This document shows positions 1-64,000 of a DNA stretch of 64,000 nt, piece after piece (position 1 is the first letter of the stretch; each line of letters opens with the position of its first letter). The translations under genes were made by a program, and so were the position numbers. This stretch comes from a phage. The notes beneath the pieces were generated by a model. It was given only the letters and a program-made list of their open reading frames with translations, was not told where the DNA came from and ran no database searches. The DNA is taken from sequence record PX441839.1; one strand, written 5' to 3'.

Positions 1-573
1 GCAAGGTCTTACCGTAAAGGGACTAACCTGAATGTTGTTCTTAATGACCTTATTTCTGATCTTAAGTTGCCGAAGGGGAGGGTTGTAAATTTCTCCGGTC
101 AAACACTTCAACACTCTATGGCATTCTCTGGCACCGCATCACAAAACCTAGAAAATCTGGCGAGAAACACAGGATCTACCTTCTCTGTACAAGATGGGGC
201 GGTATACTGGACAAGAGAGGGTTCCAGATTTGAAAGCACGATGTTTGAGATATCCGAAGATGGCGGGATGGTTGGATCGCCAACACCAAAAAACCCCAAA
301 ACGGGCAAAAGAAGATTGGCACAAAGATCTGGAAAAGAGACCGTTGCCGATGCAAGTGAGAAGAAAAAGGCAGAGGTTAAGGAAGATGCTGGCCTATCTG
401 TGACCACGCTCCTAAACGGAGCTATTCTCCCTGAGTCAACAATATACCTCAAGAGTAGAAGGTACACAGGGTTTTATAAGGTGGTGTCTTTGAGACATAG
501 GGGTGGTTTTGAGTCAGGAGATTGGATCACTGAAATGGATCTTTCAGAAACCCGTGGGGAATTAATTAAGTAA
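1..573 (+). CDS. Tail/baseplate protein, C-terminal fragment (gene starts upstream of the window)
   Basis: Frame 1 is open from nt 1 to the stop at 571-573; sits directly upstream of the baseplate gene set; no specific motif recognised. Confidence 0.4.
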   Translation, partial: ARSYRKGTNLNVVLNDLISDLKLPKGRVVNFSGQTLQHSMAFSGTASQNLENLARNTGSTFSVQDGAVYWTREGSRFESTMFEISEDGGMVGSPTPKNPKTGKRRLAQRSGKETVADASEKKKAEVKEDAGLSVTTLLNGAILPESTIYLKSRRYTGFYKVVSLRHRGGFESGDWITEMDLSETRGELIK

Positions 574-582
574 GGTTACTTT

Positions 583-1230
583 ATGGCTTCCGTAGATCGT
601 TATGATGCTGCATATAATGTGTTTATCAGCAGGTATGTTAGAAACAACCTTCATACAAACATACGTGGAAAGGTTGTTGGGGTAGATTACAGTGGACCAT
701 CAGTAGATGTTCAACCAATGACCTATACCCAATTCCCATCAGGGACAAAAGATTCCTATCCTGTTATTTATGATGTCCCCATTCTCCTTCCTTCTGGGGC
801 AAATGGAAAGGCCAGGTTGACAATGCCTATCAAAGTTGGGGATATAGTTGGCCTGTCGTTTTCAGAGAGAAACGAGAGCGATGTCATGGATATGAACACC
901 CACCAGCTATTCCCAGGTTGGGCAGTGACTCAAATATTCACAGACGGGAACAGGAAACCAATAGACCCTGATAACGTTGTCCTTGAGAACGATAAGTCGA
1001 TTATGACCTATAAGCCAGATGGGACTATGACATTCAAAAACCCTTCTGTCAACATCGAGGCAAAACCAAACGGCCAGGTCTTTGTGAATGGCTGTGAGAT
1101 AACCCCTGACGGAAACGTGATAACCAGGGCTGGTGTGAACCTTAATGAATTTTGGCAGAAATATGTATCTCACGTCCACCCAGGTGTCCAATCAGGCGGG
1201 TCTTCAACTCAGCCAACAACACAAGTTTAA
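583..1230 (+). CDS. Baseplate spike/assembly protein (gpV-like by position and size)
   Basis: 215 aa ORF first in a V-W-J-I-fibre-chaperone-like order; tight spacing to neighbours. Confidence 0.35.
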   Translation: MASVDRYDAAYNVFISRYVRNNLHTNIRGKVVGVDYSGPSVDVQPMTYTQFPSGTKDSYPVIYDVPILLPSGANGKARLTMPIKVGDIVGLSFSERNESDVMDMNTHQLFPGWAVTQIFTDGNRKPIDPDNVVLENDKSIMTYKPDGTMTFKNPSVNIEAKPNGQVFVNGCEITPDGNVITRAGVNLNEFWQKYVSHVHPGVQSGGSSTQPTTQV

Positions 1231-1239
1231 GGAGATTAT

Positions 1240-1764
1240 GTGGCTACAAATTTCGTCGATTTTGCTCTGGACCCTTTGACAGGGGATCTTGATTTCTCAG
1301 GACAGGCTATCAACCTAATTGAGTCCAATCAGTTGTCCCTGAGGCAGAGGCTGTACCTCAGGTTTGCGGTATGGGCAGGAGATTGGTGGTTTGATGAAAC
1401 TTTCGGATTTCCATATAGAGCCTTTATTTCGAAAAAGACCATCAAATCAGTTCTTGACGGCAGAATAAAATCTGAGGTGAGAATGGAACCTGATGTCATG
1501 GAGATATCTGAGTTCCGGTCTGAGATGGACGTTGTCAACAGGACATATCAATGTTTCTTCACTGTCGTTACCCAAGAAGGTATTGAGGTGAATATGGCCT
1601 TTATGGGCCAAGACAACTTCGAATACCCAACACCTCCAGAAAGTAACGTATCTCTGTGTGGTGATGAGGGAGTTGTAATCCAGTTCAAGAATAAACTGTA
1701 CTACTTAATAAACTTCCGTTTACCATCCTATGGTGATGCCACTTGGGTAAATACTTGGAAATAA
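1240..1764 (+). CDS. Baseplate wedge protein (gpW/gp25-like by position)
   Basis: 174 aa ORF between the V-like and J-like genes; followed by a terminator. Confidence 0.35.
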   Translation: MATNFVDFALDPLTGDLDFSGQAINLIESNQLSLRQRLYLRFAVWAGDWWFDETFGFPYRAFISKKTIKSVLDGRIKSEVRMEPDVMEISEFRSEMDVVNRTYQCFFTVVTQEGIEVNMAFMGQDNFEYPTPPESNVSLCGDEGVVIQFKNKLYYLINFRLPSYGDATWVNTWK

Positions 1765-1771
1765 TAATAAA

Positions 1772-1796
1772 GGGAGCTTCGGCTCCCTTTTCTTTT
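1772..1796 (+). terminator. Rho-independent terminator
   Basis: GGGAGC-TTCG-GCTCCC hairpin followed by a T-run. Confidence 0.6.
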
Positions 1797-1858
1797 AATT
1801 CGTATCTGAATATGATAAAATACGACTATCGCCTAATTTAGGAGCACAGGAGGAGACT

Positions 1859-3346
1859 ATGGCTTCCAATTACGGCTTGACAAGCAGCGGATTCAACCTC
1901 CCGGCTCTTGATGACCTGACGGAGGAAACCAAGAAGGCTTTCCGCCAGGCTTTCGGAGAAAACTTCAATACCGGAAGTAACTCAGTTGCTGACAAGCTGA
2001 TCTACATTCTCAACGAGAGAGAATATCAACTTTATCTTTTAATGGCCTCTGTTTATTCTGCTCAAACAATGCAGGGTGCCGAGGGAATCTATCTTGACGA
2101 TTTGCTGGGTAAAAGAGGTATTTACCGCTTAGGCAAAACAAGAAGTACCGGGACAGCAGTTCTTACTGTTGACGCTTCCGTTCCCTACAATATGATCTAT
2201 AACGCTTCCAGTTACAGCATTGACGGTGGAAACTACGAACTGGCAACTGATGTTCAAGTAGCAGGGAACATCATAGCACAGGTGATCAGAGGAACTGATC
2301 TGGTTGTTGGTAATTATAGATTAACAATTCAAAACGTCAATGATCAATCTCAAAGGACAGTGACCCACAACCTCACCGCAACGAGCGGTGCCCCTCTGAC
2401 AGTTTTCTTTAACGTCATAAAAGATTTCATTGTCACAAACACCATTTTGTCCAACCAAGACCGAATTGTCATTGATTCGGTAGAGGGTGCCATCTACATT
2501 GGATACAACACCAGCAAGGAGATGATTGGACTTTCAAGCCGTGTTGATTTCAGAACATCACCGCTGGCAGGGAATAAGACAATCCTTATTGATGTAAGAT
2601 CGGTAGAGCCAGGTGCAATATCACGAGAGGCACACAGTATTAGGTCGATCTCTCCAACCCCTAGTGGTTTTGTTGCTATAGATAACCTGAGTGCATTTAC
2701 CGATGGTTCAGACGTAGAGTCAGATAACGAGTACAAGCTTCGTGGGGCCATGTCCGTTAACTCAGGGAAGGCAACCCGACCTGCTATCCTCTCTGCCCTT
2801 TTGAACGGAGTGGAAGGGATAGAGAAGGTTCGCATATTCAACAACAATACGGATAAGACTAACGCACTAGGTATCCCACCTTATCGCTTTCAGGTTGTTG
2901 TTTATGGTGGCACAACAGAACAGATCAGTCAAGTCCTTTATGATACGATAGCGGCATCTAATAATACCTTTGGTACAACTTTCCACGACATCACTACAGA
3001 GGATGACCAGGTGGAAAGAATATGGCACACAAAGGCATCAGAAAGAAGGTTAGCTATTCGAGTACGCTACAGAGGACGACCGTTGTCTATGACTGAGGAG
3101 ACAGCCATTGCAAACGGGTTGGTCACGATAGTTAACGGATCTAATATCGCAGACACGATCTACAACGTTCAGTTGGTAGGTACAGTAATGAGTTCCACAA
3201 CACCGGGTAGATTCACCCAAGTGTTTGTAGATATTAAGAATAAAGGGGCACCTGATTCGGAATTTGTAAACTCTGACATAACAGCAGGTGTTACCGAGGT
3301 ATTCAACCTTGAACCGGAAGATGTCCAGTTCAGCCAAGTTGTGTAA
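1859..3346 (+). CDS. Baseplate J-like protein
   Basis: 495 aa ORF in the baseplate J position; SD GGAGGAG upstream of the ATG. Confidence 0.45.
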   Translation: MASNYGLTSSGFNLPALDDLTEETKKAFRQAFGENFNTGSNSVADKLIYILNEREYQLYLLMASVYSAQTMQGAEGIYLDDLLGKRGIYRLGKTRSTGTAVLTVDASVPYNMIYNASSYSIDGGNYELATDVQVAGNIIAQVIRGTDLVVGNYRLTIQNVNDQSQRTVTHNLTATSGAPLTVFFNVIKDFIVTNTILSNQDRIVIDSVEGAIYIGYNTSKEMIGLSSRVDFRTSPLAGNKTILIDVRSVEPGAISREAHSIRSISPTPSGFVAIDNLSAFTDGSDVESDNEYKLRGAMSVNSGKATRPAILSALLNGVEGIEKVRIFNNNTDKTNALGIPPYRFQVVVYGGTTEQISQVLYDTIAASNNTFGTTFHDITTEDDQVERIWHTKASERRLAIRVRYRGRPLSMTEETAIANGLVTIVNGSNIADTIYNVQLVGTVMSSTTPGRFTQVFVDIKNKGAPDSEFVNSDITAGVTEVFNLEPEDVQFSQVV

Positions 3347-3354
3347 GGTGAATT

Positions 3355-4005
3355 ATGGCAGAAGAAGTAGATAACGTCACGGTGAAAGACGTTAACCACA
3401 TCCACCCTCTGCCCAATTTCGTCCAAGAGGGTATAGATTACATACCCTCTAATCTTTTCGAAGGAAAAGAAAACTTCCTTAAAACATTGACCATCTTTCT
3501 TGAAAGGCTGGAGAGCATAGATAAGAAGATGGTTGAGATGGCAGAAATGAGGACGATCCTCAATGCCGAAGGGGAGAACCTGGATGAGATAGGCAGACAA
3601 CTGGGGATCTTTAGAAACGGCCTCAACGACCCTGAGTACAGGGCAGTTATCATGATTCTTACAGGTAACAACTCTAAGAGTGGGACCAGAGCCGATATTA
3701 TTGCAACTTTGAAGCAACTATTCGGTGATGAGGGCGTTACAACATACAAGGGTCATAATTACAGGCTGGATATAAATATATTCAACACCTGTATGGAAGT
3801 CACTGACATACTTCCGCAAATATTGGATATGTTGCCCCTTGTCACCCACCTCCGAGTTGTAGAAAACAACGGATATCCTTTTGGGTTTGAGGGCGACAAC
3901 CAATCTTTTGGTTGGTCGTCAGTTTGGGATGAAAGGCCAACAGGCGCGGGTGGAATGGCATCACTGATCTATGTGTCCGATGATGAAGACCCTTTCTTTT
4001 CTTGA
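3355..4005 (+). CDS. Tail protein I-like baseplate component
   Basis: 216 aa ORF immediately after the J-like gene and before the tail fibre gene. Confidence 0.4.
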   Translation: MAEEVDNVTVKDVNHIHPLPNFVQEGIDYIPSNLFEGKENFLKTLTIFLERLESIDKKMVEMAEMRTILNAEGENLDEIGRQLGIFRNGLNDPEYRAVIMILTGNNSKSGTRADIIATLKQLFGDEGVTTYKGHNYRLDINIFNTCMEVTDILPQILDMLPLVTHLRVVENNGYPFGFEGDNQSFGWSSVWDERPTGAGGMASLIYVSDDEDPFFS

Positions 4006-4018
4006 GGAGATTTTATAA

Positions 4019-5509
4019 ATGGCTAAACCACGCAGCCAGCTTGTCGTTTGGGCAAGACAAGATGTTGCTTTGCCAAACACTGGCAGGATCAACAAAGTAA
4101 AACCTATTGATGACCTGTTGAATAAGGGTTATGATAAAGGTCAGAAGCCAGCGGCAGAAGAATTCAACTACATCTTGAACATGTGTACCGATTGGGTACG
4201 ATACATGCACGATGAGAAATTTCCAGAGTTTGAGAGGCAGATAGAAGAGAAGCTTGAAGCCTTCAAAGACGAGATGGAAAAGGAGATGGACAAGGTCCGT
4301 GGGGAAATGGACCAATTGGAAGCCTCTGTTAATAATAAACTGGCGGCTTTTGAATCTTACCTTGTTCCAGTAGGGGCGGTTATTGCTTGGCCCTCTACAA
4401 CAATACCGAAGGGTTGGTTAGAGTGTAACGGACAAGGTTTCAATATTGGTCAGAACCCCCGTCTGTATGCGGCACTCGGAAGAGGTAACGTACCGGATTA
4501 CCGTGGATTGTTCTTGCGAGGATGGGCACACGGTTCTGGTGAATATGATCCTGATGCAGGAAGGACTCTTGGCTCCATTCAGGGTGATGCCATTAGGAAC
4601 ATCACAGGTCGATTCGCTGCTGACCACGGTGAAACATGGATCATTGGTGCCTACAACGAGGGGGCCTTTTATGATGCAGGTGTTGCTGGGTCTGGTGACA
4701 AGGGCGGGAAGGCAAACGAAACCCGTCAGATCCGATTTGATGCCAGTCGTGTTGTACCAACTGCGCCGGAAAACCGACCTAAGAACATCGCAGTAATGTA
4801 CATCATAAAGGCAGATGCTGCAACGGCAACTGGTGGTAATGTCCCAACAGGACTGGAAGTGACACCTGAAACATTTGAGGGCCTTGTAGGTTCTACTTTC
4901 AGAGCCTCTGCTCAAGTTCTTCCAACGAACATGGCTCCTCAGTATCCTGTATCGTGGACCAGTCAAAACCCAGCAGTGGCAACTGTGGACGCCCAAGGTA
5001 ATGTAAGAATTGTTGGTCAGGGGACAACAAGCATTATCGCATCAATATCTTCTGGGATGAACTCTAGGATCTCCATTGTGGGTCACAAACCTCTTACTGG
5101 CCTCTCTATCGCCCAGTTTGAAAATTTAGAGGTCGGTGGGAGCATAAGGACGACTGTAGCAAGAATACCATCTGATTCAACAGAACCCTTAATCTTCTCC
5201 ACTGGCAACACAGGGATCGCCAACGTAACTCAAGATGGGGATGTTGTTGGGGTTGCAGAGGGAACAACTACCATTTCTGCAAGGGGTCGGTTCACAGGGA
5301 TAACTGCCAGAGCAAGCATAACCGTTGTTCCAGAAGAGGTTGTGACAACTGTTGAAGACATTATGCTGGGTATTGAACAGCAAGCTCCAAACGCTGCACC
5401 AAAAGGATGTGTAATAACATACGTCGATGGTGGTGAAAACATGGAGTATGTCAGATATAAGCCCATCCAGAAGAAGGTAAATGGGGTGTGGGTAACTATT
5501 GAGGGTTAA
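4019..5509 (+). CDS. Tail fibre protein with phage tail-collar domain and bacterial Ig-like (Big_2-like) repeats
   Basis: Motif VGAVIAWPSTTIPKGWLECNGQGFNIGQNPRLYAALG matches the tail-collar signature; C-terminal repeats such as PVSWTSQNPAVATVDAQGNVRIVGQGTTSIIAS look like Big_2. Confidence 0.7.
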   Translation: MAKPRSQLVVWARQDVALPNTGRINKVKPIDDLLNKGYDKGQKPAAEEFNYILNMCTDWVRYMHDEKFPEFERQIEEKLEAFKDEMEKEMDKVRGEMDQLEASVNNKLAAFESYLVPVGAVIAWPSTTIPKGWLECNGQGFNIGQNPRLYAALGRGNVPDYRGLFLRGWAHGSGEYDPDAGRTLGSIQGDAIRNITGRFAADHGETWIIGAYNEGAFYDAGVAGSGDKGGKANETRQIRFDASRVVPTAPENRPKNIAVMYIIKADAATATGGNVPTGLEVTPETFEGLVGSTFRASAQVLPTNMAPQYPVSWTSQNPAVATVDAQGNVRIVGQGTTSIIASISSGMNSRISIVGHKPLTGLSIAQFENLEVGGSIRTTVARIPSDSTEPLIFSTGNTGIANVTQDGDVVGVAEGTTTISARGRFTGITARASITVVPEEVVTTVEDIMLGIEQQAPNAAPKGCVITYVDGGENMEYVRYKPIQKKVNGVWVTIEG

Positions 5510-5511
5510 TT

Positions 5512-6027
5512 ATGAAGATGGAAAACTTTGAAGTTTACTCTCCAGAATTTAAAAGGTTTGGAGAGGGCGTCCAATATTTTAGGGATGCAGAAGGAAGAGA
5601 CTTCTATGAGAGTCGTGATCTTTTCACCAAGAAGTATTGCGTGTTCTACGACGAGCATGGGGTTGTAAGGGGTATCTGCAAATCAGTGGAGGTTACGAGG
5701 GGGAACCCTAACGGTCTATCTATTGCAGATCTCAACTCCTTGCCCAGAGGGTTTGAGATGTTCAAGGGTATCTGGAAATTCGACGGAAAGAGGATAATTC
5801 CTTGTGATTTTGACCCTGCCATAACAACCAAGATGCGGAAGGATAAGTTATTCAAAGCTCTTGCCTCACGACTTGCCCCTCTTCAAGATGCTGTTGAATT
5901 GGAGGAAGCCACAGAGGAAGAGACCTTGGAATATAAAAGGCTCCGTTCATTAAGGGTTAAGCTTCTCCGAGTCCCAGATGACGAGTCCCCTAGTAATGTA
6001 GCTTGGGAAGATTTCTCGGGTATTTAA
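5512..6027 (+). CDS. Tail fibre assembly chaperone (Tfa-like)
   Basis: 171 aa ORF directly downstream of the fibre gene; C-terminal LAPLQDAVELEEATEEETLEYKRLR resembles the conserved Tfa C-terminus. Confidence 0.55.
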   Translation: MKMENFEVYSPEFKRFGEGVQYFRDAEGRDFYESRDLFTKKYCVFYDEHGVVRGICKSVEVTRGNPNGLSIADLNSLPRGFEMFKGIWKFDGKRIIPCDFDPAITTKMRKDKLFKALASRLAPLQDAVELEEATEEETLEYKRLRSLRVKLLRVPDDESPSNVAWEDFSGI

Positions 6028-6067
6028 TAGCTGCCAGTGCCGACCCTGTCGGCACATAGGAGATAAA

Positions 6068-6406
6068 ATGATTCTTGATATAATGGCAGTTCTTAAAGCA
6101 CTCTGGGGATTTGCCACTTTTATTTTGTTGGGGATTCTCAAAATTACGTATTCTGACTTCAAAAAGATGCAGGAACGTCAGGACACTCTTGAGAAAGATA
6201 TTATCCGACTCAGGAGTGAGATGGTTACTAAGGACAGTCTTGATGATATTTTTGATCGGAAGATGAAACATATTCAAGACACTATCCAGGATATACGTGG
6301 GGATCTCGCAGACATGCGAGGAGAAACAAAGGACGAGGTTACTGCCTTACGTAATGAAATCAGGACTGTTTTGAATGTAGTTTTGGAGAGAAGCAACAGA
6401 CAATGA
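6068..6406 (+). CDS. Membrane-anchored coiled-coil protein (function unknown)
   Basis: N-terminal hydrophobic segment ALWGFATFILLGILKI followed by charged heptad-like sequence. Confidence 0.4.
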   Translation: MILDIMAVLKALWGFATFILLGILKITYSDFKKMQERQDTLEKDIIRLRSEMVTKDSLDDIFDRKMKHIQDTIQDIRGDLADMRGETKDEVTALRNEIRTVLNVVLERSNRQ

Positions 6407-6864
6407 TATCTTCCCTGTTCTACGGGATGTGCTTCCTGATTGTCCTTATGAACCCTTGCGTTCGTACAAAAATAATGGCGGGGCTATGCCTCGCCTATAT
6501 TGTAATAGAGAATATGATGCTTTGGTACACAATAACCAATGTTATCCATTTCGATATTACCCTTTATCATACCCTCGGGTGGATATTGGATTCAACTCTT
6601 TTGTTTGCAGTGGGTTGTGTTTTAAGAGGAAAGAGGCAGATCCTCATCATAGCTTCCGCAATACCCCTTATGGTGTCTCAAGTGTTAGCAATCCAATATC
6701 CTTCTATGTTCCCACCTGATGTATACCAGTGGGTAATTAAAGATGCTCACATGTATTTTATTGAGATGTTTATCTTCGCTCATTCTTGGAAAGACAACAC
6801 AGTAAAAGAGTGGTTAAAGACAGGAACAGTGTTGGGCCTTGTTGTTGCTGCACATTTAGTTTGA
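6403..6864 (+). CDS. Multi-pass membrane protein (function unknown)
   Basis: 153 aa with about four hydrophobic segments; start overlaps the upstream stop. Confidence 0.4.
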   Translation: MISSLFYGMCFLIVLMNPCVRTKIMAGLCLAYIVIENMMLWYTITNVIHFDITLYHTLGWILDSTLLFAVGCVLRGKRQILIIASAIPLMVSQVLAIQYPSMFPPDVYQWVIKDAHMYFIEMFIFAHSWKDNTVKEWLKTGTVLGLVVAAHLV

Positions 6865-6883
6865 TTGATATTACAGGTGGTAT

Positions 6884-7156
6884 ATGTTAAAATTCCTAAA
6901 GGACTTGATCCGGTCCACAACCGACCCTGCCAAGGCTTCACATACAAAGCTTTGGTCGAATATCGGTATGGCTTCAATGACTGCGGTGTTTCTCTGGTAT
7001 GGTTTCAAAGGAACCCTCCCTGAGTGGTATTTGTGGGTTTATGCCCCTTCCGTTGCTGCACCACAGTTATTTAGCAAACTGATCGCCCTTCGTTGGGGAA
7101 TAAACCCCAACCAGAAGAATACAGAAGATGAATTAAAAGGAGATCCTCGTGGCTGA
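6884..7156 (+). CDS. Small membrane protein (function unknown)
   Basis: 90 aa with two hydrophobic segments; stop overlaps the start of the long fibre gene. Confidence 0.35.
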   Translation: MLKFLKDLIRSTTDPAKASHTKLWSNIGMASMTAVFLWYGFKGTLPEWYLWVYAPSVAAPQLFSKLIALRWGINPNQKNTEDELKGDPRG

Positions 7157-10100
7157 TGATATTATTCAACTGATCAGTGCAGAAGCTGACGCCGCTGTTG
7201 ACCAAATCATTGAAGACTCTGTAAGGCTTCATAAAGTTGTAAATGGAACTGGAGTTGAGACAGTTGTAACAGAAGATGGTAGCATAATCCCTTCTGTTCG
7301 AAAAGCCCTGATTGACAACTTGTATTTTAAGACCCCTCCAATTCCTTGGAGACAAGGAACACAGGTAAGAGAGTTTAACCAACTTTATTCCTTTACCGAT
7401 GTAAACGGAAAAGCCACTTGGTGGTATGCACCAGGAGCTACAAACAGTTCACCAGTGACGCAAGGTGATCAGCCAGCTACGGATACAAGATGGAGAGTGT
7501 TCTTAGATGCTGGGAATATGGATGGGATCTATGCTCCGATCCTGTCTCCAGATTTCAAGGGAAATCCGAGAGTACCCACCCCTGCGGAAGGTGATGAGAG
7601 CACCTCAATTGCAAACACACTGTGGACAAAAAATGCGATAGCAAAAGCTATTGACATTGCACTTCCTAACTGGGATGATGCAATTTTTAACAACATCACT
7701 GTTAAAAATAATTCGGTGCTCAATAATCTCAGAGCAGACGGGCAGGTAACTTTTACTGGTCCGAAGGTCGATGCTGTTGATTCAGAGTTCAACCTTAAAA
7801 AGATCAATCTCGTCGGGGAAGATGCAGAAATAAATTTCCTTTGGTCTGATGGATCAGGTTACAGAACAAACCTGACACCCAACAAGATCTTCACTGCGGA
7901 AATGACGGCAAACAGGGTCAAAGGTTCGTATGTTGAATCAGGAGAACCTCGTGCTGTTGGAACAACTATGCGTGGGCATGGAGAGGCAATCTTTGATACT
8001 GTGCATATCTCAAAAAACGAAAGACAGCCAGTGGATGCAGACACATTATCTGTCACTGGGATAACCCGTGTTCAAAACCTCATTGTAGAGGGAGAGGCAG
8101 TAGGGATCAAGTCTAACGTAGATGGAACAACCATCGCACCGAGCAACATAAACAATGATGGGCATATTAATACCAAATCCCTGTATGTCTCCGAAGAGAC
8201 TCAATTGGATGGTATTACAAGGATCGGTGATGTAGAATTCTTAGGGACTGTCAAGGGACTTGATATGAATATCGAGTTCGACGAGATGAACCTTAAGAGT
8301 TTAAATGTCGCAGAATCCCTTGTTGTTGGTGGACAAACAACAATGTCTGCCGCTGTTATCGGAGATGTTGTTTTCACTGGATCTGTGGCGGGTATCGTAT
8401 TGCCACCTGCCAATGTCGATGGACAGGAAATAAAACCTGCCTCTGTTGAGACAGAAACTCTCGATGTGTTGGGAGAGACCGTTCTTGAGAACCTGACAGT
8501 AAATGGAACGGTGACTGGCATTGACATGTCTGTAGATGGAACAGACATATCCCCATCAAATGTTACGACAGGAAACTTAACCGTTAATGGACAGCTTACC
8601 ATGAACGGGGCTATCCAAATTAACAATATTGATGGTGACTCTGTCAAGACGAAAACGTTAGAGGTCTCCAACTTAGCAACTGTTCAGAATCTGACTGTTC
8701 CAGAGGAAGGGACTATAACGGGTTTTGGAAAGGTTGTCAATGAGCAAGATATCCTTCCAAACTCTGTCTCTGTAAAAGAGGGGTTGTCTGTAGGAGGAAC
8801 TACTAACCTGAGAGATGTGAACATCTCTGGGAAAGTAACTGGACTCAATCCCGATTTCGGGCCTGGTTCAACGATTACCTCTGACACGGTAAATGCTAAA
8901 ACGGTAAATGCTGATACTGTCAATGCAACTACTTCCAGGACTGGGAACATAACGGTTACTGGAAGGATCTTAGATGCAGAAGGAAATGATTTTGCTCTCC
9001 GTGTAAGTCCAGAACAGATTGGTGAAGCTATCAAGGTTCTTGATATCCAGCCAAAAACCATTGTTACTAAAGTCAGTGATGAGGATAAAGGATCTGTAAC
9101 CACAGGTACAATCACGGCTGATAATGGAAACATTGGAACTTTAGGGACCAGCAACCTCACCATGCAAAATGGTACGGTAAACGGATCTTTGAAGGTGATG
9201 GGAGAGATCCTGGACAAGGATGGAAACCCTGTTGCAATTATGGACATTCCGAGCATGATTGCTGGGAAGGACATCGCACCGAAGGACGTTAGATCCTCTG
9301 GCTCTGTAACTGCCGCTGTGGACCTTACCGTCAATGGAAAGGCCAAGGTAGGTGGAACCTTAGAAACAGGCTCTGTGACCGTTACAGGAGGTCTCAGCAC
9401 AACAGGCAGTGTCACTGTAACTGAGCAGCTATCTGTTCTTGGCAACGCTGTTGTTTCTGGAAGTCTACAGTCAACAGGTGCGGACATTGGAGGAACGACC
9501 TCTGTTGACAATCTGATTGTAGCTGGAACCCTTACAGATGCACAAGGGAACCCAATTGGATCTGTCGAGTCAATCACAGGGAAGGATATCAATCCTCGTG
9601 CTGTAACTGCAACTGGTAATATTTCCACAACAGGGACTATTACCGGACAGTCTGGTAGAGTAGATGAATCATTCACTGTAGGAACTGACCTTGGGGTTTC
9701 AGGTAAGTTGTCAGCAGGAGAGACAACACTTGGAGTCACAAAAACATCTTCTCTGGAAACAGGTCCAATAAAGACATCTGGAATATCTGTCCTTGAGGGT
9801 AGTATTTCGACAGGCAAAGCTGTGACTGTAGGAACTGACCTTACTGTAACAGACAATGCCGTCATCGGTCATGTAGATATGGATTTTGACGGTGATCGGT
9901 TGAAGGTTGTGGGGAACCAACGGGTAGAGGGGAACCTGTATGTAACTGGAAACATCAACGGGAACGTAGATATTTCTGGGCAGGATATTAACCCGAGATC
10001 TGTAACTGCCTCTGGTAATATTTCGGTTGCAGGTACAATTAGCTCCGACATTGGAGATTTCAACTCTGTCGAGATTGGTGTTTCTGGAACTGCGGTTGGC

Positions 10101-10637
10101 CTCAGGGTCCTCAATAATGCAACTTTTGCTGGAGATCTCACTGTCTCAGGAAAGGTCAATGCAACTATTGACCAATCCGAGCAAGATGTAGTGACAAAGA
10201 ACCTGCAAACTGGTAATATAACTGCAACGGCTATAACTGCTGGAAGTTTAAATGTTACTGGTGCTCTTAAGGCCCCGACTTCGGATGTTGAGGCAAACAG
10301 TGTCACTGCAAACAAGTTCATGGTCACACCTCAAGAAAGAACGCTAGATACTGGGGCATTTATCCCTGATGGAACAACCAATATCTACAATATTGTATTG
10401 ACACAGAATACAAGAATTGAGGCCCCTAGTCAACTTATTCAAGGTGGCAAGGGTGGTTCTATCATTATCTACTTGAACCAGGATGCAACTGGTGGTAGGG
10501 AGGTAACATTCTCCACAGAGTATCAAGCTCTTAATGATGGTGAAATAAATATGAACCCTAGTGGTGTTACTGTGGTCCAGTTGATGTATTCTGGACATGG
10601 AAGCATCATTGATACACTTATCCTTCCTAGAGTGTAA
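7149..10637 (+). CDS. Long tail fibre protein
   Basis: 1162 aa with many short G/T/V/N-rich beta-strand-like repeats (e.g. repeated TVNA at KTVNADTVNATT); fibre-like composition. Confidence 0.6.
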   Translation: MADDIIQLISAEADAAVDQIIEDSVRLHKVVNGTGVETVVTEDGSIIPSVRKALIDNLYFKTPPIPWRQGTQVREFNQLYSFTDVNGKATWWYAPGATNSSPVTQGDQPATDTRWRVFLDAGNMDGIYAPILSPDFKGNPRVPTPAEGDESTSIANTLWTKNAIAKAIDIALPNWDDAIFNNITVKNNSVLNNLRADGQVTFTGPKVDAVDSEFNLKKINLVGEDAEINFLWSDGSGYRTNLTPNKIFTAEMTANRVKGSYVESGEPRAVGTTMRGHGEAIFDTVHISKNERQPVDADTLSVTGITRVQNLIVEGEAVGIKSNVDGTTIAPSNINNDGHINTKSLYVSEETQLDGITRIGDVEFLGTVKGLDMNIEFDEMNLKSLNVAESLVVGGQTTMSAAVIGDVVFTGSVAGIVLPPANVDGQEIKPASVETETLDVLGETVLENLTVNGTVTGIDMSVDGTDISPSNVTTGNLTVNGQLTMNGAIQINNIDGDSVKTKTLEVSNLATVQNLTVPEEGTITGFGKVVNEQDILPNSVSVKEGLSVGGTTNLRDVNISGKVTGLNPDFGPGSTITSDTVNAKTVNADTVNATTSRTGNITVTGRILDAEGNDFALRVSPEQIGEAIKVLDIQPKTIVTKVSDEDKGSVTTGTITADNGNIGTLGTSNLTMQNGTVNGSLKVMGEILDKDGNPVAIMDIPSMIAGKDIAPKDVRSSGSVTAAVDLTVNGKAKVGGTLETGSVTVTGGLSTTGSVTVTEQLSVLGNAVVSGSLQSTGADIGGTTSVDNLIVAGTLTDAQGNPIGSVESITGKDINPRAVTATGNISTTGTITGQSGRVDESFTVGTDLGVSGKLSAGETTLGVTKTSSLETGPIKTSGISVLEGSISTGKAVTVGTDLTVTDNAVIGHVDMDFDGDRLKVVGNQRVEGNLYVTGNINGNVDISGQDINPRSVTASGNISVAGTISSDIGDFNSVEIGVSGTAVGLRVLNNATFAGDLTVSGKVNATIDQSEQDVVTKNLQTGNITATAITAGSLNVTGALKAPTSDVEANSVTANKFMVTPQERTLDTGAFIPDGTTNIYNIVLTQNTRIEAPSQLIQGGKGGSIIIYLNQDATGGREVTFSTEYQALNDGEINMNPSGVTVVQLMYSGHGSIIDTLILPRV

Positions 10638-10646
10638 TGTAAACAA

Positions 10647-10676
10647 TAGCCCCTACTAAGGGGCTATTTTACTTTT
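10647..10676 (+). terminator. Rho-independent terminator
   Basis: TAGCCCC-TACTAA-GGGGCTA hairpin followed by TTTT. Confidence 0.6.
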
Positions 10677-10687
10677 GAGGAGACAAA

Positions 10688-13186
10688 ATGATACCTTTCC
10701 CATTATTAGGTGGAAAATCACCAACTCCACCACCGCCACTTCCAAAGGGCGTTTCTGGGTACTCAGGAACTACCTACATAGGTGAAGATGGTGAAACTTG
10801 GTCTTGGAACAGGCAACTGGAGAGATGGATTAAAAAAGATCCGTTTCCAGTTGACGAAGGGCATCCTGAACACTTCATGGTGGGGCCTGCAAAGATAGGC
10901 ACAGATGGTTCTTTCCGATACTTCAATACTGTAACCAACGCTTGGGAAGATGTTCCTAACGGGAGCACCTTGGGGATGGTCCCTCTGACCCTGACAGATG
11001 AAGGCGTAAACATAGGGACATCGGTATTTGTAGAGTATCCCATTTATCAATCCGCTGGGTATGCCGTAGGTCTTGGAGGGTTCGCAAGACTGCTTGGGAC
11101 GGAGGTACTGGGAAGACCAGATCTTATGGACCTGTACCTTATAGGAAGAAGAGGGGATTTCTTTTCACCTTCTCCTGCAAACCCTGACTCCACCAACGCA
11201 ATTCTCGTAATTCGAAATGTTAAAAGGGATAGGGTGTGGAATACTTACCTGAACATGGTTGTGGAAACAAGTGATGGGGAGATGTGGGCTTGGGGAATGA
11301 ACTTCTATAATCAGTACGGCCCTTGGATAAGAAGCGGAGTAACAAGTTCCAGTCAACCACACATGAAGATAAACCCATTCTCTAAAATATCTGATTTTCC
11401 AGTACCACCTGAGAAAATAAAAGATATCTTCCCCGGTGTAACAATGGTCATAGTTGCAGACACTGACGGGAAATTCTGGTCCAAAGGGATTAACATTGGT
11501 CAGTTTAACGATATTGATGACCAAATTAGGACAGCCTGGGTAGAGATACCCGCAGATAGGTTCCCAGGGTTTAAAAAGTTTTATCGGAGTCTTAACGGAA
11601 CAGGTGCCGCCAATGATCTTGCTTACACCAACTGCGTTTGGTATTTGACAGATACAGGGATAAGACATTTTGGAAATGTGTATGGAGTGATGGACGGTTC
11701 CCCACTTGTATCTGCAACAACTAGGGATCTCCCTGACAGTAAAGTTCACTCAGCCCCTGTAGGATTGCCTGAAAGGAATGATGAGCCTAAAATAGTGAGT
11801 TTTTCACTGGCCAGATCTTCTGACTATATCCTTATTGCTGTTTGGTATGATGACCCCGAAGAGATGTATGTTGCCTATCCTACTTCTGGACTTATTTGGG
11901 ACCACGCAGATGGAGTAACGTATGGGAGGAGATTCAATAAATCCTCAGCCCCTGTAGGGAAGCATAGGAACCCCATACTGGACTTCAATAAAGAGGCCAC
12001 CCTTATAACGGGGTTTGATGGAAAATTCTATGCTTCTGGGACCCCAAGTGTAAATAACGGGCTATACTCAAGAACCAGCCCAACCACTTTTATCGACCAG
12101 AAGATGCCATCCTCTCTCGTTTATCAGGTTGAGCTATCCGACTCTGTAAACGGAAAAACTCAACTGTTGAGAAATGATAGGCGTTCTTTAATGATAGCCG
12201 ACCTTTCGGGAGGAAGCAACTACTTTGGAAATGGAACTTTCTGGAAACCAACTGCAACGATTAAGTGGCCTGACTATCCAGACGCAATTCCAATAGTGTT
12301 CAAGAATGATGGTGTCACTATCTCGGGATCTGCTGAAAGGGTAGATACGTTTTGGGGGTGGAATGTTAGCAACTACAACACTGTCAGCAGTACAGCCGGA
12401 GACCAGTACGGTGCTCCCAGTGGGGATGCTGTGCATGTCTCAGGGGAAGGGCACCTTACAATCTGGAAAGATGATAGCAGTATCCTTGTTGGTGGTTACA
12501 ACATAGGTGGAGTGTTTGGTGCTTTTAACCAGTGGAAGCAACCACAAGGTGCTGGAAGGTGGGTAGGCACAGTAAGAGAGTCTTTTACTGGCACATCGAC
12601 AGTAAGCTGCGGAACCACTATTGCTTGGGATGGAAAAGATCATTACATATTTGGCAAAAACTACTGGGATGTTGCAAACGGACAACCAGTAATAAAGTTC
12701 AGTTCCTCTGCACCTGTAAAATGGAACAGTAAACAGGGATACCCGAACCTCCCTAATTTTATAAAATGGATTCCTGCAATTATGGGATATTCTGATGACG
12801 AGGGTTCTTTGCAACAACCCTTCTTTATGTATCGGGGTACTGACGGTCTGTTTTATGCTGCGGGTAGCAATACAACAGGTGCCTTGGCGACAGGGACCCC
12901 ACCTGAGACAAGGGATGAGCAAAGATGGACTTTTGAGGTAATGAAGGGATCTGAGGTGTTTGTTGGTAAAAATGTTAAGGTTTACCACGGACACGGAAAT
13001 ACCTCTTGTTTGTTGTTCGCTTGCGAGGGAAAGGTGTACGGTGTTGGATTACCTAACAGTATGAAATGGAATGACACCGGAACCATCCCTGACCCGTTCT
13101 TCCCTGGTTTCAACAGAAGGCTTAATGAAATCACCTACCTGATGGATTTGCCGGATGTTATCTATACCCGACCAATAGAAGAATAA
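10688..13186 (+). CDS. Putative distal fibre / receptor-binding protein
   Basis: 832 aa ORF last in the fibre module, proline-rich N-terminus, W/G/N-rich body; assignment by context only. Confidence 0.35.
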   Translation: MIPFPLLGGKSPTPPPPLPKGVSGYSGTTYIGEDGETWSWNRQLERWIKKDPFPVDEGHPEHFMVGPAKIGTDGSFRYFNTVTNAWEDVPNGSTLGMVPLTLTDEGVNIGTSVFVEYPIYQSAGYAVGLGGFARLLGTEVLGRPDLMDLYLIGRRGDFFSPSPANPDSTNAILVIRNVKRDRVWNTYLNMVVETSDGEMWAWGMNFYNQYGPWIRSGVTSSSQPHMKINPFSKISDFPVPPEKIKDIFPGVTMVIVADTDGKFWSKGINIGQFNDIDDQIRTAWVEIPADRFPGFKKFYRSLNGTGAANDLAYTNCVWYLTDTGIRHFGNVYGVMDGSPLVSATTRDLPDSKVHSAPVGLPERNDEPKIVSFSLARSSDYILIAVWYDDPEEMYVAYPTSGLIWDHADGVTYGRRFNKSSAPVGKHRNPILDFNKEATLITGFDGKFYASGTPSVNNGLYSRTSPTTFIDQKMPSSLVYQVELSDSVNGKTQLLRNDRRSLMIADLSGGSNYFGNGTFWKPTATIKWPDYPDAIPIVFKNDGVTISGSAERVDTFWGWNVSNYNTVSSTAGDQYGAPSGDAVHVSGEGHLTIWKDDSSILVGGYNIGGVFGAFNQWKQPQGAGRWVGTVRESFTGTSTVSCGTTIAWDGKDHYIFGKNYWDVANGQPVIKFSSSAPVKWNSKQGYPNLPNFIKWIPAIMGYSDDEGSLQQPFFMYRGTDGLFYAAGSNTTGALATGTPPETRDEQRWTFEVMKGSEVFVGKNVKVYHGHGNTSCLLFACEGKVYGVGLPNSMKWNDTGTIPDPFFPGFNRRLNEITYLMDLPDVIYTRPIEE

Positions 13187-13194
13187 CAACCAAT

Positions 13195-13226
13195 AAAAAG
13201 GCTCCCGAATGGGAGCCTTTTCTTTT
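13195..13226. terminator. Bidirectional terminator between convergent transcription units
   Basis: GGCTCCC-GAAT-GGGAGCC hairpin flanked by an A-run and a T-run; lies between the last plus-strand fibre gene and the last minus-strand gene. Confidence 0.6.
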
Positions 13227-13231
13227 ATGTA

Positions 13232-14431
13232 TTACAGGACATAAATCACGTGGTTAGGATATTGAAGCCCTACCGGAGCGAAGGGGATGTCATCATCGAA
13301 ATCCATAACATCTGGGGTGTAGTCCAGATGACCATCATCGCTTACCGGAACTTGAGGATTAGTATCCTGAGGTTTTTGTTCCAGTTGAGGTTCAGGGGCT
13401 TTTTCTGGAGACGCGTCTTTCCGAACAAGGTCTTCTGTCGCATTGATGAATCGGAAGGTTGTTTCCACATTCTCAATAAACTGATCAATACCTTCTTGAC
13501 TGTGTCGAGCAGCCAAGATACCGGATTGGCCCAGACGAGCACCAAACGCATAATCATCCATACCTTTGAACTCTTCCCGCAGCTTGGCCTTGATGGTATC
13601 CATAGCTTTCAGAACCTGCACCACAATAATTTGCTGATCGACGATAGCTGCATTTGGGAACATTGCATCTGTGATAGTCAGTGCGTTGCCTAAACGAATC
13701 GGCAAGTCATCCTTTCCACCTTTACGGGAACCACCTGCACCACCTGCACCTTTTGGACCATAAGCCTTGAAAGCACTGATTGAACCATCAGCCGCCCGCT
13801 GACCAGCCAAACGACCACCCTCTTGGATCTGGGAGAGTTGCTCGTCTGACAGCTTAACGGTAACATCGCCATTATCTGTCTTCACTACAACGTCTGAGCC
13901 GCTCACAGAGACGATTTCTCCGTAAACCTTAGTGGTTGCACCACCTGCACCTTGAGAGCCTCCCTGAGGTGTCTGAGAGCCTTGCGGAGCTACATCTCGA
14001 GCACCAGATGCATCGGTAATTTTAATTTTGTTCTTTTTACCCTCGGTGGAGGTTCGTTCATTACCCTCTCGGTCTTTGTAATATTTAACCTGCACTGGTA
14101 GACGAATCTTCATGCCTGGTTTAAGGCTTACATATTTGTCACCTTCTTTGATCTGGAACTGATCTTCGTATTTCAAGTTCTTAACTTCACCTTCTCCAAA
14201 AGAGATCCAAGCTGAATCTTCACCTTCTTTCAACAGGATAGAATAGCGATGGGTAGACTTGATAGTCTTACCTGCATTTGGACCCTTGTTGATGTGGGTG
14301 ATTTTAGGACTACCGTCCTCATTGATACGTTTGATATTGATACGTTCAATTGTTCCAGCGGCGACGTGTACAGTCACATCATTAACAGCATCATAAACAG
14401 AGTTAACAACTTGAATTTTAACTTCGGACAT
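13232..14431 (-). CDS. SSB-like protein carrying an internal copy of the bacterial SSB C-terminal tail
   Basis: 399 aa; G-rich low-complexity middle; near the C-terminus the peptide MDFDDDIPF matches the E. coli SSB tail but is followed by 15 further residues. Confidence 0.4.
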   Translation of the reverse strand: MSEVKIQVVNSVYDAVNDVTVHVAAGTIERINIKRINEDGSPKITHINKGPNAGKTIKSTHRYSILLKEGEDSAWISFGEGEVKNLKYEDQFQIKEGDKYVSLKPGMKIRLPVQVKYYKDREGNERTSTEGKKNKIKITDASGARDVAPQGSQTPQGGSQGAGGATTKVYGEIVSVSGSDVVVKTDNGDVTVKLSDEQLSQIQEGGRLAGQRAADGSISAFKAYGPKGAGGAGGSRKGGKDDLPIRLGNALTITDAMFPNAAIVDQQIIVVQVLKAMDTIKAKLREEFKGMDDYAFGARLGQSGILAARHSQEGIDQFIENVETTFRFINATEDLVRKDASPEKAPEPQLEQKPQDTNPQVPVSDDGHLDYTPDVMDFDDDIPFAPVGLQYPNHVIYVL

Positions 14432-14504
14432 TTATTTCTCCTTCGGAATTAAGCCTCGTTTGAGGCCGGAACAACATATTATCACAAATACTTAGATTTG
14501 CAAC

Positions 14505-14897
14505 TTACAAGTAGACACGTTGGACTTCTTTGTCTGCCTTTTCGAACATCATGTTTGCCATGTTAATATCCTTGATCACCACCTCTGTAATCTCGTCCGG
14601 ACGAAAAGCCTTAAGTGACCGTTTAAAGATGATAGTCGGATCTTCACATGGATCACCTGATGTGTCAAACAATTTCACCAGCATCTTAACAGGAACTTGA
14701 CAAGACACCTTTCCCCCATAGTTGATTGCATACGCTGCGCCGACCTCTGCCTGACGGTCTCCCAGTTCATACACCAAATTCAGGTTTACATATTTACAAC
14801 CTTGACCTGCCGTTATGTTCTTTGTTGCAGAGATGCAGTTCCAACCTGGTTCAATAAAGGTGTTGTCAAAAATGCTCATGGTGAAATCTCCTTTCAT
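14505..14897 (-). CDS. Hypothetical protein
   Basis: 130 aa ORF in a same-strand gene series. Confidence 0.4.
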   Translation of the reverse strand: MKGDFTMSIFDNTFIEPGWNCISATKNITAGQGCKYVNLNLVYELGDRQAEVGAAYAINYGGKVSCQVPVKMLVKLFDTSGDPCEDPTIIFKRSLKAFRPDEITEVVIKDINMANMMFEKADKEVQRVYL

Positions 14898-14944
14898 TAA
14901 GTTATGGGTCTATTATATAAGACCCACCTCAATTAAGTCAACAC

Positions 14945-15301
14945 TTAAATACTTTTCTCAAAGCCTTCCGCTTGGAAGTAGGCTGTTTTCTCAGAGGTCT
15001 CAATTGAGAAACTTACCTGGGACAGTTCAGCAGCCAAGTGAGCAGCAATCTGTTTTGCCATGTGGACAATCATACCTTCTTCTTTTGGGAAGCGAGGGTA
15101 CTGGATAAGTCGCACAGTAAACCCCTTTTCCATCCCTCCCGTATAGATATAGTCAGTTTTAGTAAGCTGAATACATCCTCGCTCCGCATGGGTAAGGTAC
15201 TTCCTAAGAATATGACGAGCAAAGTCAATATCCCCTGCCATGTGGATCGTCACATAGAATGTTTTCTCGGTTGCCTTTTGAACGAAATTTACATTAGCCA
15301 C
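14945..15301 (-). CDS. Hypothetical protein
   Basis: 118 aa ORF, tight spacing. Confidence 0.4.
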   Translation of the reverse strand: MANVNFVQKATEKTFYVTIHMAGDIDFARHILRKYLTHAERGCIQLTKTDYIYTGGMEKGFTVRLIQYPRFPKEEGMIVHMAKQIAAHLAAELSQVSFSIETSEKTAYFQAEGFEKSI

Positions 15302-15685
15302 TTATTTTCTCCCCTTCTTACGGTGATAAACTCCACGTTTGGACAGAGGAATTTCCTCTGCATCTCTTCCATCAACACCATCTTCACCAGGTTCACCTTG
15401 AGGACCCATTGGACCTGCTGGTCCCATTGGCCCCATAGGTCCTACAGGTCCAGTGACAACACGAATGTCTTTAGGTTTGTACAGAGAATAACCCAAGCAT
15501 CCAAACCAACCGATAAGTGTAATTACGCTCGGAGGCAAAAGGAAGAAGATAACAGTAAAGACAGAGATCATCCACTTATTCCTGTGATCCTTCTTCCATG
15601 CGATAATTATTGGGGAAAAACTAATTGCCAATAAAATTAACAGAAAAACAAGACCGAGAGTGATGGCAGCTTCTGCAATTATCAT
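15302..15685 (-). CDS. Membrane protein with collagen-like G-X-Y repeat
   Basis: N-terminal hydrophobic segments, then GPVGPMGPMGPAGPMGPQGEPGEDG. Confidence 0.45.
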   Translation of the reverse strand: MIIAEAAITLGLVFLLILLAISFSPIIIAWKKDHRNKWMISVFTVIFFLLPPSVITLIGWFGCLGYSLYKPKDIRVVTGPVGPMGPMGPAGPMGPQGEPGEDGVDGRDAEEIPLSKRGVYHRKKGRK

Positions 15686-15999
15686 TAACGAAGACCCTCT
15701 TTGATTTTAAGTTCAATCAACCCTGCATCCAGGGTATACATGTATCCAGTGTTATCCCGAAAGTAACAAAGGACTCCCTTGGGTTCGGATTTTCTTACTA
15801 TGACCCGACCCCTTTGATAACCAGGTTGTGTTTCACAAACCTTGTACAGTTCCTGAATACGGGAAGGCAGAATAGTATGAGAATTCTTGTACTTATCCTC
15901 ACCTTCTTCCAGACACCCTGTCAAAAGTACAGAGCACAGTAGTGCAATAATTAACTTTTTCATGCGCAGAATGCCGCCACAATTAGTGAAAAGGGCCAC
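15685..15999 (-). CDS. Putative lipoprotein
   Basis: Signal peptide MKKLIIALLCSVLLTGC with lipobox LTGC. Confidence 0.5.
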   Translation of the reverse strand: MALFTNCGGILRMKKLIIALLCSVLLTGCLEEGEDKYKNSHTILPSRIQELYKVCETQPGYQRGRVIVRKSEPKGVLCYFRDNTGYMYTLDAGLIELKIKEGLR

Positions 16000-16138
16000 A
16001 CGATCCCGAAAATTACAGAGGGTCCTTTGTCAATTCTGCAAAATCGACGATAGAATAGTCGCCCTGCTCCAACACTGATCAGGATATAGAGTAAAGATAC
16101 AAGTAACTCAAGTGCATATAATGTTAAAAAATTCATAA

Positions 16139-16516
16139 TCAGATTCCTTTTCTTTCTCTGCGTTTACGGCGGATATCCTCTTCAACCTCTACCTCAGCCT
16201 TGTCGATAATCTCGTATACGGACGGAACTGATTCAGATGGGGAAAACATCTTGTGCAGGTTCCTGACCATCATTACCAACTTCCCCCTTACCTTGAAATC
16301 ATATCTCCAAGATCTAAAGTGGAAGCAATCATGACGCCATTGGAACATATAGCATATCTCTTTTGCACGGTTACGAGTAACACCCAGTAAGTTTGCAAAC
16401 TCTCCATGAGGATCTCCATTTGGATCTCCAAGAATATATGCTGTTGCCCAATGCTTCTTCGCCAAGTTGTACTCTTCAACCGTCATGTTTACTTTCGTGT
16501 TCATATTGCCCTCCAA
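16139..16516 (-). CDS. Hypothetical protein
   Basis: 125 aa ORF. Confidence 0.4.
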   Translation of the reverse strand: MEGNMNTKVNMTVEEYNLAKKHWATAYILGDPNGDPHGEFANLLGVTRNRAKEICYMFQWRHDCFHFRSWRYDFKVRGKLVMMVRNLHKMFSPSESVPSVYEIIDKAEVEVEEDIRRKRRERKGI

Positions 16517-16568
16517 GATACTCTACTCCAAGATTATGGGGAGTATAACGCCCCTTGTCAACAATTAC

Positions 16569-17165
16569 TTAATCACAACTGCAAGATGACCCTGAGTCAC
16601 AGGAAGAATAGCTGTCTGAACCACCGTAGCTGGACGAAGAACTATACGATGAAGTGTAGTTGCAATTGTCATCACTGCGGTAAGAACTTGAACCAGACGT
16701 CACGATTGCAGTGGAAATACCTGCAACGGTGGCGATATTCAAAATATCATCACTATCCTGGTGAACTGGACGAGATGGACTTGAAACCGACATTGGACGA
16801 CCATTTGATCGTGACCGCTTAATGAACTCTTTCTTCGCCTTAGGTGGTAATTTACGACCTTTGGCGTAAGCTGGGAGTTCAACTTCTTTCAGTTTATCAT
16901 TCAGAGTCTTACCCTGTTTAATTACAACTTTGGAATCATCCTGTACGATCTCCGCGACCTTGACAGTGTTCTCTTTGGTATTGACTGCTGTGACCACCTC
17001 TTTGTCACCCAGAGGCTTGTCGATAGGTTTGGTTCCCACTTCAACCATTCGAACATTAACATTGGTAGGTTGTTTACTGATGTATTCATCAACCTTCACT
17101 TCGTCAATTTCAACCTTGGAGGAAGAGAACAGACCTTTAAACCAAGATACCAGCTTCTTAAACAT
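16569..17165 (-). CDS. Hypothetical protein with Ser/Cys-rich C-terminus
   Basis: 198 aa; C-terminal SSYSSSSSYGGSDSYSSCDSGSSCSCD. Confidence 0.4.
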   Translation of the reverse strand: MFKKLVSWFKGLFSSSKVEIDEVKVDEYISKQPTNVNVRMVEVGTKPIDKPLGDKEVVTAVNTKENTVKVAEIVQDDSKVVIKQGKTLNDKLKEVELPAYAKGRKLPPKAKKEFIKRSRSNGRPMSVSSPSRPVHQDSDDILNIATVAGISTAIVTSGSSSYRSDDNCNYTSSYSSSSSYGGSDSYSSCDSGSSCSCD

Positions 17166-17175
17166 ATTGTTTCTC

Positions 17176-17397
17176 CTATTCGCTAATGACTACTAGTTGA
17201 GTAATTCCGATCAGACCTGCACTAAACAGATCGTCAATTGCAGCTTGCCCGTCAAGACCTTCTTCATAACATTCTTTGAGGGTATCATTGTCAAGCAGCC
17301 ATTTGTTTGCCACGTCCTCTGACGTGAAGACCAAATCTTGCTGACCAATATCCCATTCAGACCAAATAGAGTACATTATTTTGCACTCCCGTTCCAC
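17176..17397 (-). CDS. Hypothetical acidic protein
   Basis: 73 aa ORF. Confidence 0.35.
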   Translation of the reverse strand: MERECKIMYSIWSEWDIGQQDLVFTSEDVANKWLLDNDTLKECYEEGLDGQAAIDDLFSAGLIGITQLVVISE

Positions 17398-17570
17398 ACT
17401 GCGTCCACAACACCCTTGAGTCCAACACTATCTACAGCTTGGATAAGCTCAACAGCGCCCCAAATCATCACACCAATACCTACAACGGTCATCGCAAAAA
17501 CAATACCGATACCGATCTTGATTGCATTTTTTGTCCGGTTAAAGGATTTGTTGAAATCTGAACTAATCAT
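17376..17570 (-). CDS. Small membrane protein
   Basis: 64 aa, central hydrophobic stretch IGIGIVFAMTVVGIGVMIWGAV. Confidence 0.35.
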   Translation of the reverse strand: MISSDFNKSFNRTKNAIKIGIGIVFAMTVVGIGVMIWGAVELIQAVDSVGLKGVVDAVWNGSAK

Positions 17571-17900
17571 TTAATATCTCCCATTATCAAATTCATTTCT
17601 TGCCCATTGGACTGCCTTTATGAGCACATCTCCGTGACAAGGTTGCGGTGAGCAGAAGCAGACTAGGTCTTTGCCCTCCAACTCAAGAAGATCACCAATT
17701 GTTATTCTACCTTCTTTTATCTGAGTCCACAACCACTTTCTGTATCTTTCGATTGTGGCCCCTCTCGGCTCATCATTTGACAATTTGAAAGGGTTGGCAA
17801 ATCTCGATTGGAGTAGCCCGAAGTGGGGCATTCTCCTCCCGATATAAACTGCATTCTCTGGTATGACCTTCCCTAAGTGGTAGAAGTTCAATACCTTCAT
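17571..17900 (-). CDS. DUF4326-like protein
   Basis: C-terminal LVCFCSPQPCHGDVL motif as I recall for DUF4326; start moved to the internal ATG (MKVLNF) because the longer ORF overlaps the upstream gene. Confidence 0.35.
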   Translation of the reverse strand: MKVLNFYHLGKVIPENAVYIGRRMPHFGLLQSRFANPFKLSNDEPRGATIERYRKWLWTQIKEGRITIGDLLELEGKDLVCFCSPQPCHGDVLIKAVQWARNEFDNGRY

Positions 17901-17901
17901 A

Positions 17902-18180
17902 TTACTTACCTTCACGGTCCTTGTCAATAATTTTCTGTGCCAGATCGGATAGCTTGTTGCCAATGAATGGCATCTTGTCCAGCAATTTTGTGGATTTTCT
18001 CTCCAGATCATAAAATAGGTCAGTGGCCTTGTCGAAGATCCATCCTCCAAACTTACCGATATAAACAAAGACAAGGGCCAGTGTCCTATGGGGATTAATA
18101 ACCAGCAAGGCAAAGAGTAAACCTGCCATCTTACTGTGGAATTTGACCTCTTTCCAAAAATGTTTTAACTTAGTCACCAT
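17902..18180 (-). CDS. Small membrane protein
   Basis: Hydrophobic segment LLFALLVINP...LALVFVYIG; start uncertain. Confidence 0.3.
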   Translation of the reverse strand: MVTKLKHFWKEVKFHSKMAGLLFALLVINPHRTLALVFVYIGKFGGWIFDKATDLFYDLERKSTKLLDKMPFIGNKLSDLAQKIIDKDREGK

Positions 18181-18571
18181 ATAGTTGAGTCTCCGGAATA
18201 ATATCTTCAATAGAGTCGTCCCAAACAACACAGCCATAATGTCGGTACGGGTTCTCTCCGTAAGTGTTTGGCGACACCCAAACTTTGTTTATGTCTGCTG
18301 TAACAAGGTTTCCCTTATCTACGTGCATGTAGAAGTGACGGTAAACGGGGATTGGGGTGATTTCCCCTTTCCCGCTATCACAGCACCAAACTTGATGCTC
18401 TTTCAGTTCAACGGGATCTTCATCTTCGTCAATGGACAGTTGTAGGTCAGGGTAGAATCGTAAAATTCGCATTTCTGCATCTTCTACGGACAACCCATCC
18501 AATGAGTTCAGAAACTCCTCGAAATCATCCATTGCTTTTTCATTAATGGATGGACACTGTTCACTCATCAT
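18170..18571 (-). CDS. Hypothetical protein
   Basis: ORF with internal ATG start chosen to limit overlap. Confidence 0.35.
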   Translation of the reverse strand: MMSEQCPSINEKAMDDFEEFLNSLDGLSVEDAEMRILRFYPDLQLSIDEDEDPVELKEHQVWCCDSGKGEITPIPVYRHFYMHVDKGNLVTADINKVWVSPNTYGENPYRHYGCVVWDDSIEDIIPETQLYGD

Positions 18572-19001
18572 CTTCTTCCTTGCTCCCCTCGACCTTCGTG
18601 AATGAATACTCTGTACGTACAACCTCTTTGGAGGTCATGTTTACATAGTAGGCGTACTCCATCCAGTCAATCTCTTCTGGATTGCCGTGTTTTCCGCCGC
18701 CGTACCAATATGTCCAAGATACCCAACCGAACGGTGTTTCACGGGCAACTTGATCACTTTCATAATGGCGACTCATTTCTGGGAGAAGATTGGTTACAAT
18801 TCCTGAGCTTCGGAAATCGTATTGAACTTCCCACAGGCTATCTCCATCCACACCCTCAAACTCATTATCTTCAACCTTATCCCAGAGTTCGGCAATAGCT
18901 TCTTGGTTCATATTACGGATATCTTCCCGTGATACAATACCCTCTAAAACCTCTGCAAGAATTTCTGCACGGATTGCGTATTCAGCGGTAACTTTACTCA
19001 T
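18561..19001 (-). CDS. Hypothetical acidic protein
   Basis: 146 aa ORF. Confidence 0.4.
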   Translation of the reverse strand: MSKVTAEYAIRAEILAEVLEGIVSREDIRNMNQEAIAELWDKVEDNEFEGVDGDSLWEVQYDFRSSGIVTNLLPEMSRHYESDQVARETPFGWVSWTYWYGGGKHGNPEEIDWMEYAYYVNMTSKEVVRTEYSFTKVEGSKEEDDE

Positions 19002-19014
19002 TTTATCTCCTCAA

Positions 19015-19236
19015 TTAAAAGTCAAACTGCTTTGTCAACTTCGCCATAGATTTCTTGTATGAGGGGTGCAGTCGATAATTACACCCCTTCTCCACACACC
19101 AGTCGCTCGCCTTGTTTCTAAGAGCAATTAAGCCGCACCAAGCGCAAACTTGCTTACCTGCATTTTTGTCCAGATAGAAGTGGTGACGCTCGTAATGGTA
19201 TTCTTCCTTCTGGCTCTTGTCAATCTTTTTTACCAT
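19015..19236 (-). CDS. Small Cys-containing protein (possible zinc binding)
   Basis: 73 aa with CAWCG and CVEKGC. Confidence 0.35.
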   Translation of the reverse strand: MVKKIDKSQKEEYHYERHHFYLDKNAGKQVCAWCGLIALRNKASDWCVEKGCNYRLHPSYKKSMAKLTKQFDF

Positions 19237-19919
19237 CCGAATTTCTCCGTTGGAAGGTAAACCTGTTGTTGGTTACGAAGAACCAAGCGTAGGTCTGTTT
19301 GAGGCTCAAGGTAGTCCGTCTCGGTCACACGAATAAGGTATCGCCAACCTGGAGCACGGGCTTGCTGTGCCGTGTGGATTTCCCACCAATCCCATTCAAC
19401 AACCTGACCATCAGGTGCGTTGTAAGCGTCAATAAACCCTTGCTGTTCCATCTCTGCGACTTGAGAACTTATACCCGCATAAAGGTTTGGAACATCAACG
19501 TTAAGGTTCAAGTTACGACTGTGGATAAACTTCGTAGGGCAATCCCCACCCACAACCAAAAGATGATACCTCGGCGAAGATGCTTGCTCCTGCATGTGGA
19601 TATTGGGTTCACCTTTTGCAGGGGACATCTTTCCACCACGAGGGACACCATCCGTATGCCAACCAGGGATGGCGGGAATCATACCCGGCATGAGCATATG
19701 GGTCTTTACGTCCACCACAATATGTTTTCGATCACCGTGCAGATTCATGGCTTGTAATGCTGCTCTTGTTAAGTCCCCTCCGAAACGAAAGGCGTCATCA
19801 AAAGATGCATTCCAAAGACCTTGTGTGTTCTTAATATCATCCTGTGAGGGTTTTTCAATTTTGTTTCCGAATTTTACTACACCACGGTTAAATTTCATCT
19901 TTTCCTCCAAATATCGCAC
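19230..19919 (-). CDS. Possible 2OG-Fe(II) dioxygenase-like protein
   Basis: HxD-type motif in GWHTDG with later His residues (EIHTAQ); weak motif-only call. Confidence 0.3.
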   Translation of the reverse strand: MRYLEEKMKFNRGVVKFGNKIEKPSQDDIKNTQGLWNASFDDAFRFGGDLTRAALQAMNLHGDRKHIVVDVKTHMLMPGMIPAIPGWHTDGVPRGGKMSPAKGEPNIHMQEQASSPRYHLLVVGGDCPTKFIHSRNLNLNVDVPNLYAGISSQVAEMEQQGFIDAYNAPDGQVVEWDWWEIHTAQQARAPGWRYLIRVTETDYLEPQTDLRLVLRNQQQVYLPTEKFGW

Positions 19920-20121
19920 AAGCTAGTGATTTATCTATGTGGCCCATTACATTGTGGCCTTCTTTCTTTAAGCATTTGCTGCATATTCTGTAGATATTAG
20001 ACTCTTTTGACGAAGGTGTCAAGTGGGCAGGTGTGTCATGCTCCCTTACAAAATGGACAACTTCGGTTATATGCCATTGGTGGCTACATACTTTTTTCTT
20101 TTGACGTTTAAAGGGCCACAT
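19888..20121 (-). CDS. Small Cys/His-rich protein
   Basis: CSHQWH and CSKC motifs; start ambiguous. Confidence 0.3.
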   Translation of the reverse strand: MWPFKRQKKKVCSHQWHITEVVHFVREHDTPAHLTPSSKESNIYRICSKCLKKEGHNVMGHIDKSLACAIFGGKDEI

Positions 20122-20122
20122 A

Positions 20123-20308
20123 TTAACCACCTATCAACTTAAAGCTGCCATATACAGACGTTTCGAAGACAACCTGAGTTTGAACACCCTCATCGTTGAT
20201 TACTTCAACCATCTTCTTGTTTGGAGACATGACGAGGATCTTGTATTCCTTACCAGTTGTGAATAATCCCCAATCTGCATAGTGGCTGTTGGTGCATAAA
20301 AGCTTCAT
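20123..20308 (-). CDS. Hypothetical small protein
   Basis: 61 aa ORF. Confidence 0.3.
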   Translation of the reverse strand: MKLLCTNSHYADWGLFTTGKEYKILVMSPNKKMVEVINDEGVQTQVVFETSVYGSFKLIGG

Positions 20309-20312
20309 ATTC

Positions 20313-20531
20313 TTATACTCCTGGAGGTAAAGTTACGCCGCCTACGCTACGGCAGTTTCCCATACACTGGGTATTTGAACGTGCCAGTTGTTCTTCCAGT
20401 TCGTCATTCTTGTGCTGTTGGTACGCCATGAATTGTAACATTTCCCACATCTTGTCCATTAGGTGGTCTTTCTTTAAAGTCTTCCAGTATTTACGGAAGG
20501 CCACTTCATCCTCTTTGGTTAATGGTTTCAT
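20313..20531 (-). CDS. Hypothetical small protein
   Basis: 72 aa ORF. Confidence 0.35.
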   Translation of the reverse strand: MKPLTKEDEVAFRKYWKTLKKDHLMDKMWEMLQFMAYQQHKNDELEEQLARSNTQCMGNCRSVGGVTLPPGV

Positions 20532-20610
20532 TTGTTATCCCTCTTTCGTTTGGTATGGGATCATTATGAGGGTTCTGAGCAAGGAAGTCAACACCTTTCT
20601 GCAAATAAAA

Positions 20611-20630
20611 AGGCCACCCGAAGGTGGCCT
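20611..20630. terminator. Hairpin terminator (A-run and T-run flanked)
   Basis: AGGCCACC-CGAA-GGTGGCCT perfect 8-bp stem. Confidence 0.55.
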
Positions 20631-20635
20631 TAATT

Positions 20636-21028
20636 TTATTCCAGTTCTGCCAATTGTTTGCGGATTTCTTCCGGAGTTAATTTCTGTAACTCACGGGCCT
20701 CTGCATCTGCCAATTGCTGCAACAGAGCTTCACGCTTCTGTCGTTTTGCCGTTTCTTCCTGCTGTTTGGCAATCTCCTCTTTGCGGACCTTGATCACATG
20801 TTTAACAATTTCCATCGCCAGTTCAAGGCGTTCGTCCACAGAAGTCTTGTCATCAACAAAAGATTTTTCCCCTGCGGCCTTGATTTGCTTGTCAACAGAT
20901 ACTGCGATGGAGTTCAGGCTAACATTGTTACCTTTCAGCGGAAGTTGCCATAAATCTTCAACGGTGATCAGGCCACGCTGGGTTTCAAAACGCAGTTTTG
21001 CACGGGATGCTTTTTCAAAAATAGACAT
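20636..21028 (-). CDS. Coiled-coil protein
   Basis: 130 aa, charged heptad-like sequence (EEIAKQQEETAKRQKREALLQQLADAEARELQKL). Confidence 0.4.
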   Translation of the reverse strand: MSIFEKASRAKLRFETQRGLITVEDLWQLPLKGNNVSLNSIAVSVDKQIKAAGEKSFVDDKTSVDERLELAMEIVKHVIKVRKEEIAKQQEETAKRQKREALLQQLADAEARELQKLTPEEIRKQLAELE

Positions 21029-21092
21029 ATTTGTTCTCCTCAGTAATAAGTGATTTCGTGTTAATTATGGGGCCTTTCGGCCCCGTTGTCAA

Positions 21093-23111
21093 TTAAAATT
21101 TAATTTTCAGTGTTCGGGTGAAAGAACCAGACACTTTCACAGTAACTTCGTTTCGCACGGTATCCGAGAAACCAATACCTGCCAACTGACGATCAGACTT
21201 GGCAACCTTCATCTTAGCTGCAAGGTGTTCAAACACCTTACCGTGATCTTTAGCCAAATCGTTACGAAGATACTCATTATAGAATCCACGAGTACCCTCT
21301 GGATTGGCACAGCCCTCAAGGATGAAGAACATGTGCTTGTTTCCTACTCCTTGACCATCCCAATGGTTAGGAGAGTTCATCACCATAGAAACTTTCTGGA
21401 ACTGCTCTGTGGCGATACCCCACACTTCCTTGGACTGCTTGGTGCTGCCAATGGAGTCAAGAACCTTGATCCCGTGGATTCGAGAATACTCGAACGACAA
21501 CACCTTGACAGAACCTTTCTCACTTACAGCCTTGTCATAAACAAACTGTGTGGAGTTTCCACGGAAATCCAGTTCAACAACAAAACCTTCACGGTCACGA
21601 AGACGTTTGTTAAAGTTTTGAACCTCTACGCGATACACACCCTCAACCATACGGTTCATGTTAGGCCATGTAATGTTCTCAACCGGATTGAAAGCATCAG
21701 ATTCTCCGTATGCGTTCATATCGACATCCAGTTCAGCACCCGTGTTACCAAAACGGTTGCCAAAGTACACACGATTCCCGTTAGGTTCAATCAGGTACAG
21801 GTCAAGGTCATCTGGGTTAAACCACGACAGAGATACACGCAGTTCACCAGAAACACTACCACCCGCCGCCTTTACACGTTCCTTGATAGAGTCTGTAACT
21901 TCACCATTGTATGACCAAGAGAAGTTGTTATCCCATTTCAGCATATTAGGTGCATCTGGGTATACAGGTGCCACTAACGTCATCAGATTTGGAACATGAC
22001 GGTTTTCTACCAGAACTTCCAGAGCCTCTGCTTTAGGCAGGACGTTGGAAATAAAGTCTGCAATGCTGATCTCTTCTGCCTTGGCAGGTCCAGCCTTGGG
22101 CTTCTTAGCCGTGGCTAACAGGTCATCAAATGCATTCATCGCCTTCTTAGCTGAACGATCTGCAAACAGAACGTTATTGATAGTCAGGTCTTCTGCAACA
22201 GCATATCGACGAGGCAGTGAATCCATCATGCCCAACTCTTCAACTTTTTCCTGAGCCTTCTTGATCATGGCTTCTGTAACCAGCGCTGTCGGACGCTTAT
22301 AGTTTGCCGGGGCCATTACATTTTCCCAACGCTTAACCGCAGTTTCCAGATCCATGCCGTCAGAAAGATCTTGCAGCAGTGTACCTACCGCAGTGTTTCG
22401 GAACTTACCGAAAGCACCAAGTTCTTTACTCTTGGTCCATAAGAACGCATCACGGGACTCATCATTGTCGATATTATCAAACTCACGTTTGATTGCAACA
22501 AACTTCTCCAGTGTACCTTTGGCTTCATTGCCACGATACAGGGAGTTCTGAGCAATTAGTTCTAAAGCGGTTTCAGCAGAATCTGTGGTCAGTTCTTTCA
22601 GAGAACGTTCCAGAACTTGCTTGTTTCCACGGCTATCGTTTAACTTGGTCGGGATCTTGTCACCTCGCTCAACGTACTGGGACGGGAGAACCGCATGGAA
22701 GTGATTGAAGATGATAGTCTTCTCGTCACCAGCGCCTAAAATAACAGACCGCTCAGTACCAACCTTCGCCTGGAAGTGCAGAAACTCGTCAGTTACCTTT
22801 GCAGACTTAATAACATCCGCCATGGTATCAACCACCACCTGGTAGTAGCTTGGTACGGAGATGTCCCAAATAGTTACCATCTTGCCATCAACGAAAGTTA
22901 CAACTCGACCAAGGTCACGAATAAACTGCTTGCAGCAGTTGCAATCATATTCACGTCGCTCTTTGTAGATCAGGTTGGTTCCTTCTGGGAAAGAATCCAG
23001 GTAGGTGTTCCAAACAAGATCCTTATCCAAGGCCACCTCAAACAGGCCCGTCTTAGCCATCTTGGAAAGTTGTTTCTGCATTGCTGTTACAAAACCGTGG
23101 AAGTTGCTCAT
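21093..23111 (-). CDS. Large hypothetical protein (672 aa)
   Basis: Long uninterrupted ORF, no motif recognised; hairpin GGGGCC-TTTC-GGCCCC just downstream. Confidence 0.45.
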   Translation of the reverse strand: MSNFHGFVTAMQKQLSKMAKTGLFEVALDKDLVWNTYLDSFPEGTNLIYKERREYDCNCCKQFIRDLGRVVTFVDGKMVTIWDISVPSYYQVVVDTMADVIKSAKVTDEFLHFQAKVGTERSVILGAGDEKTIIFNHFHAVLPSQYVERGDKIPTKLNDSRGNKQVLERSLKELTTDSAETALELIAQNSLYRGNEAKGTLEKFVAIKREFDNIDNDESRDAFLWTKSKELGAFGKFRNTAVGTLLQDLSDGMDLETAVKRWENVMAPANYKRPTALVTEAMIKKAQEKVEELGMMDSLPRRYAVAEDLTINNVLFADRSAKKAMNAFDDLLATAKKPKAGPAKAEEISIADFISNVLPKAEALEVLVENRHVPNLMTLVAPVYPDAPNMLKWDNNFSWSYNGEVTDSIKERVKAAGGSVSGELRVSLSWFNPDDLDLYLIEPNGNRVYFGNRFGNTGAELDVDMNAYGESDAFNPVENITWPNMNRMVEGVYRVEVQNFNKRLRDREGFVVELDFRGNSTQFVYDKAVSEKGSVKVLSFEYSRIHGIKVLDSIGSTKQSKEVWGIATEQFQKVSMVMNSPNHWDGQGVGNKHMFFILEGCANPEGTRGFYNEYLRNDLAKDHGKVFEHLAAKMKVAKSDRQLAGIGFSDTVRNEVTVKVSGSFTRTLKIKF

Positions 23112-23141
23112 GTATATCTCCTTTGTAATTGGTTTCAGGTA

Positions 23142-23456
23142 TTACTTAATTGTGATAAAGTTTACTTTATTTTCTGCCAGGATGTCAATACGTAATTGAC
23201 GTTCATTTTCACGATAGTCGTCTATAATCTTATCCAACCTCTCTTTTTCCTCCTCATATTTTTCAGGAGGAAGTACACGGATTATGCTTTCAGCACGGTA
23301 ATAGCTGTAATCATTTACCTTTACTGACCCATCCCCTTGAAGAAATCCCTTGCTGACCCTGTATTTTGGAAAAAGGTCATACTTAACAATCGCCGTAACT
23401 GGCATTCCAAGTTCCCCCATCTTACACCACCTTTCTCTCCATATAAGCTTTAGCAA
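23142..23456 (-). CDS. Hypothetical protein
   Basis: 104 aa ORF. Confidence 0.35.
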   Translation of the reverse strand: MLKLIWRERWCKMGELGMPVTAIVKYDLFPKYRVSKGFLQGDGSVKVNDYSYYRAESIIRVLPPEKYEEEKERLDKIIDDYRENERQLRIDILAENKVNFITIK

Positions 23457-23661
23457 CTTGAATCCCTAATCGCTCCTGCGGGGTAGCTTCTTTGAAGCCT
23501 TCCCCCATCATTTTACGAAGTTGATACTGAGTCATTGCAGATTTAATGGTCTCTTCGTAACACTCGATTTCAACTGTAAACTTGACGATTTTCTTATCAG
23601 TCATGTTGGCCCCCTTTGTGCTTCGATGGGTGTATATTACCAGCTTTGATCTTGAAGTCAA
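23422..23661 (-). CDS. Hypothetical protein
   Basis: 79 aa ORF. Confidence 0.35.
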   Translation of the reverse strand: MTSRSKLVIYTHRSTKGANMTDKKIVKFTVEIECYEETIKSAMTQYQLRKMMGEGFKEATPQERLGIQVAKAYMERKVV

Positions 23662-23676
23662 CAGTTTTATGCAATA

Positions 23677-23702
23677 AAAAACCGCCCCGAAGGGCGGTTT
23701 TA
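23677..23702 (-). terminator. Rho-independent terminator closing the paralog array
   Basis: AACCGCCC-CGAA-GGGCGGTT hairpin with flanking A/T runs, directly after the stop at 23704. Confidence 0.6.
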
Positions 23703-23703
23703 A

Positions 23704-24825
23704 TTAATCTACACTTGCACTTATTTCAGTCGCAAGTCTAAAGCTCCCTTCGACCAAGCCAGGGATCTCCTCAACATTGTTAATTACAACATTTGACACT
23801 CTGACAGGAGGAGAACTCGGCAGGTAATCCTCCACCTTGCTTGCCACAACATCACCGTTTGTGTTTTTGACCACCAGTTTCGAGGCAGATCTTGATGTAG
23901 TGGTTGGAGCCTTTGTGTACGTTGTAACCTGAACAGCTTTTATCTGTTGACCACCTGGTGCTCTCCAGCTTGGGGACAGGGCTACAATTGGTGCCTTCCC
24001 TACAGTTTCAGATGCCAATGAATTCACAGCAGGGGAGTTCATAGCCCTCCCCATTGTATTTGAACCCCCATAGACGATATCTGAAATTGTTTGTGTCGTT
24101 CCTCCAGAGAAGCTACCTATGTCAGTGACACTTTGTGTTGTTCTTGTTATTTGGGGTTCACCCAAGAACTCAAAATTCCCTTCTTCATTGTATGCAGTAT
24201 ACATCCTTCCAAACATTAGTGGGTTAACAGTGTCGCCAAAGGCAACTCCATCGTACAAAGCACCAGAGAACCCTATGAAAAGTCCAGTCCCAACTGGCAT
24301 ACGCTCTGCGAAAGTGTAAGGACCAAGCGGCCCTGCCGGGGCATCTCCGTTGAGTGAGTTCCATGTCTCAAAGCTATCTTCACTGACCTTTCTTATACAC
24401 ACCTCCATGTAGTTATAACCAGGGGTGTACGATGATCGCATCAGGACTGTAGATGGGTCAACCCCATTGAACTGGTTTGTAAGTATCCCCGTCCGGAGGA
24501 ATCCTCTATTAAAGGGGAAGAATACCCGATACCCGAAGGTAAAGGTGGCATTCACTGGAGCTTCAAGAAGTATCTTCCTGACATCTATGGTGAACCCACC
24601 ATAATCTCCAGTGGAGCTTGTAAACCTGATTGCGAACACGGGGGATGATCCTCCACTCTGGGAGGCGGTCATAAGGGACCCCGGCAAGGTAGGTGATTTT
24701 ATCATAGATATTGACACACCGAGCTTTTTTGACAGGTACTCCTCAAGACCCTTTTCATAATCGTTGCTGGAATTATATGCGAATGGTGTCATATCCAAAA
24801 AATCTGTAAATCCGAGTATTGCCAT
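23704..24825 (-). CDS. Array paralog C (about 373 aa, possible lectin-like beta-sandwich)
   Basis: Shares diverged blocks with paralogs A and B (Y-x-A-[FY]-N-x-E-G; GDVVASK near the C-terminus); ATG with AAGGAG SD; overlaps the stop of micro-ORF C. Confidence 0.5.
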   Translation of the reverse strand: MAILGFTDFLDMTPFAYNSSNDYEKGLEEYLSKKLGVSISMIKSPTLPGSLMTASQSGGSSPVFAIRFTSSTGDYGGFTIDVRKILLEAPVNATFTFGYRVFFPFNRGFLRTGILTNQFNGVDPSTVLMRSSYTPGYNYMEVCIRKVSEDSFETWNSLNGDAPAGPLGPYTFAERMPVGTGLFIGFSGALYDGVAFGDTVNPLMFGRMYTAYNEEGNFEFLGEPQITRTTQSVTDIGSFSGGTTQTISDIVYGGSNTMGRAMNSPAVNSLASETVGKAPIVALSPSWRAPGGQQIKAVQVTTYTKAPTTTSRSASKLVVKNTNGDVVASKVEDYLPSSPPVRVSNVVINNVEEIPGLVEGSFRLATEISASVD

Positions 24826-24827
24826 AA

Positions 24828-25025
24828 TCACTCCTTAATTGGTGATGTTAAGACTTCTGTTACCACGAGTAGCGTGTTCTGTGCCAACTCAGGTTGAAGG
24901 AGAACCTCTGTGACCACAATGCCGACATTGGCAGAAAATTGTGGTGTAATAAGAACCTCTGTTGTCACTAAATAGACGTTGGAAAACATTGCCTGTTCCC
25001 CAACGGCGGTCATGATTTCAATCAT
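24828..25025 (-). CDS. Micro-ORF C: conserved N-module plus three 17-aa tandem repeats
   Basis: MIEIMTAVG..., then VTTEVLITPQFSANVGI / VVTEVLLQPELAQNTLL / VVTEVLTSPIKE; start overlaps the stop of paralog B (ATGA). Confidence 0.5.
   Translation of the reverse strand: MIEIMTAVGEQAMFSNVYLVTTEVLITPQFSANVGIVVTEVLLQPELAQNTLLVVTEVLTSPIKE
24831..24968 (-). repeat. Three tandem 51-bp (17-codon) repeats inside micro-ORF C
   Basis: Repeated AGAACCTCTGT(T/G)... units visible on the plus strand. Confidence 0.6.
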
Positions 25026-26089
25026 ACATCCACAACCCTCTCGCTGGAAGCAACGAACGAAAGACCTGCCAACTGGTCCCTTCCTGAAAGTGGAATAGTC
25101 ACCTTGCTAACCCCACGGGCGTAATCTTGACTATCGTTCTTTATGCTTTTCGATTTCAAAAGCTCACCATCAGAACTTACTATCTGAGATGTGATATCCA
25201 CAGACTTGCCTTGTACACTTGATCTTCCAACTAGTGTAGAGCTAACCGCAGCAATCTTCACAGAAGGGTCAAGAGTTGAAAGATTAGCTTTTGCCACTGC
25301 TGGGTTTACTAGGGTTGTTGGACCCAGCAATCCTCCCAAGTGATTATAGTTTAATCTGTTGGTAAGTGTTGCCTCCCCGTTTGGGTTATCACCTCCAGAT
25401 ACCAGTGTGTTTGGTAATGTTCTTACCGAGCAAGTTCCCAAACGCTCCTCAAGACCTTCCTTGTTGAATGCCCAATATTGGTCCATAAATGTTACCTCCA
25501 CTTGAGTGGTTGGTAACTTATTGGTGGTAAGAGGGGACCAATTATACCCAGTGCCTATTACCATTTGCTGGGGAAGAGAGTTTACAGAATCGTTTTGCAA
25601 GACAGTGCCGTCAACCCAAGCCCTTAGTCGATATGAGGTTGCAGAAACTTTACTTACTTCAAGCTCCACGTACACTGATCTTTCTGATCCCGAGTACCTC
25701 TGCATAGGGTAATCCAAAACTGCTGCCAAAGATCCAGAGGTAAACCCTCCCAACCTTAGGTCTGCGGTCATATATTCTTGGGGGATGATTACTCGGCTTC
25801 CGACCGTAAGGGTATCGCCAACATCCACAATCCAAGGCCCAATCGACGTCACAGTTGCTGCGTATGATGTCATCGTCGGAAAGAATGACACCTTATTTTG
25901 ACCAACGGTTCCGTACATGGTGCCGGATGAAATGTAGTAATCGAATCTACCTCCGTTTGAACCCACAGGGGTTTTTGGAATACAAGCGGCATTTAATGTT
26001 TGTAGCAGCAGGAGCGCATCGTTACCTTGTATTTGCCCCTTGTTAGGGAATTCCCTGAGGGAACCGAACCCATTGATGTGAAAAATCAT
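25022..26089 (-). CDS. Array paralog B (about 355 aa)
   Basis: Conserved blocks IVDVGDTLTVG, YWAFNKEGLEERLG, VGRSSVQG shared with paralog A; start overlaps micro-ORF B stop. Confidence 0.5.
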   Translation of the reverse strand: MIFHINGFGSLREFPNKGQIQGNDALLLLQTLNAACIPKTPVGSNGGRFDYYISSGTMYGTVGQNKVSFFPTMTSYAATVTSIGPWIVDVGDTLTVGSRVIIPQEYMTADLRLGGFTSGSLAAVLDYPMQRYSGSERSVYVELEVSKVSATSYRLRAWVDGTVLQNDSVNSLPQQMVIGTGYNWSPLTTNKLPTTQVEVTFMDQYWAFNKEGLEERLGTCSVRTLPNTLVSGGDNPNGEATLTNRLNYNHLGGLLGPTTLVNPAVAKANLSTLDPSVKIAAVSSTLVGRSSVQGKSVDITSQIVSSDGELLKSKSIKNDSQDYARGVSKVTIPLSGRDQLAGLSFVASSERVVDV

Positions 26090-26094
26090 ACAAC

Positions 26095-26286
26095 TCACCC
26101 CACAGTATAAAGATATTCTTGAACAAAAGCCGCTGAGTTAATCTCTGACGGGACATAATACAGATATTCTTGAACAAAAGCAACAGTATCTGTATTTGTT
26201 GGGGAGTAGTACAGGTACTCCTGAACAAAAGTCACAATCTCAGGATTAATGGCTCCACTTCCAGAGGCTGTCATCATCTCCAACAT
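26095..26286 (-). CDS. Micro-ORF B: conserved N-module plus three 17-aa tandem repeats
   Basis: MLEMMTASG..., then VQEYLYYSPTNTDTVAF / VQEYLYYVPSEINSAAF / VQEYLYTVG. Confidence 0.5.
   Translation of the reverse strand: MLEMMTASGSGAINPEIVTFVQEYLYYSPTNTDTVAFVQEYLYYVPSEINSAAFVQEYLYTVG
26098..26226 (-). repeat. Three tandem 51-bp repeats inside micro-ORF B
   Basis: Repeated GATATTCTTGAACAAAAGC-like units on the plus strand. Confidence 0.6.
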
Positions 26287-26302
26287 AGCATTACCTCAAT
26301 AA

Positions 26303-26320
26303 GACGCCCCGAAGGGCGTG
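26303..26320 (-). other. Inter-cassette RNA hairpin
   Basis: ACGCCC-CGAA-GGGCGT between paralog A stop and micro-ORF B start; only a weak T-run follows, so attenuator or processing site rather than full terminator. Confidence 0.35.
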
Positions 26321-26324
26321 TGAC

Positions 26325-27377
26325 TTAAACATTCGGTTCTTTTTCCCTTGAAGATACGAAACTGTAGTTTGTAAGTTCAGACATTGGTTTATCACTCACA
26401 TCCAAAACTGTTTCACAGAAACCTCCACGATAATCAGGGGTTACAGATTCCTTTGTGGTTGAGGATACTACCTTTCCAGTGTGATCCAGAATCTGACTGG
26501 TCACCGGAGCAGGAACTCCCGTTACCGACGACTTACCTACAGTTGTCATCTTAAAAGCCTTAATCCTTAGGTTAGGGTTCGGGCTTGGCATATTCACCTT
26601 TTGTACCATAGGGTCGCGAAGGGTTATCGGGTCCTGAGACCCTTTCGAGAGATCCCAATTAACCCTTGCGGTCCCCCAAGTGGACCCACCAGGGTTTTCA
26701 CTTCCTGCCGTTAATGTTCTTGGGACTTGGGTCACGGTTGCTCTCCCAATTCTCTCATCCCTTCCCTCAGTATTAAATGCAAAATAGATATCTTGGAAAT
26801 AAAAACTCCCCGCTGGGTTGGTGTTGGATTTCCAAAGAACACTTGTTCCAATAGCACCATAGTTGAACAGTTCCGACCCTTGACCCGCTTTCCTCAAAAG
26901 ACCGTTTACCCACATCTCGTAAGTGTATGGGTAATCAGGATGATCTGTTTTTCTAACTACCATCTCCACATACGGATTAGCTGTCCTATCTGTGTGGTCA
27001 CAAACCATGGTTAATGACGACAGATACCCATTTGAAAATCCACCAACCGCAGGTAATGAATTTGCGTGAGTAGATGTCATACCCAATCCACAACCAACCG
27101 TCAAAGCGTCCCCAACATCAATAATTATGGATGGGAGGTGAATATTCAAACATCCGATCCCTGATGGACCCAATACGTTCATTGACAACCTGTTGGTCCC
27201 AGGTAAAGATAGATTAGGGCTAGAACTCTGGTATGCATAATTTGCAAAAGTTGCACCTTGCTTTGGGCTTTGTGGGTGCCCGTACCGCAGAGAAGTTAAA
27301 ACGGTTTGGATATCGTTAGTGCTTACCAAGTTAGTTAATGGCTCCCACACAGAAAACCCCTGAATTCCGATAATCAT
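26325..27377 (-). CDS. Array paralog A (350 aa, possible lectin-like beta-sandwich)
   Basis: IIDVGDALTVG, YFAFNTEGRDERIG, VGKSSVTG blocks; SD AGAGGAAAG; ATG overlaps micro-ORF A stop (ATGA). Confidence 0.5.
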   Translation of the reverse strand: MIIGIQGFSVWEPLTNLVSTNDIQTVLTSLRYGHPQSPKQGATFANYAYQSSSPNLSLPGTNRLSMNVLGPSGIGCLNIHLPSIIIDVGDALTVGCGLGMTSTHANSLPAVGGFSNGYLSSLTMVCDHTDRTANPYVEMVVRKTDHPDYPYTYEMWVNGLLRKAGQGSELFNYGAIGTSVLWKSNTNPAGSFYFQDIYFAFNTEGRDERIGRATVTQVPRTLTAGSENPGGSTWGTARVNWDLSKGSQDPITLRDPMVQKVNMPSPNPNLRIKAFKMTTVGKSSVTGVPAPVTSQILDHTGKVVSSTTKESVTPDYRGGFCETVLDVSDKPMSELTNYSFVSSREKEPNV

Positions 27378-27574
27378 ACACTTTCCTCTATAACGTATAA
27401 ATATTCCGGCATTAAACCTATCGTACTTACATCGGGAATGATGGAGTACAAGTATTCCGGCATAATGCCTATAAGATTTACCTCTGGGGCCAGAATATAA
27501 AGATATTCCGGCATAAGACCTATGACCTCAACTGGGGCCTTTCTTACCCCTGATGCCGTCATCAATTCTATCAT
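27374..27574 (-). CDS. Micro-ORF A: conserved N-module plus three 17-aa tandem repeats
   Basis: MIELMTASGVRKAPVEVI, then GLMPEYLYILAPEVNLI / GIMPEYLYSIIPDVSTI / GLMPEYLYVIEESV. Confidence 0.5.
   Translation of the reverse strand: MIELMTASGVRKAPVEVIGLMPEYLYILAPEVNLIGIMPEYLYSIIPDVSTIGLMPEYLYVIEESV
27377..27520 (-). repeat. Three tandem 51-bp repeats inside micro-ORF A
   Basis: Repeated (A/G)ATATTCCGGCAT(T/A)A... units on the plus strand. Confidence 0.6.
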
Positions 27575-27586
27575 ACATACCCCCGA

Positions 27587-28426
27587 TTACACTTTTCTTG
27601 CATTGCTGGGAAATTCTCGTTTCTCCGTATCACCCCATATGATCCTTACAGCAGATGCACCTGGGGCATTTGAAGATCCGTGTCCAGACCCACCTCCGAA
27701 GTTTCCTCCTCGTCTACCACTCTGGTCTTCGCCTCCAGACCCACCTCTTGCACTTGTGGGGATTTGACCACCCCTGCCCCCTGCACCATTGACACCTACT
27801 CCGTAAATACCCACTCCACCACCGCCACCTGAGTTTTCACCAGATGACCCTGAGAAGTAATATCCTACAGATCCTCCACCCCCACCACCTTCCCCGCTAC
27901 CTCCAGCGGAGTAATTTGTAGAAGGGGGGTATGCATTACCTCCGTCCCCTCCCTTTCCTATATACCCTGCTGCACCTCCAGCGCCAGCACATCTTTTCCT
28001 GTCATTGGCGGAGGAGTTACTCCCTCCAGCACCACCTTTGTTTATTACCGCACCACCCATATCAGGATACGATCCTGTGTAAGGTTCCGGTCCAGAACCA
28101 AACCCTGCGACAACCAGCGGAGTTCCATCCCGAAAAAGTCCAACAACAGTTGTCCCATCATCGCTGCCTCTTGTGTGGACCTGTAGAGTCTCCCCAGGTA
28201 GCACAGGTATGTGGTTTCTCCATACTAGGTCTCCCCCAGCACCACCTCTACGTGGGAGAGGATCTGTTTGAGGCATCCCTCCTTGACCGACACACACTAC
28301 GCTAATATCTTCCACATTGTTTGGAACAACCCACAACTTAGGTGCAGTAGTGAGGGAAGTGTACTCCACATTCCCTAGTTTAACTGGAGCTTTAGTTTTT
28401 ACCGTCGCTGTCATTAATTCTAACAT
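27587..28426 (-). CDS. Glycine-rich protein with fused N-module
   Basis: Starts MLELMTATVKTKAPVKLGNVEY (resembles the micro-ORF N-module), followed by long GGxGG low-complexity tracts; start moved to the internal ATG that carries the shared motif. Confidence 0.45.
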   Translation of the reverse strand: MLELMTATVKTKAPVKLGNVEYTSLTTAPKLWVVPNNVEDISVVCVGQGGMPQTDPLPRRGGAGGDLVWRNHIPVLPGETLQVHTRGSDDGTTVVGLFRDGTPLVVAGFGSGPEPYTGSYPDMGGAVINKGGAGGSNSSANDRKRCAGAGGAAGYIGKGGDGGNAYPPSTNYSAGGSGEGGGGGGSVGYYFSGSSGENSGGGGGVGIYGVGVNGAGGRGGQIPTSARGGSGGEDQSGRRGGNFGGGSGHGSSNAPGASAVRIIWGDTEKREFPSNARKV

Positions 28427-28451
28427 AACTTTCCTCTTTAAGATACTAATT

Positions 28452-28709
28452 CTAGAACGGGTCTCCATCCAAGATCGGTATTAGCTGTACCGTTAATCTT
28501 CCCACCGAAGATATTCCCAGTAGACTAGGAGATACCTCTGCGTGGAACATGTTATTTTGGTACATTGTGAATTCAGTCGATAGTGAGTACCTGCCGTAAA
28601 TTGGAGGGTTAAAGTCCGTAGTTGGCAAAGTCAGAAGTGTCATAAGTACCTCTCTAAAATTCAATGCAATTGGATCGCTGTTTATAAAACCATAAAGTCT
28701 TCCTTCCAA
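28452..28709 (-). CDS. Hypothetical small protein
   Basis: 85 aa ORF inside the array; contains an EVLMTLLTL stretch. Confidence 0.3.
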   Translation of the reverse strand: MEGRLYGFINSDPIALNFREVLMTLLTLPTTDFNPPIYGRYSLSTEFTMYQNNMFHAEVSPSLLGISSVGRLTVQLIPILDGDPF

Positions 28710-28842
28710 ATTACCACAATTTCAAGCATTATTTACCCTCTGTGTTGCATGGAAGGATCTTTATTGATCCTCGACGTACCGCAGGATTCTTATCACTCCT
28801 TGCACACTGTTGTCGGGTACTGGTGAGTATAGCCTAGGTATC

Positions 28843-29379
28843 TCAAGTATATATAAACTCCCCTGTAAAGTTTACATCCGTGTATATTCCACGAAACGGA
28901 GATACAATCTTCATCAACCCGCTTACAGGGTCTAAGTACACAAAATTAGTAACCGTATATCCTAAGTAACTGGAGTAAGAGTTACTGGTGTGGTTATTCC
29001 TTGAAACCGAAATATATTGATTATAAGTAACAGTTACTGTTTTCGTTATAAGGACGGTAGAATTAGTCCGCAGCAGGGCTTGGTACGTACCATACGAAGG
29101 TGAGGCATGTTGCGCTACCAGATACCACCAAGAGTCGTAAGTTACCGAAGTTCCGTATGGGCTTCCCCACATCCTCCCGTCTGTTGAGTACACTTTCCCG
29201 ACATCATACGCCATAGTTTGGGCCGGAGCAGTGACCTCGGGTATCCAAGACCCTGCCGCCTGATTGTCAGGGATACGGAGTATTCCCCTTTGTTGGTCTA
29301 GCCATTTTAGAAACACAGGATAGGTCATGGGGCCCTCGATTGGGGCGGATGCCCCTGATACCGACAGTAACTCAAGCAT
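28843..29379 (-). CDS. Array family member with fused N-module (about 179 aa)
   Basis: Starts MLELLSVSGASAPIEG; the longer ORF-track start lies inside the upstream terminator hairpin, so the internal ATG with a GGAGAG SD was chosen. Confidence 0.4.
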   Translation of the reverse strand: MLELLSVSGASAPIEGPMTYPVFLKWLDQQRGILRIPDNQAAGSWIPEVTAPAQTMAYDVGKVYSTDGRMWGSPYGTSVTYDSWWYLVAQHASPSYGTYQALLRTNSTVLITKTVTVTYNQYISVSRNNHTSNSYSSYLGYTVTNFVYLDPVSGLMKIVSPFRGIYTDVNFTGEFIYT

Positions 29380-29397
29380 AAATCTCTCCAATATTTG

Positions 29398-29422
29398 AAA
29401 GGGGCCGAAGCCCCTTTTTTCT
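29398..29422. terminator. Hairpin terminator between the polymerase gene and the paralog array
   Basis: GGGGCC-GAAG-CCCC hairpin flanked by AAA and TTTTTT. Confidence 0.55.
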
Positions 29423-29501
29423 TTGTACAGAGGGTATTTTAACACGGACGCTTTGAATTATCCACAAGGTATAAAACCACCCCATAGAACAAGCGCATAA
29501 C

Positions 29502-29801
29502 TCAGTGACATTGCCCCCAATTAAGTCCTGTCAGATACTCACCTGTGATATGTACAGGTGCCTTCATCATCTTAGCTGCTTGTTCAACGCAACGAACAAC
29601 CATTTCACCGACAGGGCAGTAGATGATAGTGAATATTCCATTCTCATCGGGGTCGCACTTAAACTTACCTTCCTTGACACAATGACCATCCAGAACCATA
29701 CGCTTCTTGAGGCAATCCTCAACAAAAGCTTTTGCTTCGACTTCATTGTCAAACTTCCATTCCTTCTTGAACTTATTTGGAACTTCAAGCTGGTATTCAT
29801 C
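29502..29801 (-). CDS. DNA polymerase (family A), exon 2
   Basis: Translation begins DEYQLEV (motif C region) and ends ...LNWGQCH, resembling the T7 gp5 C-terminus; a TAA lies in frame just upstream, so this cannot be a continuous extension. Confidence 0.55.
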   Translation of the reverse strand, partial: DEYQLEVPNKFKKEWKFDNEVEAKAFVEDCLKKRMVLDGHCVKEGKFKCDPDENGIFTIIYCPVGEMVVRCVEQAAKMMKAPVHITGEYLTGLNWGQCH

Positions 29802-30631
29802 CAAAGTTTAGCAGGTTCGTTAATCCTGCCCACACCATTACGTGTTGCCATACGGTTTCCCGTAGGATCGGACTATATCACCACCCTTTTCAGGGTGCTC
29901 CCCATTTCGACGCCACTTGGTCGCCTACGCCTCTCGGCTAGTCTCTGAACGTTAAGACCACGTATACTTCTCGGAAATATGCTTCCACTGCCGACGCTGC
30001 TTAATGGCTCGTACTGTTGCATAGGGGAATCCCATGTCGCGTACCTCTGCCTGGCTCATTCCGCTTTCAAGAAGCTGGCAAATGGTCATCACTTCGTCTT
30101 CTGTGAGGGCACTATTAGCATTGTTGATACCTTCCGCGCTGCGACAGTTGTGGCGATAGGCGTTCTCTATGTTTTTGCCTCTCGTAACCCACTGTAGGTT
30201 GTCTTTGTGGTTATTCCTTTTATCGGGCCACTTGTGATCAACCTCTGGAAGATTGTTCGGATTGGGAACAAAACATTCTGCCACCAAAACATGGACCGCC
30301 TTTGTCGTCGCCTTTTTGTTAAGGTAAAGACTGACAATTGCATACCCTCTTCCATTATCAACATGCTTCATAGGTTTACCTCGACGACCTATAATGGTCC
30401 CGTCCTCGTAAACTTTATATCCGAAATAGTCTTTGTACTCCACGTAGTCCTCTTCGCTGCTGATTAACATAGCTGCACTTTAGTTTATTATTAACCCAGT
30501 GTCAACCTTAGCCTTCCAGCAATTAAAGGAGTTTTCGATGTAGGTTGCCCTACAAAGCCACAATGTTACTTATGGTAATAGATAATACGACGAACTCCCT
30601 CGTCATACCATCCCTTCTTGACCAGTTGCCA
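29802..30631 (-). mobile_element. Group I intron in the DNA polymerase gene (boundaries approximate, about +/-6 nt)
   Basis: On the transcribed strand: P-like AATTGCTGGAAGG, R-like GTTCAGAGACTAGCC, S-like GATATAGTCC, terminal G before exon 2; contains an HNH ORF. Confidence 0.55.
29952..30470 (-). CDS. HNH homing endonuclease (intron-encoded)
   Basis: VHVLVAECFVPNPNNLPEVDHKWPDKRNNHKDNLQWVT His-Me finger signature; paralog of the ORF in the second intron. Confidence 0.65.
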   Translation of the reverse strand: MLISSEEDYVEYKDYFGYKVYEDGTIIGRRGKPMKHVDNGRGYAIVSLYLNKKATTKAVHVLVAECFVPNPNNLPEVDHKWPDKRNNHKDNLQWVTRGKNIENAYRHNCRSAEGINNANSALTEDEVMTICQLLESGMSQAEVRDMGFPYATVRAIKQRRQWKHISEKYTWS

Positions 30632-32899
30632 GTGAAGCAAGATTCCAACCAGGTCAAATAGTGCTGCACCACCATTCTGCTGAAATGCGTTCAACAGGGA
30701 GTGCTTTGAACGAGTCCAAATCTTACGCCCATCCAAACCATAGATGAATCTTTTCCCTGTCGCTTCCCAGAATTTCTCCAGCGCTTCTTTACGACCTTTT
30801 AATCCGATGTTGCTATCCCAGAATGCGTTGATTACATCCTGTGCCTTATCTACTGTGATTCCAAGCATGGATGCAATCTTGGGTGCCTGAGCGCCGTACA
30901 TGATTCCATACGTGATACTCTTTCCCTCGCCACGAGAAACCTTCTTCCCCGCTGCCTTTGTGTATGCCTCTGCGTTTCGGGTGTGGGCGTCCCCCGACTC
31001 CATGATTTCAAGGTAAGCGCCACCATCGAACTCATACGCACCCCAAGCCGCAATCATACCTTCCAGGTTAGAACCATCAATACCCACTTGGTACTTACCC
31101 TTTGGTGCTCGCCAAAGGGAACGCATCTCATAACCAAACAACACCTTCGGATCAGGCTTAGGCATGTTTGCGCAGATCGTGTGCTTACGACGCCCAGTGT
31201 TGGTAATCCCTGAGAACCTTGCTGGTAATCGACCATCAATCTTCAAGCGTGGGTGGTTAAGAAGTCCAGTATCAACCTTATCCTCTTTCAGTGGATCAAG
31301 GACAGATCGTCGGTTACGTGCAGATAACCACTGAACAATGCCTTTAGCCATCGCACCATCCACCTTTTCCAAGTTTGGGCACAATCCCTGCTGGTCTTTC
31401 AACTGAGGGCTTGTTGGCAATGCACGGGCCTTCTTACGGAAGAATTTGAACATCTTCTCCTTGTCTGCCCACTGCTTAGGGGTAATGTGCAAGTTCTTAA
31501 GGATAAGATCACGATATTCTGTCTGATCTAGTTGCTCAATATACTCCCGCACAATTGCATCAACTTCACCATCCGGACGTTGCTTTTTAAACTGGTCCTT
31601 TGTTGCATCCTTTGTACGCCAAATTGTTGGAATCCAACCCGCATCTCGGATGAGGAACTTCTTAACATCATCCTGGTTACCGATACGCATCGGAATCATT
31701 ATATCTGGCATGGTCTTATTCTTCAAGTCCGCCAAAGCCCGTGCCATATCCTCTGGAGGTAGTGGCTCCAGTGTGGATTGTTTTTCGTTCTGACTACGAA
31801 TGAACTGAGGCATTTGATCCTCATCTTCCACCCCGTGGTCATTACAGTATTTAATAGCCGCAGCCGTAAGTGAACCATCTGCCTTAAATGCTTTAGCCGG
31901 AGGCCCCTTGAAATCAAGGGCTTCCCAATTAATATTGTATCCTAACTTCTCCAGCCATTTCCAACCTGTGCCGGACAATGTCCCGTCACCCTTGAAAGGT
32001 TTGGATGGGAAAGTTGGTTGTGCGGATTTAGCCATCTCTTTCTTCGGAAGCTGAGGCTCAACCTCTTCCTCAATCTTCTTCATGAAGGCATCAACCGTAT
32101 CGCGGAGTTTCAGCGCCGCCTCTATGTCAAAATCAACACCTTGGATTTCTTGCTCAATCATCAGGTAATCGGTAAGCATACCTCGACGAAGAGAGTCTTT
32201 CCAGTTGATCATTTTATATTTTGTTGGGACACGCTCATCTTTAAACATGAAGCGTTTATCATCTGGGTACGCATCGCAGGTGATTTCCTTCATAAGGGCG
32301 TCCCACACCTTTTCGTTGATGATAACGTCCTCAATGATACGGTCACAATACTTCCACAACGGGAGTCCACGCCAATCATCAATGGCGACTTTCAGGTTGG
32401 CTACTCTCATACCCCATGCTTCCAGACCATGAGGGCCAACAGGTTTCATCTTTCCTGTGACAGGGTTTTTAACCATTTCTGGGCAACCCTTCGGCAATGG
32501 GCGGTCAGGGTAGAGTGTACGAGACATAGACAAGGAGTCAAACAGGTTAACCTGTTTTCCATTGATCGTTCCCATGCACTTAGGATCGGCAAACATATCG
32601 TATTGTGTACCGAACAGCTTCTTGAACAGACGTAAGTCATATCCAAACAAGTTGTGAATAACAATGCTACTAGGGACTTCTGTGAACCATCTATTAAGGT
32701 CAGAGAAGTTCATTACATGCAGATTGAATCCCTTCGCATTAACGAAGTTCAAAGCCTCTTGATAACCCTCTCGCGCTGGGTCCATGAAGAGATACCAGTT
32801 ATCCTTTTTGTACTCCTTGAAGAGGATGCAGTGAGCATGTAAGTTCTCCTCGTCAAGTAAACCAGATGCTTCCGCATCACCTACCCATAAACCTTTCAT
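30632..32899 (-). CDS. DNA polymerase (family A, T7 gp5-like), exon 1
   Basis: Exo I GDAEASGL; motif A IDGSNLEGMIAA; motif B RGEGKSITYGIMYGA; the ORF-track C-terminal 21 codons (30566-30631) are interpreted as intron read-through. Confidence 0.75.
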
Positions 32900-32955
32900 C
32901 TTGTTCTCCTTTTCTCATACCTTCTGGTAAGATAACCCATTCCCCATAAAAGATC

Positions 32956-32976
32956 AAGCCCAGCTTTCACTGGGCT
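32956..32976 (-). other. Hairpin upstream of the polymerase gene (terminator or attenuator)
   Basis: AGCCCAG-CTTTCA-CTGGGCT followed by a T-run on the minus strand. Confidence 0.4.
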
Positions 32977-32982
32977 TCTGTA

Positions 32983-33318
32983 TTAAGGTACAACCTGCAT
33001 ATGGTTAGAATCGCAACCATCGTACCAGTGGTCAAAGAAAATCTTCACTGTGTCATCCCAGGCGAAAACATTCGCACGTTTTAACTCCTCGTTGAACTCC
33101 TTAATAAGTTCATGTGGATTGAAGGATTCAAAAGAGAAATCATAGCTCTCTTCATCACGTTTGATAAAAAGAATCATGTTCCCATCGTAGTTCAATTTCA
33201 GGTTCGATTCAATTTCTTCCAGCCACTCTTGCAGGTCGATATGCTCAGAATTTTCATAGCCACCTACCGGAATAGCCATCTCTGCCATCACGCCGAAAGT
33301 TATACGTTGATTACTCAT
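32983..33318 (-). CDS. Hypothetical protein
   Basis: 111 aa ORF. Confidence 0.4.
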   Translation of the reverse strand: MSNQRITFGVMAEMAIPVGGYENSEHIDLQEWLEEIESNLKLNYDGNMILFIKRDEESYDFSFESFNPHELIKEFNEELKRANVFAWDDTVKIFFDHWYDGCDSNHMQVVP

Positions 33319-33578
33319 TTCTTATTTCCTCCCCAAATTTCAAAAGATGGTTCCCAGCACAAAGAGATCTTACAAGAATAGATCAGTTTGTTGTCCTCAT
33401 CGTACAGTTCACAATTAACATCACCCTCCTTCCAACTTTCCCAACCATCGTGGTAATCTCGATAATCAGCAGCGGCCTGTTGAGCAATTGATTCCAGATC
33501 CCATTCATCCTCTAAGTCAAAAATGGTCATATCTGGAGCGAAGGTGTACTCGTAACCTTGAATAACATACTTAATCAT
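33315..33578 (-). CDS. Hypothetical protein
   Basis: 87 aa ORF, overlapping stop/start. Confidence 0.4.
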   Translation of the reverse strand: MIKYVIQGYEYTFAPDMTIFDLEDEWDLESIAQQAAADYRDYHDGWESWKEGDVNCELYDEDNKLIYSCKISLCWEPSFEIWGGNKK

Positions 33579-33844
33579 TAATACTCTCCTCTCAGAAGGC
33601 CATCTTTGTCAGGGAAGGTGGCACCATCACCACCTTCAAACATTCCGTCCAGGTCTGCGATTACAAGAGCACCCTGCTCACCTGACTGAACAAACCGTAG
33701 AGATCCTGAATAAGAACCACCACCAAAAATTTGGATACCTAGGGCCTGAGCTTGTCGCCCGTAACGGGACAGACCTTTTGCAATACGCTCAACTTCTTTT
33801 GGATCTAAACCTGCTGCTTCACACTCATCAACATTCGCGTACAT
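33578..33844 (-). CDS. Hypothetical protein
   Basis: 88 aa ORF. Confidence 0.35.
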   Translation of the reverse strand: MYANVDECEAAGLDPKEVERIAKGLSRYGRQAQALGIQIFGGGSYSGSLRFVQSGEQGALVIADLDGMFEGGDGATFPDKDGLLRGEY

Positions 33845-34212
33845 TATTTCTCCAGATATTCCAAGCGAGGGTATTTTTTACCTGCGTAGGTTTCGACATT
33901 ACCACACTTGTTACAGGTATGTGGGTACTTTATCGGGCTGGACAGAAGTGCATCTCCACGAGACTCCATTTCCCCACCGCATTCGCAATACATGTGGATA
34001 AAGTAAGGTTTTGCCTCTACTCGCCGTTCACCCTTTGTCGGCTTAGGATCTGTGGCCCTCATGTTCCATTGTTCTTGGAGATAATCAAATCCGTGTTCTG
34101 TTCTTTTCTGACAGCCGCAGTTCCCACATTCGGCAACGTACCGATCAGAGTACCTTTTCTCCTCATATGTGTATGCTTCACTCCCGCAGAACGGACAAGG
34201 TTTAAAGTTCAT
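33844..34212 (-). CDS. Double zinc-ribbon protein, Lar-like (possible restriction alleviation)
   Basis: N-terminal PCPFCGSEAY...CGNCGC and a second CECGG...CNKCG pair; the CPFCG start is reminiscent of Lar-family proteins. Confidence 0.35.
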   Translation of the reverse strand: MNFKPCPFCGSEAYTYEEKRYSDRYVAECGNCGCQKRTEHGFDYLQEQWNMRATDPKPTKGERRVEAKPYFIHMYCECGGEMESRGDALLSSPIKYPHTCNKCGNVETYAGKKYPRLEYLEK

Positions 34213-34654
34213 TATCGACCTCCAGACTTAACTCAACCATAGCTTTCTGCCCTGTTGCGCCATAATAAAAAACTTGGAAACTGTCGAAAGTGTAATAAAT
34301 ATCCCACATATCAGGATCTGTAGGCCAGCACTCGATCAATTTACCGCTGTCCCATTCATCCCCTACCCACTCATCATAACCCTCAACATTTTTGTAGTGC
34401 TTGCTCCCACTTTTCCCATTCGGGTATTCTGCCAAGCAACGTAAGAGGAAATTAACAAAACGTTTAAGGTCCTTTTCCCCTTCAAATACAAACACTTCAT
34501 TTTTGTAACCGTCTGCATCACCAATCATCCAGCGAGCTTCAACCGTGTAGACATTGAAGTGTTCCAGAGGGACAAGTCCGGTAATGTTAAGATCTTTGAC
34601 CTTGTAGGTTTTTGTGTCTCGAAACTCTTGAGTTACAAACGTTTTCTTTATCAT
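34202..34654 (-). CDS. Hypothetical protein
   Basis: 150 aa ORF. Confidence 0.4.
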   Translation of the reverse strand: MIKKTFVTQEFRDTKTYKVKDLNITGLVPLEHFNVYTVEARWMIGDADGYKNEVFVFEGEKDLKRFVNFLLRCLAEYPNGKSGSKHYKNVEGYDEWVGDEWDSGKLIECWPTDPDMWDIYYTFDSFQVFYYGATGQKAMVELSLEVDNEL

Positions 34655-34663
34655 AGTGTTTCC

Positions 34664-35377
34664 TTATTGGTTGTGTAGGAAAACTGCCTTTGCCAAACCC
34701 CTTGGGGTAAGGGAGCGTATCAGTTTTGTACGTGCCGATTTACCACCTAACTTATTATGCTGCTCAGAATATCCCTGTGCGACACCGACAGGCGACTTCA
34801 CTGGCATCTTGAACCCTTTCCCCGTCCAAAGGCATGTCTTCTTAGGATAAGCGTCACGAGCCTTAATGTACTCAGGGAAAAATGGATTCACATCATCCTC
34901 CGGTAAGTAACCACCATACTCATATGGGTGGAACTGGTAGTCAGATTTTCTCCATTTTGTTGCCAAAACACTTACAGGGTTTTCTATCATGTAAGGGCAG
35001 TCGAAAACAAACTCTGCCAAGTATGCCGGAATTTTTGCAGTACGTACAGCATTTATTTGGAAAAATGGATCTTTTGCTGCTTTTCTTTTAAAGTGGGCTG
35101 CACCGCTCACCGCCATATCTGTGCAGGGAGGGAAGGCAAAGATAATATCTGGGTTTGGGATTCCCAAACTTTCAACATTCTCTGCCCACTCCATGTCAAT
35201 CCACGCATCCACATACGTCACGTTCGGGTGATTAACTCTTACATTATCATACAATCCGTGGTCAGCCTCCTTAGCGTTGAAGCAGAAGCACAGGTGACCA
35301 GCTTTTGCCCAATCAAAGACCATTGCCCCAGATCCATCAAACAAAGACCAAACAACCTTTTTAGACATGCTTTTCAA
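34664..35377 (-). CDS. DNA (cytosine-5)-methyltransferase, small
   Basis: Motif I LFDGSGAM (FxGxG), motif IV FPPC (catalytic PC), motif VI ENP in canonical order. Confidence 0.55.
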   Translation of the reverse strand: MKSMSKKVVWSLFDGSGAMVFDWAKAGHLCFCFNAKEADHGLYDNVRVNHPNVTYVDAWIDMEWAENVESLGIPNPDIIFAFPPCTDMAVSGAAHFKRKAAKDPFFQINAVRTAKIPAYLAEFVFDCPYMIENPVSVLATKWRKSDYQFHPYEYGGYLPEDDVNPFFPEYIKARDAYPKKTCLWTGKGFKMPVKSPVGVAQGYSEQHNKLGGKSARTKLIRSLTPRGLAKAVFLHNQ

Positions 35378-35738
35378 ACCCCAAGGTGGTTACCAATTGC
35401 TCGTAATCCCAAGTATCCAGGTATGCTTTCTCTCCATGTTTGGCAAAACCTCGCCACTTATTGGTTCGATACAGGAACCAAAGTTGTTTCGCAACATTCT
35501 TATCATCAACATACCCCAGCAGAAATGCCCAACGGTGGGTTGGAATGAGGCCAACAGCAATACGATTAAGTTCGTCCCATTGGTTTGTTTTCACATTAAA
35601 AACCCAAAGTCGTTTCCTGATCACCTCTTTACTTTTCAGGAGGTCACGTAAATGTTCTGCACGTTTAATCATTGTGTCGTGTACATTCGCGGCACGGATC
35701 AGTGTGTTTTTGTTAACTTCGATCAAGGTGTTACTCAT
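35361..35738 (-). CDS. Hypothetical protein
   Basis: ORF with internal start chosen to limit overlap. Confidence 0.35.
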   Translation of the reverse strand: MSNTLIEVNKNTLIRAANVHDTMIKRAEHLRDLLKSKEVIRKRLWVFNVKTNQWDELNRIAVGLIPTHRWAFLLGYVDDKNVAKQLWFLYRTNKWRGFAKHGEKAYLDTWDYEQLVTTLGFEKHV

Positions 35739-35979
35739 GTTCTTCCTCCTCCGCAATCTCACCAATGGCAACAAACTGATCATGGTCAAGAGATACCCAT
35801 GCACCAAGGATTCCGTTGTGTACCCAGAAGGTGAACATGTCACCGCTTTCGTCTACGGCGCAGTAATTTACACCATCTTCGTCCTCGTATTCATTAATTA
35901 CTTCAAGGAAGGACCCTACCCGTAAGACATTACTTAACGTTACCTTTATTTTCACCTTTGCCTCCAAAATCATGTTCAA
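35731..35979 (-). CDS. Hypothetical acidic protein
   Basis: 82 aa ORF. Confidence 0.35.
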   Translation of the reverse strand: MNMILEAKVKIKVTLSNVLRVGSFLEVINEYEDEDGVNYCAVDESGDMFTFWVHNGILGAWVSLDHDQFVAIGEIAEEEEHE

Positions 35980-35988
35980 GTTTAATGA

Positions 35989-36246
35989 TTATACTATCTT
36001 GTCACCAATGATGCAAGGAACATACACAGACCCGCCATTACTGTTGGTAATCTTTACTTTTGGGGATGAGGTCATCAAAATATCCTCCTCATCCACCCCA
36101 AACCAGTCTTCACCATATTCCAGTAAGGCATTCAGTGTGCGAATTACGTAGATAGCTTCCTCTGTACCACAATCGTAGAGATCCTCTTCACTCTCTTGTC
36201 GTTCAATGGCAGTACGTTTGTCCAGTTTCACAAAATAACGGCTCAT
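35989..36246 (-). CDS. Hypothetical protein
   Basis: 85 aa ORF. Confidence 0.35.
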   Translation of the reverse strand: MSRYFVKLDKRTAIERQESEEDLYDCGTEEAIYVIRTLNALLEYGEDWFGVDEEDILMTSSPKVKITNSNGGSVYVPCIIGDKIV

Positions 36247-36449
36247 TTCTTTTTCCTCTTTGATTCAACTTTTGGTTCCACTAGTCGGGCTTGGTAAGAA
36301 TGAGGTGTGACGTACCGCCATGTTTTCTTTAAGTGTTCAACAAGTTCTTTCAGGTTTTCTTCGTCGGTGGCCCAACCCAAGGTTAGGGCAGGATCACCTA
36401 CCGACATCTGGCACTTGACATACCAACGGGTAACTGTAGGATGTTTCAT
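36243..36449 (-). CDS. Hypothetical protein
   Basis: 68 aa ORF. Confidence 0.35.
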   Translation of the reverse strand: MKHPTVTRWYVKCQMSVGDPALTLGWATDEENLKELVEHLKKTWRYVTPHSYQARLVEPKVESKRKKK

Positions 36450-36700
36450 TTCATTACCTCCAGAAAGGATTTAAACTCTTCAACATTCCGTTTGTGTACA
36501 ATTTGGGGCCAGTTTTTAAGAATATCTCGAAACTTTACATAGCGTTCTCGGAATCCAACCACCCCTCCAATACATAACAGGGTTACCCCTTCAACACCGA
36601 CAAAAGTTACAACTTCCACAATCTTGGAGTTATCATACCCACGATTAACAACGAGATCCCCGATCTCAAAGTCAACATTTTCATTTGATGAATAGTTCAT
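36446..36700 (-). CDS. Hypothetical protein
   Basis: 84 aa ORF. Confidence 0.35.
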   Translation of the reverse strand: MNYSSNENVDFEIGDLVVNRGYDNSKIVEVVTFVGVEGVTLLCIGGVVGFRERYVKFRDILKNWPQIVHKRNVEEFKSFLEVMK

Positions 36701-36761
36701 TTTGTCCTCTCCTTATTTGATAGGGTAAGTATAAGTGAGATTTTGCCCCATGTCAAATGAA

Positions 36762-36780
36762 AAAAGGCCCCCGAAGGGAC
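36762..36780. terminator. Hairpin terminator after the primase-helicase gene
   Basis: Imperfect GGCCCC-CGAA-GGGACC hairpin flanked by A-run and T-run, immediately 3' of the stop at 36788. Confidence 0.45.
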
Positions 36781-36787
36781 CTTTTAT

Positions 36788-37258
36788 TTAGAAAGGTGGT
36801 TGGTCATCCCAATCACTGTCGTCTTCCACAACCTCAGGTGTGACTTTAGATTCTTCCGGTTTGGAATCCTCTTTAATCTCCATCTGCTGTGGTTCAATGT
36901 CATCTTCATCATCAGGGATATCGTCTTCCTTGAGATCAGATAGACCTTTCTCCGAGTTCTCTTGTGATAATGGCTGCATTTTACCAACAGCCTTCTCAAC
37001 ATAATGTTCAGAACTTGGATCATCTTCTGGATGAATCGCATACCACTCTCGAAGAGTTTCATATGGACTGTCCAAGAAGCCTTCTGGCGGTTCTAAGTAA
37101 TCACCTGTGTCAATATCATAGAACACAGGGAACTTCCCGCTACGCCCGTGCTTACGGTCATCTAGAATTACAAACCAAGAGGTATTTCGCTCTTTCATTG
37201 GCAACTCTGGATCTTTGTTACGCTCAATACCCACCATAAAATAAGTGTTCTTTTTGTC
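36788..37258 (-). CDS. Primase-helicase (T7 gp4-like), exon 2
   Basis: Begins DKKNTYFMVGIERNK...DDRKHGRSG...YDIDTGDYLEP (helicase C-terminal motifs) and ends in an acidic tail DDSDWDDQPPF with terminal Phe, as in T7 gp4. Confidence 0.55.
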   Translation of the reverse strand, partial: DKKNTYFMVGIERNKDPELPMKERNTSWFVILDDRKHGRSGKFPVFYDIDTGDYLEPPEGFLDSPYETLREWYAIHPEDDPSSEHYVEKAVGKMQPLSQENSEKGLSDLKEDDIPDDEDDIEPQQMEIKEDSKPEESKVTPEVVEDDSDWDDQPPF

Positions 37259-38123
37259 CAGTGGGTTCGCTACTCCCACCCGGTGCGATTCCTGGCACCC
37301 GCCTACACTTTCGTGCAGGAACAGACTATATCATCACCTTTCGGTGCTCTCCGCTTCGGGACCGCTTGGCCCTAACGCCTTTCGGCTAGTCGTTGAGGTT
37401 TTTGCACGTTCTGGGTACATCTTCCAAGAATACAAGTCCCCGACCTCTTTCCAATCCCTTCGGGAGCGGATATTGAGGACTGCTGACCTTGTTACAGGTA
37501 ATCCACTATTATCGACAATCTTCTGCGCTGACCAACCCTCAGAAAGAAGCCTACAAATTTTGTGAACCTCTGCCTCTGTGACTTTGGACCTGTAATGATC
37601 CTCTCCCCTCTTTGGAAGCTTATTGGCAATAGAGTGCTCAAGATTTTGCCTACCAGTGACCCATTCCAGGTCATCTTTGTGGTTAAATTCCTTGCCTCTT
37701 TTATGATTAACTTCGGGTAAGTTCAGCGGGTTTGGAATATAAGTCTTAGCTACCAACCTGTGAACATACTCGGGCGTTCTCTTACCTTTAAGTATCACAT
37801 TGACAAAATAATACCCTGTACTCTTGTTTCGAATGTTCTTCAAAAATTTATTTGTGAACAAACTAAATACCTTGCCATCTTCTGTTACAAGATATTTACT
37901 ACCCTCTTCTATTGGTATCATGTTTCCCCCTTCTTTATTCTAACAAAAGGGTATAATACACAAAAGAATTTGAATATGCAACTTACCTGCTGATTACCCA
38001 ATCCTCTGTCTTTTCAAACATTCACGCCCACCCTTACGGGTCACGTTGTAGTGCCAGAGGCTCTAAGGGCTTCCCAGCAATTCAAAGAGTTTTACATGCG
38101 CTAAATCAACGCATCATCGCACG
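37259..38123 (-). mobile_element. Group I intron in the primase-helicase gene (boundaries approximate)
   Basis: P-like AATTGCTGGGAAG, R-like CAACGACTAGCC, S-like GATGATATAGTCTG on the transcribed strand; core clearly related to the polymerase intron; contains an HNH ORF. Confidence 0.5.
37334..37921 (-). CDS. HNH homing endonuclease (intron-encoded)
   Basis: YVHRLVAKTYIPNPLNLPEVNHKRGKEFNHKDDLEWVT; paralog of the ORF at 29952-30470. Confidence 0.65.
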   Translation of the reverse strand: MIPIEEGSKYLVTEDGKVFSLFTNKFLKNIRNKSTGYYFVNVILKGKRTPEYVHRLVAKTYIPNPLNLPEVNHKRGKEFNHKDDLEWVTGRQNLEHSIANKLPKRGEDHYRSKVTEAEVHKICRLLSEGWSAQKIVDNSGLPVTRSAVLNIRSRRDWKEVGDLYSWKMYPERAKTSTTSRKALGPSGPEAESTER

Positions 38124-39644
38124 AGAACCTGCAAACTGTGCCGACTGAACCTGACCACCAAATTCATGGGGTTTTCCAGATTCCGGTTTGTTCAAGTGAC
38201 AGAAACAATAATATGTGAAACCTAAGTCCTTTGCAAGGATAGAGATCTCATCTGAAAATCGTTCCAGTTCTGTGTTAGCATCACCTGGTGACATACCTTG
38301 CACAAGTCGAGTAATTGGGTCGATAATAATATCTTCACAACCCTCCACCAAGACTGCGTGGCGGATTGCACCCTTCACCTCGTCCCATACTGCACGACCA
38401 TAGTTGGAATAATAAATGATCTTATCGCCAACATAATCTGTAGCTTGGATTAGTTCTTCATGCTTGAAGTATCCACGTTGTCCTTCAAAGATTTCGTTAC
38501 CCCAAACATCTCGGTAAGTCCCATCTTCCTGAGGGATCATTACCTTTTCTGCGTTAATGAAGTCCTTGTGGTAAATTTTACCTGCAACCTTCTTACAAGT
38601 GATGTCGTTCTCTTCTTCAAACTTAAAGATACCGACTTTCTTCTTGTCTTTTTCAATGATGTGCTCGACAAGTTGGTTAACAAACTCGGACTTACCGATC
38701 TTAACACCTGCACCAAGGAAGTATCCCTCTCCTTTACGACGACCCAGTGTCAACTTGGTCATGGTAGGCCAAGGCCATGATTTACCAAGTTTTGGAATCT
38801 CGTGCGCTTTGTCTCGAAATTGTGCATACGTAGAGAAACCTTCTGGTACATAGTCCTTTGGCTTCATTGCTGCCCAGAATAATTGGTCAGCCATTCCCTT
38901 GATGTACATGTCGCATGGGTCCATGTCCTCTGGGATGTCAACAACCTTCATCTGAGGAATTACTGAGTAAACCGCTGCAACAGCATCCTTACCTTTCATA
39001 ATCCCCTTGGCCTTTTCTGCCTCCGTTGCACGATCAGCATCAAAAGCTACAATAATCTCTTCAAACTTGTTCAGAAGCTTGTAGTTGTTCTTCTGAGCTA
39101 GGTTCTGCACGGCATTAGATGTGCCGTTGGAAATTGAGACCACCGTGAAGTTTGGTTTACGTGCATTTCCATCCTTAGATTTATACTTTTCTCGGAGAAC
39201 CTGCCACAACACTGCCGCATCGTACTCGCCCTCCGTGATAAAAATCATGCGACGTGAGGATTTATTTGCACCCTCCAGACCAAACAGGTCACAAGCGACA
39301 GATTGGAAACCAATCGTACTAAAGTGGCCCTTCTGTTGCTTAGGAATGGTCAGATCTCGCTTCTTAAAGCCGACGATCTTACCCTCCAGTGTGTAGGGAA
39401 AATAGTGCGCCTCTGGTGTCATCCCATCCTTGGCAGACAGCTTAGTCCTGATTCCAAAGCGCTCTGCCGTCTTCTGATCGATACCTCGCTCAGGGATGGC
39501 TTTAAATGGGTAAGTTTTTACATCTTCTACTGTTTCTTCAACCTTGTTCATACGACCACCCCCTACTGAACGAGATACCGATGCCTTCGGGTTCTTGTAC
39601 CCCGTCTTATAACCACCAAACAGACCTTCACCTAATGTGCTCAC
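38124..39644 (-). CDS. Primase-helicase (T7 gp4-like), exon 1
   Basis: TOPRIM FITEGEYDA; Walker A GAGVKIGKSEF; H3-like CHLNKPESGKPHEFGG; last few ORF-track codons (38106-38123) interpreted as intron read-through. Confidence 0.7.
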
Positions 39645-39804
39645 TCACCAATCTCCTTTACCATCGTTGCTACAAAAATGGTGTTTCCGTTACCATTTAT
39701 ACCAACAGTGACCGGACCTGCGAGTTTGTAACCGTATCCGTACCACTTCTCGATAGTATCTTCAAGGACCTGCATGTTGGTGTAATTTAACAGTTTCACT
39801 TCCA

Positions 39805-40080
39805 TCAAAAACCTCCAGTTTCCTCGTTAAATGCACGATTTATTTGTGCATCACGAATTTGGGCCGAGATCTCAGAATAGATTACCTGCTCTGGAATGTC
39901 AACAAGGATCTTCTCTCCTTCGTCGAACACCTCAACAGAGATAATGTCGAGATAATCGCTGGCATCCCAATCCGATTGAGGATTCTTAATACCCTTGTGG
40001 AGCATAAACTCTACTTCAACAATGATCTCTTTAGCCATGTCTACGTTGAAATATGGAAAATCAATAGTTACTGTACGCAT
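39805..40080 (-). CDS. Hypothetical protein
   Basis: 91 aa ORF. Confidence 0.35.
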   Translation of the reverse strand: MRTVTIDFPYFNVDMAKEIIVEVEFMLHKGIKNPQSDWDASDYLDIISVEVFDEGEKILVDIPEQVIYSEISAQIRDAQINRAFNEETGGF

Positions 40081-40101
40081 TGTTTGCTCCTTCTTTTATT
40101 A

Positions 40102-40293
40102 TCACTTCTTTCCAGAAATCTGATCTTCTTTTACTTGGGTCTTCACACCATCAGGCATTTCCACGAGGTACGCATTGCAGGAGAGGTATTCCTGTTGCAT
40201 CAAAACCTTCCCGTTTCCACGTAAATCCCACTTCATGGGGCCTTGGTCAAAAACAACCACCTCATTAATTTCGTACTTGAAAGTATTCTTCAT
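40102..40293 (-). CDS. Hypothetical protein
   Basis: 63 aa ORF. Confidence 0.3.
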   Translation of the reverse strand: MKNTFKYEINEVVVFDQGPMKWDLRGNGKVLMQQEYLSCNAYLVEMPDGVKTQVKEDQISGKK

Positions 40294-40564
40294 CTGTAAT
40301 CACCTCGGTTAGCATTTCAAATCCATCTTTTTCAAGATAGAACTTCATACTGGCCTTATCCACAGGCATTATTAGCCACATTTCGTCATTTTTGCAACAA
40401 TACAGGTTTATGCCGTAACCCAGGTCACAAGCCCGATCAAATCCATTCTGTGTTTTTCTTACTTTGCACCGCACATTCTTAACCATTACTCCACCTCCAA
40501 ATATTTCTTCAATGTTTTGGCAATATGGGTTCTGAGTTGTTGGGTCTTCCCATACGTTACGCAA
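40265..40564 (-). CDS. Hypothetical protein
   Basis: 99 aa ORF. Confidence 0.35.
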   Translation of the reverse strand: MRNVWEDPTTQNPYCQNIEEIFGGGVMVKNVRCKVRKTQNGFDRACDLGYGINLYCCKNDEMWLIMPVDKASMKFYLEKDGFEMLTEVITDEEYFQVRN

Positions 40565-40740
40565 ACTTCCCGAATGTCATTCACCATTTGGTTAAAGAGG
40601 TGGGGTTTGATCTTAGTACCACCTCTGGAACACTCAAGCTCCTCAAGCGTCTCAATCGCCTTCTGAGCGATATCTGTCATTTGCCTAGGGTTATCATGGG
40701 CTGCGTCTTCAAAACGCTCCCAGAGGCGGTACGCTTTCAT
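40486..40740 (-). CDS. Hypothetical protein
   Basis: 84 aa ORF. Confidence 0.35.
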   Translation of the reverse strand: MKAYRLWERFEDAAHDNPRQMTDIAQKAIETLEELECSRGGTKIKPHLFNQMVNDIREVCVTYGKTQQLRTHIAKTLKKYLEVE

Positions 40741-40916
40741 TTACTCACCTTTCTCCTTGCGTTCTTCGAGAAGACTGTGAATTTCGTTCTCGTAGATAAT
40801 TTGGTGACGGTATTCTTCCGCTAAACGGGCGGTGTTGGCAACCGCCAAGTCACGAAGACTTAGCAGTTGACGCGTTGTCAGGTTGTTTAGCTCTTTGCTG
40901 AAATCAATAACTTCCA

Positions 40917-41156
40917 TTATTTACCTACCTTAGTGATCTCTTCTTCCGTAAGAATGTACAGGCGAGAGTACAGTTTCTCAGAGAACTCCTCCCCCGCAGT
41001 GTCATAAATTTCCACGAGGGTTACATCGTAAACAATACCCTCACCATCCTCGGTAACACGTTCACCACGAATATACGCAGTGCCATGCCAATAATCGGAC
41101 CCCCAAGTGGTCTTTTCATTGAAGTGTACGAAATCACCGCTCTTGTACTTACTCAT
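40917..41156 (-). CDS. Hypothetical protein
   Basis: 79 aa ORF. Confidence 0.35.
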   Translation of the reverse strand: MSKYKSGDFVHFNEKTTWGSDYWHGTAYIRGERVTEDGEGIVYDVTLVEIYDTAGEEFSEKLYSRLYILTEEEITKVGK

Positions 41157-41158
41157 AA

Positions 41159-42571
41159 TTAACCTCCAAAAATTTGTGGGAATGTTCTTTTATAAAAATC
41201 AGCCACTTGCTGGTCAACAATAATATCTTTCACCCGCAACGGCTTAGACAAACGCAGACCCTCTACACTTCGGGCACGAGACAGCATAACATATGTCTGA
41301 CCTGCTGTAAATGCCCCGTATCCAAGGTCAATATTAACCTTGTCTAAGGTTAACCCTTGACTCTTGTGTCCGGTAATAGCATAACCCAGTTTGAGTGGAA
41401 ACTGCAAGAACTTTCCGATCTCCTTATCCACAAGGCGGGTTGCCTCTACCTTCTTCTTGACGGTTTTCTTTGTCCCGTCAGGCATATCAACTTCCTCTTC
41501 CACCTCTTTCCAATAGGTCTCTGGAACCTGAATGTTGTTTTTCCACTCATTTCTTCCCAGCGTCACAGGGACACCGTCTACATTAACAACTACGAATGTA
41601 CGGGCAATACGGGATACAATTCCAACAGTCCCATTAACATATTGTGGCTCACCCTCCCCCTCTTTGGGGTTGTGGTTTACAGTAATCATTACCTTTAGCC
41701 CAACCTTCAAGCTTAAGGTTTCCTGTACCGGACGGTCAGGGAACTCTCCACTAATATGAGCTTGGAACTCATGAGCCTCTGCCTTAATTTTGGCAAACTC
41801 ACGAGCATTGATTGCCTCTGCCATCTTGTTTGTTGTGGTCAAGGTAACAGCATCCGCAAGAGGCGCTTTCCCAAAGCAACAGTTCTTATTGAGGAACTCT
41901 ACAGCTTCGTTTAAGTTCTTACCAACACGGATGTTGTTCAGATGGTTAGCATACACAGGGTCTGCCTGTCGGTGAACCTTCGGCAGATAGCAGTTCGTAA
42001 AGTTTAAAGAGTTCCATACATCACTTTCGAAAGGGATCTCATCTCCATATAGGCGACGGAATTCCGCAATTTCGTTACGAACCAGAACAGGCTTAATCTG
42101 GAACCCATCCCCAAAAGCGATGACCTGTAGGCCACCAAATGGCTTGTTAACTTTCCGATGGTGTCGGAGTTTCATATCCATCTCTTTCAACTTATCTCTC
42201 CGCACCATAGAGATCTCATCGATAACAAGAGCTTCTAGGGCATCGGAGGATAACAGCATCGCCGCCTTCCGAGATTTCGCCTTGTAGTCCTCGTCTGTCG
42301 TGATGCCAAAAGTAAGTCCAAAAGCCTTGTGGCAAGACATCCCCGCAATATTAAGTGCAGCAATCCCCGTTGGGGCAACGAACAAAAAACTCTCCCCAAA
42401 GAACTCCCTGAGAGACGAGATCATCATACTTTTACCAGAACCACCTGGTCCAGTGATGAACACATTCTCCCCTGCCATAATAGCTTCCATCCCTGCATCA
42501 TTTCCGATTACTGTTTTACTCACCAATATACTCCTCGATTTCGTCAGGGTAAAGGACGTATGTCTTTCCAT
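41159..42571 (-). CDS. SF1 DNA helicase, Dda/RecD/Pif1-like
   Basis: Walker A FITGPGGSGKS, Walker B LVIDEISMV, C-terminal VMLSRARS-type motif. Confidence 0.7.
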   Translation of the reverse strand: MERHTSFTLTKSRSILVSKTVIGNDAGMEAIMAGENVFITGPGGSGKSMMISSLREFFGESFLFVAPTGIAALNIAGMSCHKAFGLTFGITTDEDYKAKSRKAAMLLSSDALEALVIDEISMVRRDKLKEMDMKLRHHRKVNKPFGGLQVIAFGDGFQIKPVLVRNEIAEFRRLYGDEIPFESDVWNSLNFTNCYLPKVHRQADPVYANHLNNIRVGKNLNEAVEFLNKNCCFGKAPLADAVTLTTTNKMAEAINAREFAKIKAEAHEFQAHISGEFPDRPVQETLSLKVGLKVMITVNHNPKEGEGEPQYVNGTVGIVSRIARTFVVVNVDGVPVTLGRNEWKNNIQVPETYWKEVEEEVDMPDGTKKTVKKKVEATRLVDKEIGKFLQFPLKLGYAITGHKSQGLTLDKVNIDLGYGAFTAGQTYVMLSRARSVEGLRLSKPLRVKDIIVDQQVADFYKRTFPQIFGG

Positions 42572-42698
42572 CCACTAAGGATTCACATAAGTAACTTTGA
42601 ATGAATCCATCGTGAAAATCTAAAACCTTAAATACATGACCCGCCTTTGGGTGGTCGAGTCTGTCACTATAATCCGCCGTCAGATACACTTTCTTCAT
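42516..42698 (-). CDS. Hypothetical small protein
   Basis: ORF with internal start chosen to avoid overlap with the hydrolase gene. Confidence 0.3.
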   Translation of the reverse strand: MKKVYLTADYSDRLDHPKAGHVFKVLDFHDGFIQSYLCESLVDGKTYVLYPDEIEEYIGE

Positions 42699-43213
42699 TT
42701 TACCCTCTCTTTGTAAAATATGTGGTTTCCGATTATTACTGTTCTTACCATACTGGCTATCCAATAGGGCCTGATCTTCTTTGTATGGTAATGCGTAGAA
42801 CCATTCGTGAAATCATAAGATGAGTATACAGCAGGGTACTTGTGCAATGCAAGAATAAATTTGGATAATTTCTTTGCCTTCTCCCAAGTAGCTTTATCCC
42901 TGATCCGGTAATTCTTGCCGGAGTTTGCCCAAGAGAACTGGGAATCTTGATAAACAACACCTTTTACGGAATCTGGATATCTGTCCTTATCTTTTCTGTT
43001 GAGAGTTACAAAACCAACAGCGAGCATACCTCTCTCACCTTCACCAGATGCCTCTTTAAACATGTTACATGCAAGGGCATTGACTGCATTATCATTCTTC
43101 TTGCAGACGTGGACAACGGGTGGGTTTTTCGGTGCGTTCTCTTTAGCCAAAGCCGAGGCGGTGGATAGAGACAACGTACAGGCCAAAAGAATGGCGGTTA
43201 TCCGCTTCTTCAT
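42695..43213 (-). CDS. Secreted cell-wall hydrolase, SleB/CwlJ (Hydrolase_2)-like
   Basis: Signal peptide MKKRITAILLACTLSLSTASALA; EASGEGERGMLAVGFVTLNR...VKGVVYQDSQFSW matches the Hydrolase_2 pattern. Confidence 0.6.
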   Translation of the reverse strand: MKKRITAILLACTLSLSTASALAKENAPKNPPVVHVCKKNDNAVNALACNMFKEASGEGERGMLAVGFVTLNRKDKDRYPDSVKGVVYQDSQFSWANSGKNYRIRDKATWEKAKKLSKFILALHKYPAVYSSYDFTNGSTHYHTKKIRPYWIASMVRTVIIGNHIFYKERVK

Positions 43214-43271
43214 GAGGACTCCTAAAATAATAAAGGCCCAGTGTACTTAACTGGGCCAGTGTGTCAATAGC

Positions 43272-44690
43272 TTATCGCTTCATTTGTGAAAATAAATATG
43301 TTTTAGCTACCTTCGAGATACGGCTACCAACATCCTTCATAGTTAACCCCGAAGTCTCCAGTGTATCGTACTCCTCCTTGTAGATATCTGAGTTAAGCCA
43401 CTTTAAAAATTCACCAACTTTAGGCCCAAGTTCAACAGGGTCTTCGCCAAATACCTCAGTAAGGGCTTGGTCTAGTCGAGATTTGGTTAAAGCATACTCA
43501 ACAAACTTCTCCACAGACTCCAACTTCTCAGGGTCAACCGTCGCCAGTTTCTTCACCTTTGAAGACGAGTGTTTTTCACCCTTAACCTTAAACCATGTCC
43601 CAGAGTTCTTTGCAAGTTCCTTCTTAAGGGGTTTCCATACAACACCCTCACCAATACCAGTCACCCCAAAGAACTTACCGATGGGACAAGCGTCTTCAAC
43701 CTGGGTGGTGATCTCTACAAGCCGATTTGTTGATTTTTCAGGGTCATTGAAGTCAATAACCTCAGTGAACCAGCCAAAATCCATAGCATTGTAGACCTTT
43801 ATATGCGGTGCAGAGAGAGCCATCATTGAAATTGTATTCGTCCACTTCATCCCTTGATTATCTCGACCAAAAGCCACACCAATAATCATGAATGTTCGCT
43901 CAAGCTCAGATACGGCAACGCCCTTTTGAATGCCCTTCCCCATCCACTCACCAGCAATTTCGATAGGGTATTCTACAGGAATGCCTTTGGATCGTGCAAT
44001 GAACTTTGCTTGCTCAAAAAGGTGCTCTACTTGGACAATCTTCTTAGCGAAGAATTCAGCAAACCCGTTGTTGTCTGACACCAAAGGTAACAGTTTACGC
44101 TCTTTACTTTGGAAAGCGATCTCTCCATCAGCGTACTGAACGAAACTCCCATTTGTTCCGTGGGCCTTTACCGTACCAATGTACACCTCTTTTGCATCCG
44201 AAGGCATAGGTTTACGAATGACGTTTCCATCCTCATCCACACCTCCAAATGTCAGAGTATTCTGAACATTCTTAACAACATTTCGGAATTGACCCGTGGA
44301 GGGGTATTTAATAGCTGATTTGTCCACAGGTTCAGACTGCATAAGGTCATGTTGACCGGATACGATCCGAGATTTTAATTCTTCCCACATTTCAACTAGG
44401 TCTTCACCCGTGACAACCTCTTGAACCTTTTCCCCAACCAACTTGTAGGCGCTGTTACGAGTAATTGCGTACAGTTCACCATCTTTTGCGGCAAATCCGC
44501 AAACATAGGATGTTCGGATATCCGAAGAATCTCGGAATCGATTCCCCATATCCTTTTCCAAATTACCAAAAAGACAAATTGCCTTACTTCCTTTCAATAG
44601 ACCTTCCGTGACAATACCGAAGTCAACACTACCTTCAACACGGAGTTCCCCACAATAGCGACGACCTTCAATAATCTTATCCAATTTCAC
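43272..44690 (-). CDS. ATP-dependent RNA ligase-like nucleotidyltransferase (Rnl2-type motifs) with about 170-aa N-terminal extension
   Basis: Motif I KAHGTN (K-x-H-G-T-N), motif III IAGEWMGKG, motif IV GEGVVWKP, motif V WFKVKGEKH. Confidence 0.55.
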   Translation of the reverse strand: MKLDKIIEGRRYCGELRVEGSVDFGIVTEGLLKGSKAICLFGNLEKDMGNRFRDSSDIRTSYVCGFAAKDGELYAITRNSAYKLVGEKVQEVVTGEDLVEMWEELKSRIVSGQHDLMQSEPVDKSAIKYPSTGQFRNVVKNVQNTLTFGGVDEDGNVIRKPMPSDAKEVYIGTVKAHGTNGSFVQYADGEIAFQSKERKLLPLVSDNNGFAEFFAKKIVQVEHLFEQAKFIARSKGIPVEYPIEIAGEWMGKGIQKGVAVSELERTFMIIGVAFGRDNQGMKWTNTISMMALSAPHIKVYNAMDFGWFTEVIDFNDPEKSTNRLVEITTQVEDACPIGKFFGVTGIGEGVVWKPLKKELAKNSGTWFKVKGEKHSSSKVKKLATVDPEKLESVEKFVEYALTKSRLDQALTEVFGEDPVELGPKVGEFLKWLNSDIYKEEYDTLETSGLTMKDVGSRISKVAKTYLFSQMKR

Positions 44691-45183
44691 TCTCCTTTAA
44701 TACATACACGGTAACATCCCAATGAGATAGATTTTTATCAATCATCTTAGAGATAATTTTCCAATCACCTCCGGCAAGACCTGCACCAAGCTTAGGTAAA
44801 CCCACCCGAAGTTCATTTTTTGGTACGTCCAATAAACGAACCTTTCCGTGAAGAGATGCGTTCATCATTTTTAAAGCCTTGTCTAAGGCATCATAATCAA
44901 GGTCCATCTTCCCCTGTTTACGTAACCACCAACCAAACTGACCGTAGAGGTTGTACACAAGGGTTGCGGATTCGAAGCAAAAAGCCTCTGTTATAGTCCC
45001 TAGCTTACCTTGATCACCCTTCTTTGTGTTTTGATCAACGTAGTAAGCCTCTGGAAATGATTTTGCAATCAAGGGAGCAATCCCAGATTTCATAGTGTTG
45101 AAACAATTGCAGCAGTGAGCGATAACATCCACCTCTTTGTCTTTAGCTGCCTGGATAAGATCACCAACCTTGTATTTTATCAT
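44677..45183 (-). CDS. Macro-domain-like protein
   Basis: VGDLIQAA...VDVIAHCCNCFNTMKSGIAPLIAKSF resembles the macro-domain N-terminal signature; weak motif-level call. Confidence 0.4.
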   Translation of the reverse strand: MIKYKVGDLIQAAKDKEVDVIAHCCNCFNTMKSGIAPLIAKSFPEAYYVDQNTKKGDQGKLGTITEAFCFESATLVYNLYGQFGWWLRKQGKMDLDYDALDKALKMMNASLHGKVRLLDVPKNELRVGLPKLGAGLAGGDWKIISKMIDKNLSHWDVTVYVLKESEIG

Positions 45184-45389
45184 ACCTTGCCCCGAATTTC
45201 CTTAGATGCTTTATCTGCTGCCGAAACAACCTCAGAGAATGATTGCGATACATGAGCAATATCCCCGTCGAGATACTCAATAGTCGTGCAAGGTGCATTA
45301 CCTACCTCATCCGACCAAAAAGATTTAACGAGGTTAACAGGGATGGCAACAGGTGTGTTTGTACGAGCATAATTCAGAACCATAAACAT
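45180..45389 (-). CDS. Hypothetical protein
   Basis: Internal ATG start chosen to limit overlap. Confidence 0.3.
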   Translation of the reverse strand: MFMVLNYARTNTPVAIPVNLVKSFWSDEVGNAPCTTIEYLDGDIAHVSQSFSEVVSAADKASKEIRGKV

Positions 45390-45390
45390 A

Positions 45391-45618
45391 TTAAACAACC
45401 TCCCCACTGATGTGTTTCTTAGCCTCATTGACAAGTCGGAGTGCAGTATCAAAGTCTTGTTGGATCACAATAGCCTCGTCATCATAGGTCTCCACGATAA
45501 CTGCCTTAATCTTATCTCCGTTTGGGCCGTCTACCCAATCCCCCACTAAACGTTTGATGTTACTTGCATCCTCTGCATAAGGGTTCCCGCCATTCAGGTA
45601 GTTAAAAAGTACAAGCAT
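45391..45618 (-). CDS. Hypothetical protein
   Basis: 75 aa ORF. Confidence 0.35.
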   Translation of the reverse strand: MLVLFNYLNGGNPYAEDASNIKRLVGDWVDGPNGDKIKAVIVETYDDEAIVIQQDFDTALRLVNEAKKHISGEVV

Positions 45619-45627
45619 ATTATCTCC

Positions 45628-45819
45628 TCAATAGGTCAATGATTTTATTGCTTCGTTGCAAATAGTATAGATGTCTTTATCGGTTATGCCTGGGAAAATC
45701 CTTTTCATTTCATCAAATAAGGGTTTTTTCTTAAAGAACCTTCCAGATCTAGCCAAAGTTACAAATGTGACTATGACTTCAAAATCATCAAATTTTAAAG
45801 GTACTTCCATATCAGCCAT
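45628..45819 (-). CDS. Hypothetical protein
   Basis: 63 aa ORF. Confidence 0.3.
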   Translation of the reverse strand: MADMEVPLKFDDFEVIVTFVTLARSGRFFKKKPLFDEMKRIFPGITDKDIYTICNEAIKSLTY

Positions 45820-46052
45820 TGTGTAGCCTCCTCATATGAGTTAAATACCTTTGACTCTACGGTAATCCATCCGAGATTATCTATAGCATCTTCCTCATAA
45901 TCTTCCTCGTCTTCGTCCCAAATTTCTTGGACGTCTACAAAGATCTTCCCTTCAAAATTAACGTCGCTACATATCTGAACATCCCCGTGGAGTTTAGCCT
46001 CCACTTTGGAGGCAGTTTCATCAAAAATCTCAAATGCTGTATTATCTGTCAT
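45795..46052 (-). CDS. Hypothetical acidic protein
   Basis: 85 aa ORF. Confidence 0.35.
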   Translation of the reverse strand: MTDNTAFEIFDETASKVEAKLHGDVQICSDVNFEGKIFVDVQEIWDEDEEDYEEDAIDNLGWITVESKVFNSYEEATQWLIWKYL

Positions 46053-46492
46053 AAATCCCCCAAGCTTAATCTTCCACCTTTACGCATCTCAAGAAATGCC
46101 TTGAGATCCCCGAACTTCCCTGTTTTCACTACTCCACTTGGCGCTTTGTTATAGTCCCAGGCTTCCTTCGCCTCCTCGATATCACCAACTCGTTTCTCAA
46201 TCCGCTTTCTTAACTCGTAAGCGGAATATCCTGAACGGATGATTCTGGGCGGTATGTAATTTGAAACAAGATCACCGTTTGGAAGATATCTCCCACTTCC
46301 AACCTTAGTTGTGTGCATCTTGATACAACGGACAACATACTCCTCGAACTCTTTTTTAAACGCCGGATGAATAAGAGCCTCTGGTGCAAAGAAATGAACA
46401 GTTCGGTACTTACCATCCTCGCCTTTGAAGTATTTAACCTCTGGGCGACCGAACTGGACTGTAACATCAAAACCTTCAACTTCAAATCTCAT
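46049..46492 (-). CDS. Hypothetical protein
   Basis: 147 aa ORF. Confidence 0.4.
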   Translation of the reverse strand: MRFEVEGFDVTVQFGRPEVKYFKGEDGKYRTVHFFAPEALIHPAFKKEFEEYVVRCIKMHTTKVGSGRYLPNGDLVSNYIPPRIIRSGYSAYELRKRIEKRVGDIEEAKEAWDYNKAPSGVVKTGKFGDLKAFLEMRKGGRLSLGDL

Positions 46493-46548
46493 CTAAAAAG
46501 TCCTCACTTGTTACAATGAGGACAGATTACATGATCCTTTTTAAGTTG

Positions 46549-46857
46549 TCAACTCAGGAGTTGAATCTTTGGACCTTTTTCTTTATCTTCCTCTCGGATT
46601 CGTTGACGAACGTACTTTTCGATATCTGTTGGTCGCCAAAGTTCCACAATAACAACTTCAAATCGCCCAGGGCATCCTGATTGAATGTTCATAAAACCCT
46701 TCATTTCATTAGCACTTGCCTCATCTGCAAACACCGCCTTGGCCCAAAGAGTGAGTCCTTCTGAGGTCTCACCGAGAGATAAGGAGGGCACATTGTGACC
46801 GTCTTGGGTATCATTGATTGCATACAGCAGCGTAGAACCTAATTCTTTCATGCTCAT
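46549..46857 (-). CDS. Hypothetical protein
   Basis: 102 aa ORF. Confidence 0.4.
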   Translation of the reverse strand: MSMKELGSTLLYAINDTQDGHNVPSLSLGETSEGLTLWAKAVFADEASANEMKGFMNIQSGCPGRFEVVIVELWRPTDIEKYVRQRIREEDKEKGPKIQLLS

Positions 46858-46866
46858 AAACTCTCC

Positions 46867-47199
46867 TTATTCGCCTTTTATTAATTCCAGATCGCTTTCT
46901 GGGATGTAGTAGATACCTTTGCGGTAGAACCACTCATAACCTTTATCACCCTCAGTGATCTCTGCTCCGACAATGGTGAATGTTTTACCGGAGAATTTAT
47001 CTTTCACGACATCTCCAATCTTGAACTTCGCCAAACCTACCTCACGTATACCACGAAGACACTCCCGTGTGGAAATAGCCTCATGCAAGATACCACGAAG
47101 GCGACCTATAGGATAATCAATCACATCATCATCGTCAAAACCGGGATACGTTGTCTCGATCTCTTGAAGAATATCCTCCATTGACAGTCCATCAATCAT
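46867..47199 (-). CDS. Hypothetical protein
   Basis: 110 aa ORF. Confidence 0.4.
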   Translation of the reverse strand: MIDGLSMEDILQEIETTYPGFDDDDVIDYPIGRLRGILHEAISTRECLRGIREVGLAKFKIGDVVKDKFSGKTFTIVGAEITEGDKGYEWFYRKGIYYIPESDLELIKGE

Positions 47200-47914
47200 T
47201 CTTAGGACCCTCTAGCATATCCATGTTACCACCAAGTGACTTGATCCCTGTCCGCACAATCATATTATTAATTGTAGCCTCAACCTCCGCCTGAGCTTTT
47301 GTTACAATGATCTCAGAATTCTCCTTGAACGTTGACAAAGCGTGGGCCGTTGTCTCAGGTAGTCGGCTGTGAAGACGAGACAATTGGCTCAAGACTTTTG
47401 TCAATTCTCCTTTGTTGGCCTTACCTTTAGCGACCAAATCACGAAGTTCATCCAAACCTGTGTTGAAATCCTTTACCAGATCCTTGAGGTTGGCCTCTAT
47501 GTCGATATTTGCCATCTCTTCACTGGTATTCTGATTTTCAATCAGAGGGATGGCTGGTTCACCTTTCACGTAGCGTAGCGTACAAGGCACCCCTCTTCCA
47601 CTGTGACAAGATACCAATGCAGCCCATTGGAAAGATGTCATTTCAATCTCAACGATTGACCCTGTTCTACGTGGCGCTGTGCGATACTCAGGGATTCCGT
47701 ATGCTGTTTCCTCGTAACCGACATCAACCCGAAGACTGATTCGCTCATTGTGCTTAATATCTGACCCAAACATCTCCACATTGCCACCAGAAGGGTGGCT
47801 TACACTAACAATACCATATGCAGGGTGCTCTTGAATAACCCGTGGTGTGGGAAAATCCTCAAATCGAACAGTGGGTCGAGTTCGAGGGTATCTTGCCTGT
47901 TTTTCTTTAGTCAT
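47192..47914 (-). CDS. Hypothetical protein
   Basis: 240 aa ORF. Confidence 0.4.
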   Translation of the reverse strand: MTKEKQARYPRTRPTVRFEDFPTPRVIQEHPAYGIVSVSHPSGGNVEMFGSDIKHNERISLRVDVGYEETAYGIPEYRTAPRRTGSIVEIEMTSFQWAALVSCHSGRGVPCTLRYVKGEPAIPLIENQNTSEEMANIDIEANLKDLVKDFNTGLDELRDLVAKGKANKGELTKVLSQLSRLHSRLPETTAHALSTFKENSEIIVTKAQAEVEATINNMIVRTGIKSLGGNMDMLEGPKND

Positions 47915-47915
47915 A

Positions 47916-48143
47916 TCATTTGCTCCCTAGTCCATAAAATTTATCGAACTGAATGCTCCAAAGGTTTACATACGCCTTTCCACGAGGTCGTAGCTCGTTG
48001 ACATGAGTATCGTAAATCTTACCTTTGAGGCGCATCTCATTGCCATATTTATTAACACAGTAGTGGTTAAAAATGTTCTTGCTGATACTGTTATCCATGC
48101 CAACCTTATCATTTTCACTGAAAAGAATTTGTACTTTAGGCAT
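47916..48143 (-). CDS. Hypothetical protein
   Basis: 75 aa ORF. Confidence 0.35.
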   Translation of the reverse strand: MPKVQILFSENDKVGMDNSISKNIFNHYCVNKYGNEMRLKGKIYDTHVNELRPRGKAYVNLWSIQFDKFYGLGSK

Positions 48144-48352
48144 TAAATATCCTCCACTCGTGCGACATAGTCGCCAGATTTGTTTATTCGTTTAGGTTTC
48201 TCAGAGTTACTTACTCTATACTCAATCGTTACCATAGTCAAACTTTTATTGTATCCAACAACCCTGCCAACTCCCAAACCGTGTCGTTGGAATTCAGAAA
48301 ATACTACCTTGTCTCCGACAAACAACTCAAGACCATTGACATCCTGGATCAT
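48143..48352 (-). CDS. Hypothetical protein
   Basis: 69 aa ORF. Confidence 0.35.
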   Translation of the reverse strand: MIQDVNGLELFVGDKVVFSEFQRHGLGVGRVVGYNKSLTMVTIEYRVSNSEKPKRINKSGDYVARVEDI

Positions 48353-49359
48353 TTCTTTCCTCGCTTCTTAAGTTTGTTGTGTCCATTACCACGGCGAATC
48401 TTCACCTGTTTCCAATCTTTTACTGGCTTTTCCACCTCGGCAATAGCGGAAAATTCATCAATGATATTTTTGCCAATTGGTTTACCAGCCTCCAGCAGTG
48501 CAACTTTATTGTATTTGGACATAAGGGTTTTTACCTTCTCAGAATCTAAAATTTCAACATTAGACAGATCCATGTCCTCTTTCCTCGCACCATACATTGT
48601 TTGGTACATTGCCGTCTTTAATGCAGTTTTTGTCCCAAAGTAAATTTCAACCTTGTACTCAGAAGCCAGCCTAATCAACCTCTTCATTACAGAGTCTATA
48701 TTGTTAATTGAGGATGCACAACCCGGTACTGACTCTACAAAAATAGGTGTCATGGGCCAACCTGTGTACTCAACAGTTGCTTTTGTTCTTTCCAGCATAC
48801 ACTCTAACCTTGTAAATTCATCTGGGTCTTCGACAAGGTCCGTAATTTTGAAAATAACAGGATGCTTGGTGGGAATATCCTGCATACATAGCTTCTCCAG
48901 TTCTTCCCAATCAACGCCGCTCTCCATGTCTAAATACAAATCACCATCCTTTGGGATCGACAATGTCTTTCCAGATGGGGATGTATTAGGGAGATAATTA
49001 TAGTTAAGCCGACCAGTTGGTCTACCGTCCCGTTTTTTAATGAAGTCAGCGTAGAGTTTATCACCATCCTCTAACACCTCATCAAACCAGACAAAACTGT
49101 TTACACCCAACTGATCGGTATCAGAAGTGAACTCAGATCCGGGGGTAGCGATAGCCCTTACATTTTTCAAATGATCACGAAAGAAAGGATCTGGAATAAA
49201 GAATTCCCTGCTTAGAAACATTCTTGATTTATTCTCATCTTCGTGGGTTGAGATGAGGGATTCTTCAAAATCATGACCTTTGGATTTGTAATTCATAAGT
49301 TTTAATTCCTTGTTTTGTTTTGATAAGGGGATATTACTCCCCTTTCTGACTCGTGTCAA
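48349..49359 (-). CDS. Hypothetical protein (336 aa)
   Basis: Long ORF with basic C-terminal tail. Confidence 0.4.
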   Translation of the reverse strand: MTRVRKGSNIPLSKQNKELKLMNYKSKGHDFEESLISTHEDENKSRMFLSREFFIPDPFFRDHLKNVRAIATPGSEFTSDTDQLGVNSFVWFDEVLEDGDKLYADFIKKRDGRPTGRLNYNYLPNTSPSGKTLSIPKDGDLYLDMESGVDWEELEKLCMQDIPTKHPVIFKITDLVEDPDEFTRLECMLERTKATVEYTGWPMTPIFVESVPGCASSINNIDSVMKRLIRLASEYKVEIYFGTKTALKTAMYQTMYGARKEDMDLSNVEILDSEKVKTLMSKYNKVALLEAGKPIGKNIIDEFSAIAEVEKPVKDWKQVKIRRGNGHNKLKKRGKK

Positions 49360-49362
49360 CAG

Positions 49363-49611
49363 CTATTTCATGAATATTTCTACGTGGAGCCAGGCATGAA
49401 TCAAAGTGTCCGCAATTAAATACATCACAAAGGCCATCAAAGGAATGATCAGGATGTCAGCTTTCTTAACTGAGCTTCGTGTTTCCTTTTTGCACAAACC
49501 CCAAGTTGTTTTCAGAATGTGAAATGCATCATAAGCAAACAAAGCAATAGCTGAGATAATGCCCCACATAACCAAGGTAGATACAGAATCAGGTAATGAA
49601 ATAATGGTCAT
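49363..49611 (-). CDS. Small two-TM membrane protein, paralog 1
   Basis: Related to the next gene (shared WGI...ALF...KKETR core). Confidence 0.4.
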   Translation of the reverse strand: MTIISLPDSVSTLVMWGIISAIALFAYDAFHILKTTWGLCKKETRSSVKKADILIIPLMAFVMYLIADTLIHAWLHVEIFMK

Positions 49612-49620
49612 AATTGCCCC

Positions 49621-49851
49621 TTAAAAGTTAATGATTGCTAAAGACTTTAGGATCGCCGCAGGGACGATGAAAATACAAACCACCCGAATCAACATCGCAA
49701 CCAAGGATCTGCGAGACACGCGATGACGGGTCTCCTTCTTCATCAGCCACTTGGTCTTCTTCACGGCATCTCGCATAACGTAGAAAAACAACGCCAAACT
49801 AAGGACAATACCCCATAAGTAAACAATTAAGAACGCCTCAAAAGATGTCAT
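49621..49851 (-). CDS. Small two-TM membrane protein, paralog 2
   Basis: ATG overlaps upstream stop (ATGA); paralog of 49363-49611. Confidence 0.4.
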   Translation of the reverse strand: MTSFEAFLIVYLWGIVLSLALFFYVMRDAVKKTKWLMKKETRHRVSRRSLVAMLIRVVCIFIVPAAILKSLAIINF

Positions 49852-50132
49852 TTCAAATCTTCCTCTGCCCAATATTCATTAAAAGATGGGACATAGTATG
49901 TCCAACATCCGCCAATATTCATCATTCCGACATTTAAAGATTCAAACCACAAAATGTTTGTAATCTGGACAGTAAAGATCTCGCCTGTTTCTGGATGAAC
50001 ACCAGATACAGTTTCTCCAACCTTAAACTTGGGGAGTGGAACACCCATCGAAATCAACTCCTTCTCCCTTGCCACAGGCTCCCTTCCGAAAATAGCCGAC
50101 AGGGAGGAGTCTTTAATTTCAAAACTTGTCAC
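49848..50132 (-). CDS. Hypothetical protein
   Basis: GTG start with AAGGAGG SD. Confidence 0.35.
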   Translation of the reverse strand: MTSFEIKDSSLSAIFGREPVAREKELISMGVPLPKFKVGETVSGVHPETGEIFTVQITNILWFESLNVGMMNIGGCWTYYVPSFNEYWAEEDLK

Positions 50133-50133
50133 T

Positions 50134-50364
50134 TTAAACCTCCTTGAAAGATGCAAAGATGTGAGTAGGTTTACCGTTTGGGCCGTTTCCACCACCCATT
50201 ACGTAACTGCCATCCTCCATTTTCTCCACGTATGCAACATCTTCGTCGTCTCCGATTACCGACCACATATTAAAAGAAGGCATGAAGTTACCACGGTAAA
50301 ACTTACCAACCGTGAAGTCAACAGCTTCACTTCTTGATTCTACGCACATTAAATTCTTGTCCAT
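50134..50364 (-). CDS. Hypothetical protein
   Basis: 76 aa ORF. Confidence 0.35.
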   Translation of the reverse strand: MDKNLMCVESRSEAVDFTVGKFYRGNFMPSFNMWSVIGDDEDVAYVEKMEDGSYVMGGGNGPNGKPTHIFASFKEV

Positions 50365-50365
50365 A

Positions 50366-51286
50366 TCATACCACCTTTTTCAAATTCTTAACCAGGTCTG
50401 CAACTGACAATCCAGTTGTTGTCACCAACTCATTAAGGGCATGAGCAGCCTTTTCTTCGGCAAACTTGAGATTACCTGCCTCAATTGCCTTGGATTTGTC
50501 CATAATAACTGGAGACATGTTCTCTGTCAACTCCTTACCAGTGATAAAGCAACGCTTCGCTCGATATGCCGCCTTGAAATGAGCAAAGGAGATTGTAATC
50601 TCGTGATTATGCTTTGCCAAGAAGCGCAGTAGTCCCGCATATCTCTCAGCAATGATCACATCATCAGGAACAGAATTAACAATAACCTTCTCTTTAGGTG
50701 TGGCAGACTCCTGGTCCTCGACCACCTTTTCAACTTCCACCTTGTGATCCCCTAATCCATGTAATGTAATAGTTTCTTTTTCTTCGTTACGAATTTCCAC
50801 AAGTTCACCCTCTTCGTTGATTGCATATTCAAAATCTGGAATATATTTAGTTTTCAGGTATTCCATGTGTTCTGGAGACATATGCTCAAACATGGCTTTT
50901 ACGTATCTTTGCTCACCAGCCTGGATCGTTGCCTTTCGATCAACCTTATCGATAAGCTGGTCCTTGAGTTGATTAACCCGTTGTATGGCAACACAGACAT
51001 TGCCACGGACATAGCCCTTTTTATCATCGATCCTTTCAAGTGTTGGGTGCTCAGACTGATGGATACTCCCAACAGGGAATGGAAGATCAGTGTAGTCGCA
51101 ATTCCCTCTACCACAGAGCTTTTCTGCCAACATTTTTATGTCAGAGAGAGTGAGCGTAAATTCCAAGCCCCTGTCGTTTGCCTCTTTTCTTTTACGAGCC
51201 ATTCGGTTACGAAGGTACTCGCCATCTTCTCCGAAGATTTGTACAAAGTGACTTGAGCAGAAATTTTGGTGGTCTAATATTTGCAT
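50366..51286 (-). CDS. Hypothetical protein (306 aa)
   Basis: Long ORF, no confident motif. Confidence 0.4.
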   Translation of the reverse strand: MQILDHQNFCSSHFVQIFGEDGEYLRNRMARKRKEANDRGLEFTLTLSDIKMLAEKLCGRGNCDYTDLPFPVGSIHQSEHPTLERIDDKKGYVRGNVCVAIQRVNQLKDQLIDKVDRKATIQAGEQRYVKAMFEHMSPEHMEYLKTKYIPDFEYAINEEGELVEIRNEEKETITLHGLGDHKVEVEKVVEDQESATPKEKVIVNSVPDDVIIAERYAGLLRFLAKHNHEITISFAHFKAAYRAKRCFITGKELTENMSPVIMDKSKAIEAGNLKFAEEKAAHALNELVTTTGLSVADLVKNLKKVV

Positions 51287-51366
51287 TTTTAAATTACCTT
51301 GTTTGCTTGATGTAGCTATAATACTCCCTGTTTACCCTGTTGTCAACATCTAATTTCCTTCGGGTC

Positions 51367-51876
51367 TCAATTTTCAACTTCCACACCACCCCTTAAGGTT
51401 ACACCAGCCTCTTCAAGGGTTCGGGCAGGGTCTGCATGTCGTCCCGTAAGACCACTGATCAACCGTTCAGTTTTCCTATTCAAAACCTCCCTTACAACCT
51501 CTGGATTGATCTTTGGCATACACTCTCGGCGCAGACGTTTAGATTCTTCGTAAGCATCATCAAGAACACCTTGGATTTTCTTTTCAACTTCCAAGGAATC
51601 CATAGCATCTTTACACACGCAAGTGTGTCCAACAACATCATAATCCCCGTGATAAATGTATGGTTGCAGAGGGAGACCCCTGTTTCCACAGTACGCACAA
51701 ATAGGGGTTCCTCCGTCCATAATCATCAGAGTCTTTTTGGCACCACATTGGGAGTTCCAGTGATAACGGAAGTCTTCTTTTCCACAGTATCCGAAGCGGA
51801 AGTAATCTTTTGCACGGTCGTCAACATACTCTGGATAATTTTTCATATTTGTTCCTCTCGTCATTTGATTCAGCAA
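51367..51876 (-). CDS. Cys-rich (possible zinc-binding) protein, first gene of the leftward unit
   Basis: CAYCG...HTCVCKD motifs; directly downstream of a consensus promoter. Confidence 0.4.
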   Translation of the reverse strand: MLNQMTRGTNMKNYPEYVDDRAKDYFRFGYCGKEDFRYHWNSQCGAKKTLMIMDGGTPICAYCGNRGLPLQPYIYHGDYDVVGHTCVCKDAMDSLEVEKKIQGVLDDAYEESKRLRRECMPKINPEVVREVLNRKTERLISGLTGRHADPARTLEEAGVTLRGGVEVEN

Positions 51877-51904
51877 TACTAATCTATACCTTGCCGCATG
51901 TCAA
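51876..51904 (-). promoter_or_regulatory. Sigma70-like promoter for the leftward operon
   Basis: On the minus strand: TTGACA, 17-nt spacer, TAGTAT. Confidence 0.5.
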
Positions 51905-51928
51905 ACAATATTTTAAAGCTTAAGTGTA

Positions 51929-51957
51929 TTGACACCTTAAGAATATTGTACAATAAT
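51929..51957 (+). promoter_or_regulatory. Sigma70-like promoter for the rightward island (divergent from the previous one)
   Basis: TTGACA, 17-nt spacer, AATAAT; AAGGAG SD and ATG follow at 51975-51988. Confidence 0.45.
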
Positions 51958-51985
51958 GTCGTCACACAAACACAAGGAGAAACAG

Positions 51986-52543
51986 ATGAATAAATTATCG
52001 CCAGAAAAACAACTTGCCCTTATGATTAAACTTGCAGCAGATGGGCATCTTGACCAGTTCGACAAAGGGGGTCGTCCTTATGTTCTTCACGTATTAAAGG
52101 TTATGCATTATCTCAAAGAGAAGAGTGACGATGAGCTTAATTGCATTGCGGTAGGACATGATTTACTAGAGGATACCTTGATGGACATGTTCACTCTACA
52201 AAATCTGGGATTCTCTGTCCGAGTTATCGATGGGATTGTACGTCTTACGAAGGTTTCATCTGATAATGATGTTTCCTACATGTATCGGGTCCTGGATAGT
52301 TTCGATGCTTGTCGCGTCAAGTTGGCAGATCTGCGACACAATACAGATATTCGCCGTTTGAAAGGTGTCCGAGAAAAAGACTTGAAACGTATGGCAAAGT
52401 ATCATAAAATGCACCTCAGCATCAGTGAGATGATCAAGTGGTATGAAGAAAACAACTTGAAAAATTACACTTACCCTGGGGATTACTTTACAGAAAAAGA
52501 TGAGAAAATTGAGGAGATTATGAATGCGTATAAGGGTGGTTAA
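51986..52543 (+). CDS. Small alarmone hydrolase (RelA/SpoT-type HD domain)
   Basis: GRPYVLHVLKV..., IAVGHDLLEDT and VKLADLRHN match the SpoT/Mesh1 hydrolase signature; start set to the ATG with a proper SD because the upstream ATG lies in the -10 box. Confidence 0.7.
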   Translation: MNKLSPEKQLALMIKLAADGHLDQFDKGGRPYVLHVLKVMHYLKEKSDDELNCIAVGHDLLEDTLMDMFTLQNLGFSVRVIDGIVRLTKVSSDNDVSYMYRVLDSFDACRVKLADLRHNTDIRRLKGVREKDLKRMAKYHKMHLSISEMIKWYEENNLKNYTYPGDYFTEKDEKIEEIMNAYKGG

Positions 52544-52677
52544 TGGACCGGAGGGGAGTCGGTTTTCTCCTGAGGTTTTGTACGAGGTTTACAACTTCTT
52601 TCCGGGGTTGAACAAAGCTTTCGTATTCGACGATAGTTCAGAGTCATATTTTCTTTGGGAATTGGAGTGGAGGGAAG

Positions 52678-52866
52678 ATGAAGGTTGAATTTGCAAAAAC
52701 ATCCGGTGGGTACTTGTCTGATGTAATCCATACAACTCCTGACTGGATTTGCCCCCGTAAAGGTGAGATTATTCATCTTAACGATAAAAACTGGAGTGTG
52801 GAACAAGTTTTCCATGAAATTGAAAGAAATTCCTTAATCATTTACGTTGAGGCTTGCTATGGGTAA
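52678..52866 (+). CDS. Hypothetical small protein
   Basis: 62 aa ORF with SD. Confidence 0.3.
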   Translation: MKVEFAKTSGGYLSDVIHTTPDWICPRKGEIIHLNDKNWSVEQVFHEIERNSLIIYVEACYG

Positions 52867-53392
52867 AATTACACACAGTTTTCAGTCGAAGTTTAGCTCC
52901 TATGTTGGAAAATTGAACTCTTGGGCACATCTGTGCGATGTTGGTGAGGATAAGGAGATACCAGAGGGCAAGGTGAAAATCACCTCCTTAGGTTGTCGGT
53001 TTGACAAGGTAGAACCAAAAGAGGTGTACTCGATCTGGGCGCTTCTTGATGCAACAGTCCCTGGTTGGAAGGGTGATTACCAGTTTGAATACTCGAGGGA
53101 TGAATTCCTAACCTGCTCTTGTGGTCATGGCGGGTGTGCTGGATACTTCAATGGTATACGTATCCACAAGAAAAAGAAAGCTTATCGGTTGACGGGTAAA
53201 AAGAAAGACGGTTATACTAAAGGTGTTGTTGGGACAGGGCATCAGGTGGTGTATCTGTCCCGTGAAGAGGTGGAATCAGTCCGAGATGAGTTCTTAGATA
53301 TGTTTAAAAAGGACCTGAATGGTATTTTCCAAATCAACGATATGTTCATCACTGGGGCATATGGCCTTAAACGTTGGGGGACCAAGAAGTGA
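52859..53392 (+). CDS. Cys-rich hypothetical protein
   Basis: CSCGHGGCAGY motif; internal ATG with GAGG SD. Confidence 0.4.
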   Translation: MGKITHSFQSKFSSYVGKLNSWAHLCDVGEDKEIPEGKVKITSLGCRFDKVEPKEVYSIWALLDATVPGWKGDYQFEYSRDEFLTCSCGHGGCAGYFNGIRIHKKKKAYRLTGKKKDGYTKGVVGTGHQVVYLSREEVESVRDEFLDMFKKDLNGIFQINDMFITGAYGLKRWGTKK

Positions 53393-54000
53393 AGCGTACC
53401 AAAAACATCAACAAATCTCGTTTTCGAAAATCTTTTACAGGTGCGGCGGTTGCAGTGGCATTGACGTTCTCCTTGTCTGCTTGTGAACAGGCAGATGAGA
53501 CAGTAAAATTCTACCAGAATGCAGAGGAGTGTGTCACTGGTGGAAATCCCGCTGAAACATGTAAATTGGCAGAAGAACAAGCAAAAAAGGTTGCTACAGA
53601 GACGGCCCCTCGGTTTGCGACACTTGAGGATTGCCGAGCCGAATTTGGAGACATGTGTCAAAACAATAGTTCAGGGGGGAATTCGGATTCCCCGTGGATG
53701 CCCTTGATGATGGGGTATATGCTTGGAAACATGATGAGCAATAACGGTAGCAACCACTACTACCACAACAGTTCCCCGATGTATAAGTCAAAATCAGGGA
53801 AGTGGATGGACAATAAGTTCAGGAGTTATAATGTAACACCTGGTAAAACGTTTAAAGTTACAAAGTCAGCGATCAATCCAAAGGCACAGGCACCAAAGAG
53901 TACAATCAGTGGAAGCAAAAAGTCATCTTCCTCTTTTAAGTCAACCACAACAACTCGGGGTGGTTTCGGTAGTTCAGTTGGCCGCAGCAGCGGCGGATAA
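53389..54000 (+). CDS. Putative lipoprotein (Ser/Asn/Gly-rich)
   Basis: GTG start overlapping the upstream stop; signal-like AAVAVALTFSLSAC with lipobox LSAC. Confidence 0.45.
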   Translation: MKRTKNINKSRFRKSFTGAAVAVALTFSLSACEQADETVKFYQNAEECVTGGNPAETCKLAEEQAKKVATETAPRFATLEDCRAEFGDMCQNNSSGGNSDSPWMPLMMGYMLGNMMSNNGSNHYYHNSSPMYKSKSGKWMDNKFRSYNVTPGKTFKVTKSAINPKAQAPKSTISGSKKSSSSFKSTTTTRGGFGSSVGRSSGG

Positions 54001-54013
54001 TTTGGAGGTTTTT

Positions 54014-54331
54014 GTGAAAAAGATTCAAGTAAATAATGTTTTGGCACCTCAGACGATTCTGGTTCTGGTTCAGAAAAATGTCGGTAAGTCAAATACATAT
54101 ACAACACTTTACCGTTCAAGTGAAAATAAGATTAGCCATAATGTTAAAAATTATTGGGGGAATGGGTGGGACTCATCATTTTCTAAATTCTTTGTACAAA
54201 ACTGGCATGAACATTGGCTACCAGTGGATATTTCGAATGAGAAGTTTACTCATGTATCTATCGTTCGACCAAATGACAAAACCCGCAAAATTAAGCGTTG
54301 GATTAAAAATGCAGCAAAACGATTAAAATGA
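54014..54331 (+). CDS. Hypothetical basic protein
   Basis: GTG start 5 nt after a GGAGG SD. Confidence 0.35.
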   Translation: MKKIQVNNVLAPQTILVLVQKNVGKSNTYTTLYRSSENKISHNVKNYWGNGWDSSFSKFFVQNWHEHWLPVDISNEKFTHVSIVRPNDKTRKIKRWIKNAAKRLK

Positions 54332-54389
54332 GTTGACTTGACTAAAAGGGGCGTGTAAAGTGCCCCTGTTATTTCAATAAGGAGAAGAT

Positions 54390-55610
54390 ATGACAATCAA
54401 AACATATGAACGAGTATCGCAGAGCGTATTTAAAAAACGAATTAACATCCGTCAAATGTACGATATGATGCTTCTTGGTAAAATGATCGGTAAGACTGTG
54501 TTCTTCTACGGCGGCGCTGGCCTTGGTAAGTCTCAAAAGATGCGCCAAGTAGCGGATATTTTGTTTCCGCACCGAATTGGGGATAACCTTGTCGATGTCC
54601 GGTTGTCCGATAAGGAACCCCAAGATATTGCAGGGATTCAGATCCCGATTGAACTGCCAGATGGGACTGCTCGCACCGTTTATGCTGTCCCTGACTTTTG
54701 GCCCACAGATCCAGATTGGGAAGGGATCATCTTTTTAGATGAACTTCCTAATGCTGGTCCGGCAACCCAGCAAAGTTCTTACCAAGTTGTTTTGGATCAT
54801 ATTGCGGGTAGTCATGTGTTCCCGAAGGGTGCTATTTACGCTGGGGCAGGGAACCGAGACTCTGACAATGGTAACACTCATGAGATCCTCGGTCCTTTAG
54901 TTAACCGAATGATGATGTGTGAGATTGATTATGACTTGGATATCTGGATCGAGGATTTTGCAATCCCTTTCCGAATCCACCCGATGGTTATTGGATTCTT
55001 AAAGAACTTTCCACATCATTTCTACACAGGTGATGTTGAAAACCGATCAACAGTCGTATTTGCCTCACCTCGTCAGTGGGAAACAGTCTCTAAGATTCTG
55101 TTTTGCCTGGATGAAAAACTGATCAGTACAGAGATTGCAGAGATCGCCATCTGCGGTTCAGTTGGAGAGGGCCTTGATACTGAGCTTCTGGCATACTATA
55201 AGAGAGCTAAGACTCTACCTGACTTGGAGGATATTTTCTCCGGTAAAGTTACCAAGCACAAGATCCCTCATGAGGATATGGATCTGGTGTATGTTCTGTC
55301 TCAGATTTCTATCCGTAAGATCGAAGATGAGATTATGAATAATAACATGTCAGATGAAGATGTTATTGAACGTGTTGGCAACTTCTTGACCTTCATGTAC
55401 GAAAACTACGGAAAGGAAAACAGAGATACCGTGATGGCAATGATCACCTCTCTCTTCCGAGCACCGACAGGGCAAACTCCAGTTCTTCAAATGAACCCTC
55501 GTCGCAGTAAAATGGGGCCGCTTCTCCGCAAGCGTACTCCAACAATGATGAAGGTGGTAATGGACTACATGACCCGTTACGGTTCAATCATGGCGGACTT
55601 TGAAAAGTAA
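54390..55610 (+). CDS. AAA+ ATPase (MoxR/CobS-like)
   Basis: Walker A GGAGLGKSQ, Walker B IIFLDELPNA, sensor-1-like AGAGN. Confidence 0.6.
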   Translation: MTIKTYERVSQSVFKKRINIRQMYDMMLLGKMIGKTVFFYGGAGLGKSQKMRQVADILFPHRIGDNLVDVRLSDKEPQDIAGIQIPIELPDGTARTVYAVPDFWPTDPDWEGIIFLDELPNAGPATQQSSYQVVLDHIAGSHVFPKGAIYAGAGNRDSDNGNTHEILGPLVNRMMMCEIDYDLDIWIEDFAIPFRIHPMVIGFLKNFPHHFYTGDVENRSTVVFASPRQWETVSKILFCLDEKLISTEIAEIAICGSVGEGLDTELLAYYKRAKTLPDLEDIFSGKVTKHKIPHEDMDLVYVLSQISIRKIEDEIMNNNMSDEDVIERVGNFLTFMYENYGKENRDTVMAMITSLFRAPTGQTPVLQMNPRRSKMGPLLRKRTPTMMKVVMDYMTRYGSIMADFEK

Positions 55611-55613
55611 TTG

Positions 55614-55641
55614 TTGACTTTGATTAATTGGCTATTAGAAT
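55614..55641 (+). promoter_or_regulatory. Possible sigma70-like promoter
   Basis: TTGACT, 16-nt spacer, TAGAAT, followed by a hairpin and T-run. Confidence 0.3.
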
Positions 55642-55683
55642 AGGGGTGTCCGAAAGGGCATCCCTTTTTTATTTGGAGGATAT

Positions 55684-57237
55684 ATGGATTTTGAAAGTAT
55701 CATGAGTGATGAAGAACTTACCCTTGCGAACAGTGTCGATGATGAGGCTAGGAAACTTCTAGAGGCAGCTAGTCTACAGCTTATGCGTTATCGACCTTTC
55801 TACGGCACTCTGCTTGCGTCTATGCCTGTGAAAAGGGCAACAGAGTGGTTGTCCACTATGGCAACAGACGGGAGGAACCTGTACTACTCTCCTGAGTTTA
55901 TCGCTGGTATGACTCCAGAGAGAAAACAAGCAGTTTTTAAAAGAATTGACTATCTACAAACAGATCCTAAAAAGAACAAGGAGTTGAAAACTTATATTGA
56001 TGTTTTCTACAGAAGAAAGACTGCAAGAGAGGTTTGCTTTGTGTTGCAACATGAAGTAAGGCACGTTGTTGCAGACCATGCTACTCGTGGCAGAGGTTTT
56101 GATCACAAAACTTACAACTGTGCAGCAGACCATTATATCAATACCGATTTGATCATTGTCCATTCCAAATCCAGTGATATTGGTCAAGCTTGGTTTCCCC
56201 TTGGCAGCAAAACAAAATGGGATCTGGACAAAGAGTGGGGATTCATGCACTACGCCCTCGCTGATTTTCGATTCCACGGTATGCATACGGAAGAGATTTA
56301 CGACATACTCAAGAAAGAGGACCAAGTAAAACTTATGGGCCTCAAAGGGGCAGACCAACACCAGGGTTCGAATGGGAAGATGGGTACTGAAAACCAAGAT
56401 CGTGCCAGTGATGAAGGAGATGGTGGGGAGGAACAAAAAGAAGGTGAATTGGGACAAGGTGACGTATCAGATGCATTGGGTATTGATGTCCATGCACAAC
56501 CTACCTGCTCCAGTGAACAAAAACAGGCCAATGATACAGTGATGAGACAGGCCATAGAGAATGCTGTCAAAGCTGCTGGGGCAGGTGCTCCTCCAGAGGC
56601 CCGTGAGTTCGTAGAGGAAGCAGGGAAGCCTAAAATAAATTACCTAAGGCTGATTCGTAGAACAGTCGAAAGAATGATGAAAGAGCACCTTTCTTATCGA
56701 CGACCAGCAAGACGTAGTTTTGGTCTTACGAAAGCATTGCGTCGTGGAGGGTACATTCCACGCAACCAGAGCGTCATCCTGCCTGGGAAGATTAAGGGTA
56801 AGACAATCCGCTGTCATATCGGTTTTGACGTCTCAGGATCGTTTACAGACGACCTGCTGGCACCAACAAGGAGGGAGATCTCCGGTCTGTGTGGACTTTA
56901 CGAAGACTTTGAGGTAACATTGTTTTGTTGGTCAACAAAGGTTGGCAACTTGGTTCGCTACACAAAGGATAACTTCCGAGCTATCAAGGATTACAAGATC
57001 CAAACAACGGGAGGGACTGATGTTAGATGTGTGTTCAATAAGCTAGATGAGTTGAAAGAACCAATTGATCAGGTGATCATCTACACTGATGGTGTGTTCG
57101 GTGATGTTTCCAAAGAGAAAGATTGGGCCAAGAAGTATGGTAACAAGACGCTTTGGGTGATCATCGACCGAGGTCGGAAGAAAGAATGGAAAGCTCCATT
57201 CGGTAAAGTTATTATGTTTGACAAATACTTAAAGTAA
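55684..57237 (+). CDS. vWA-domain protein with N-terminal HExxH region (partner of the AAA+ ATPase)
   Basis: HEVRH zinc-peptidase-like motif in the N-terminal half; MIDAS-like DVSGS in IGFDVSGSF in the C-terminal half. Confidence 0.5.
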   Translation: MDFESIMSDEELTLANSVDDEARKLLEAASLQLMRYRPFYGTLLASMPVKRATEWLSTMATDGRNLYYSPEFIAGMTPERKQAVFKRIDYLQTDPKKNKELKTYIDVFYRRKTAREVCFVLQHEVRHVVADHATRGRGFDHKTYNCAADHYINTDLIIVHSKSSDIGQAWFPLGSKTKWDLDKEWGFMHYALADFRFHGMHTEEIYDILKKEDQVKLMGLKGADQHQGSNGKMGTENQDRASDEGDGGEEQKEGELGQGDVSDALGIDVHAQPTCSSEQKQANDTVMRQAIENAVKAAGAGAPPEAREFVEEAGKPKINYLRLIRRTVERMMKEHLSYRRPARRSFGLTKALRRGGYIPRNQSVILPGKIKGKTIRCHIGFDVSGSFTDDLLAPTRREISGLCGLYEDFEVTLFCWSTKVGNLVRYTKDNFRAIKDYKIQTTGGTDVRCVFNKLDELKEPIDQVIIYTDGVFGDVSKEKDWAKKYGNKTLWVIIDRGRKKEWKAPFGKVIMFDKYLK

Positions 57238-57245
57238 GGGGTTTT

Positions 57246-57629
57246 ATGCTTCAATACAGCCACAAATTGGATGTAGGTAAGATTGGAACTTGTTTATCTG
57301 TATACGCCCTCACGGAGGAGGGCAATATCCACATGACTTACAGTGTTACCCTCAATGGTAAAGGGTTTAAGATAGATCGGTGGTACGAGGATGACCCGAG
57401 CCAAATCACAGAGGTTTGTGATTTTGATTCCTTCCTGTACCCGGATCGTATCGAAGACGGTGAAGTGGACATGGTGATCATGTTGATGGGTTCCAACATA
57501 AAAACTGATCGTTTGATTATCGATCTGTGTTCAATGTTGTGCGCTCAGTATGCGGCAGGGCATAGTGAAGAAGCCTTGTTTAAAACTGTCAATGATTCGA
57601 TTAAATATTGGTCAGAATCTGGAGACTGA
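57246..57629 (+). CDS. Hypothetical protein
   Basis: 127 aa ORF. Confidence 0.4.
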   Translation: MLQYSHKLDVGKIGTCLSVYALTEEGNIHMTYSVTLNGKGFKIDRWYEDDPSQITEVCDFDSFLYPDRIEDGEVDMVIMLMGSNIKTDRLIIDLCSMLCAQYAAGHSEEALFKTVNDSIKYWSESGD

Positions 57630-57794
57630 TGCATGTGCCCCGAAAGGCACACAATACTTATATTAAGATCTATAAACACTCACACTCCATCCGTCGTTTA
57701 CCGTGTTTATTAATGATCTTATAAAAACTTCGTTACACTCACCCATTCGGGCTTCGGTTTTTATAGTCTTTTTAAAGATCTTTATGAATTGTGG

Positions 57795-57823
57795 TTGACA
57801 ACCACATTGGTTATGATTACTAT
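57795..57823 (+). promoter_or_regulatory. Sigma70-like promoter
   Basis: TTGACA, 17-nt spacer, TACTAT; TAGGAG SD and ATG follow. Confidence 0.5.
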
Positions 57824-57852
57824 TGTATCAAAGAAAAGCATAGGAGATTGAA

Positions 57853-57951
57853 ATGGAAATTTTTATGTTGGTATCAGCTATGTTCTTGGTATGTTTGATT
57901 GATGAATTGTACTACAATGTTCGTAAGAATCCCTTCGGATGTTGGGAATAA
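57853..57951 (+). CDS. Micro-ORF (32 aa, hydrophobic)
   Basis: SD TAGGAG; MEIFMLVSAMFLVCLIDELYYNVRKNPFGCWE. Confidence 0.35.
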   Translation: MEIFMLVSAMFLVCLIDELYYNVRKNPFGCWE

Positions 57952-58058
57952 TGGACAGCTATGTCAAGATGTATGTTGGGATCATGTTGTTTGGTATGAT
58001 CCTGATGGGACTAGGTATGTTGGGTAAGTTTATAATTTGGATTATGGGGGTGTTATGA
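57951..58058 (+). CDS. Micro-ORF (35 aa, transmembrane-like)
   Basis: Start overlaps upstream stop (TAATG); MDSYVKMYVGIMLFGMILMGLGMLGKFIIWIMGVL. Confidence 0.35.
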   Translation: MDSYVKMYVGIMLFGMILMGLGMLGKFIIWIMGVL

Positions 58059-58180
58059 AGATCACGGTTACAAATATGAAGTGGTGGGCCTTAGCTCAAG
58101 TAGCGAATGACCATGTTGGTGGTGATAACAAGCGAGCACCCGCTCAAGTTTATGTGTGGGGACGAGGTAAGGTGGTATGA
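58055..58180 (+). CDS. Micro-ORF (41 aa)
   Basis: ATGA overlap with upstream stop. Confidence 0.3.
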   Translation: MKITVTNMKWWALAQVANDHVGGDNKRAPAQVYVWGRGKVV

Positions 58181-58356
58181 TTAAGAAGATCTCTTACCTG
58201 CGGTGGCAGATGTGGGAACTTATTTATAAGTTCACTTACTGGCTGTTCGCAGAGCACCCTGTCACATGGGGAGTTAAGCACAGTAGGAATATGGCATACA
58301 CTAAGTATTGTTTACCAAATCGAGGTGGGAAATGGAAGGGTATTTTCAAAAAGTAA
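58177..58356 (+). CDS. Micro-ORF (59 aa)
   Basis: ATGA overlap with upstream stop. Confidence 0.3.
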   Translation: MIKKISYLRWQMWELIYKFTYWLFAEHPVTWGVKHSRNMAYTKYCLPNRGGKWKGIFKK

Positions 58357-58571
58357 AGTGCATCGAATCTGACACTTGGATGTTTACAGAGGGATTCTTG
58401 TACCTGGCCCGAAAATCATTCTGGGGTGACGATTGGGAGATCTTGTCAGACGATGATGGTAAGTGCATAGATAATCCGTGGTACGCCCGTGGGGATGCTG
58501 ATGGCAAGCTTATTTTCATCCTAGGTGAGGATGATCTTAAATTCGAGGTTGTTAATGCAGAAGCTAACTAA
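58332..58571 (+). CDS. Hypothetical protein
   Basis: ATG with GAGGTGGG SD. Confidence 0.35.
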   Translation: MEGYFQKVKCIESDTWMFTEGFLYLARKSFWGDDWEILSDDDGKCIDNPWYARGDADGKLIFILGEDDLKFEVVNAEAN

Positions 58572-58800
58572 GGCAGAAGAAAAGTGGATTCGTGACTTAC
58601 AAAAGGTCATTGATCGATGCCCTTCTGATAGGCTGGGTTTCTACACTATAGGTGATCCCATGATAGGGATCTACAATCTAGAGTTCTTAGATAAGATCTC
58701 CGACATGAAGGGAGACCTTATCAGTATACTTAACCAAAATGGCTGGGGTTTCGATGAGATTATCTACTTCCCTGCCCCTGTTGAAGGAGTTTGTGGCTGA
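58555..58800 (+). CDS. Hypothetical protein
   Basis: Internal ATG overlapping upstream stop. Confidence 0.35.
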   Translation: MQKLTKAEEKWIRDLQKVIDRCPSDRLGFYTIGDPMIGIYNLEFLDKISDMKGDLISILNQNGWGFDEIIYFPAPVEGVCG

Positions 58801-59042
58801 TGATTGATAAAGCATTCATTGTGCAATGTATTAAGAATGACAAGTATATCCCTTCTGAGCCGAAGGAGGAGATTAACTTTAGGGAAGGTGAACGCTACAT
58901 TTGCTTCTGTAACGGTGCCCATTTTGACATCTACAATCCCAACGATGTTGATGGAATGGAGCCGTGGTCTGCCAAGAAGCTGGGTGATGGATACCTGGGT
59001 ATATTTGGGTTCAAGAATGAAGTTCAATTTGAAATTATTTAA
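58800..59042 (+). CDS. Hypothetical protein
   Basis: ATG overlapping upstream stop. Confidence 0.35.
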   Translation: MIDKAFIVQCIKNDKYIPSEPKEEINFREGERYICFCNGAHFDIYNPNDVDGMEPWSAKKLGDGYLGIFGFKNEVQFEII

Positions 59043-59047
59043 TAAAA

Positions 59048-59073
59048 AGGGTTGACTTCGGTCAGCCCTTTTT
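59048..59073 (+). terminator. Rho-independent terminator
   Basis: AGGGTTGAC-TTCG-GTCAGCCCT hairpin followed by a T-run. Confidence 0.55.
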
Positions 59074-59118
59074 GTATTCTATCCTCATCGAAACGAAACA
59101 GAGAAAAGGAAGCATAAA

Positions 59119-59343
59119 ATGAGCATGAAGAAAAAAGCAAATGACCTAGCACGTATTGCAACCCAGAAAGGACACATCGAAGCGGTTCGTCGTTTACAGC
59201 AAGCTTTTGAACTGGAATTACGTGCTGCGGGAGTAAAGGGGCTTAATATCGAACTGGCACAGATCAATGCAGTCATTGGATTCTATGAAGATAAGATCGG
59301 TGGTGAGTATGACAACGCCCTGTTTGAGATGGAGGATCTGTAA
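59119..59343 (+). CDS. Hypothetical protein
   Basis: 74 aa ORF. Confidence 0.4.
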   Translation: MSMKKKANDLARIATQKGHIEAVRRLQQAFELELRAAGVKGLNIELAQINAVIGFYEDKIGGEYDNALFEMEDL

Positions 59344-59489
59344 TGGCTGCTCATCATCCTCTGTAAGTATATCGCCGAGTTTATCGAATATACTTTCATC
59401 AATAATAAAATGTTCCTGAACTATGCCTGTGGGTTAAGTGGTAATTTTAATGGCATTCAACGAAGATAAAACTGCAAATCTGGAGATAA

Positions 59490-59861
59490 ATGATGGTTAA
59501 CATTCCTACCTCTAAGCACCTTGTTCCGCATTACCGTGTAATGACAAGCGACATCCGGTGCTCTTGTGAAGACTCCTGTGATTGTATGCCAGGTATGTAC
59601 TTGACATTAGATGGTCTCCCAGGTTATGGTTCCGCACACTGGACCTATACGGATGAGACTTGCCCCAAAGGTGTGGATACATTTGGCAAAGCATACTGGT
59701 GCTCTTTCTTAGGTTTAGAACCCTTTTGGGCTACGTGTGAGGAGGATGCGGCAGAAACTTTACGGAAACGTCTTGACATGATGGGTATGTGTGCTACAGT
59801 TAACTTTCAAAACACGAAACAGGCGCAGGACGTCATTAATGAACTGGAGAAAAATAAATGA
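59490..59861 (+). CDS. Cys-rich hypothetical protein
   Basis: 123 aa; CSCEDSCDCMPG. Confidence 0.4.
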   Translation: MMVNIPTSKHLVPHYRVMTSDIRCSCEDSCDCMPGMYLTLDGLPGYGSAHWTYTDETCPKGVDTFGKAYWCSFLGLEPFWATCEEDAAETLRKRLDMMGMCATVNFQNTKQAQDVINELEKNK

Positions 59862-60115
59862 ATCATCTTGAAGATATTGAAGAATGTGAAGTTAAATTGA
59901 TTACTCAAAAAGAGGCTGCTAATATTTTGGATATGGCATACGCCCTCAATCGAGCACACCCTCAGCTTCGGGTTGGTCAAAACTTGTGGAACTATATTGA
60001 CGAAGACTTTCCAGAACTGGCTGCTAAGTTCTGCTCAGGGGAGTATGACTTTTTCTACCAGCGCCATGTCCCAACAGTAATCGAAATCTTTTATCAACAT
60101 TATGTGGAGAAATAA
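59858..60115 (+). CDS. Hypothetical protein
   Basis: 85 aa ORF, ATGA overlap. Confidence 0.4.
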   Translation: MNHLEDIEECEVKLITQKEAANILDMAYALNRAHPQLRVGQNLWNYIDEDFPELAAKFCSGEYDFFYQRHVPTVIEIFYQHYVEK

Positions 60116-60349
60116 ATGAATATCAACAAACTTCTGACAACCGCCGATAAACTACTCACTCACGAATCTGTTATCCGTGTATGCAAGGAGGATGGTCGAA
60201 TTGCAGAGGCAACTGTGATGCAGCACATCACTGATGAACTGTCTTGGGATTTCACTTACTCAATTCGAGACCTGGATCTTGAGAATCCAGAGAAGTTCCT
60301 TGACTTCTATGCCGCTGTTAAAGACTATGTTCTGAAAGAAAACAACTAA
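60116..60349 (+). CDS. Hypothetical protein
   Basis: 77 aa ORF. Confidence 0.4.
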   Translation: MNINKLLTTADKLLTHESVIRVCKEDGRIAEATVMQHITDELSWDFTYSIRDLDLENPEKFLDFYAAVKDYVLKENN

Positions 60350-60358
60350 GGACTCGAT

Positions 60359-60631
60359 ATGGATTTTAAAATTAAGACCGTAACCAAAACTGGAACTCTT
60401 GTGTTTAGCCCTCAAGATGATACGTGGGATGACAACACGGAAGAAGAATTAATGGAACTCTTCAAGGAGTCATTTCCAAATCTCACTCTTGTGAACGATG
60501 ACAGCTTGTGGTTCCAATTTGAGATCGTTGATGAAGGTTGTTCCCGACCAGAATACATGACGGCAGCTTGCCAAGAACTGGTTAGTATTGCGGAATCGAA
60601 ATTCAACTTGAAGCTGGATACAGTATTTTAA
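60359..60631 (+). CDS. Hypothetical acidic protein
   Basis: 90 aa ORF. Confidence 0.4.
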   Translation: MDFKIKTVTKTGTLVFSPQDDTWDDNTEEELMELFKESFPNLTLVNDDSLWFQFEIVDEGCSRPEYMTAACQELVSIAESKFNLKLDTVF

Positions 60632-60636
60632 AAATA

Positions 60637-60655
60637 AGGGGCCTAGGAAGGCCCC
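60637..60655 (+). terminator. Hairpin, probable terminator
   Basis: AGGGGCC-TAGGA-AGGCCCCT; weak T-run. Confidence 0.4.
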
Positions 60656-60735
60656 TGTTGCGTTTAAACGACACAACCCTTAACATCGTACCAGATGACC
60701 AGAAAGTCTCTCAGAATTGATTACAGGAGCTTACA

Positions 60736-61539
60736 GTGACAACACCAAAAGGACCAGATATTTTACCAATACACGCATATGGGGTGGAGGAGTACAACCC
60801 AAGCCATAGTGATACCCGACCAGAGTTACCTGACCTACCATCATTCTGTGATAAGGTTAGTGAAGCAATGAATGAGATCTCCGATGGAAATCCAGATGAA
60901 GCCATTAGGATACTGGCAGACTTACGATCAGACATGTCTTATTTTAGCATGGCACCAATCGTAGAGCATATGGATCAGAGCGAAGATGTTATTGCCAAAT
61001 TTGCCCTGACCTACCATGAAATAAGACAAAGCCTCCTCGGAGTTGCCACCTATGAGGAAAATGCCCAGGCCCTTATGGATGTGCTGGAAGATATCGATGA
61101 GAGCATTACCGATGTTGAGCCTTCTACTGTGTGGGGAGACAAAATAAAGGAGTACGTGGGGTACGGAGTCAAGGGGTTCTTCGACAGCTTCCCCTACCTT
61201 TCTAAAAGGACTTTTTATTACAACCCTTATCTTAAGGCGTACATGGCAAAGGTTAATCTCCCTGATTCCCAAACCATATGGATTAAGGTTATGGGCGGTG
61301 GTGTTGTAATGAATACCGACAGTGGGACTATGACAATAACTGGCAGAGAGGTTATGTTCTCATCAATAAGCAGAGAATCAGTTAAGTACACGGATAAGCA
61401 ATTGAAAGAGATGTTTGAAACATCCATGTGGGATGCCAGCGAAGACGAACTTATGATGTTTAAGATGGTTTACCCTGAACACCACAGTGATATTTTAGAT
61501 TTACTGAGGGCTTGGCGCGGAAAAGAAAATACGAATTGA
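60736..61539 (+). CDS. Hypothetical acidic protein (267 aa)
   Basis: GTG start with AGGAG SD. Confidence 0.4.
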   Translation: MTTPKGPDILPIHAYGVEEYNPSHSDTRPELPDLPSFCDKVSEAMNEISDGNPDEAIRILADLRSDMSYFSMAPIVEHMDQSEDVIAKFALTYHEIRQSLLGVATYEENAQALMDVLEDIDESITDVEPSTVWGDKIKEYVGYGVKGFFDSFPYLSKRTFYYNPYLKAYMAKVNLPDSQTIWIKVMGGGVVMNTDSGTMTITGREVMFSSISRESVKYTDKQLKEMFETSMWDASEDELMMFKMVYPEHHSDILDLLRAWRGKENTN

Positions 61540-61627
61540 GATATTTTTGCAGGATATTTGGATTGATATTTGGGTTCAATTCTCAGATTGAAATTCGATT
61601 TGAGATTTTATTTTAGATTTTTACATA

Positions 61628-61647
61628 TGGGCTTCGGCCCCCTTTTT
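61628..61647 (+). terminator. Short hairpin terminator
   Basis: GGGC-TTCG-GCCC followed by CCTTTTT. Confidence 0.4.
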
Positions 61648-61788
61648 CACATTTGTTGAACAACTTGGAGGTCATACGGAACGATTGGTAGGCGTCAGTG
61701 ATAATTAAGTACAACATTTCACACATTAAGTGCAGAATATTGGCATAACTCACAATATATCACACATAACTTCGTTAACGTATGTTCA

Positions 61789-61975
61789 AAAATTTTGGAA
61801 CTCGATCACTTTTTTAAAATCCAAATCGTATTCGTCAGTGAGGGAATGAGTTGGGTACAGAGGTAAAATTTTGAGAACCGGAGCACTTTTTTAAATCTGA
61901 GATCGTATTCAAAATCCAGATACAGAGTGAAAAATTTGAGAACTAGAGAGCTTTTTTAAAATCCAAATCGTATTC
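61789..61975. repeat. Three imperfect ~47-bp direct repeats (iteron-like)
   Basis: Units near 61789-61834, 61863-61910, 61929-61975, each ending CTTTTTTAAAATCCAAATCGTATTC or a close variant, spaced about 66-74 bp. Confidence 0.6.
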
Positions 61976-62305
61976 TTTTCTAAGTTGTTAAGCACAATTT
62001 TATAGTGGAGTCAATGTGTTTTTAAAATCTTCACAAAAGGTTTAGATGGGAGTGATTATCGTTTAGAAAGGTAAATAAGAATCATTATCATTTGCAGGAT
62101 AGCGGGCACCCCCGGTGTTTTGTACTCCGGTTTCAATGTTCCCGCTATGTGTATAATATACCCTGGACCGTTACCGCTTGCAAGTGTCTTTACATTTATT
62201 TACAAAACTATTTAAGACGAACTACCGGCGATCAACCTTCGGTGCGCCTCCGCTACCTTAGCCCCGCCTTTACGCCGTGGGGTGGCGTTCCTAACCTTTG
62301 AAAAT

Positions 62306-62334
62306 AGTATAGCCAGGCTTGCGCCCGGCGTCAA
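62306..62334 (-). promoter_or_regulatory. Sigma70-like promoter firing leftward into the non-coding/repeat region
   Basis: On the minus strand: TTGACG, 17-nt spacer, TATACT; no ORF downstream. Confidence 0.45.
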
Positions 62335-62337
62335 TAG

Positions 62338-62646
62338 TTATTTTTCCAATTCCCTTAAATAATCCACCACGCCAAACCAATAAGAGATTAACAACGGTTT
62401 AAGTTTAAATTGTTCCTTCCGTGCCAGATAAACAACCTTTACACATTTTTCGTCGGCGTCGATCCTACCCTGGCGGCGCGGGCTGTTGTAAGTTACATCT
62501 TGTATTTTGTGAAGATCTAAGATCTCGCTTACGGTTAAACCTGTTTCCCTTGCCACCTGGTGAACGGTTCCACCTTGCCAACCTAAAGCAGCCATCAATA
62601 GTTCGGTATTGGTTTTCATGTTCCTGTTTCCTTTGTTTGCTTTCAT
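62338..62646 (-). CDS. Small putative DNA-binding regulator (possibly leaderless)
   Basis: MKANKGNRNMKTNTELLMAALGWQGGTVHQVARETGLTVSEI... with HTH-like stretch; ATG lies about 7 nt after the -10 box (alternative start at 62619 with SD). Confidence 0.35.
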   Translation of the reverse strand: MKANKGNRNMKTNTELLMAALGWQGGTVHQVARETGLTVSEILDLHKIQDVTYNSPRRQGRIDADEKCVKVVYLARKEQFKLKPLLISYWFGVVDYLRELEK

Positions 62647-62653
62647 TGCGTAC

Positions 62654-62682
62654 ATAATACCCCCATATAAAAAGGATTGCAA
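62654..62682 (-). promoter_or_regulatory. Sigma70-like promoter (divergent partner)
   Basis: On the minus strand: TTGCAA, 17-nt spacer, TATTAT. Confidence 0.45.
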
Positions 62683-62706
62683 GTAAAAATATTTTATATT
62701 TAGGTA

Positions 62707-62735
62707 TTGACTTGTAAAGGTCAATGATTGATAAT
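62707..62735 (+). promoter_or_regulatory. Sigma70-like promoter with overlapping inverted repeat
   Basis: TTGACT, 17-nt spacer, GATAAT; TTGAC-n8-GTCAA inverted repeat overlaps the -35. Confidence 0.45.
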
Positions 62736-62767
62736 GGCACCACGTTAACAAAACAGGTGATAAAGAT

Positions 62768-63094
62768 ATGCTACAAACTAAATATTATATTGAAGGTATC
62801 CAGGCGGCGCATAACGGCGCGGGGCGTTTCTGCCGTTATCGTAAACCTGAGAACGTAGAACAATGGCAAGCTGGTTATGATAGTGTTGAACGATCCCACA
62901 TGGTGATCCGATTCAACAGCAAGCCAATGGGTAAGCCGCTTACAGCGTACCAGGAGCGCCCCGATCCTGTCTATATGGGGACGCTAAGACAGTGCCAGGA
63001 TCGCGCCGTGTCTTTATCCCTTGCTGACCGTTCGGCATTTTTTGAAGTGTACACAAAAGACGGCGATTTGTACCGATACGAAAGCAAGATCTGA
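62768..63094 (+). CDS. Hypothetical protein with Rmf-like N-terminal motif
   Basis: GIQAAHNGAGRFCRYRKPENVEQWQAGY loosely resembles the ribosome modulation factor core (GYQAG...CPY...QW..GW); weak. Confidence 0.3.
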   Translation: MLQTKYYIEGIQAAHNGAGRFCRYRKPENVEQWQAGYDSVERSHMVIRFNSKPMGKPLTAYQERPDPVYMGTLRQCQDRAVSLSLADRSAFFEVYTKDGDLYRYESKI

Positions 63095-63110
63095 TTTTAT
63101 TTAAAAGCTA

Positions 63111-63139
63111 TTGACAAGCGCCGCTATCGTCACCATAAT
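63111..63139 (+). promoter_or_regulatory. Sigma70 consensus-like promoter
   Basis: TTGACA, 17-nt spacer, CATAAT; AAGGAG SD and ATG follow. Confidence 0.55.
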
Positions 63140-63168
63140 ACAGACTCAAAAGCAAAGGAGGCCGTAAG

Positions 63169-63408
63169 ATGTTAACCAAAAATCAATTAGTTTCTGCCGT
63201 TAAGGGTACGAATGGCATTAGCCTTGATCAAGTTTACAAGGAGTGTCGGCGATACGGGAAGATCCGACACCTGGAGGATGTAGACCAGTCCGGCACGTTG
63301 GTAACATATGCCTACATTGAATACAAGTATCTTTCTTGGGAGTTCGAACTTGTAAAAGGTGAAGTTTTATCCGTTTCATGGAACAAAGAAAATAACTGGT
63401 CATTCTAA
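63169..63408 (+). CDS. Hypothetical protein
   Basis: 79 aa ORF with AAGGAGG SD. Confidence 0.4.
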   Translation: MLTKNQLVSAVKGTNGISLDQVYKECRRYGKIRHLEDVDQSGTLVTYAYIEYKYLSWEFELVKGEVLSVSWNKENNWSF

Positions 63409-63426
63409 AAATAATTGTTGACGTAT

Positions 63427-63454
63427 CGTTATGACCGTTTATAATAGCGGTCAT
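63427..63454 (+). promoter_or_regulatory. Sigma70 consensus-like promoter with operator-like inverted repeat
   Basis: TTGACG, 16-nt spacer, TATAAT; inverted repeat ATGACCG...CGGTCAT brackets the -10. Confidence 0.55.
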
Positions 63455-63491
63455 AGAGAAACGAAACACAATCCAAACAAAGGAAATAAAA

Positions 63492-63866
63492 ATGAAAAAA
63501 TCTATCATTGCCATTATCGCCGCAGTATCTTTTAATGCCAGTGCTTACACTGTAAACCTGAATGATCTTTCAAGTTGGGAAAACAACATGCGTGATCGCT
63601 TTTCGGTCCCGAATCAAATCAAGAAAAGTCAGGAAGTCTACTGTATCGCAGATCTGACTAATGAGATCACTGGTGAAATCACAAAGGGCAATAGCTTTAA
63701 TCTTTCCGGCCCTTACGAAATGCAGGGCGGGGATCGTGTCTACACTGAGCAGGACGAAACAGGATCAACCGTTGTTTATGTTAACCCTAAAACGGGGCGC
63801 GGTTCCATTTCCATGATGGACAATAGCCAGGTTATTGCAAGCGGAAATATTAAGTGTAAATTTTAA
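63492..63866 (+). CDS. Secreted protein (signal peptide)
   Basis: MKKSIIAIIAAVSFNASA signal-peptide-like N-terminus; Cys near the C-terminus. Confidence 0.45.
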   Translation: MKKSIIAIIAAVSFNASAYTVNLNDLSSWENNMRDRFSVPNQIKKSQEVYCIADLTNEITGEITKGNSFNLSGPYEMQGGDRVYTEQDETGSTVVYVNPKTGRGSISMMDNSQVIASGNIKCKF

Positions 63867-63875
63867 AAATAGTTG

Positions 63876-63904
63876 TTGACACCGATTAGAGAAAGTAATA
63901 TTAT
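63876..63904 (+). promoter_or_regulatory. Sigma70 consensus-like promoter
   Basis: TTGACA, 17-nt spacer, TATTAT; 5' UTR hairpin GGGG-AGTTGTT-CCCC then SD. Confidence 0.5.
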
Positions 63905-63960
63905 TTATCACATAGGGCGGGGAGTTGTTCCCCACCTAAAAACAAAGAGAGTAAATAAAA

Positions 63961-64000
63961 TGGCTAAAGTAACTTTCAAAAAATCTCGCGGCGTATCTTC
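63961..64000 (+). CDS. Start of a CDS running off the window (MAKVTFKKSRGVS...)
   Basis: ATG after an SD-like AGAGAG; open to the window edge. Confidence 0.3.

What the first reader, a model, noticed from the sequence alone, without database searches (positions are those of the whole stretch)
13232..14431. SSB-like protein with an internal copy of the host SSB C-terminal tail motif
Near the C-terminus the protein contains MDFDDDIPF, matching the E. coli SSB tail that recruits many SSB-interacting proteins, but here the motif is followed by 15 more residues (APVGLQYPNHVIYVL) rather than ending the protein. Since partner binding normally uses the free terminal Phe, this may be a masked mimic or decoy, or may be activated by processing. 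The N-terminal half does not look like canonical E. coli SSB to me, so the fold assignment is tentative.
Basis: partly seen in the sequence, partly recalled or inferred. Interest (0 to 1): 0.6.

Follow-up and report, generated by a model that had tools for sequence, protein, structure and literature searches.

The report
Phage SSB with capped host-like tail
This phage gene encodes a non-canonical single-stranded-DNA-binding protein whose copy of the host SSB docking tail (MDFDDDIPF) is followed by a conserved 15-residue cap; the same cap ends many unrelated phage SSBs, which is unexpected because the tail is thought to need a free end to work.

Summary
ORF 13232-14431 (-) encodes 399 aa. MDFDDDIPF occupies residues 376-384 and is followed by APVGLQYPNHVIYVL. 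An independent isolate, Salmonella phage SSBI34 (97.5% identity), has the same layout.

The protein belongs to PHROG 4477 of Vequintavirinae. The model shows two OB-like barrels, a four-helix bundle and a disordered tail. Fold searches hit SSB, RPA and LEF-3 OB folds. A 2026 preprint calls what appears to be the Vequintavirus orthologue (Bas52_0087) an SSB-like trigger of the DRT10 defence system.

The new point is the extension. It is a conserved 14-16-residue module, A-P-[IV]-G-L-Q-Y followed by a hydrophobic C-terminus. It occurs in 34 of 119 family members. It also ends canonical PF00436 SSBs, at least four other protein types with no Pfam match, and one primase/helicase. Conserved residues use all synonymous codons, so selection acts on the peptide. 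Its distribution is very patchy, and sequence similarity breaks exactly after the Phe codon. HNH homing-endonuclease genes often sit at that spot.

The function is untested. The most likely role is a cap or second docking motif that changes which partners the tail engages. I found no paper describing it.

The parts
13232..14431 (-). CDS of 399 aa: non-canonical phage SSB-like protein (PHROG 4477)
   Evidence: ORF. PHROG 4477 hit at E=7e-92 over residues 7-384. No Pfam hit above threshold. 97.5% identical to SSBI34 QYC52541.1.
13997..14431 (-). Residues 1-145: first beta-barrel (OB-like) domain
13754..13939 (-). Residues 165-226: second small beta barrel. It is preceded by a Gly/Gln/Ser-rich linker (residues 146-164, nt 13940-13996).
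   Evidence: AF2 shows strands 167-224 at pLDDT about 90, and a linker with pLDDT about 41. There is a weak Myosin_N/SH3-like Pfam hit at 171-196. The preprint describes two OB folds in what appears to be the orthologue.
13412..13714 (-). Residues 240-340: four-helix bundle, the putative oligomerisation domain. It contains the invariant residue D241.
   Evidence: AF2 shows helices 243-257, 267-287, 293-308 and 315-339 at pLDDT above 90. D241 is invariant in 53 of 53 sequences and aligns with D252, the DRT10 escape site D252V.
13307..13411 (-). Residues 341-375: Pro/Gln/Glu-rich intrinsically disordered linker
   Evidence: pLDDT is 52-66 with no secondary structure. The region is not conserved in the alignment.
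13280..13306 (-). Residues 376-384, MDFDDDIPF: copy of the host SSB C-terminal tip, here in an internal position
   Evidence: Identical to the E. coli SSB C-terminus. Pro and Phe are invariant in both tip-only (85/85) and extended (34/34) family members.
13235..13279 (-). Residues 385-399, APVGLQYPNHVIYVL: conserved C-terminal extension module
   Evidence: In extended family members, A1 is 34/34, P2 32/34, G4 30/34, L5 34/34, Q6 28/34 and Y7 34/34, and the end is hydrophobic. The same module occurs on unrelated SSBs and on a helicase. All synonymous codons are used at the conserved residues.
13195..13222 (.). Bidirectional intrinsic terminator between this gene and the convergent 832-aa gene. 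There is no room for a homing-endonuclease gene here.
   Evidence: Terminator scan on both strands. Sequence.
36788..37279 (-). C-terminal fragment of the split primase/helicase. It ends in an SSB-tip-like acidic tail, ...DDSDWDDQPPF*, with no extension.
   Evidence: Translation. PHROG 239 (DNA primase/helicase) positions 546-653 match here, contiguous with positions 96-545 matched by ORF 38106-39644.

Best explanation
The gene encodes the phage's own ssDNA-binding protein, built on a non-canonical plan: two OB-type barrels, a helical domain (probably for oligomerisation), and a disordered linker that carries a near-perfect copy of the host SSB docking tip.

In this phage the tip is not the end of the protein. 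It is followed by a separately conserved 15-residue module with two parts: A-P-[IV]-G-L-Q-Y, then a hydrophobic C-terminus ([IL]-[YHF]-[small]-[LIM]-COOH).

I infer that this module is a short linear interaction motif that caps the tip. It removes the free Phe carboxylate that canonical SSB partners such as ExoI, RecQ, PriA and the chi subunit use. It also offers a second docking surface. The result would be a change in which host or phage partners the SSB-coated DNA recruits. The identity of the partner is unknown.

The module is evolutionarily mobile. The conserved DNA that encodes DFDDDIPF acts as a recombination breakpoint and as a landing site for HNH homing endonuclease genes. This lets 3' ends with or without the extension be swapped between related and unrelated SSB genes.

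What is shown: the sequence, the fold class, the conservation, protein-level selection, the patchy distribution, the breakpoints and the neighbouring endonuclease genes.

What is inferred: ssDNA binding, the capping and partner-switching function, and endonuclease-driven spread.
For: SSB nature:
- The AF2 model shows two barrels, a helical bundle and a disordered tail.
- BFVD Foldseek returns many annotated phage SSBs.
- The gene lies in the same leftward gene block as a family A DNA polymerase, a primase/helicase, a PIF1-like helicase and a ligase.
- Some depositors and UniRef already name orthologues SSB.
- In Bas52_0087, apparently the orthologue, DRT10 escape mutations D252V and Y351C were mapped.

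The extension is a selected module:
- Its residues are conserved across relatives at 28-35% identity.
- It is present on PF00436 SSBs of lambdoid mEpX2, Hafnia phage Pocitis76 and Cronobacter phage JK004. It is also on prophage SSB fragments from E. coli, Salmonella, Proteus and Klebsiella.
- It is present on 38 IMG/VR contigs, including four N-terminal types with no Pfam match.
- It ends the primase/helicase of a Klebsiella phage.
- All 4 Ala, 4 Pro, 4 Gly and 6 Leu codons are used at the conserved positions.
- The tip is as conserved when internal as when terminal.

Mobility:
- At least 19 state changes are needed on a 115-sequence tree.
- One 90%-identity cluster holds both the 408-aa and 423-aa forms.
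- Among rV5-like genomes the split is 30 to 30 in the top 60 rows, with similarity ending at nt 1223/1224, the Phe codon.
- The Kashira and ChuuTotoro genes diverge exactly after TTT.
- Endonuclease genes overlap or directly follow the 3' end in L011, L014, L042 and L010.
Against: - No biochemical data exist for ssDNA binding by any member of this family.
- The partner of the extension is unknown. AF2 gives the tail low confidence (pLDDT 48-66) and shows no docking within the protein.
- If the extension simply blocked the tip, the strong conservation of DFDDDIPF upstream of it would be hard to explain. Explaining it needs either a partner that tolerates an internal tip or a function within the same molecule.
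- Closely related phages do well with or without the extension, so it is not essential.
- Only about 2 of 38 viral contigs have an adjacent endonuclease gene, so endonuclease-driven spread cannot be the only route.
- Whether the phage has another SSB outside the 64-kb window was not checked.
Confidence: 0.55

Rival explanations
1. The extension is an artefact. A sequencing error, frameshift or recent stop-codon loss makes the ORF read through into intergenic DNA, and the real protein ends at DDDIPF.
For: Most homologues (85 of 119) do end at DDDIPF.
Against: An independent isolate has the same extension with its own substitutions. The extension is conserved in sequence and length (14-16 aa) in 34 family members and in many unrelated SSBs. 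In relatives without it there is no remnant downstream of the stop codon.
Confidence: 0.01
2. The extension is a functionally neutral passenger. It would be the 5' edge or scar of a homing-endonuclease cassette that inserts right after the Phe codon, carried along by co-conversion and left behind when the endonuclease gene is deleted.
For: In rV5-like phages the extension and an endonuclease VII-like gene are present or absent together. The endonuclease ATG lies inside the extension codons (CAA TAT GGC). L014 has the same arrangement. Breakpoints fall exactly at the Phe codon.
Against: Conserved amino acids are encoded by every synonymous codon. This indicates long-term selection on the peptide rather than recent spread of one DNA segment. 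About 36 of 38 extension-bearing viral contigs, this window, SSBI34, Kashira, mEpX2 and JK004 have no adjacent endonuclease gene. The same endonuclease family also sits behind a tip-only allele with a normal stop codon (ChuuTotoro). An endonuclease gene therefore does not need the extension.
Confidence: 0.1
3. The extension is a pro-peptide. The protein would be made with a masked tip, and a host or phage protease would remove the 15 residues after Phe384 to unmask a functional DDDIPF-COOH at the right time or place.
For: The tip is as conserved in extended as in terminal forms, as expected if it is eventually exposed. The junction F|A-P is nearly invariant (A 34/34, P 32/34), which could define a cleavage site. 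The extension is disordered and accessible.
Against: No protease or cleavage motif is known for this junction. The carriers range from temperate lambdoid phages to 140-kb lytic phages, so the protease would have to be a host enzyme. Conservation extends over the whole 15 residues, including the extreme C-terminus, which is more than a cleavage site needs.
Confidence: 0.12
4. The extension is a degradation or turnover tag. Its non-polar C-terminus would be recognised by a host AAA+ protease, limiting the level or lifetime of the phage SSB.
For: The last four residues follow a hydrophobic-x-small-hydrophobic pattern (IYVL, IHAL, LNCM, LWVM). From my own knowledge, this resembles non-polar C-terminal degrons such as the ssrA tag ...YALAA. 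The patchy distribution fits an accessory regulatory feature.
Against: The conserved N-terminal half, A-P-[IV]-G-L-Q-Y, is not explained by a simple C-terminal degron. None of the sequences ends in the LAA-type residues that ClpX prefers. There is no experimental support.
Confidence: 0.08
5. The protein is not a working SSB. It would be a decoy that titrates host SSB-interacting proteins, or poisons host SSB function, without coating ssDNA.
For: There is no PF00436 match and only moderate structural scores. The preprint speculates that the Bas52 protein competes with or displaces SbcB.
Against: The architecture (OB folds, oligomerisation domain, linker and tip) is that of an SSB. The gene is conserved in hundreds of Vequintavirinae genomes. 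The same tail module sits on bona fide PF00436 SSBs. No canonical SSB was seen in the window, although this was not searched exhaustively.
Confidence: 0.1

Closest known systems
E. coli SSB and its C-terminal tip (SSB-Ct, ...PPMDFDDDIPF-COOH)
   Same: The nine-residue acidic and hydrophobic motif is identical. It follows a disordered Pro/Gln-rich linker attached to OB-fold DNA-binding domains.
   Different: There is no PF00436 homology. The protein has two barrels plus a helical bundle instead of one OB fold that tetramerises. The motif is internal and followed by 15 conserved residues, so the free Phe carboxylate used by the known partners is absent.
Bas52_0087 of Vequintavirus Bas52, the SSB-like trigger of the DRT10 (UG17) defence system (bioRxiv 10.64898/2026.04.29.721553)
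   Same: It appears to be the same protein family. The Vequintavirus cluster P0111 and bas49_0089 have D at position 252 and Y at 351, as in the reported escape mutants. D252 aligns with the invariant D241 here. The preprint describes two predicted OB folds, a disordered C-terminal region and an FDDDIPF motif.
   Different: Identity to this window's protein is only about 28%. The preprint treats the motif as a 'C-tip' and does not mention residues after it. In the Vequintavirus orthologues I read, the motif is either terminal (Bas56) or followed by the extension and an overlapping endonuclease gene (Bas49, Bas50, Bas54). I did not retrieve the Bas52 sequence itself.
Bacteriophage T7 gp2.5 (SSB) and gp4 (primase-helicase), with acidic C-terminal tails ending in Phe
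   Same: The logic matches: both the SSB and the primase/helicase of one phage carry similar acidic tails ending in an aromatic residue. Here the helicase C-fragment ends ...DWDDQPPF. In Klebsiella phage vB_Kpn_K54_rec6 the helicase ends ...DDDTPF followed by the same extension. The account of the T7 tails is from my own knowledge and the summary.
Phage HK620 SSB, whose C-terminal NDYPPF recruits the Sak4 annealase (PMC5928155)
   Same: It is a phage SSB whose tip-like last six residues mediate partner recruitment. The ...QPPF end of this window's helicase fragment resembles NDYPPF.
   Different: The HK620 tip is terminal, and no extension is described.
Free-standing HNH/endonuclease VII homing endonuclease genes next to conserved phage genes
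   Same: Related phages have endonuclease genes (PHROG 2340 and 1035) inserted exactly at the 3' end of this gene, with presence/absence polymorphism and sharp breakpoints.
   Different: This window has no endonuclease gene at that position, only a terminator. Cleavage specificity for the tip-coding DNA is inferred, not shown.

Membership tests
Canonical bacterial/phage SSB (Pfam PF00436) | Sequence match to the PF00436 OB domain | tested here: not met
   The Pfam scan returns only sub-threshold SH3-like hits. PF00436 is readily found in control SSBs that carry the same tail.
Canonical bacterial/phage SSB (Pfam PF00436) | OB-fold DNA-binding domain | tested here: met
Canonical bacterial/phage SSB (Pfam PF00436) | Disordered linker ending in an acidic tip whose Phe is the C-terminal residue | tested here: not met
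   The linker and tip are present, but 15 residues follow the Phe. This feature is met in 85 of 119 homologues.
Canonical bacterial/phage SSB (Pfam PF00436) | Binds ssDNA and forms homo-oligomers | not testable with these tools
   This needs EMSA or fluorescence titration and SEC-MALS on purified protein.
PHROG 4477 / Vequintavirinae two-OB SSB-like family (Bas52_0087 type) | Full-length sequence homology | tested here: met
   PHROG 4477 hit at E=7e-92 over residues 7-384. There are 127 homologues, with E down to 1e-254, and matches in 249 phage records.
PHROG 4477 / Vequintavirinae two-OB SSB-like family (Bas52_0087 type) | Two barrels, helical domain, disordered tail carrying DFDDDIPF, and the invariant Asp at the start of the helical domain | tested here: met
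   D241 is invariant in 53 of 53 sequences and corresponds to D252 of the Vequintavirus orthologue.
PHROG 4477 / Vequintavirinae two-OB SSB-like family (Bas52_0087 type) | Triggers the DRT10 defence system | not testable with these tools
   This was shown only for Bas52 in the preprint.
T7 gp2.5-type SSB | Acidic tail with a C-terminal aromatic residue, shared with the phage primase-helicase | tested here: inconclusive
   The helicase fragment ends ...DWDDQPPF-COOH. The SSB-like protein has the acidic and aromatic motif, but not at its end.
T7 gp2.5-type SSB | Homology to the gp2.5 fold or sequence | not tested
Homing-endonuclease cassette at the SSB 3' end | An HNH/endonuclease VII gene adjacent to or overlapping the extension | tested here: not met
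   In the window only 45 nt, containing a terminator, separate this stop codon from that of the convergent gene. The feature is met in relatives L011, L014, L042 and L010.

The most novel reading that the evidence does not exclude
The A-P-[IV]-G-L-Q-Y...hydrophobic-COOH extension would be a previously unrecognised, widespread interaction module of phage SSBs. It would convert the host-SSB tip mimic into a different tool. One possibility is a two-part, high-affinity ligand or inhibitor for one particular host SSB-interacting protein or defence sensor; ExoI/SbcB is an obvious candidate given the DRT10 link. At the same time it would deny access to the carboxylate-dependent partners. The module would spread between unrelated SSB and helicase genes by recombination and homing-endonuclease co-conversion at the conserved tip-coding DNA. 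That would make it a mobile 'tail cassette' in the contest between phage and host.
Probability: 0.3. Interest if true: 0.8.

Novelty: new variant of a known kind. Interest (0 to 1): 0.6.

Why it matters
The SSB C-terminal tip is the central hub that recruits more than a dozen genome-maintenance proteins. Structural work indicates that it docks through its terminal Phe and free carboxylate.

A large, naturally occurring set of phage SSBs keeps a perfect tip but buries it under a conserved 15-residue cap. Closely related tip-only and capped alleles occur in phages that are already in culture, such as BASEL Bas49, Bas50 and Bas54 versus Bas56. This is a ready-made natural experiment on what the free end is needed for, and on how phages retune or evade the host SSB interactome.

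The finding also bears on current models of defence systems that sense phage SSBs (DRT10, Retron-Eco8, Hna, DARNA). The DRT10 preprint assumes a functional 'C-tip' on a protein family in which the motif is often internal.

Finally, homing endonuclease genes at the tip-coding DNA suggest a way for tail modules to move between unrelated replication proteins.

Tried and rejected
- **Pfam on the ORF:** only sub-threshold SH3-like hits.
- **PDB sequence profile search:** only the SSB tail matched; the other hits are low-complexity (huntingtin polyQ) or tail-like noise.
- **Tail-only profile search:** The 46-aa version returned only short fragments, apparently because of a length filter. It confirmed prophage SSB tails but gave no domain survey.
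- **Representative-library search with tail fragments:** 89 clusters at E<=0.001. This library carries no annotation, so it serves only as a lower bound.
- **Literature:** no paper contains DIPFAP, APIGLQY, APVGLQY, APVTLPF, APIGLPY or IPFAPV; the single IPFAPI hit is an unrelated FAPI PET-tracer paper. The HK620 Sak4/SSB and DARNA papers do not discuss any extension.
- **Bas52 sequence:** I tried to find the record to see whether Bas52_0087 itself carries the extension. I found Bas49, Bas50, Bas54 and Bas56 but not Bas52.
- **Known motifs, checked by eye from memory:** I compared the extension with the beta-clamp motif (QL[SD]LF, QLxLxL), the PIP box, the FxxA RecA/RAD51 motif and ssrA or SulA degrons. 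None fits convincingly, so none is claimed.
- **Other carriers in the window:** I looked for another ORF with the extended tail and found none. Only the helicase fragment has a tip-like end.
- **Promoter:** the consensus scan found no sigma-70-like promoter on the gene's strand upstream of the ATG.
- **Intramolecular docking:** the AF2 model shows no confident docking of the tail onto the rest of the protein.
Full report
**1. The observation**

The minus-strand ORF 13232..14431 encodes 399 aa and ends ...DYTPDVMDFDDDIPFAPVGLQYPNHVIYVL*. MDFDDDIPF (residues 376-384, nt 13280-13306) is identical to the last nine residues of E. coli SSB. A profile of the family finds the SSB tail as its only significant match in the PDB (1eqq and 7f2n...EPPMDFDDDIPF).

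Fifteen further residues (385-399, nt 13235-13279) precede the stop codon. The gene has an AAGGAG ribosome-binding site, read directly. It is followed by a bidirectional terminator at 13195-13222. The convergent 832-aa gene ends at 13186.

The window comes from a Vequintavirinae phage. Its closest record is Salmonella phage SSBI34 at 97.5% aa identity for this protein. SSBI34 has the same in-frame extension with its own substitutions (DFDEDIPF, NHAIYVL). A sequencing error or hidden frameshift is therefore excluded.

**2. What the protein is**

Pfam gives nothing above threshold. PHROGs places the protein in family 4477, function unknown, at E=7e-92. Homologues occur in 249 phage records, mostly 130-155-kb Vequintavirinae and relatives, and in 127 protein clusters.

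An AlphaFold2 model built on 53 homologues has a mean pLDDT of 83.8. It shows:
- a beta barrel at residues 1-145;
- a low-confidence Gly/Gln linker;
- a second small barrel at residues 165-226;
- a four-helix bundle at residues 240-340;
- a disordered tail at residues 341-399.

The gene lies in the same leftward block as a family A DNA polymerase, a primase/helicase, a PIF1-like helicase and a ligase. Some depositors and UniRef already label orthologues as SSB.

A 2026 preprint (10.64898/2026.04.29.721553) identified Bas52_0087 of a BASEL Vequintavirus as the phage factor needed to trigger the DRT10 reverse-transcriptase defence. It describes two predicted OB folds, a disordered C-terminal region and an FDDDIPF 'C-tip'. 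The Vequintavirus members of this family have D at position 252 and Y at 351, matching the reported escape mutations. D252 aligns with D241 of the window protein, which is invariant in 53 of 53 sequences.

I conclude that this is the phage's non-canonical SSB. ssDNA binding itself remains untested.

**3. The extension is a conserved module**

Among 119 family members with a recognisable tip, 85 end exactly at ...DIPF and 34 carry 14-16 further residues. In the extended forms:
- A1 is 34/34, P2 32/34, position 3 is I or V, G4 is 30/34, L5 34/34, Q6 28/34 and Y7 34/34;
- the end follows a [IL]-[YHFW]-[A/V/C/S]-[LIM]-COOH pattern.

The acidic tip is as conserved when internal as when terminal. 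Pro and Phe are invariant in both classes.

A tblastn search with the tail peptide showed the same two-part tail on proteins unrelated to this family:
- canonical PF00436 SSBs of lambdoid phage mEpX2 (...DDDIPFAPVTLPFPRHAIHAI), Hafnia phage Pocitis76 and Cronobacter phage JK004;
- the DnaB-type primase/helicase of Klebsiella phage vB_Kpn_K54_rec6 (...DDDTPFAPIGLQYAKHAIYVI);
- many prophage SSB fragments from E. coli, Salmonella, Proteus, Providencia and Klebsiella.

A degenerate DNA pattern for DIPFAP[IV]GLQY found 38 IMG/VR contigs. Their carriers include PF00436 SSBs and four other N-terminal types with no Pfam match.

A profile of tail fragments found 89 representative clusters at E<=0.001. 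This is a lower bound on how widespread the tail is.

At the conserved residues every synonymous codon is used: 4 Ala, 4 Pro, 4 Gly, 6 Leu, 2 Gln and 2 Tyr. The conservation is therefore at the peptide level, not a recently copied piece of DNA.

I found no paper containing any of these extension sequences.

**4. Patchy distribution, sharp breakpoints and homing endonucleases**

On a neighbour-joining tree of 115 full-length members, the tip/extension state needs at least 19 changes. A single 90%-identity cluster contains both 408-aa (tip) and 423-aa (extended) proteins.

Among rV5-like genomes at about 97% nucleotide identity, 30 of the 60 best rows match the whole gene (nt 1-1272). The other 30 match only nt 1-1223 or 1-1224, which is up to the Phe codon. 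In the former an endonuclease VII-like gene overlaps the 3' end, and its ATG lies inside the extension codons (CAA TAT GGC). In the latter both the extension and the endonuclease gene are absent (Bas49 versus Bas56).

Other cases are similar:
- The closest extended relative of the window gene (P0002, 71% identity) has an overlapping 161-aa endonuclease gene (PHROG 2340). The closest tip-only relative (P0003) has none.
- Serratia phages Kashira (extended) and ChuuTotoro (tip-only) are identical up to TTT and unrelated afterwards.
- ChuuTotoro has an unannotated endonuclease ORF of the same family, 141 aa long, starting 15 nt after its stop codon.
- An unrelated 153-aa SSB-type protein on contig L042 has the extension followed by the same zinc-finger endonuclease type.

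All four combinations of extension and endonuclease gene therefore exist. The window has the extension without an endonuclease gene.

I infer that the conserved tip-coding DNA is a recombination and homing hot spot, through which alternative 3' ends are exchanged. Only about 2 of 38 extension-bearing viral contigs have an adjacent endonuclease gene. The peptide is under selection. For both reasons the extension is not merely an endonuclease scar.

**5. How it most likely works**

Established knowledge, including the summaries, holds that SSB partners dock on the C-terminal tip. C-terminal fusions are avoided for that reason. A 15-residue extension should therefore block carboxylate-dependent docking.

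Yet the tip stays fully conserved, and the extension has its own conserved N-terminal and C-terminal elements and a nearly fixed length. The simplest reading is a disordered linear motif (pLDDT 48-66) that both caps the tip and provides a second docking surface. This would change partner specificity.

The carriers have very different replication systems, from lambdoid phages that rely on host replication and Erf recombination to 140-kb phages with their own replisome. Their hosts appear to be mostly Gammaproteobacteria. I therefore favour a conserved host partner, or a host sensor that is being avoided.

The presence of the same tail on a primase/helicase, and of a tip-like ...DWDDQPPF end on this phage's own helicase fragment, recalls T7. 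In T7, gp2.5 and gp4 share tails that bind the polymerase, so a replisome partner is also possible.

The partner was not identified. Processing, a degron role and neutrality are treated as rival explanations with lower probability.

**6. Comparison with what is known, and novelty**

The protein works like an SSB but is not a PF00436 member. It belongs to the Vequintavirinae two-OB SSB-like family (PHROG 4477; Bas52_0087 type). The host-tip mimicry on phage SSBs is known.

The new elements are these:
- a conserved, widespread cap after the tip;
- its sporadic distribution;
- its link to a recombination and homing hot spot.

The preprint on Bas52_0087 speaks of a C-tip and does not mention residues beyond it. 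In the orthologues I inspected the motif is either terminal or followed by the extension. I could not retrieve Bas52 itself.

I rate this a new variant of a known kind, with interest 0.6. A specialist on SSB would find an internal but perfectly conserved tip surprising. Natural allele pairs in cultured phages make it directly testable.

**7. Limits**

- No biochemistry exists for this family.
- Structural scores are moderate because the model has several flexibly linked domains.
- The genome outside the 64-kb window was not screened for a second SSB.
- The IMG/VR set was retrieved with an amino-acid-level pattern. It shows codon diversity but cannot by itself measure amino-acid conservation; that comes.
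- The tree used for the parsimony count is a simple neighbour-joining tree.

Noticed in passing
window 36788-39644 (-): The DNA primase/helicase gene is split. ORF 38106-39644 matches PHROG 239 positions 96-545 and ORF 36788-37279 matches positions 546-653. An HNH endonuclease gene (37334-37921, PHROG 59) lies between them. Whether the two halves are joined (by an intron or intein) or work as separate chains was not examined.
   Followed up: partly
window 36791-36814 (-): The helicase C-terminal fragment ends ...DDSDWDDQPPF*. This is an acidic tail ending in Phe that resembles an SSB tip and the NDYPPF end of HK620 SSB. The phage's helicase and its SSB-like protein therefore both carry tip-like tails, as in T7 gp4 and gp2.5.
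   Followed up: partly
L010 2709-3134 (Serratia phage ChuuTotoro, ON287369.1): An unannotated 141-aa ORF begins 15 nt after the SSB-like gene. It is an HNH-type endonuclease closely similar to the one overlapping the extension in L014 (shared ...FVEAHHCDYNKPL..WLCD.CHK.WH). The deposited record shows a 475-nt 'intergenic' gap there.
   Followed up: yes
L011 1544-2167, L014 3714-4199, L042 (downstream of the SSB): The endonuclease genes found at the 3' end of different SSB genes share an N-terminal Cys-rich segment (C..CG..K....FYKH....DG....CK.C). This suggests one endonuclease lineage that targets the conserved tip-coding DNA of otherwise unrelated SSB genes.
   Followed up: partly
window 15302-15685 (-): A 127-aa ORF has a hydrophobic N-terminal half followed by a collagen-like run, GPVGPMGPMGPAGPMGPQGEPGEDGVDG. 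The equivalent gene on contig L014 has a weak Pfam Collagen hit.
   Followed up: no
window 10688-13186 (+): The convergent 832-aa gene next to the SSB-like gene lies beside tail-fibre genes in relatives. It carries RCC1/UVR8-like or WD40_RLD-like beta-propeller signals (SSBI34 annotation note; faint Pfam hit on L013).
   Followed up: no
search of the phages collection: Sixteen records named 'Campylobacter phage' (for example C2, D1, A135, A147) are about 97% identical in this gene to rV5-like E. coli phages. This suggests mislabelled hosts or mixed lysates in those deposits.
   Followed up: no
window 16569-17165 (-): A 198-aa ORF ends in a Ser/Tyr/Cys-rich low-complexity tail, ...SSYSSSSSYGGSDSYSSCDSGSSCSCD.
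   Followed up: no
P0116-P0120 and L026 (239-270 aa proteins): A shorter family has one small N-terminal barrel plus the same helical domain (KDLPIRLGNA...), linker, tip and extension (...DIPFAPVGLQYPQLLWVM). It looks like a one-barrel version of the window protein and has no Pfam or PHROG hit.
   Followed up: partly

What the first reader, a model, noticed from the sequence alone, without database searches (positions are those of the whole stretch)
17571..17900. DUF4326-like Cys/His motif protein among early genes
The C-terminal LVCFCSPQPCHGD motif recalls a domain of unknown function. The ORF-track version is extended upstream by an overlap with the neighbouring gene, so the true product is probably about 109 aa.
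Basis: partly seen in the sequence, partly recalled or inferred. Interest (0 to 1): 0.25.

Follow-up and report, generated by a model that had tools for sequence, protein, structure and literature searches.

The report
Small DUF4326 phage early protein
This is a real 109-residue phage gene from the large, widespread DUF4326 family, whose biochemical function has never been tested; it is an ordinary member, notable only because the closest GenBank phage record does not annotate it.

Summary
Window 17571-17900 (minus strand) encodes a 109-aa protein that matches Pfam DUF4326 (PF14216) at E=1.7e-22, 80 bits against a cutoff of 25. It carries the family motif C81-x-C83-x4-C88-H89.

The short start (ATG at 17900) is supported by three things:
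- a GAAGG ribosome-binding site;
- homologues that begin with the same MKVLNFY residues;
- a syntenic 109-aa, 79%-identical orthologue in Cronobacter phage CR3 (CR3_043, 'similar to NrdA.1').

The window is 99.6% identical to Salmonella phage SSBI34 over the 6-kb stretch compared. In that record the ORF is intact but unannotated.

Relatives are often fused to NADAR, Macro, SLOG/DprA-like and PIF1 domains. Stand-alone copies sit beside ribonucleotide reductase, RNA ligase and replication genes.

My best reading, which is inferred and not shown: a stand-alone Cys/His enzyme that processes ADP-ribose-derived or ribose-phosphate or nucleic-acid-end substrates early in infection. This is an ordinary finding of low interest.

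The parts
17571..17900 (-). CDS of the 109-aa stand-alone DUF4326 protein (stop codon included)
   Evidence: Searches give the ORF and translation. Pfam PF14216, E=1.7e-22, 80.3 bits against cutoff 25, residues 10-94. PHROG 464; 79% identical to the syntenic 109-aa CR3_043.
17909..17913 (-). Shine-Dalgarno-like GAAGG, 8 nt upstream of the ATG; it lies inside the 3' end of the upstream ORF
   Evidence: Read directly. The minus strand reads 5'-GACCGTGAAGGTAAGTAAT-ATG.
17634..17660 (-). Codons for the family signature C81-F-C83-S-P85-Q-P-C88-H89. It spans the end of strand beta3 and the start of the C-terminal helix, and is the presumed active or metal site.
   Evidence: C81, C83, C88 and H89 are invariant in A1 (52 sequences) and in A3 (93 representatives at 31-61% identity to the query). 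C-x-C-x4-C-H accounts for 215 of 245 motif instances; x5 occurs in 10 and x8 in 20.
17790..17846 (-). Codons for the N-terminal conserved motif Y19-I-G21-R22 ... N36-P37-F38 (family consensus YIGRxSKWGNPF). Here it carries a subfamily insertion, RMPHFGLLQ.
   Evidence: N36 and P37 are invariant; Y19, G21 and R22 are conserved in at least 90% of sequences.
17376..17570 (-). Downstream 64-aa hydrophobic ORF (DUF7248). Its ATG directly abuts the DUF4326 stop, so it is probably in the same transcript. No functional link is shown.
   Evidence: ORF; PF23906, E=1.2e-16. It is absent at this position in phage CR3.
17902..18237 (-). Upstream ORF (111 aa from the first ATG; annotated as 92 aa in SSBI34). 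Its stop lies 1 nt before the DUF4326 ATG. It has no family match.

Best explanation
The gene encodes a stand-alone, single-domain DUF4326 protein. It is made from the leftward early/middle transcription block of an SSBI34-like Vequintavirinae phage.

Shown here:
- It is a compact alpha/beta domain with the order beta1, beta2, long loop, alpha1, alpha2, beta3, loop, alpha3.
- Three invariant cysteines and a histidine (C81, C83, C88, H89) lie at the beta3/alpha3 junction.
- A conserved YIGR...NPF loop and basic residues (R22, R46, K77) lie nearby in the sequence.

Inferred:
- This cluster is the catalytic centre of a thiol/histidine enzyme.
- The enzyme acts on a phosphorylated ribose or ADP-ribose-derived moiety. 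That could be a free nucleotide signal or breakdown product, or a modified or phosphorylated nucleic-acid end.
- It carries out a step that, in larger relatives, is physically coupled to NADAR (N-glycosidase), Macro (ADP-ribose-phosphate/ester hydrolase) and SLOG/LOG-like (nucleotide-binding/phosphoribohydrolase) domains.
- In the phage it would act alone, early in infection. It would either neutralise host NAD+/ADP-ribose-based immunity or condition nucleotides or nucleic-acid ends for replication.

The exact substrate and chemistry are unknown.
For: - Family membership.
- Confident model: pLDDT 96.7.
- Invariant residues across 93 diverse representatives, and near-universal CxC-x4-CH.
- My own domain scans of long relatives found these fusions: NADAR-DUF4326 in P0218, P0233, P0237 and P0240; NADAR-NADAR-DUF4326 in P0234; Macro-NADAR-DUF4326 in P0226; SLOG (YAcAr/DprA-like)-DUF4326 in P0216, P0273, P0244, P0253, P0333 and P0348; PIF1 helicase in P0354.
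- The same fusions and an ADP-ribose-phosphate-processing role were proposed independently in PMC7824862 and PMC9503650.
- Amoeba-virus homologues of the anti-Avs protein ORF83 carry a C-terminal DUF4326 (bioRxiv 10.1101/2025.06.06.658234).
- Stand-alone copies sit in nucleotide or nucleic-acid modules: between td/nrdA.2 and nrdA in T4-type RB32; between nrdD and nrdG in ph0011; near a Gly_radical gene; next to T4-type RNA ligase and close to one in a Pakpunavirus; near SSB, RNase H, Rad51 and SNF2 genes.
- Link to DUF488, the sister group named in the literature. One relative's DUF4326 C-terminal motif also scores above the Pfam cutoffs for DUF488-N3a (28.2 against 27) and DUF488 (23.6 against 22.2). 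Sub-threshold DUF488-N3a hits occur in 3 of 52 and 4 of 93 members. A YeaO (DUF488) model has the same order of secondary-structure elements.
Against: - No experiment exists for any family member in the papers I could search.
- The window gene has no NADAR, Macro or SLOG partner among the neighbours I scanned.
- There is no conserved neighbour across phages, so the context evidence is diffuse.
- The loop between C83 and C88 tolerates a 4-residue insertion in close, presumably functional relatives. It also lacks the arginine of a CX5R phosphate cradle. This argues against a canonical PTP/rhodanese-type P-loop.
- Profile-profile comparisons to NADAR and to YeaO-type DUF488 are not significant.
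Confidence: 0.45

Rival explanations
1. Structural zinc (or other metal) module. C81, C83, C88 and H89 are the four ligands of one metal ion that staples the beta3/alpha3 junction. The protein acts by binding a nucleic acid or a host or phage protein and has no catalytic activity.
For: - There are exactly four invariant Cys/His residues.
- The spacer between the CxC and CH pairs varies (4, 5 or 8 residues). Variable spacers are typical of metal knuckles and atypical of catalytic phosphate cradles.
- In YeaO-type DUF488, all three positions that line up by spacing with the Cys residues are non-Cys together (Y95, A97, N103), by my own visual comparison of the A4 consensus with the query. hhalign did not confirm that alignment.
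- A few members give weak zinc-ribbon Pfam hits. These are probably noise.
Against: - Adjacent residues (C88-H89) rarely both bind one metal ion.
- Other invariant or near-invariant polar residues away from the Cys cluster (N36-P37, R22, R46, K77) suggest a ligand pocket.
- Repeated fusion to enzymatic ADP-ribose or nucleotide-processing domains is more typical of an enzyme.
- The literature reads the domain as enzymatic.
- The side-chain geometry of the model could not be inspected with these tools.
Confidence: 0.2
2. Accessory factor of deoxynucleotide synthesis. A thiol-redox or nucleotide-handling partner of ribonucleotide reductase, for example a reductant or maturation factor, or a small nucleotide phosphatase that shapes dNTP pools.
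For: DUF4326 genes sit directly at RNR genes in unrelated phages:
- nrdA.1 overlaps the start of nrdA in T4-type RB32.
- The gene lies between nrdD/glycyl-radical piece and nrdG in Asteriusvirus ph0011.
- It lies near a Gly_radical gene in another jumbo-phage contig.
- It lies near dNMP kinase in JSF12.
Three invariant cysteines could be redox active.
Against: - In this window and its relatives (CR3, phi92, N4-type G7C) no RNR gene is nearby.
- The fold is not thioredoxin-like: no such hit appears.
- Fusions are to NADAR, Macro, SLOG and helicase domains. None of the 20 long proteins scanned had an RNR or redoxin domain.
Confidence: 0.12
3. A miniaturised, divergent relative of the NADAR fold that cleaves an N-glycosidic (ribosyl-base or ADP-ribosyl-base) bond itself, using Cys/His in place of NADAR's acidic residues.
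For: - There is a local profile match of the N-terminal strand, VLNFY against VINFY (P=0.002).
- By my own reading of the consensus sequences, the spacing of LLxxxGxxLV(C/E) before the conserved loop is the same.
Against: - Foldseek finds nothing.
- No member gives a Pfam NADAR hit over its DUF4326 region.
- hhalign probabilities are 1-14%. Forward scores of 16-19 against 9.9 for the reversed profiles are not significant.
- Frequent NADAR-DUF4326 fusions suggest complementary activities, not duplicated ones.
Confidence: 0.1
4. Not a gene: a chance ORF in the shadow of neighbouring genes. This would explain why it is missing from the SSBI34 annotation.
For: No CDS is annotated here in MZ520832.
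Against: - Pfam E=1.7e-22.
- There are thousands of homologues.
- The ORF is intact in SSBI34 with one conservative change.
- The syntenic orthologue is annotated in CR3.
- The gene packs tightly, with its own ribosome-binding site.
Confidence: 0.01

Closest known systems
Pfam DUF4326 (PF14216) / PHROG 464; named members are T4-type NrdA.1, N4-type gp12, phi92 gp202 and CR3_043
   Same: It matches the profile over its full length. It has the same YIGR...NPF and LVCxCxPxxCHGD motifs, the same size as stand-alone members, and the same genomic niche in early or DNA-metabolism modules of large lytic phages.
   Different: Only subfamily details differ. It has a 9-residue insertion (RMPHFGLLQ) between GR and the NPF motif, shared with rV5/phi92-like phages. 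Its nearest protein in the 5.8-billion-sequence database is 77% identical; the nearest I found anywhere is CR3_043 at 79%.
DUF488 (PF04343, including DUF488-N3a; E. coli YeaO). [quoted passage not shown]
   Same: The order of secondary-structure elements is the same: beta, beta, long loop, helices, beta, loop, helix. The C-terminal strand-loop-helix motif LVCxC...CH(R/G) cross-matches the DUF488 models in some members.
   Different: The window protein itself gives no DUF488 hit. hhalign against a YeaO-type alignment is not significant. YeaO lacks the cysteines.
NADAR domain (PF08719; YbiA N-glycosidase; reverses guanine ADP-ribosylation)
   Different: There is no significant sequence or profile similarity. 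The NADAR invariants (E48, H49, E125, D130, W133 in YbiA) have no demonstrated counterparts here. This protein is about 50 residues shorter.
Cys-based phosphatases and rhodaneses (PTP/DSP/Cdc25/rhodanese; CX5R loop)
   Same: A conserved Cys sits at the C-terminal end of a beta-strand, followed by a loop and the N-terminus of a helix. The literature assigns DUF4326 to this superfamily.

Membership tests
Pfam DUF4326 (PF14216) | Profile HMM score above the curated gathering cutoff | tested here: met
   80.3 bits against a cutoff of 25, E=1.7e-22, residues 10-94 on profile positions 5-81 of 82.
Pfam DUF4326 (PF14216) | C-terminal signature L-V-C-x-C-x-P-x-x-C-H-G-D at the strand/helix junction | tested here: met
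   The motif is LVCFCSPQPCHGD, residues 79-91. C81, C83, C88 and H89 are invariant in A1 and A3. 215 of 245 motif instances have the same x4 spacing.
Pfam DUF4326 (PF14216) | N-terminal Y-I-G-R ... N-P-F motif | tested here: met
   Y19-I-G21-R22 and N36-P37-F38 are present. N36 and P37 are invariant.
Rhodanese-phosphatase superfamily (RapZ-C/DUF488/DUF4326 clade of the literature) | Structural similarity to solved PTP, DSP, rhodanese or RapZ-C domains | tested here: not met
Rhodanese-phosphatase superfamily (RapZ-C/DUF488/DUF4326 clade of the literature) | Catalytic Cys at the end of a core beta-strand, followed by a fixed-length phosphate-binding loop (CX5R or similar) and a helix N-terminus | tested here: inconclusive
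   Cys at a strand end followed by a helix start is present. However, there is no Arg, and the loop length is 4, 5 or 8 residues.
Rhodanese-phosphatase superfamily (RapZ-C/DUF488/DUF4326 clade of the literature) | Detectable sequence link to DUF488 | tested here: inconclusive
   P0238's DUF4326 C-terminus scores above the cutoffs of DUF488-N3a and DUF488. There are 3 of 52 and 4 of 93 sub-threshold hits. The secondary-structure order matches YeaO. hhalign against a YeaO alignment gives probability 0.3%, no better than the reversed control.
Rhodanese-phosphatase superfamily (RapZ-C/DUF488/DUF4326 clade of the literature) | Phosphatase, phosphotransfer or thiotransfer activity | not testable with these tools
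   This needs enzymology. No experimental report was found.
NADAR (PF08719) | Profile match and conserved catalytic residues | tested here: not met
   There is no NADAR hit over the DUF4326 region in 52 or 93 members. hhalign probability is at most 14%, over 12 columns only.
NADAR (PF08719) | Shared three-dimensional fold | tested here: inconclusive
Ribonucleotide reductase NrdA-like (label of PHROG 24867 and of several GenBank records) | Ribonucleotide reductase large-subunit domains | tested here: not met
   The protein is 109 aa and hits only DUF4326 in Pfam. The label traces to the positional T4 gene name nrdA.1, a 95-aa ORF upstream of nrdA.
Zinc-binding Cys/His module | Four conserved metal ligands in tetrahedral geometry | not testable with these tools
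   Four invariant Cys/His residues exist. The model coordinates could not be inspected and no metal analysis is possible.

The most novel reading that the evidence does not exclude
DUF4326 is not a phosphatase-type domain. It is instead a stripped-down structural relative of NADAR that uses a Cys/His centre to remove ribosyl or ADP-ribosyl groups from bases or nucleic acids. On this reading, T4 NrdA.1, N4 gp12 and this protein form a widespread, unrecognised class of phage enzymes that reverse ADP-ribosylation or nucleotide-signal-based host immunity.
Probability: 0.1. Interest if true: 0.55.

Novelty: new member of a known kind. Interest (0 to 1): 0.2.

Why it matters
The gene on its own adds little. 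It is one more member of a catalogued domain of unknown function whose likely role has already been discussed computationally.

Its value is practical in two ways:
- The gene is missing from the closest deposited genome (SSBI34).
- Several database labels for this family ('NrdA-like ribonucleotide reductase', 'DNA repair protein') are naming artefacts.

The family as a whole is worth an experiment. It occurs in about 4% of sequenced phage records, including T4-like and N4-like model phages, and also in archaeal and giant viruses. It is repeatedly welded to ADP-ribose-processing domains. It has a confident predicted structure with no clear solved counterpart. No published biochemistry exists for it. 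A small soluble 109-aa stand-alone member like this one would be a convenient test protein.

Tried and rejected
- Sequence searches of the PDB with the protein and with the family profile gave nothing meaningful. YeaO also has no solved relative.
- NCBIfam and PADLOC gave no match.
- Foldseek against the PDB gave no hit better than E=1.5. The afdb50 library was unavailable. BFVD returned only other DUF4326 proteins.
- Profile-profile tests for homology to NADAR used a YbiA alignment (A2) and a version enriched with seven divergent NADAR domains cut from fusion proteins. Tests against YeaO-type DUF488 used alignment A4. All were non-significant, and forward scores were little or no better than the reversed-profile controls.
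- The YeaO search returned only close relatives that lack the cysteines, so it was a poor probe for the 'active' DUF488 clade.
- The key classification paper (Burroughs & Aravind 2023) could not be read. What I say about its content is from memory.
- Literature searches for PF14216 and nrdA.1 gave no functional data.
- Pfam scans of 20 neighbouring or larger ORFs in the window found no NAD+/ADP-ribose, RNR or RNA-ligase gene nearby. They found only DUF7248, HNH, DNA polymerase A, a weak C5-methylase hit and a DnaB-like helicase.
- The total count of sigma-70-like sites in 13-24 kb equals the shuffled expectation (18 against 17.9). Promoter evidence therefore rests only on placement and strand bias.

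Full report
**Observation.** On the minus strand, an ATG at 17900 opens a 109-codon frame that ends with TAA at 17573-17571. The product is MKVLNFYHLGKVIPENAVYIGRRMPHFGLLQSRFANPFKLSNDEPRGATIERYRKWLWTQIKEGRITIGDLLELEGKDLVCFCSPQPCHGDVLIKAVQWARNEFDNGRY. The mechanical ORF list extends the frame to a TTG at 18113, giving 180 aa. That extension overlaps the upstream ORF 17902-18237 in another frame.

The short form is the real one, for four reasons:
- The upstream stop (17904-17902) is one base from the ATG.
- GAAGG at 17913-17909 lies 8 nt upstream.
- Most homologues start at the equivalent M-x-V-L-N.
- The syntenic orthologue in Cronobacter phage CR3 (CR3_043, annotated 'similar to NrdA.1') is also 109 aa, 79% identical without gaps, and starts at the same residue.

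The downstream 64-aa ORF starts at 17570, directly after the stop. The three genes are therefore packed like an operon.

**Identity.**
- Pfam DUF4326 (PF14216) matches at E=1.7e-22, 80.3 bits against a cutoff of 25.
- PHROG 464 ('unknown function') matches at 2.3e-38.
- NCBIfam, PADLOC and sequence searches of the PDB give nothing.

**Source and annotation.** The 6-kb stretch compared (window 15000-21000) is 99.6% identical to Salmonella phage SSBI34 (MZ520832, Vequintavirinae, 141 kb). In that record the interval holding this gene has no CDS. The ORF is nevertheless intact there, with a single A35S change. The gene lies in a long minus-strand block. The block runs from a DnaB-like helicase and a family-A DNA polymerase, through many small unknown genes, to a strong hairpin terminator at 13195-13222 that faces the tail-fibre genes. 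The best sigma-70-like sites sit in the intergenic gaps of this strand. The total count of such sites, however, is not above the shuffled expectation. 'Early gene' is therefore a reasonable inference and is not shown.

**Family size and spread.**
- The exact protein is absent from the 5.8-billion-sequence collection. The best hit there is 77% identical.
- A profile of 52 relatives finds 25,106 clusters (50% identity) at E<=1e-3 and 10,375 at E<=1e-10.
- tblastn finds the family in 1,985 of 50,697 phage records. These include T4-type nrdA.1, N4-type gp12 (G7C), phi92 gp202, jumbo phages, T5-like vibriophages and a mycobacteriophage.
- A structural search of viral models adds haloarchaeal viruses and giant viruses: Marseille-, Pitho-, Pandora- and Mimivirus.

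The labels 'ribonucleotide reductase NrdA-like' (PHROG 24867 and several GenBank records) and 'DNA repair protein' (G7C gp12) are artefacts. NrdA.1 is simply the small ORF upstream of nrdA in T4-type genomes.

**Anatomy.** AlphaFold2 with the 52-sequence alignment gives a very confident model, with pLDDT 96.7 and pTM 0.87. Its elements are:
- beta1, residues 3-5
- beta2, residues 17-19
- a long loop, residues 20-45
- alpha1, residues 46-62
- alpha2, residues 68-72
- beta3, residues 78-81
- a loop, residues 82-88
- alpha3, residues 89-105

Across 93 representatives that are 31-61% identical to the query, the invariant residues are N36, P37, L79, C81, C83, P85, C88 and H89. Y19, G21, R22, R46, L74 and G90 are conserved in at least 90%. 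The signature is C-x-C-x4-C-H in 215 of 245 instances. It is x5 in 10 and x8 in 20, and the x8 forms belong to close relatives of this very protein. The conserved centre is thus the end of beta3 plus the first turn of alpha3, and the loop between them can vary in length.

**Relation to known folds.**
- Foldseek against the PDB finds nothing.
- Profile-profile comparisons with a NADAR alignment give only a local match of the first strand (VLNFY against VINFY, probability 14%) or nothing. This also holds for a version enriched with divergent NADAR domains. Forward scores of 16-19 compare with 9.9 for reversed controls.
- Published comparative analyses place DUF4326 in the rhodanese-phosphatase superfamily and predict that it processes terminal phosphates on the ribose of ADP-ribose or its breakdown products (PMC9503650; PMC7824862). 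From memory, the 2023 classification paper groups it with RapZ-C and DUF488. That paper is not held.

My tests give partial support for the DUF488 link only:
- One relative's DUF4326 C-terminal motif exceeds the Pfam cutoffs of DUF488-N3a and DUF488.
- Seven other members give sub-threshold DUF488-N3a hits, and this is the most frequent secondary family.
- A model of E. coli YeaO (DUF488) has the same order of secondary-structure elements.
- hhalign against YeaO-type sequences, which lack the cysteines, is not significant.

The missing arginine and the variable loop length do not fit a canonical CX5R cradle.

**Functional clues.** I scanned 20 long relatives myself.
- Six are NADAR-DUF4326. 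One of these has two NADARs and one has Macro-NADAR.
- Six carry SLOG-type domains (YAcAr/DprA-like).
- One is fused to a PIF1 helicase.
- Several proteins are tandem DUF4326 repeats.

This reproduces the published fusions. A preprint notes that amoeba-virus homologues of the anti-Avs protein ORF83, a LOG-like protein, carry a C-terminal DUF4326.

Stand-alone copies lie in nucleotide or nucleic-acid modules:
- at nrdA in T4-type phages;
- between nrdD and nrdG in ph0011;
- near a glycyl-radical gene;
- adjacent to a T4-type RNA ligase, and close to one in a Pakpunavirus;
- near dNMP kinase;
- near SSB, RNase H, Rad51 and SNF2 genes.

No single neighbour is conserved. In this window the neighbours are unknowns plus a DUF7248 membrane peptide.

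**Interpretation.** The most likely reading (about 0.45) is a stand-alone Cys/His enzyme. It would act on a ribose-phosphate or ADP-ribose-derived group, either on free nucleotides or on nucleic-acid ends. It would be used early in infection against NAD+/ADP-ribose-based host defences or for conditioning nucleotides or nucleic-acid ends. Family membership, fold, conserved centre and fusion partners are shown. Substrate, chemistry and biological role are inferred.

The rivals are:
- a structural zinc site with a binding function (0.2), favoured by the four invariant ligands and the variable spacer;
- an RNR or dNTP accessory (0.12), favoured by recurrent RNR adjacency elsewhere but not here;
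- a non-gene (0.01), refuted by the homology evidence.

**Verdict.** The finding is real and correctly interpreted, but ordinary. It is a new, unannotated member of a known and already discussed domain family whose function has not been tested experimentally.

Noticed in passing
window 17571-17900 (-); MZ520832.1 84503-84829: The closest GenBank record (Salmonella phage SSBI34) has no CDS annotated over this intact, conserved gene. The orthologue in phage CR3 (CR3_043) is annotated.
   Followed up: yes
PHROG 24867; GenBank records such as NC_047994.1, PV037719.1, NC_070850.1; NC_015933.1 gp12: DUF4326 proteins are labelled 'ribonucleotide reductase NrdA-like' or 'DNA repair protein'. The first label is propagated from the positional T4 gene name nrdA.1. 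Neither label is supported by any domain match.
   Followed up: partly
window 17376-17570 (-): A 64-aa hydrophobic ORF matches DUF7248 (E=1.2e-16) and abuts the DUF4326 stop codon. It is absent from the syntenic position in CR3.
   Followed up: partly
window 16569-17165 (-): A 198-aa ORF has a striking Ser/Tyr/Cys-rich low-complexity C-terminal tail (...SSSYRSDDNCNYTSSYSSSSSYGGSDSYSSCDSGSSCSCD). It has no Pfam match.
   Followed up: no
window 13195-13222 and 20610-20631; minus-strand sites 21092-21064, 20591-20563, 20022-19994, 16561-16533, 14941-14912: There are two perfect bidirectional GC-rich hairpin terminators. Several near-consensus sigma-70-like promoters sit exactly in intergenic gaps of the minus-strand block. 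This is consistent with host-polymerase early transcription units, although the total promoter-like count equals the shuffled expectation.
   Followed up: partly
P0234, P0226, P0213, P0354 (metagenomic relatives): Unusual architectures appear: NADAR-NADAR-DUF4326, Macro-NADAR-DUF4326, three tandem DUF4326 domains in one 352-aa protein, and DUF4326 at the N-terminus of a 2,126-aa PIF1-type helicase protein.
   Followed up: partly
L012 1619-2979; L017 1391-3773: In two unrelated phage contexts the DUF4326 gene lies next to, or close to, a T4-type RNA ligase gene. This hints at a possible role in processing RNA ends.
   Followed up: no
window 34664-35377 (-) and 29952-30470 (-): The replication region contains a weak C5 cytosine-methylase-like ORF (E=4e-4, below the cutoff) and an HNH endonuclease-like ORF next to the DNA polymerase gene.
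   Followed up: no

Follow-up and report, generated by a model that had tools for sequence, protein, structure and literature searches.

A hypervariable island beside the DNA polymerase gene of a Vequintavirinae phage may encode tagged accessory adhesins

Results

The tagged gene array and its boundaries

We propose that nine packed minus-strand ORFs at positions 23704-29379 of the 64 kb window (the whole stretch of phage DNA analyzed here) form a hypervariable island of accessory virion proteins of the adhesin or lectin type, which carry an N-terminal docking tag and in which micro-ORFs serve as tag-bearing adaptors, a reading that we favor with moderate confidence. The source is a phage of the rV5/PVP-SE1 group of the Vequintavirinae with Salmonella phage SSBI34 as its closest relative, and the array, which has a hairpin at each side, lies directly downstream of an intron-split family-A DNA polymerase gene. 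The features of the locus are listed in Table 1.

Table 1 Features of the locus in the order of transcription on the minus strand.
29502..29804, minus strand: last polymerase exon, the upstream boundary; contiguous with the polymerase in L010 (904 aa, ...YYHDEYQLEVP...)
29398..29422, no strand assigned: GC hairpin with UUCG loop between the last polymerase exon and gene A
28843..29379, minus strand: gene A, 178 aa, tag MLELLSVSG and a phrog_6409-type body; its ATG is codon 23 of a longer GTG ORF
28682..28729, minus strand: 15-codon ORF (MLEIVVIWKEDFMVL and stop) from the six-frame translation, upstream of the 85-aa ORF; probable tag remnant of a decayed cassette
28452..28709, minus strand: 85-aa ORF with a tblastn match to the 221-aa protein of SSBI34
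27587..28426, minus strand: gene C, 279 aa, glycine-rich, tag MLELMTATV and a PF21722-type adhesin-like body; phrog_4474 at 2e-67
27374..27574, minus strand: micro-ORF s1, 66 aa, tag MIELMTASG, basic linker and three 17-aa repeats (core LMPEYLY)
26325..27377, minus strand: L1, 350 aa, tagless large paralog
26304..26319, minus strand: GC hairpin with UUCG loop between cassettes 1 and 2 (-11.6 kcal/mol, weak U-tract)
26095..26286, minus strand: micro-ORF s2, 63 aa, tag MLEMMTASG and three 17-aa repeats (core FVQEYLY)
25022..26098, minus strand: L2, 358 aa from GTG; likely ATG start at 26089, homologues starting with MIFSINGF
24828..25025, minus strand: micro-ORF s3, 65 aa, tag MIEIMTAVG and three 17-aa repeats (core VVTEVL)
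23704..24831, minus strand: L3, 375 aa from GTG; likely ATG start at 24825; CR9_061 / phrog_28811 clade
23677..23702, minus strand: intrinsic terminator closing the array (-17.1 kcal/mol, z=-3.2, followed by the U-tract UUUUUUAUU)

Every element that the original prediction had named was found in its place, directly downstream of the polymerase. A correction concerns the end of that gene: a group I intron at 29849-30581 with an HNH ORF splits it, so that its actual end is at 29502. Both flanking hairpins had been taken for terminators. The one at 23677-23702 is a strong intrinsic terminator on the minus strand; the T-run of the one at 29398-29422 is weak in the minus-strand and strong in the plus-strand orientation. 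The array genes are located in the replication module, away from the late structural genes, which speaks against the reading proposed here.

A short N-terminal tag is shared by unrelated proteins

Five ORF starts match the module M-[IL]-E-[ILM]-[LM]-[TS]-[AV] (MLELLSVSG, MLELMTATV, MIELMTASG, MLEMMTASG and MIEIMTAVG), and a search of all six frames of the window identified only these five. In line with the proposal that the module is under selection at the protein level, different codons are used in 27 of the 44 pairs of identical residues (tag positions 2-9), from which we conclude that the tag is conserved as a peptide. A broader form, M-[LIQFN]-E-phi-phi-x-phi-small-[GS] with a short linker behind it that is basic and contains proline, is found in at least 25 clustered genes with unrelated bodies in Vequintavirinae and in the Erwinia phages RAY and PhiEaH1. 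The gene A homologues RAY_282 and RAY_283 begin with MLEMLMGSK and MLELLMYAGKK, respectively. The bodies behind this tag in related phages and the Erwinia jumbo phages are glycine-rich (PF21722-type), laminin-G lectin and others. Since about one chance match per genome is expected for the loose motif M-x-E-phi-phi, and spurious matches were seen, the membership of variant tags (MQE.., MNE..) is based partly on context. As a counterpoint, the tag spans very different virions (Vequintavirinae, nucleus-forming RAY and PhiEaH1), so that the docking site would have to be common to them or to have arisen by convergence.

The bodies of genes A and C and a decayed cassette

The ATG of gene A at 29379 is preceded by the Shine-Dalgarno sequence GGAGAG, and its body domain recurs at the C-terminal end of CR5_143 (438 aa), a 'virion structural protein'. 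Gene C is 69% identical to PVP-SE1 gp19 and had no Pfam match at E<=1; many of its 178 homologues (HMMER) carry a precomputed PF21722 assignment, and gene C and its homologues have in common an N-terminal strand and the C-terminal motif AVRIIWGxxxxxFP. Among the PF21722 homologues elsewhere are proteins with FN3 domains or with N-termini that are longer and different. The AlphaFold2 model of gene C (pLDDT 88, pTM 0.89) resembles fibre- or adhesin-like folds: the best Foldseek match in the PDB was the Pam3 fibre 7ypx_A (E=1.6e-4, with TM-scores of 0.2-0.37 overall and 0.31-0.37 against solved fibres), followed, at low TM-scores, by Bxb1 tail-tip chains (9d93, 1e-3 to 1e-2) and ALK glycine-rich domains (7e-3 to 0.2), and in the viral library glycine-rich-domain, tail-fibre and baseplate proteins matched. 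In favor of the proposed reading, such body domains sit C-terminally in long proteins elsewhere (PF21722 homologues, CR5_143), as though the tag replaced a shaft.

Between genes A and C, the 15-codon ORF and the 85-aa ORF together appear to be what is left of a sixth tagged gene. SSBI34 has an intact tagged laminin-G gene at the position of the 15-codon ORF, and a stretch of 16 residues (151-166) in its 221-aa protein aligns with 28706-28659 (tblastn, 75% identity, E=0.007). On this sequence match, the 85-aa ORF, for which profile searches gave no family matches, is probably the C-terminal remnant of a tagged laminin-G-type gene.

Tagged relatives are found in virions

Three tagged proteins of related phages are virion proteins confirmed by mass spectrometry (MS). 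CB7_55, which begins MQEMMIVTSKPG, was detected with 4 peptides (24% coverage); its gene adjoins the polymerase gene and is the only structural gene of CB7 outside the structural module (PMC7344957). The others are CB7_251 and phiTE_203 (MNELLLIGCQ; the SSBI34 homologue begins MQEMLTVATLSG), and RefSeq labels the latter as virion structural protein. Among the virion proteins of phiTE that were left unassigned, pTE203 is the most abundant, and the cryo-EM maps show no ordered density for it (PMC11972413), which fits a flexibly tethered protein. This virion evidence comes from relatives that share with the window either the tag alone (CB7_55) or the tag and a laminin-G body, of which the window retains only a remnant. 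Laminin_G_3 was assigned above the Pfam gathering score (28.3-36.6 bits vs 27.6) to four tagged relatives, i.e. the 221-aa and 216-aa proteins of SSBI34, POP15_066 and RAY_114. As a point against the proposed reading, gp112 and gp114 were not listed in crude-lysate proteomics of RAY. Because purified virions contain tagged relatives, the tag probably acts as a plug by which exchangeable host-recognition modules are mounted on the particle. We infer that the tag itself would mediate virion incorporation, that the array proteins would reside outside the particle, in the tail or fibre network, and that their bodies would bind host surface glycans.

Location in virions is also expected from the main rival explanation, which we regard as unlikely. 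The tag could be a capsid-targeting sequence like that of T4, where the internal proteins IPI, IPII, IPIII and Alt share a conserved N-terminus; the products would be loaded into the prohead via the scaffolding core, possibly lose the tag to the prohead protease, be ejected with the DNA and act in the host, e.g. against defences, and the island would be the counterpart of the polymorphic internal-protein loci of T-even phages. The pattern is indeed that of T4: a conserved N-terminus of roughly 10 aa on unrelated proteins, encoded at polymorphic loci outside the structural module, with products in virions. Furthermore, the array genes are among early/middle genes, the tagged relatives are present in virions yet unseen in the phiTE maps, and Vequintavirinae have their own prohead core protease of the T4 type (CB7_5; PMC7344957, Table 4). 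However, T4 gp21 cuts its internal cargo at [LI]-x-E, and here no consistent site of this kind closes the tag, the residues up to the next Glu being P-V-E, N-P-E, P-I-E and N-V-E; the only invariant Glu of the tag is residue 3, and the consensus is that of T4 and may not be that of the Vequintavirinae protease. The scaffold and head genes in the structural module of SSBI34 lack the tag as well. Moreover, the bodies appear to be beta-sandwiches of lectin or adhesin type and, in gene C, a polyglycine fold like that of adhesins, as is typical of external fibres, to which the solved relatives belong, and these domains are also found distally in long proteins of fibre-like or structural type. Finally, a three-repeat micro-ORF with a tagless partner, which T4 is not known to have, would not be explained by capsid targeting.

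In the split cassettes the tag is located on a separate micro-ORF

The stop codon of each micro-ORF overlaps the start of its L gene (4-nt overlaps, ATGA for s1/L1). The internal repeat of the micro-ORFs adds to what had been described before: all nine micro-ORFs identified in the window and in relatives have exactly three repeats of period 17, after which the L gene overlaps or abuts the stop codon. Like the tag, these repeats are conserved at the protein level. The SSBI34 counterpart of s3 begins MIEIMTASG... The repeat type tracks the clade of the large protein, with EY-type repeats next to the L1/L2 clade and EV-type repeats next to the L3 clade. Micro-ORF and L gene are separate in 9/9 pairs, and all 17 L homologues share the N-terminus M-[IA]-I-x-[IG]-x-GF, with the tag or a fusion to the micro-ORF in none of them; since the two ORFs are never fused in relatives, we conclude that the split is real, as originally described.

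The large proteins are diverged paralogs, as had been recognized from shared motifs (IIDVGDALTVG, YFAFNTEGRDERIG, VGKSSVTG and variants), all of which are present. L1 and L2 align over their full length (BLASTP, E=4e-35, 30% identity), L3 is more distant from the other paralogs (E about 1e-3), and all three match phrog_28811 (L3 at 1.6e-31). L3 is 54% identical to a 371-aa protein of SSBI34 and 29% identical to its homologues in CR9, PBES 02 and POP15. The family is very rare, with 15 representatives among 1.84 billion. The 17 members had no Pfam match at E<=1, PF13385 included, and the comparison with the tagged laminin-G group was insignificant (hhalign, probability 1.3%, E=0.039). In the absence of a match to a characterized family, which the original prediction had suggested checking, the system is not an already known one. 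L1 is probably an all-beta protein with a concanavalin-A-like core and a C-terminal domain; its structure model is of low confidence (pLDDT 40).

We infer that the micro-ORF product is an adaptor. A different, rather doubtful explanation is that the micro-ORFs are not stoichiometric adaptors but assembly chaperones or split-off N-terminal strands of L, which would aid folding or complete a beta-sandwich as a 1:1 heterodimer, and that the shared N-terminus reflects common descent from fused tagged genes. Known fibre chaperones, however, are encoded downstream and do not carry a conserved virion-protein tag. Translational coupling and strict adjacency would agree with a chaperone or strand, as would the fact that tag and body are fused in the A, C and laminin-G types, and dedicated small partners are often needed by phage fibres, such as the Pam3 fibre chaperone (PMC9608196). 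Against it, clear purifying selection acts on the tag of the micro-ORFs, an argument for its continued use, and the number of repeats is always three, however diverged the pairs are.

The content of the locus varies between close relatives

The number of genes of the tag system at this site ranges from none in CB7, downstream of its polymerase gene, to eight plus the remnant in the window, with one in PVP-SE1, two in L017, two to three in CR9, PBES 02 and POP15, three in L010 and seven in SSBI34. Cassette content differs even between close relatives.

A bank of receptor-binding or decoration proteins and a bank of effectors had both been considered for this locus. The former is favored by the virion MS data of relatives, the lectin- and adhesin-type folds and the cassette variation, while the array proteins have no signal peptides and no matches in the defence and effector libraries PADLOC and NCBIfam, so that the latter finds no support. 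For the same reasons we consider it improbable that the products are non-structural intracellular or secreted factors whose tag is another signal (degradation, localization or translation-initiation context), with the virion detections in relatives being contaminants or chance motif matches. The position in the replication module and the chance occurrence of the loose motif would be compatible with it, but tagged proteins were found in two independent virion proteomes, phiTE_203 carries a virion annotation in RefSeq, and the synonymous variation excludes an RNA-level signal. That fused genes were split into a small and a large ORF only by an error of sequencing or assembly or by a frameshift, for which one frameshift within the 4-nt overlaps would suffice, was rejected as next to inconceivable, because the window has the split three times and SSBI34 twice, and it is also present in CR9, PBES 02, POP15 and an IMG/VR contig.

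Discussion

If the locus is a bank of tagged accessory adhesins, a short N-terminal address tag would take each product to the phage particle, and the same tag would carry different bodies of carbohydrate-binding type, i.e. those of gene C, gene A, the laminin-G domains of relatives and the L proteins. In the split cassettes, the tag would not sit on L but on a translationally coupled adaptor of 63-66 aa, consisting of the tag and three strand-like 17-aa repeats, which may bind the cognate L protein either as three copies or as one copy via its three strands, and which would dock L where the fused, tagged proteins attach. As cassettes are gained, lost or decay, the binding range of the particle would change.

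[quoted passage not shown] It docks the secondary receptor-binding protein (RBP2) on the T4gp10-like branching domain of RBP1 and is necessary and sufficient for the incorporation of RBP2 into virions (PMC13352976). That peptide has 29 aa (MLDNFNQPKG...; KP32gp38 begins MLDNFNQPKGSTIGVLKDG), whereas the tag described here has about 9 aa, and no homology was found between the two beyond M-L-[DE]. The podoviruses carry trimeric depolymerase tailspikes with one secondary RBP per phage; in contrast, the tag described here belongs to myoviruses and occurs on up to 5-7 genes per genome, sometimes on a separate three-repeat micro-protein.

With the polyglycine adhesins (S16/T2-type gp38, Pam3 gp24) gene C would share the kind of architecture, in which an element for attachment at the N-terminus is combined with a TNF-like beta-sandwich and a lattice rich in glycine (match to 7ypx; PMC9942802), although TM-scores (0.34-0.37) and identities (15-17%) are low. 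The attachment element of gene C comprises about nine residues instead of a helical bundle or domain, and unlike these adhesins gene C belongs to a PF21722-type family with the C-terminal motif GAVRIIWGxGRxFP. Several alternative binding proteins on one particle, with dedicated N-terminal adaptor regions and cassette-like exchange, are also found in the branched multi-tailspike systems of Ackermannviridae (CBA120 TSP1-4) and G7C (gp63.1/gp66). However, these are trimeric tailspikes whose genes lie in the structural module and whose N-terminal domains are large (XD, T4gp10-like), compared to the short peptide, the small lectin-like bodies and the locus beside the polymerase gene in the present case.

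If the reading as a bank of tagged accessory adhesins is true, the turnover of cassettes would change what the particle can bind, and the tag would be a mount for swappable host-recognition modules.

Organization of the array

The phage is a member of the Vequintavirinae, within the rV5 / PVP-SE1 / Certrevirus group, and its nearest record is Salmonella phage SSBI34, with 83% nucleotide identity across 90% of window positions 30000-50000; the array locus is almost without relatives at the nucleotide level. ORF calling filled the array with nine minus-strand ORFs, as the original prediction had stated, and a regular-expression search of all six frames of the 64 kb for the shared N-terminal module, M-[IL]-E-[ILM]-[LM]-[TS]-[AV], matched at five of the ORF starts and nowhere else. 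The claim that the codons of this module (hereafter the tag) differ at synonymous positions also held, since 27 of the 44 identical-residue pairs are encoded differently. Because the tag codons vary synonymously, an RNA-level cause of the tag is ruled out.

Main features of the window.
30566-32899, minus strand, ORF of the polymerase/intron region
29952-30470, minus strand, ORF of the polymerase/intron region
29849-30581, minus strand, group I intron RF00028
29502-29804, minus strand, 100-aa ORF, last polymerase exon
29398-29422, GC-rich hairpin before A
23704-29379, minus strand, array of nine ORFs
28452-28729, minus strand, putative remnant between A and C
26304-26319, GC-rich hairpin between cassettes 1 and 2
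23677-23702, GC-rich hairpin after L3
21093-23111, minus strand, 672-aa ORF

Upstream, the family-A DNA polymerase gene is interrupted by the group I intron (54 bits vs a gathering score of 50), which holds an HNH homing-endonuclease ORF. The 100-aa ORF is contiguous with the polymerase in a related IMG/VR contig, and with this last exon the polymerase gene truly ends about 120 nt before the array. Two flanking terminators had been proposed: the hairpin after L3 is indeed a strong intrinsic terminator that closes the array, and the one before A is a GC hairpin. All three hairpins are topped by CUUCGG (UUCG tetraloop), and only the one after L3 has a clear coding-strand U-tract. Beyond it lies the 672-aa ORF, which has no Pfam match in the window copy and carries DUF8224 in the homologue from the related locus L017; it borders the variable island on its downstream side and is conserved in this place in SSBI34, CR9, PBES 02, POP15 and L017.

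In A (178 aa) and the glycine-rich C (279 aa), the tag is fused to a body. The three micro-ORFs s1-s3 (63-66 aa) carry the tag as separate genes, each followed by a large gene, L1-L3 (350-375 aa), whose start overlaps the stop codon of its micro-ORF. The proposed paralogy of the large proteins is clear for L1/L2 (E=4e-35) and distant for L3, and all three match phrog_28811.

Micro-ORFs and their L partners

Each micro-ORF consists of the tag and, behind a short basic linker, exactly three repeats of 17 aa, whose core is strand-like (LMPEYLY for s1, FVQEYLY for s2, VVTEVL for s3). TRF found no tandem DNA repeats in the micro-ORFs, and conserved repeat residues are often encoded by different codons; the repeats are kept at the protein level only. 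One micro-ORF plus L pair each occurs in CR9 (062/061), PBES 02 (171/170), POP15 (065/064) and the IMG/VR contig, and two occur in SSBI34, where one L is broken into 236 + 93 aa. The small and large genes were separate, and the micro-ORF bore the tag and three repeats, in all nine pairs examined, so that the recurrence of separate genes in relatives excludes the split as an artefact. No L homologue found was fused to a tag, and every complete one begins M-[IA]-I-x-[IG]-x-GF. Furthermore, the repeat type follows the L clade, E-Y cores accompanying the L1/L2 clade and E-V cores the L3/CR9_061 clade.

Members of the L family are very scarce: 15 of 1.84 billion cluster representatives belong to it, and a word-indexed search found one or two; a search for related loci with a narrower alignment gave one locus. 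Profile-profile comparison of L with the tagged laminin-G group gave no significant match.

Judged by architecture and co-variation, the micro-ORF products could serve as adaptors that bring the tag to the tagless L proteins. That they are instead chaperones or split strands appears improbable.

Distribution and turnover of tagged genes

The tag precedes several unrelated bodies in other phages. Tagged glycine-rich proteins are found in PVP-SE1 (gp19, MFEMMLATSE), SSBI34, L017, RAY (RAY_112) and PhiEaH1 (PhiEaH1_202). The SSBI34 copy, an intact, unannotated gene of 280 aa (MLELMTATVQTKRP..., about 7237-8079 on the minus strand of locus L001, SSBI34 93236-94078), is the orthologue of gene C. 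Tagged laminin-G proteins comprise SSBI34 proteins of 221 and 216 aa, POP15_066, RAY_114, PhiEaH1_199 and PhiEaH1_201, and each of the first four, which were scanned against PF13385, exceeded the Pfam gathering score. RAY_282 and RAY_283 are tagged members of the gene A family, and CB7_55, a 240-aa protein of the IMG/VR contig and PhiEaH1_200 form another tagged family.

About 17 of the 120 C homologues listed carry the tag, and the remaining ones have the same body behind longer, different N-termini or FN3 domains. Similarly, the gene A body is the C-terminus of the 438-aa CR5_143, annotated as "virion structural protein". From this we conclude that the tag occupies the place taken in other phages by a longer N-terminal region.

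Erwinia phage RAY has three tag-type genes after a DNA polymerase gene (225853-231359): RAY_284 (glycine-rich, MIGLLLNK), RAY_283 (MLELLMYAGKK) and RAY_282 (MLEMLMGSKSQ), directly downstream of it. This polymerase neighbourhood is common to RAY and the Vequintavirinae despite the phages being unrelated.

Tag-system genes that follow the polymerase gene, each micro-ORF and each L counting as one.
CB7: none downstream; its tagged gene upstream
PVP-SE1: one
L017: two
CR9: two
PBES 02: two
POP15: three
IMG/VR contig (L010): three, plus one upstream
SSBI34: seven
Window: eight, plus remnant

The window array is the largest among the loci examined. Its remnant comprises the 15-codon ORF MLEIVVIWKEDFMVL (to its stop codon), which starts with a degenerate tag, followed in a different frame by an 85-aa ORF, whose N-terminus is 75% identical to residues 151-166, in the C-terminal part, of a tagged SSBI34 laminin-G protein. 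Since SSBI34 carries this gene intact at the equivalent position, we read the two ORFs as a putative decayed sixth tagged gene.

Tagged relatives in virions and predicted folds

Mass spectrometry of purified virions of Pectobacterium phage CB7 identified 26 proteins; of these, CB7_55 alone comes from a gene outside the structural module, one that adjoins the polymerase gene (PMC7344957). Its N-terminus reads MQEMMIVTSKPG. A second orphan virion protein, CB7_251 (4748-5392 of CB7 locus L009), has an annotated start 30 codons too far downstream, which masks the tag MNELLLIGC; the complete ORF and the phiTE homologue phiTE_203 (601-1245 of phiTE locus L013), whose annotation includes the tag, both begin MNELLLIGCQ (N-terminal peptide MNELLLIGCQETETLLFNIPPVEGGGSK), and the SSBI34 homologue begins MQEMLTVATLSG. 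The body of this family is laminin-G. In a 2025 cryo-EM study of phiTE, the product pTE203 was the most abundant unassigned virion protein (emPAI 533), with no density ascribed to it (PMC11972413). Published RAY proteomics was uninformative on gp112, gp114, gp282 and gp283. Directly upstream of phiTE_203 lies the pseudo-ToxI non-coding RNA (L013 492-550, phiTE 106714-106772), the site of ToxIN-escape recombination.

Profile searches of the nine array proteins matched only PHROGs 28811, 4474 and 6409, all of unknown function; Pfam, NCBIfam and PADLOC scans gave no match, and neither C nor the L profile had a PDB sequence match at E<=10. A literature search on PF21722 yielded plant papers only. 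The gene C model, built from 61 sequences (pLDDT 88, pTM 0.89), places tag residues 3-6 in a short helix of lower confidence. Foldseek hits in the PDB, none of them above the low TM-score range of 0.2-0.37, were the fibre of cyanophage Pam3 (7ypx, E=1.6e-4), chains of the Bxb1 tail tip and the glycine-rich domain of ALK, and matches in a viral structure library were glycine-rich-domain, tail-fibre and baseplate proteins.

Interpretation

We lean towards reading the array as a bank of accessory virion proteins, hypervariable and of adhesin or lectin type, in which the N-terminal tag would address each product to the phage particle and the micro-ORF products would act as adaptors. Of the two functions originally proposed, a receptor-binding or decoration bank with a virion-attachment module is thus the one we slightly favour, given the tagged relatives in CB7 and phiTE virions; attachment itself is inferred. 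[quoted passage not shown] It shares no sequence homology with the tag.

The main rival, in which the tag would be a capsid-targeting sequence like that of T4 and the proteins internal and ejected, accords with the type of locus and the absence of ordered density. We consider it unlikely; it sits badly with the external-type folds, with the lack of a protease site behind the tag and with the adaptor architecture. That the array proteins are non-structural is very improbable. A double-glycine bacteriocin leader, prompted by MLEIMMGG followed by S, was rejected: the register is off the ELxxIxGG consensus, most tag copies carry SG, AG or TV at that point, and a C39 exporter is absent. A degron for phage ClpP or HslU homologues has no evidence and clashes with virion presence.

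Extending the accessory-protein reading, we tentatively entertain, as one joint proposal, a universal plug-and-socket in unrelated enterobacterial myoviruses (Vequintavirinae, nucleus-forming Agricanvirus, Iapetusvirus), whereby the nine-residue tag would fasten exchangeable lectin/adhesin modules to the particle. The adaptor, a single chain of tag plus 3 x 17 aa, could form a pseudo-trimer and so mount a trimer of the tagless, concanavalin-A-like L protein on a socket for one tag. This would be an undescribed way round a 3:1 symmetry mismatch, and it would give phage families a natural toolkit for exchanging host range with one another.

Should the tag prove to be a docking peptide, it would account for the orphan virion proteins CB7_55, CB7_251 and pTE203, which cryo-EM could not place, and the tagged micro-proteins with their three repeats would represent a novel type of adaptor. 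It would also offer a portable handle of very small size by which new binding modules could be fitted to such phages. As its array is the largest examined, the phage is a good system for testing such islands as host-range determinants. More broadly, the tag would then mark a widespread class of accessory virion proteins that has so far gone without annotation, both in therapeutic and biocontrol phages of the rV5/PVP-SE1 type and in the jumbo phages of Erwinia.
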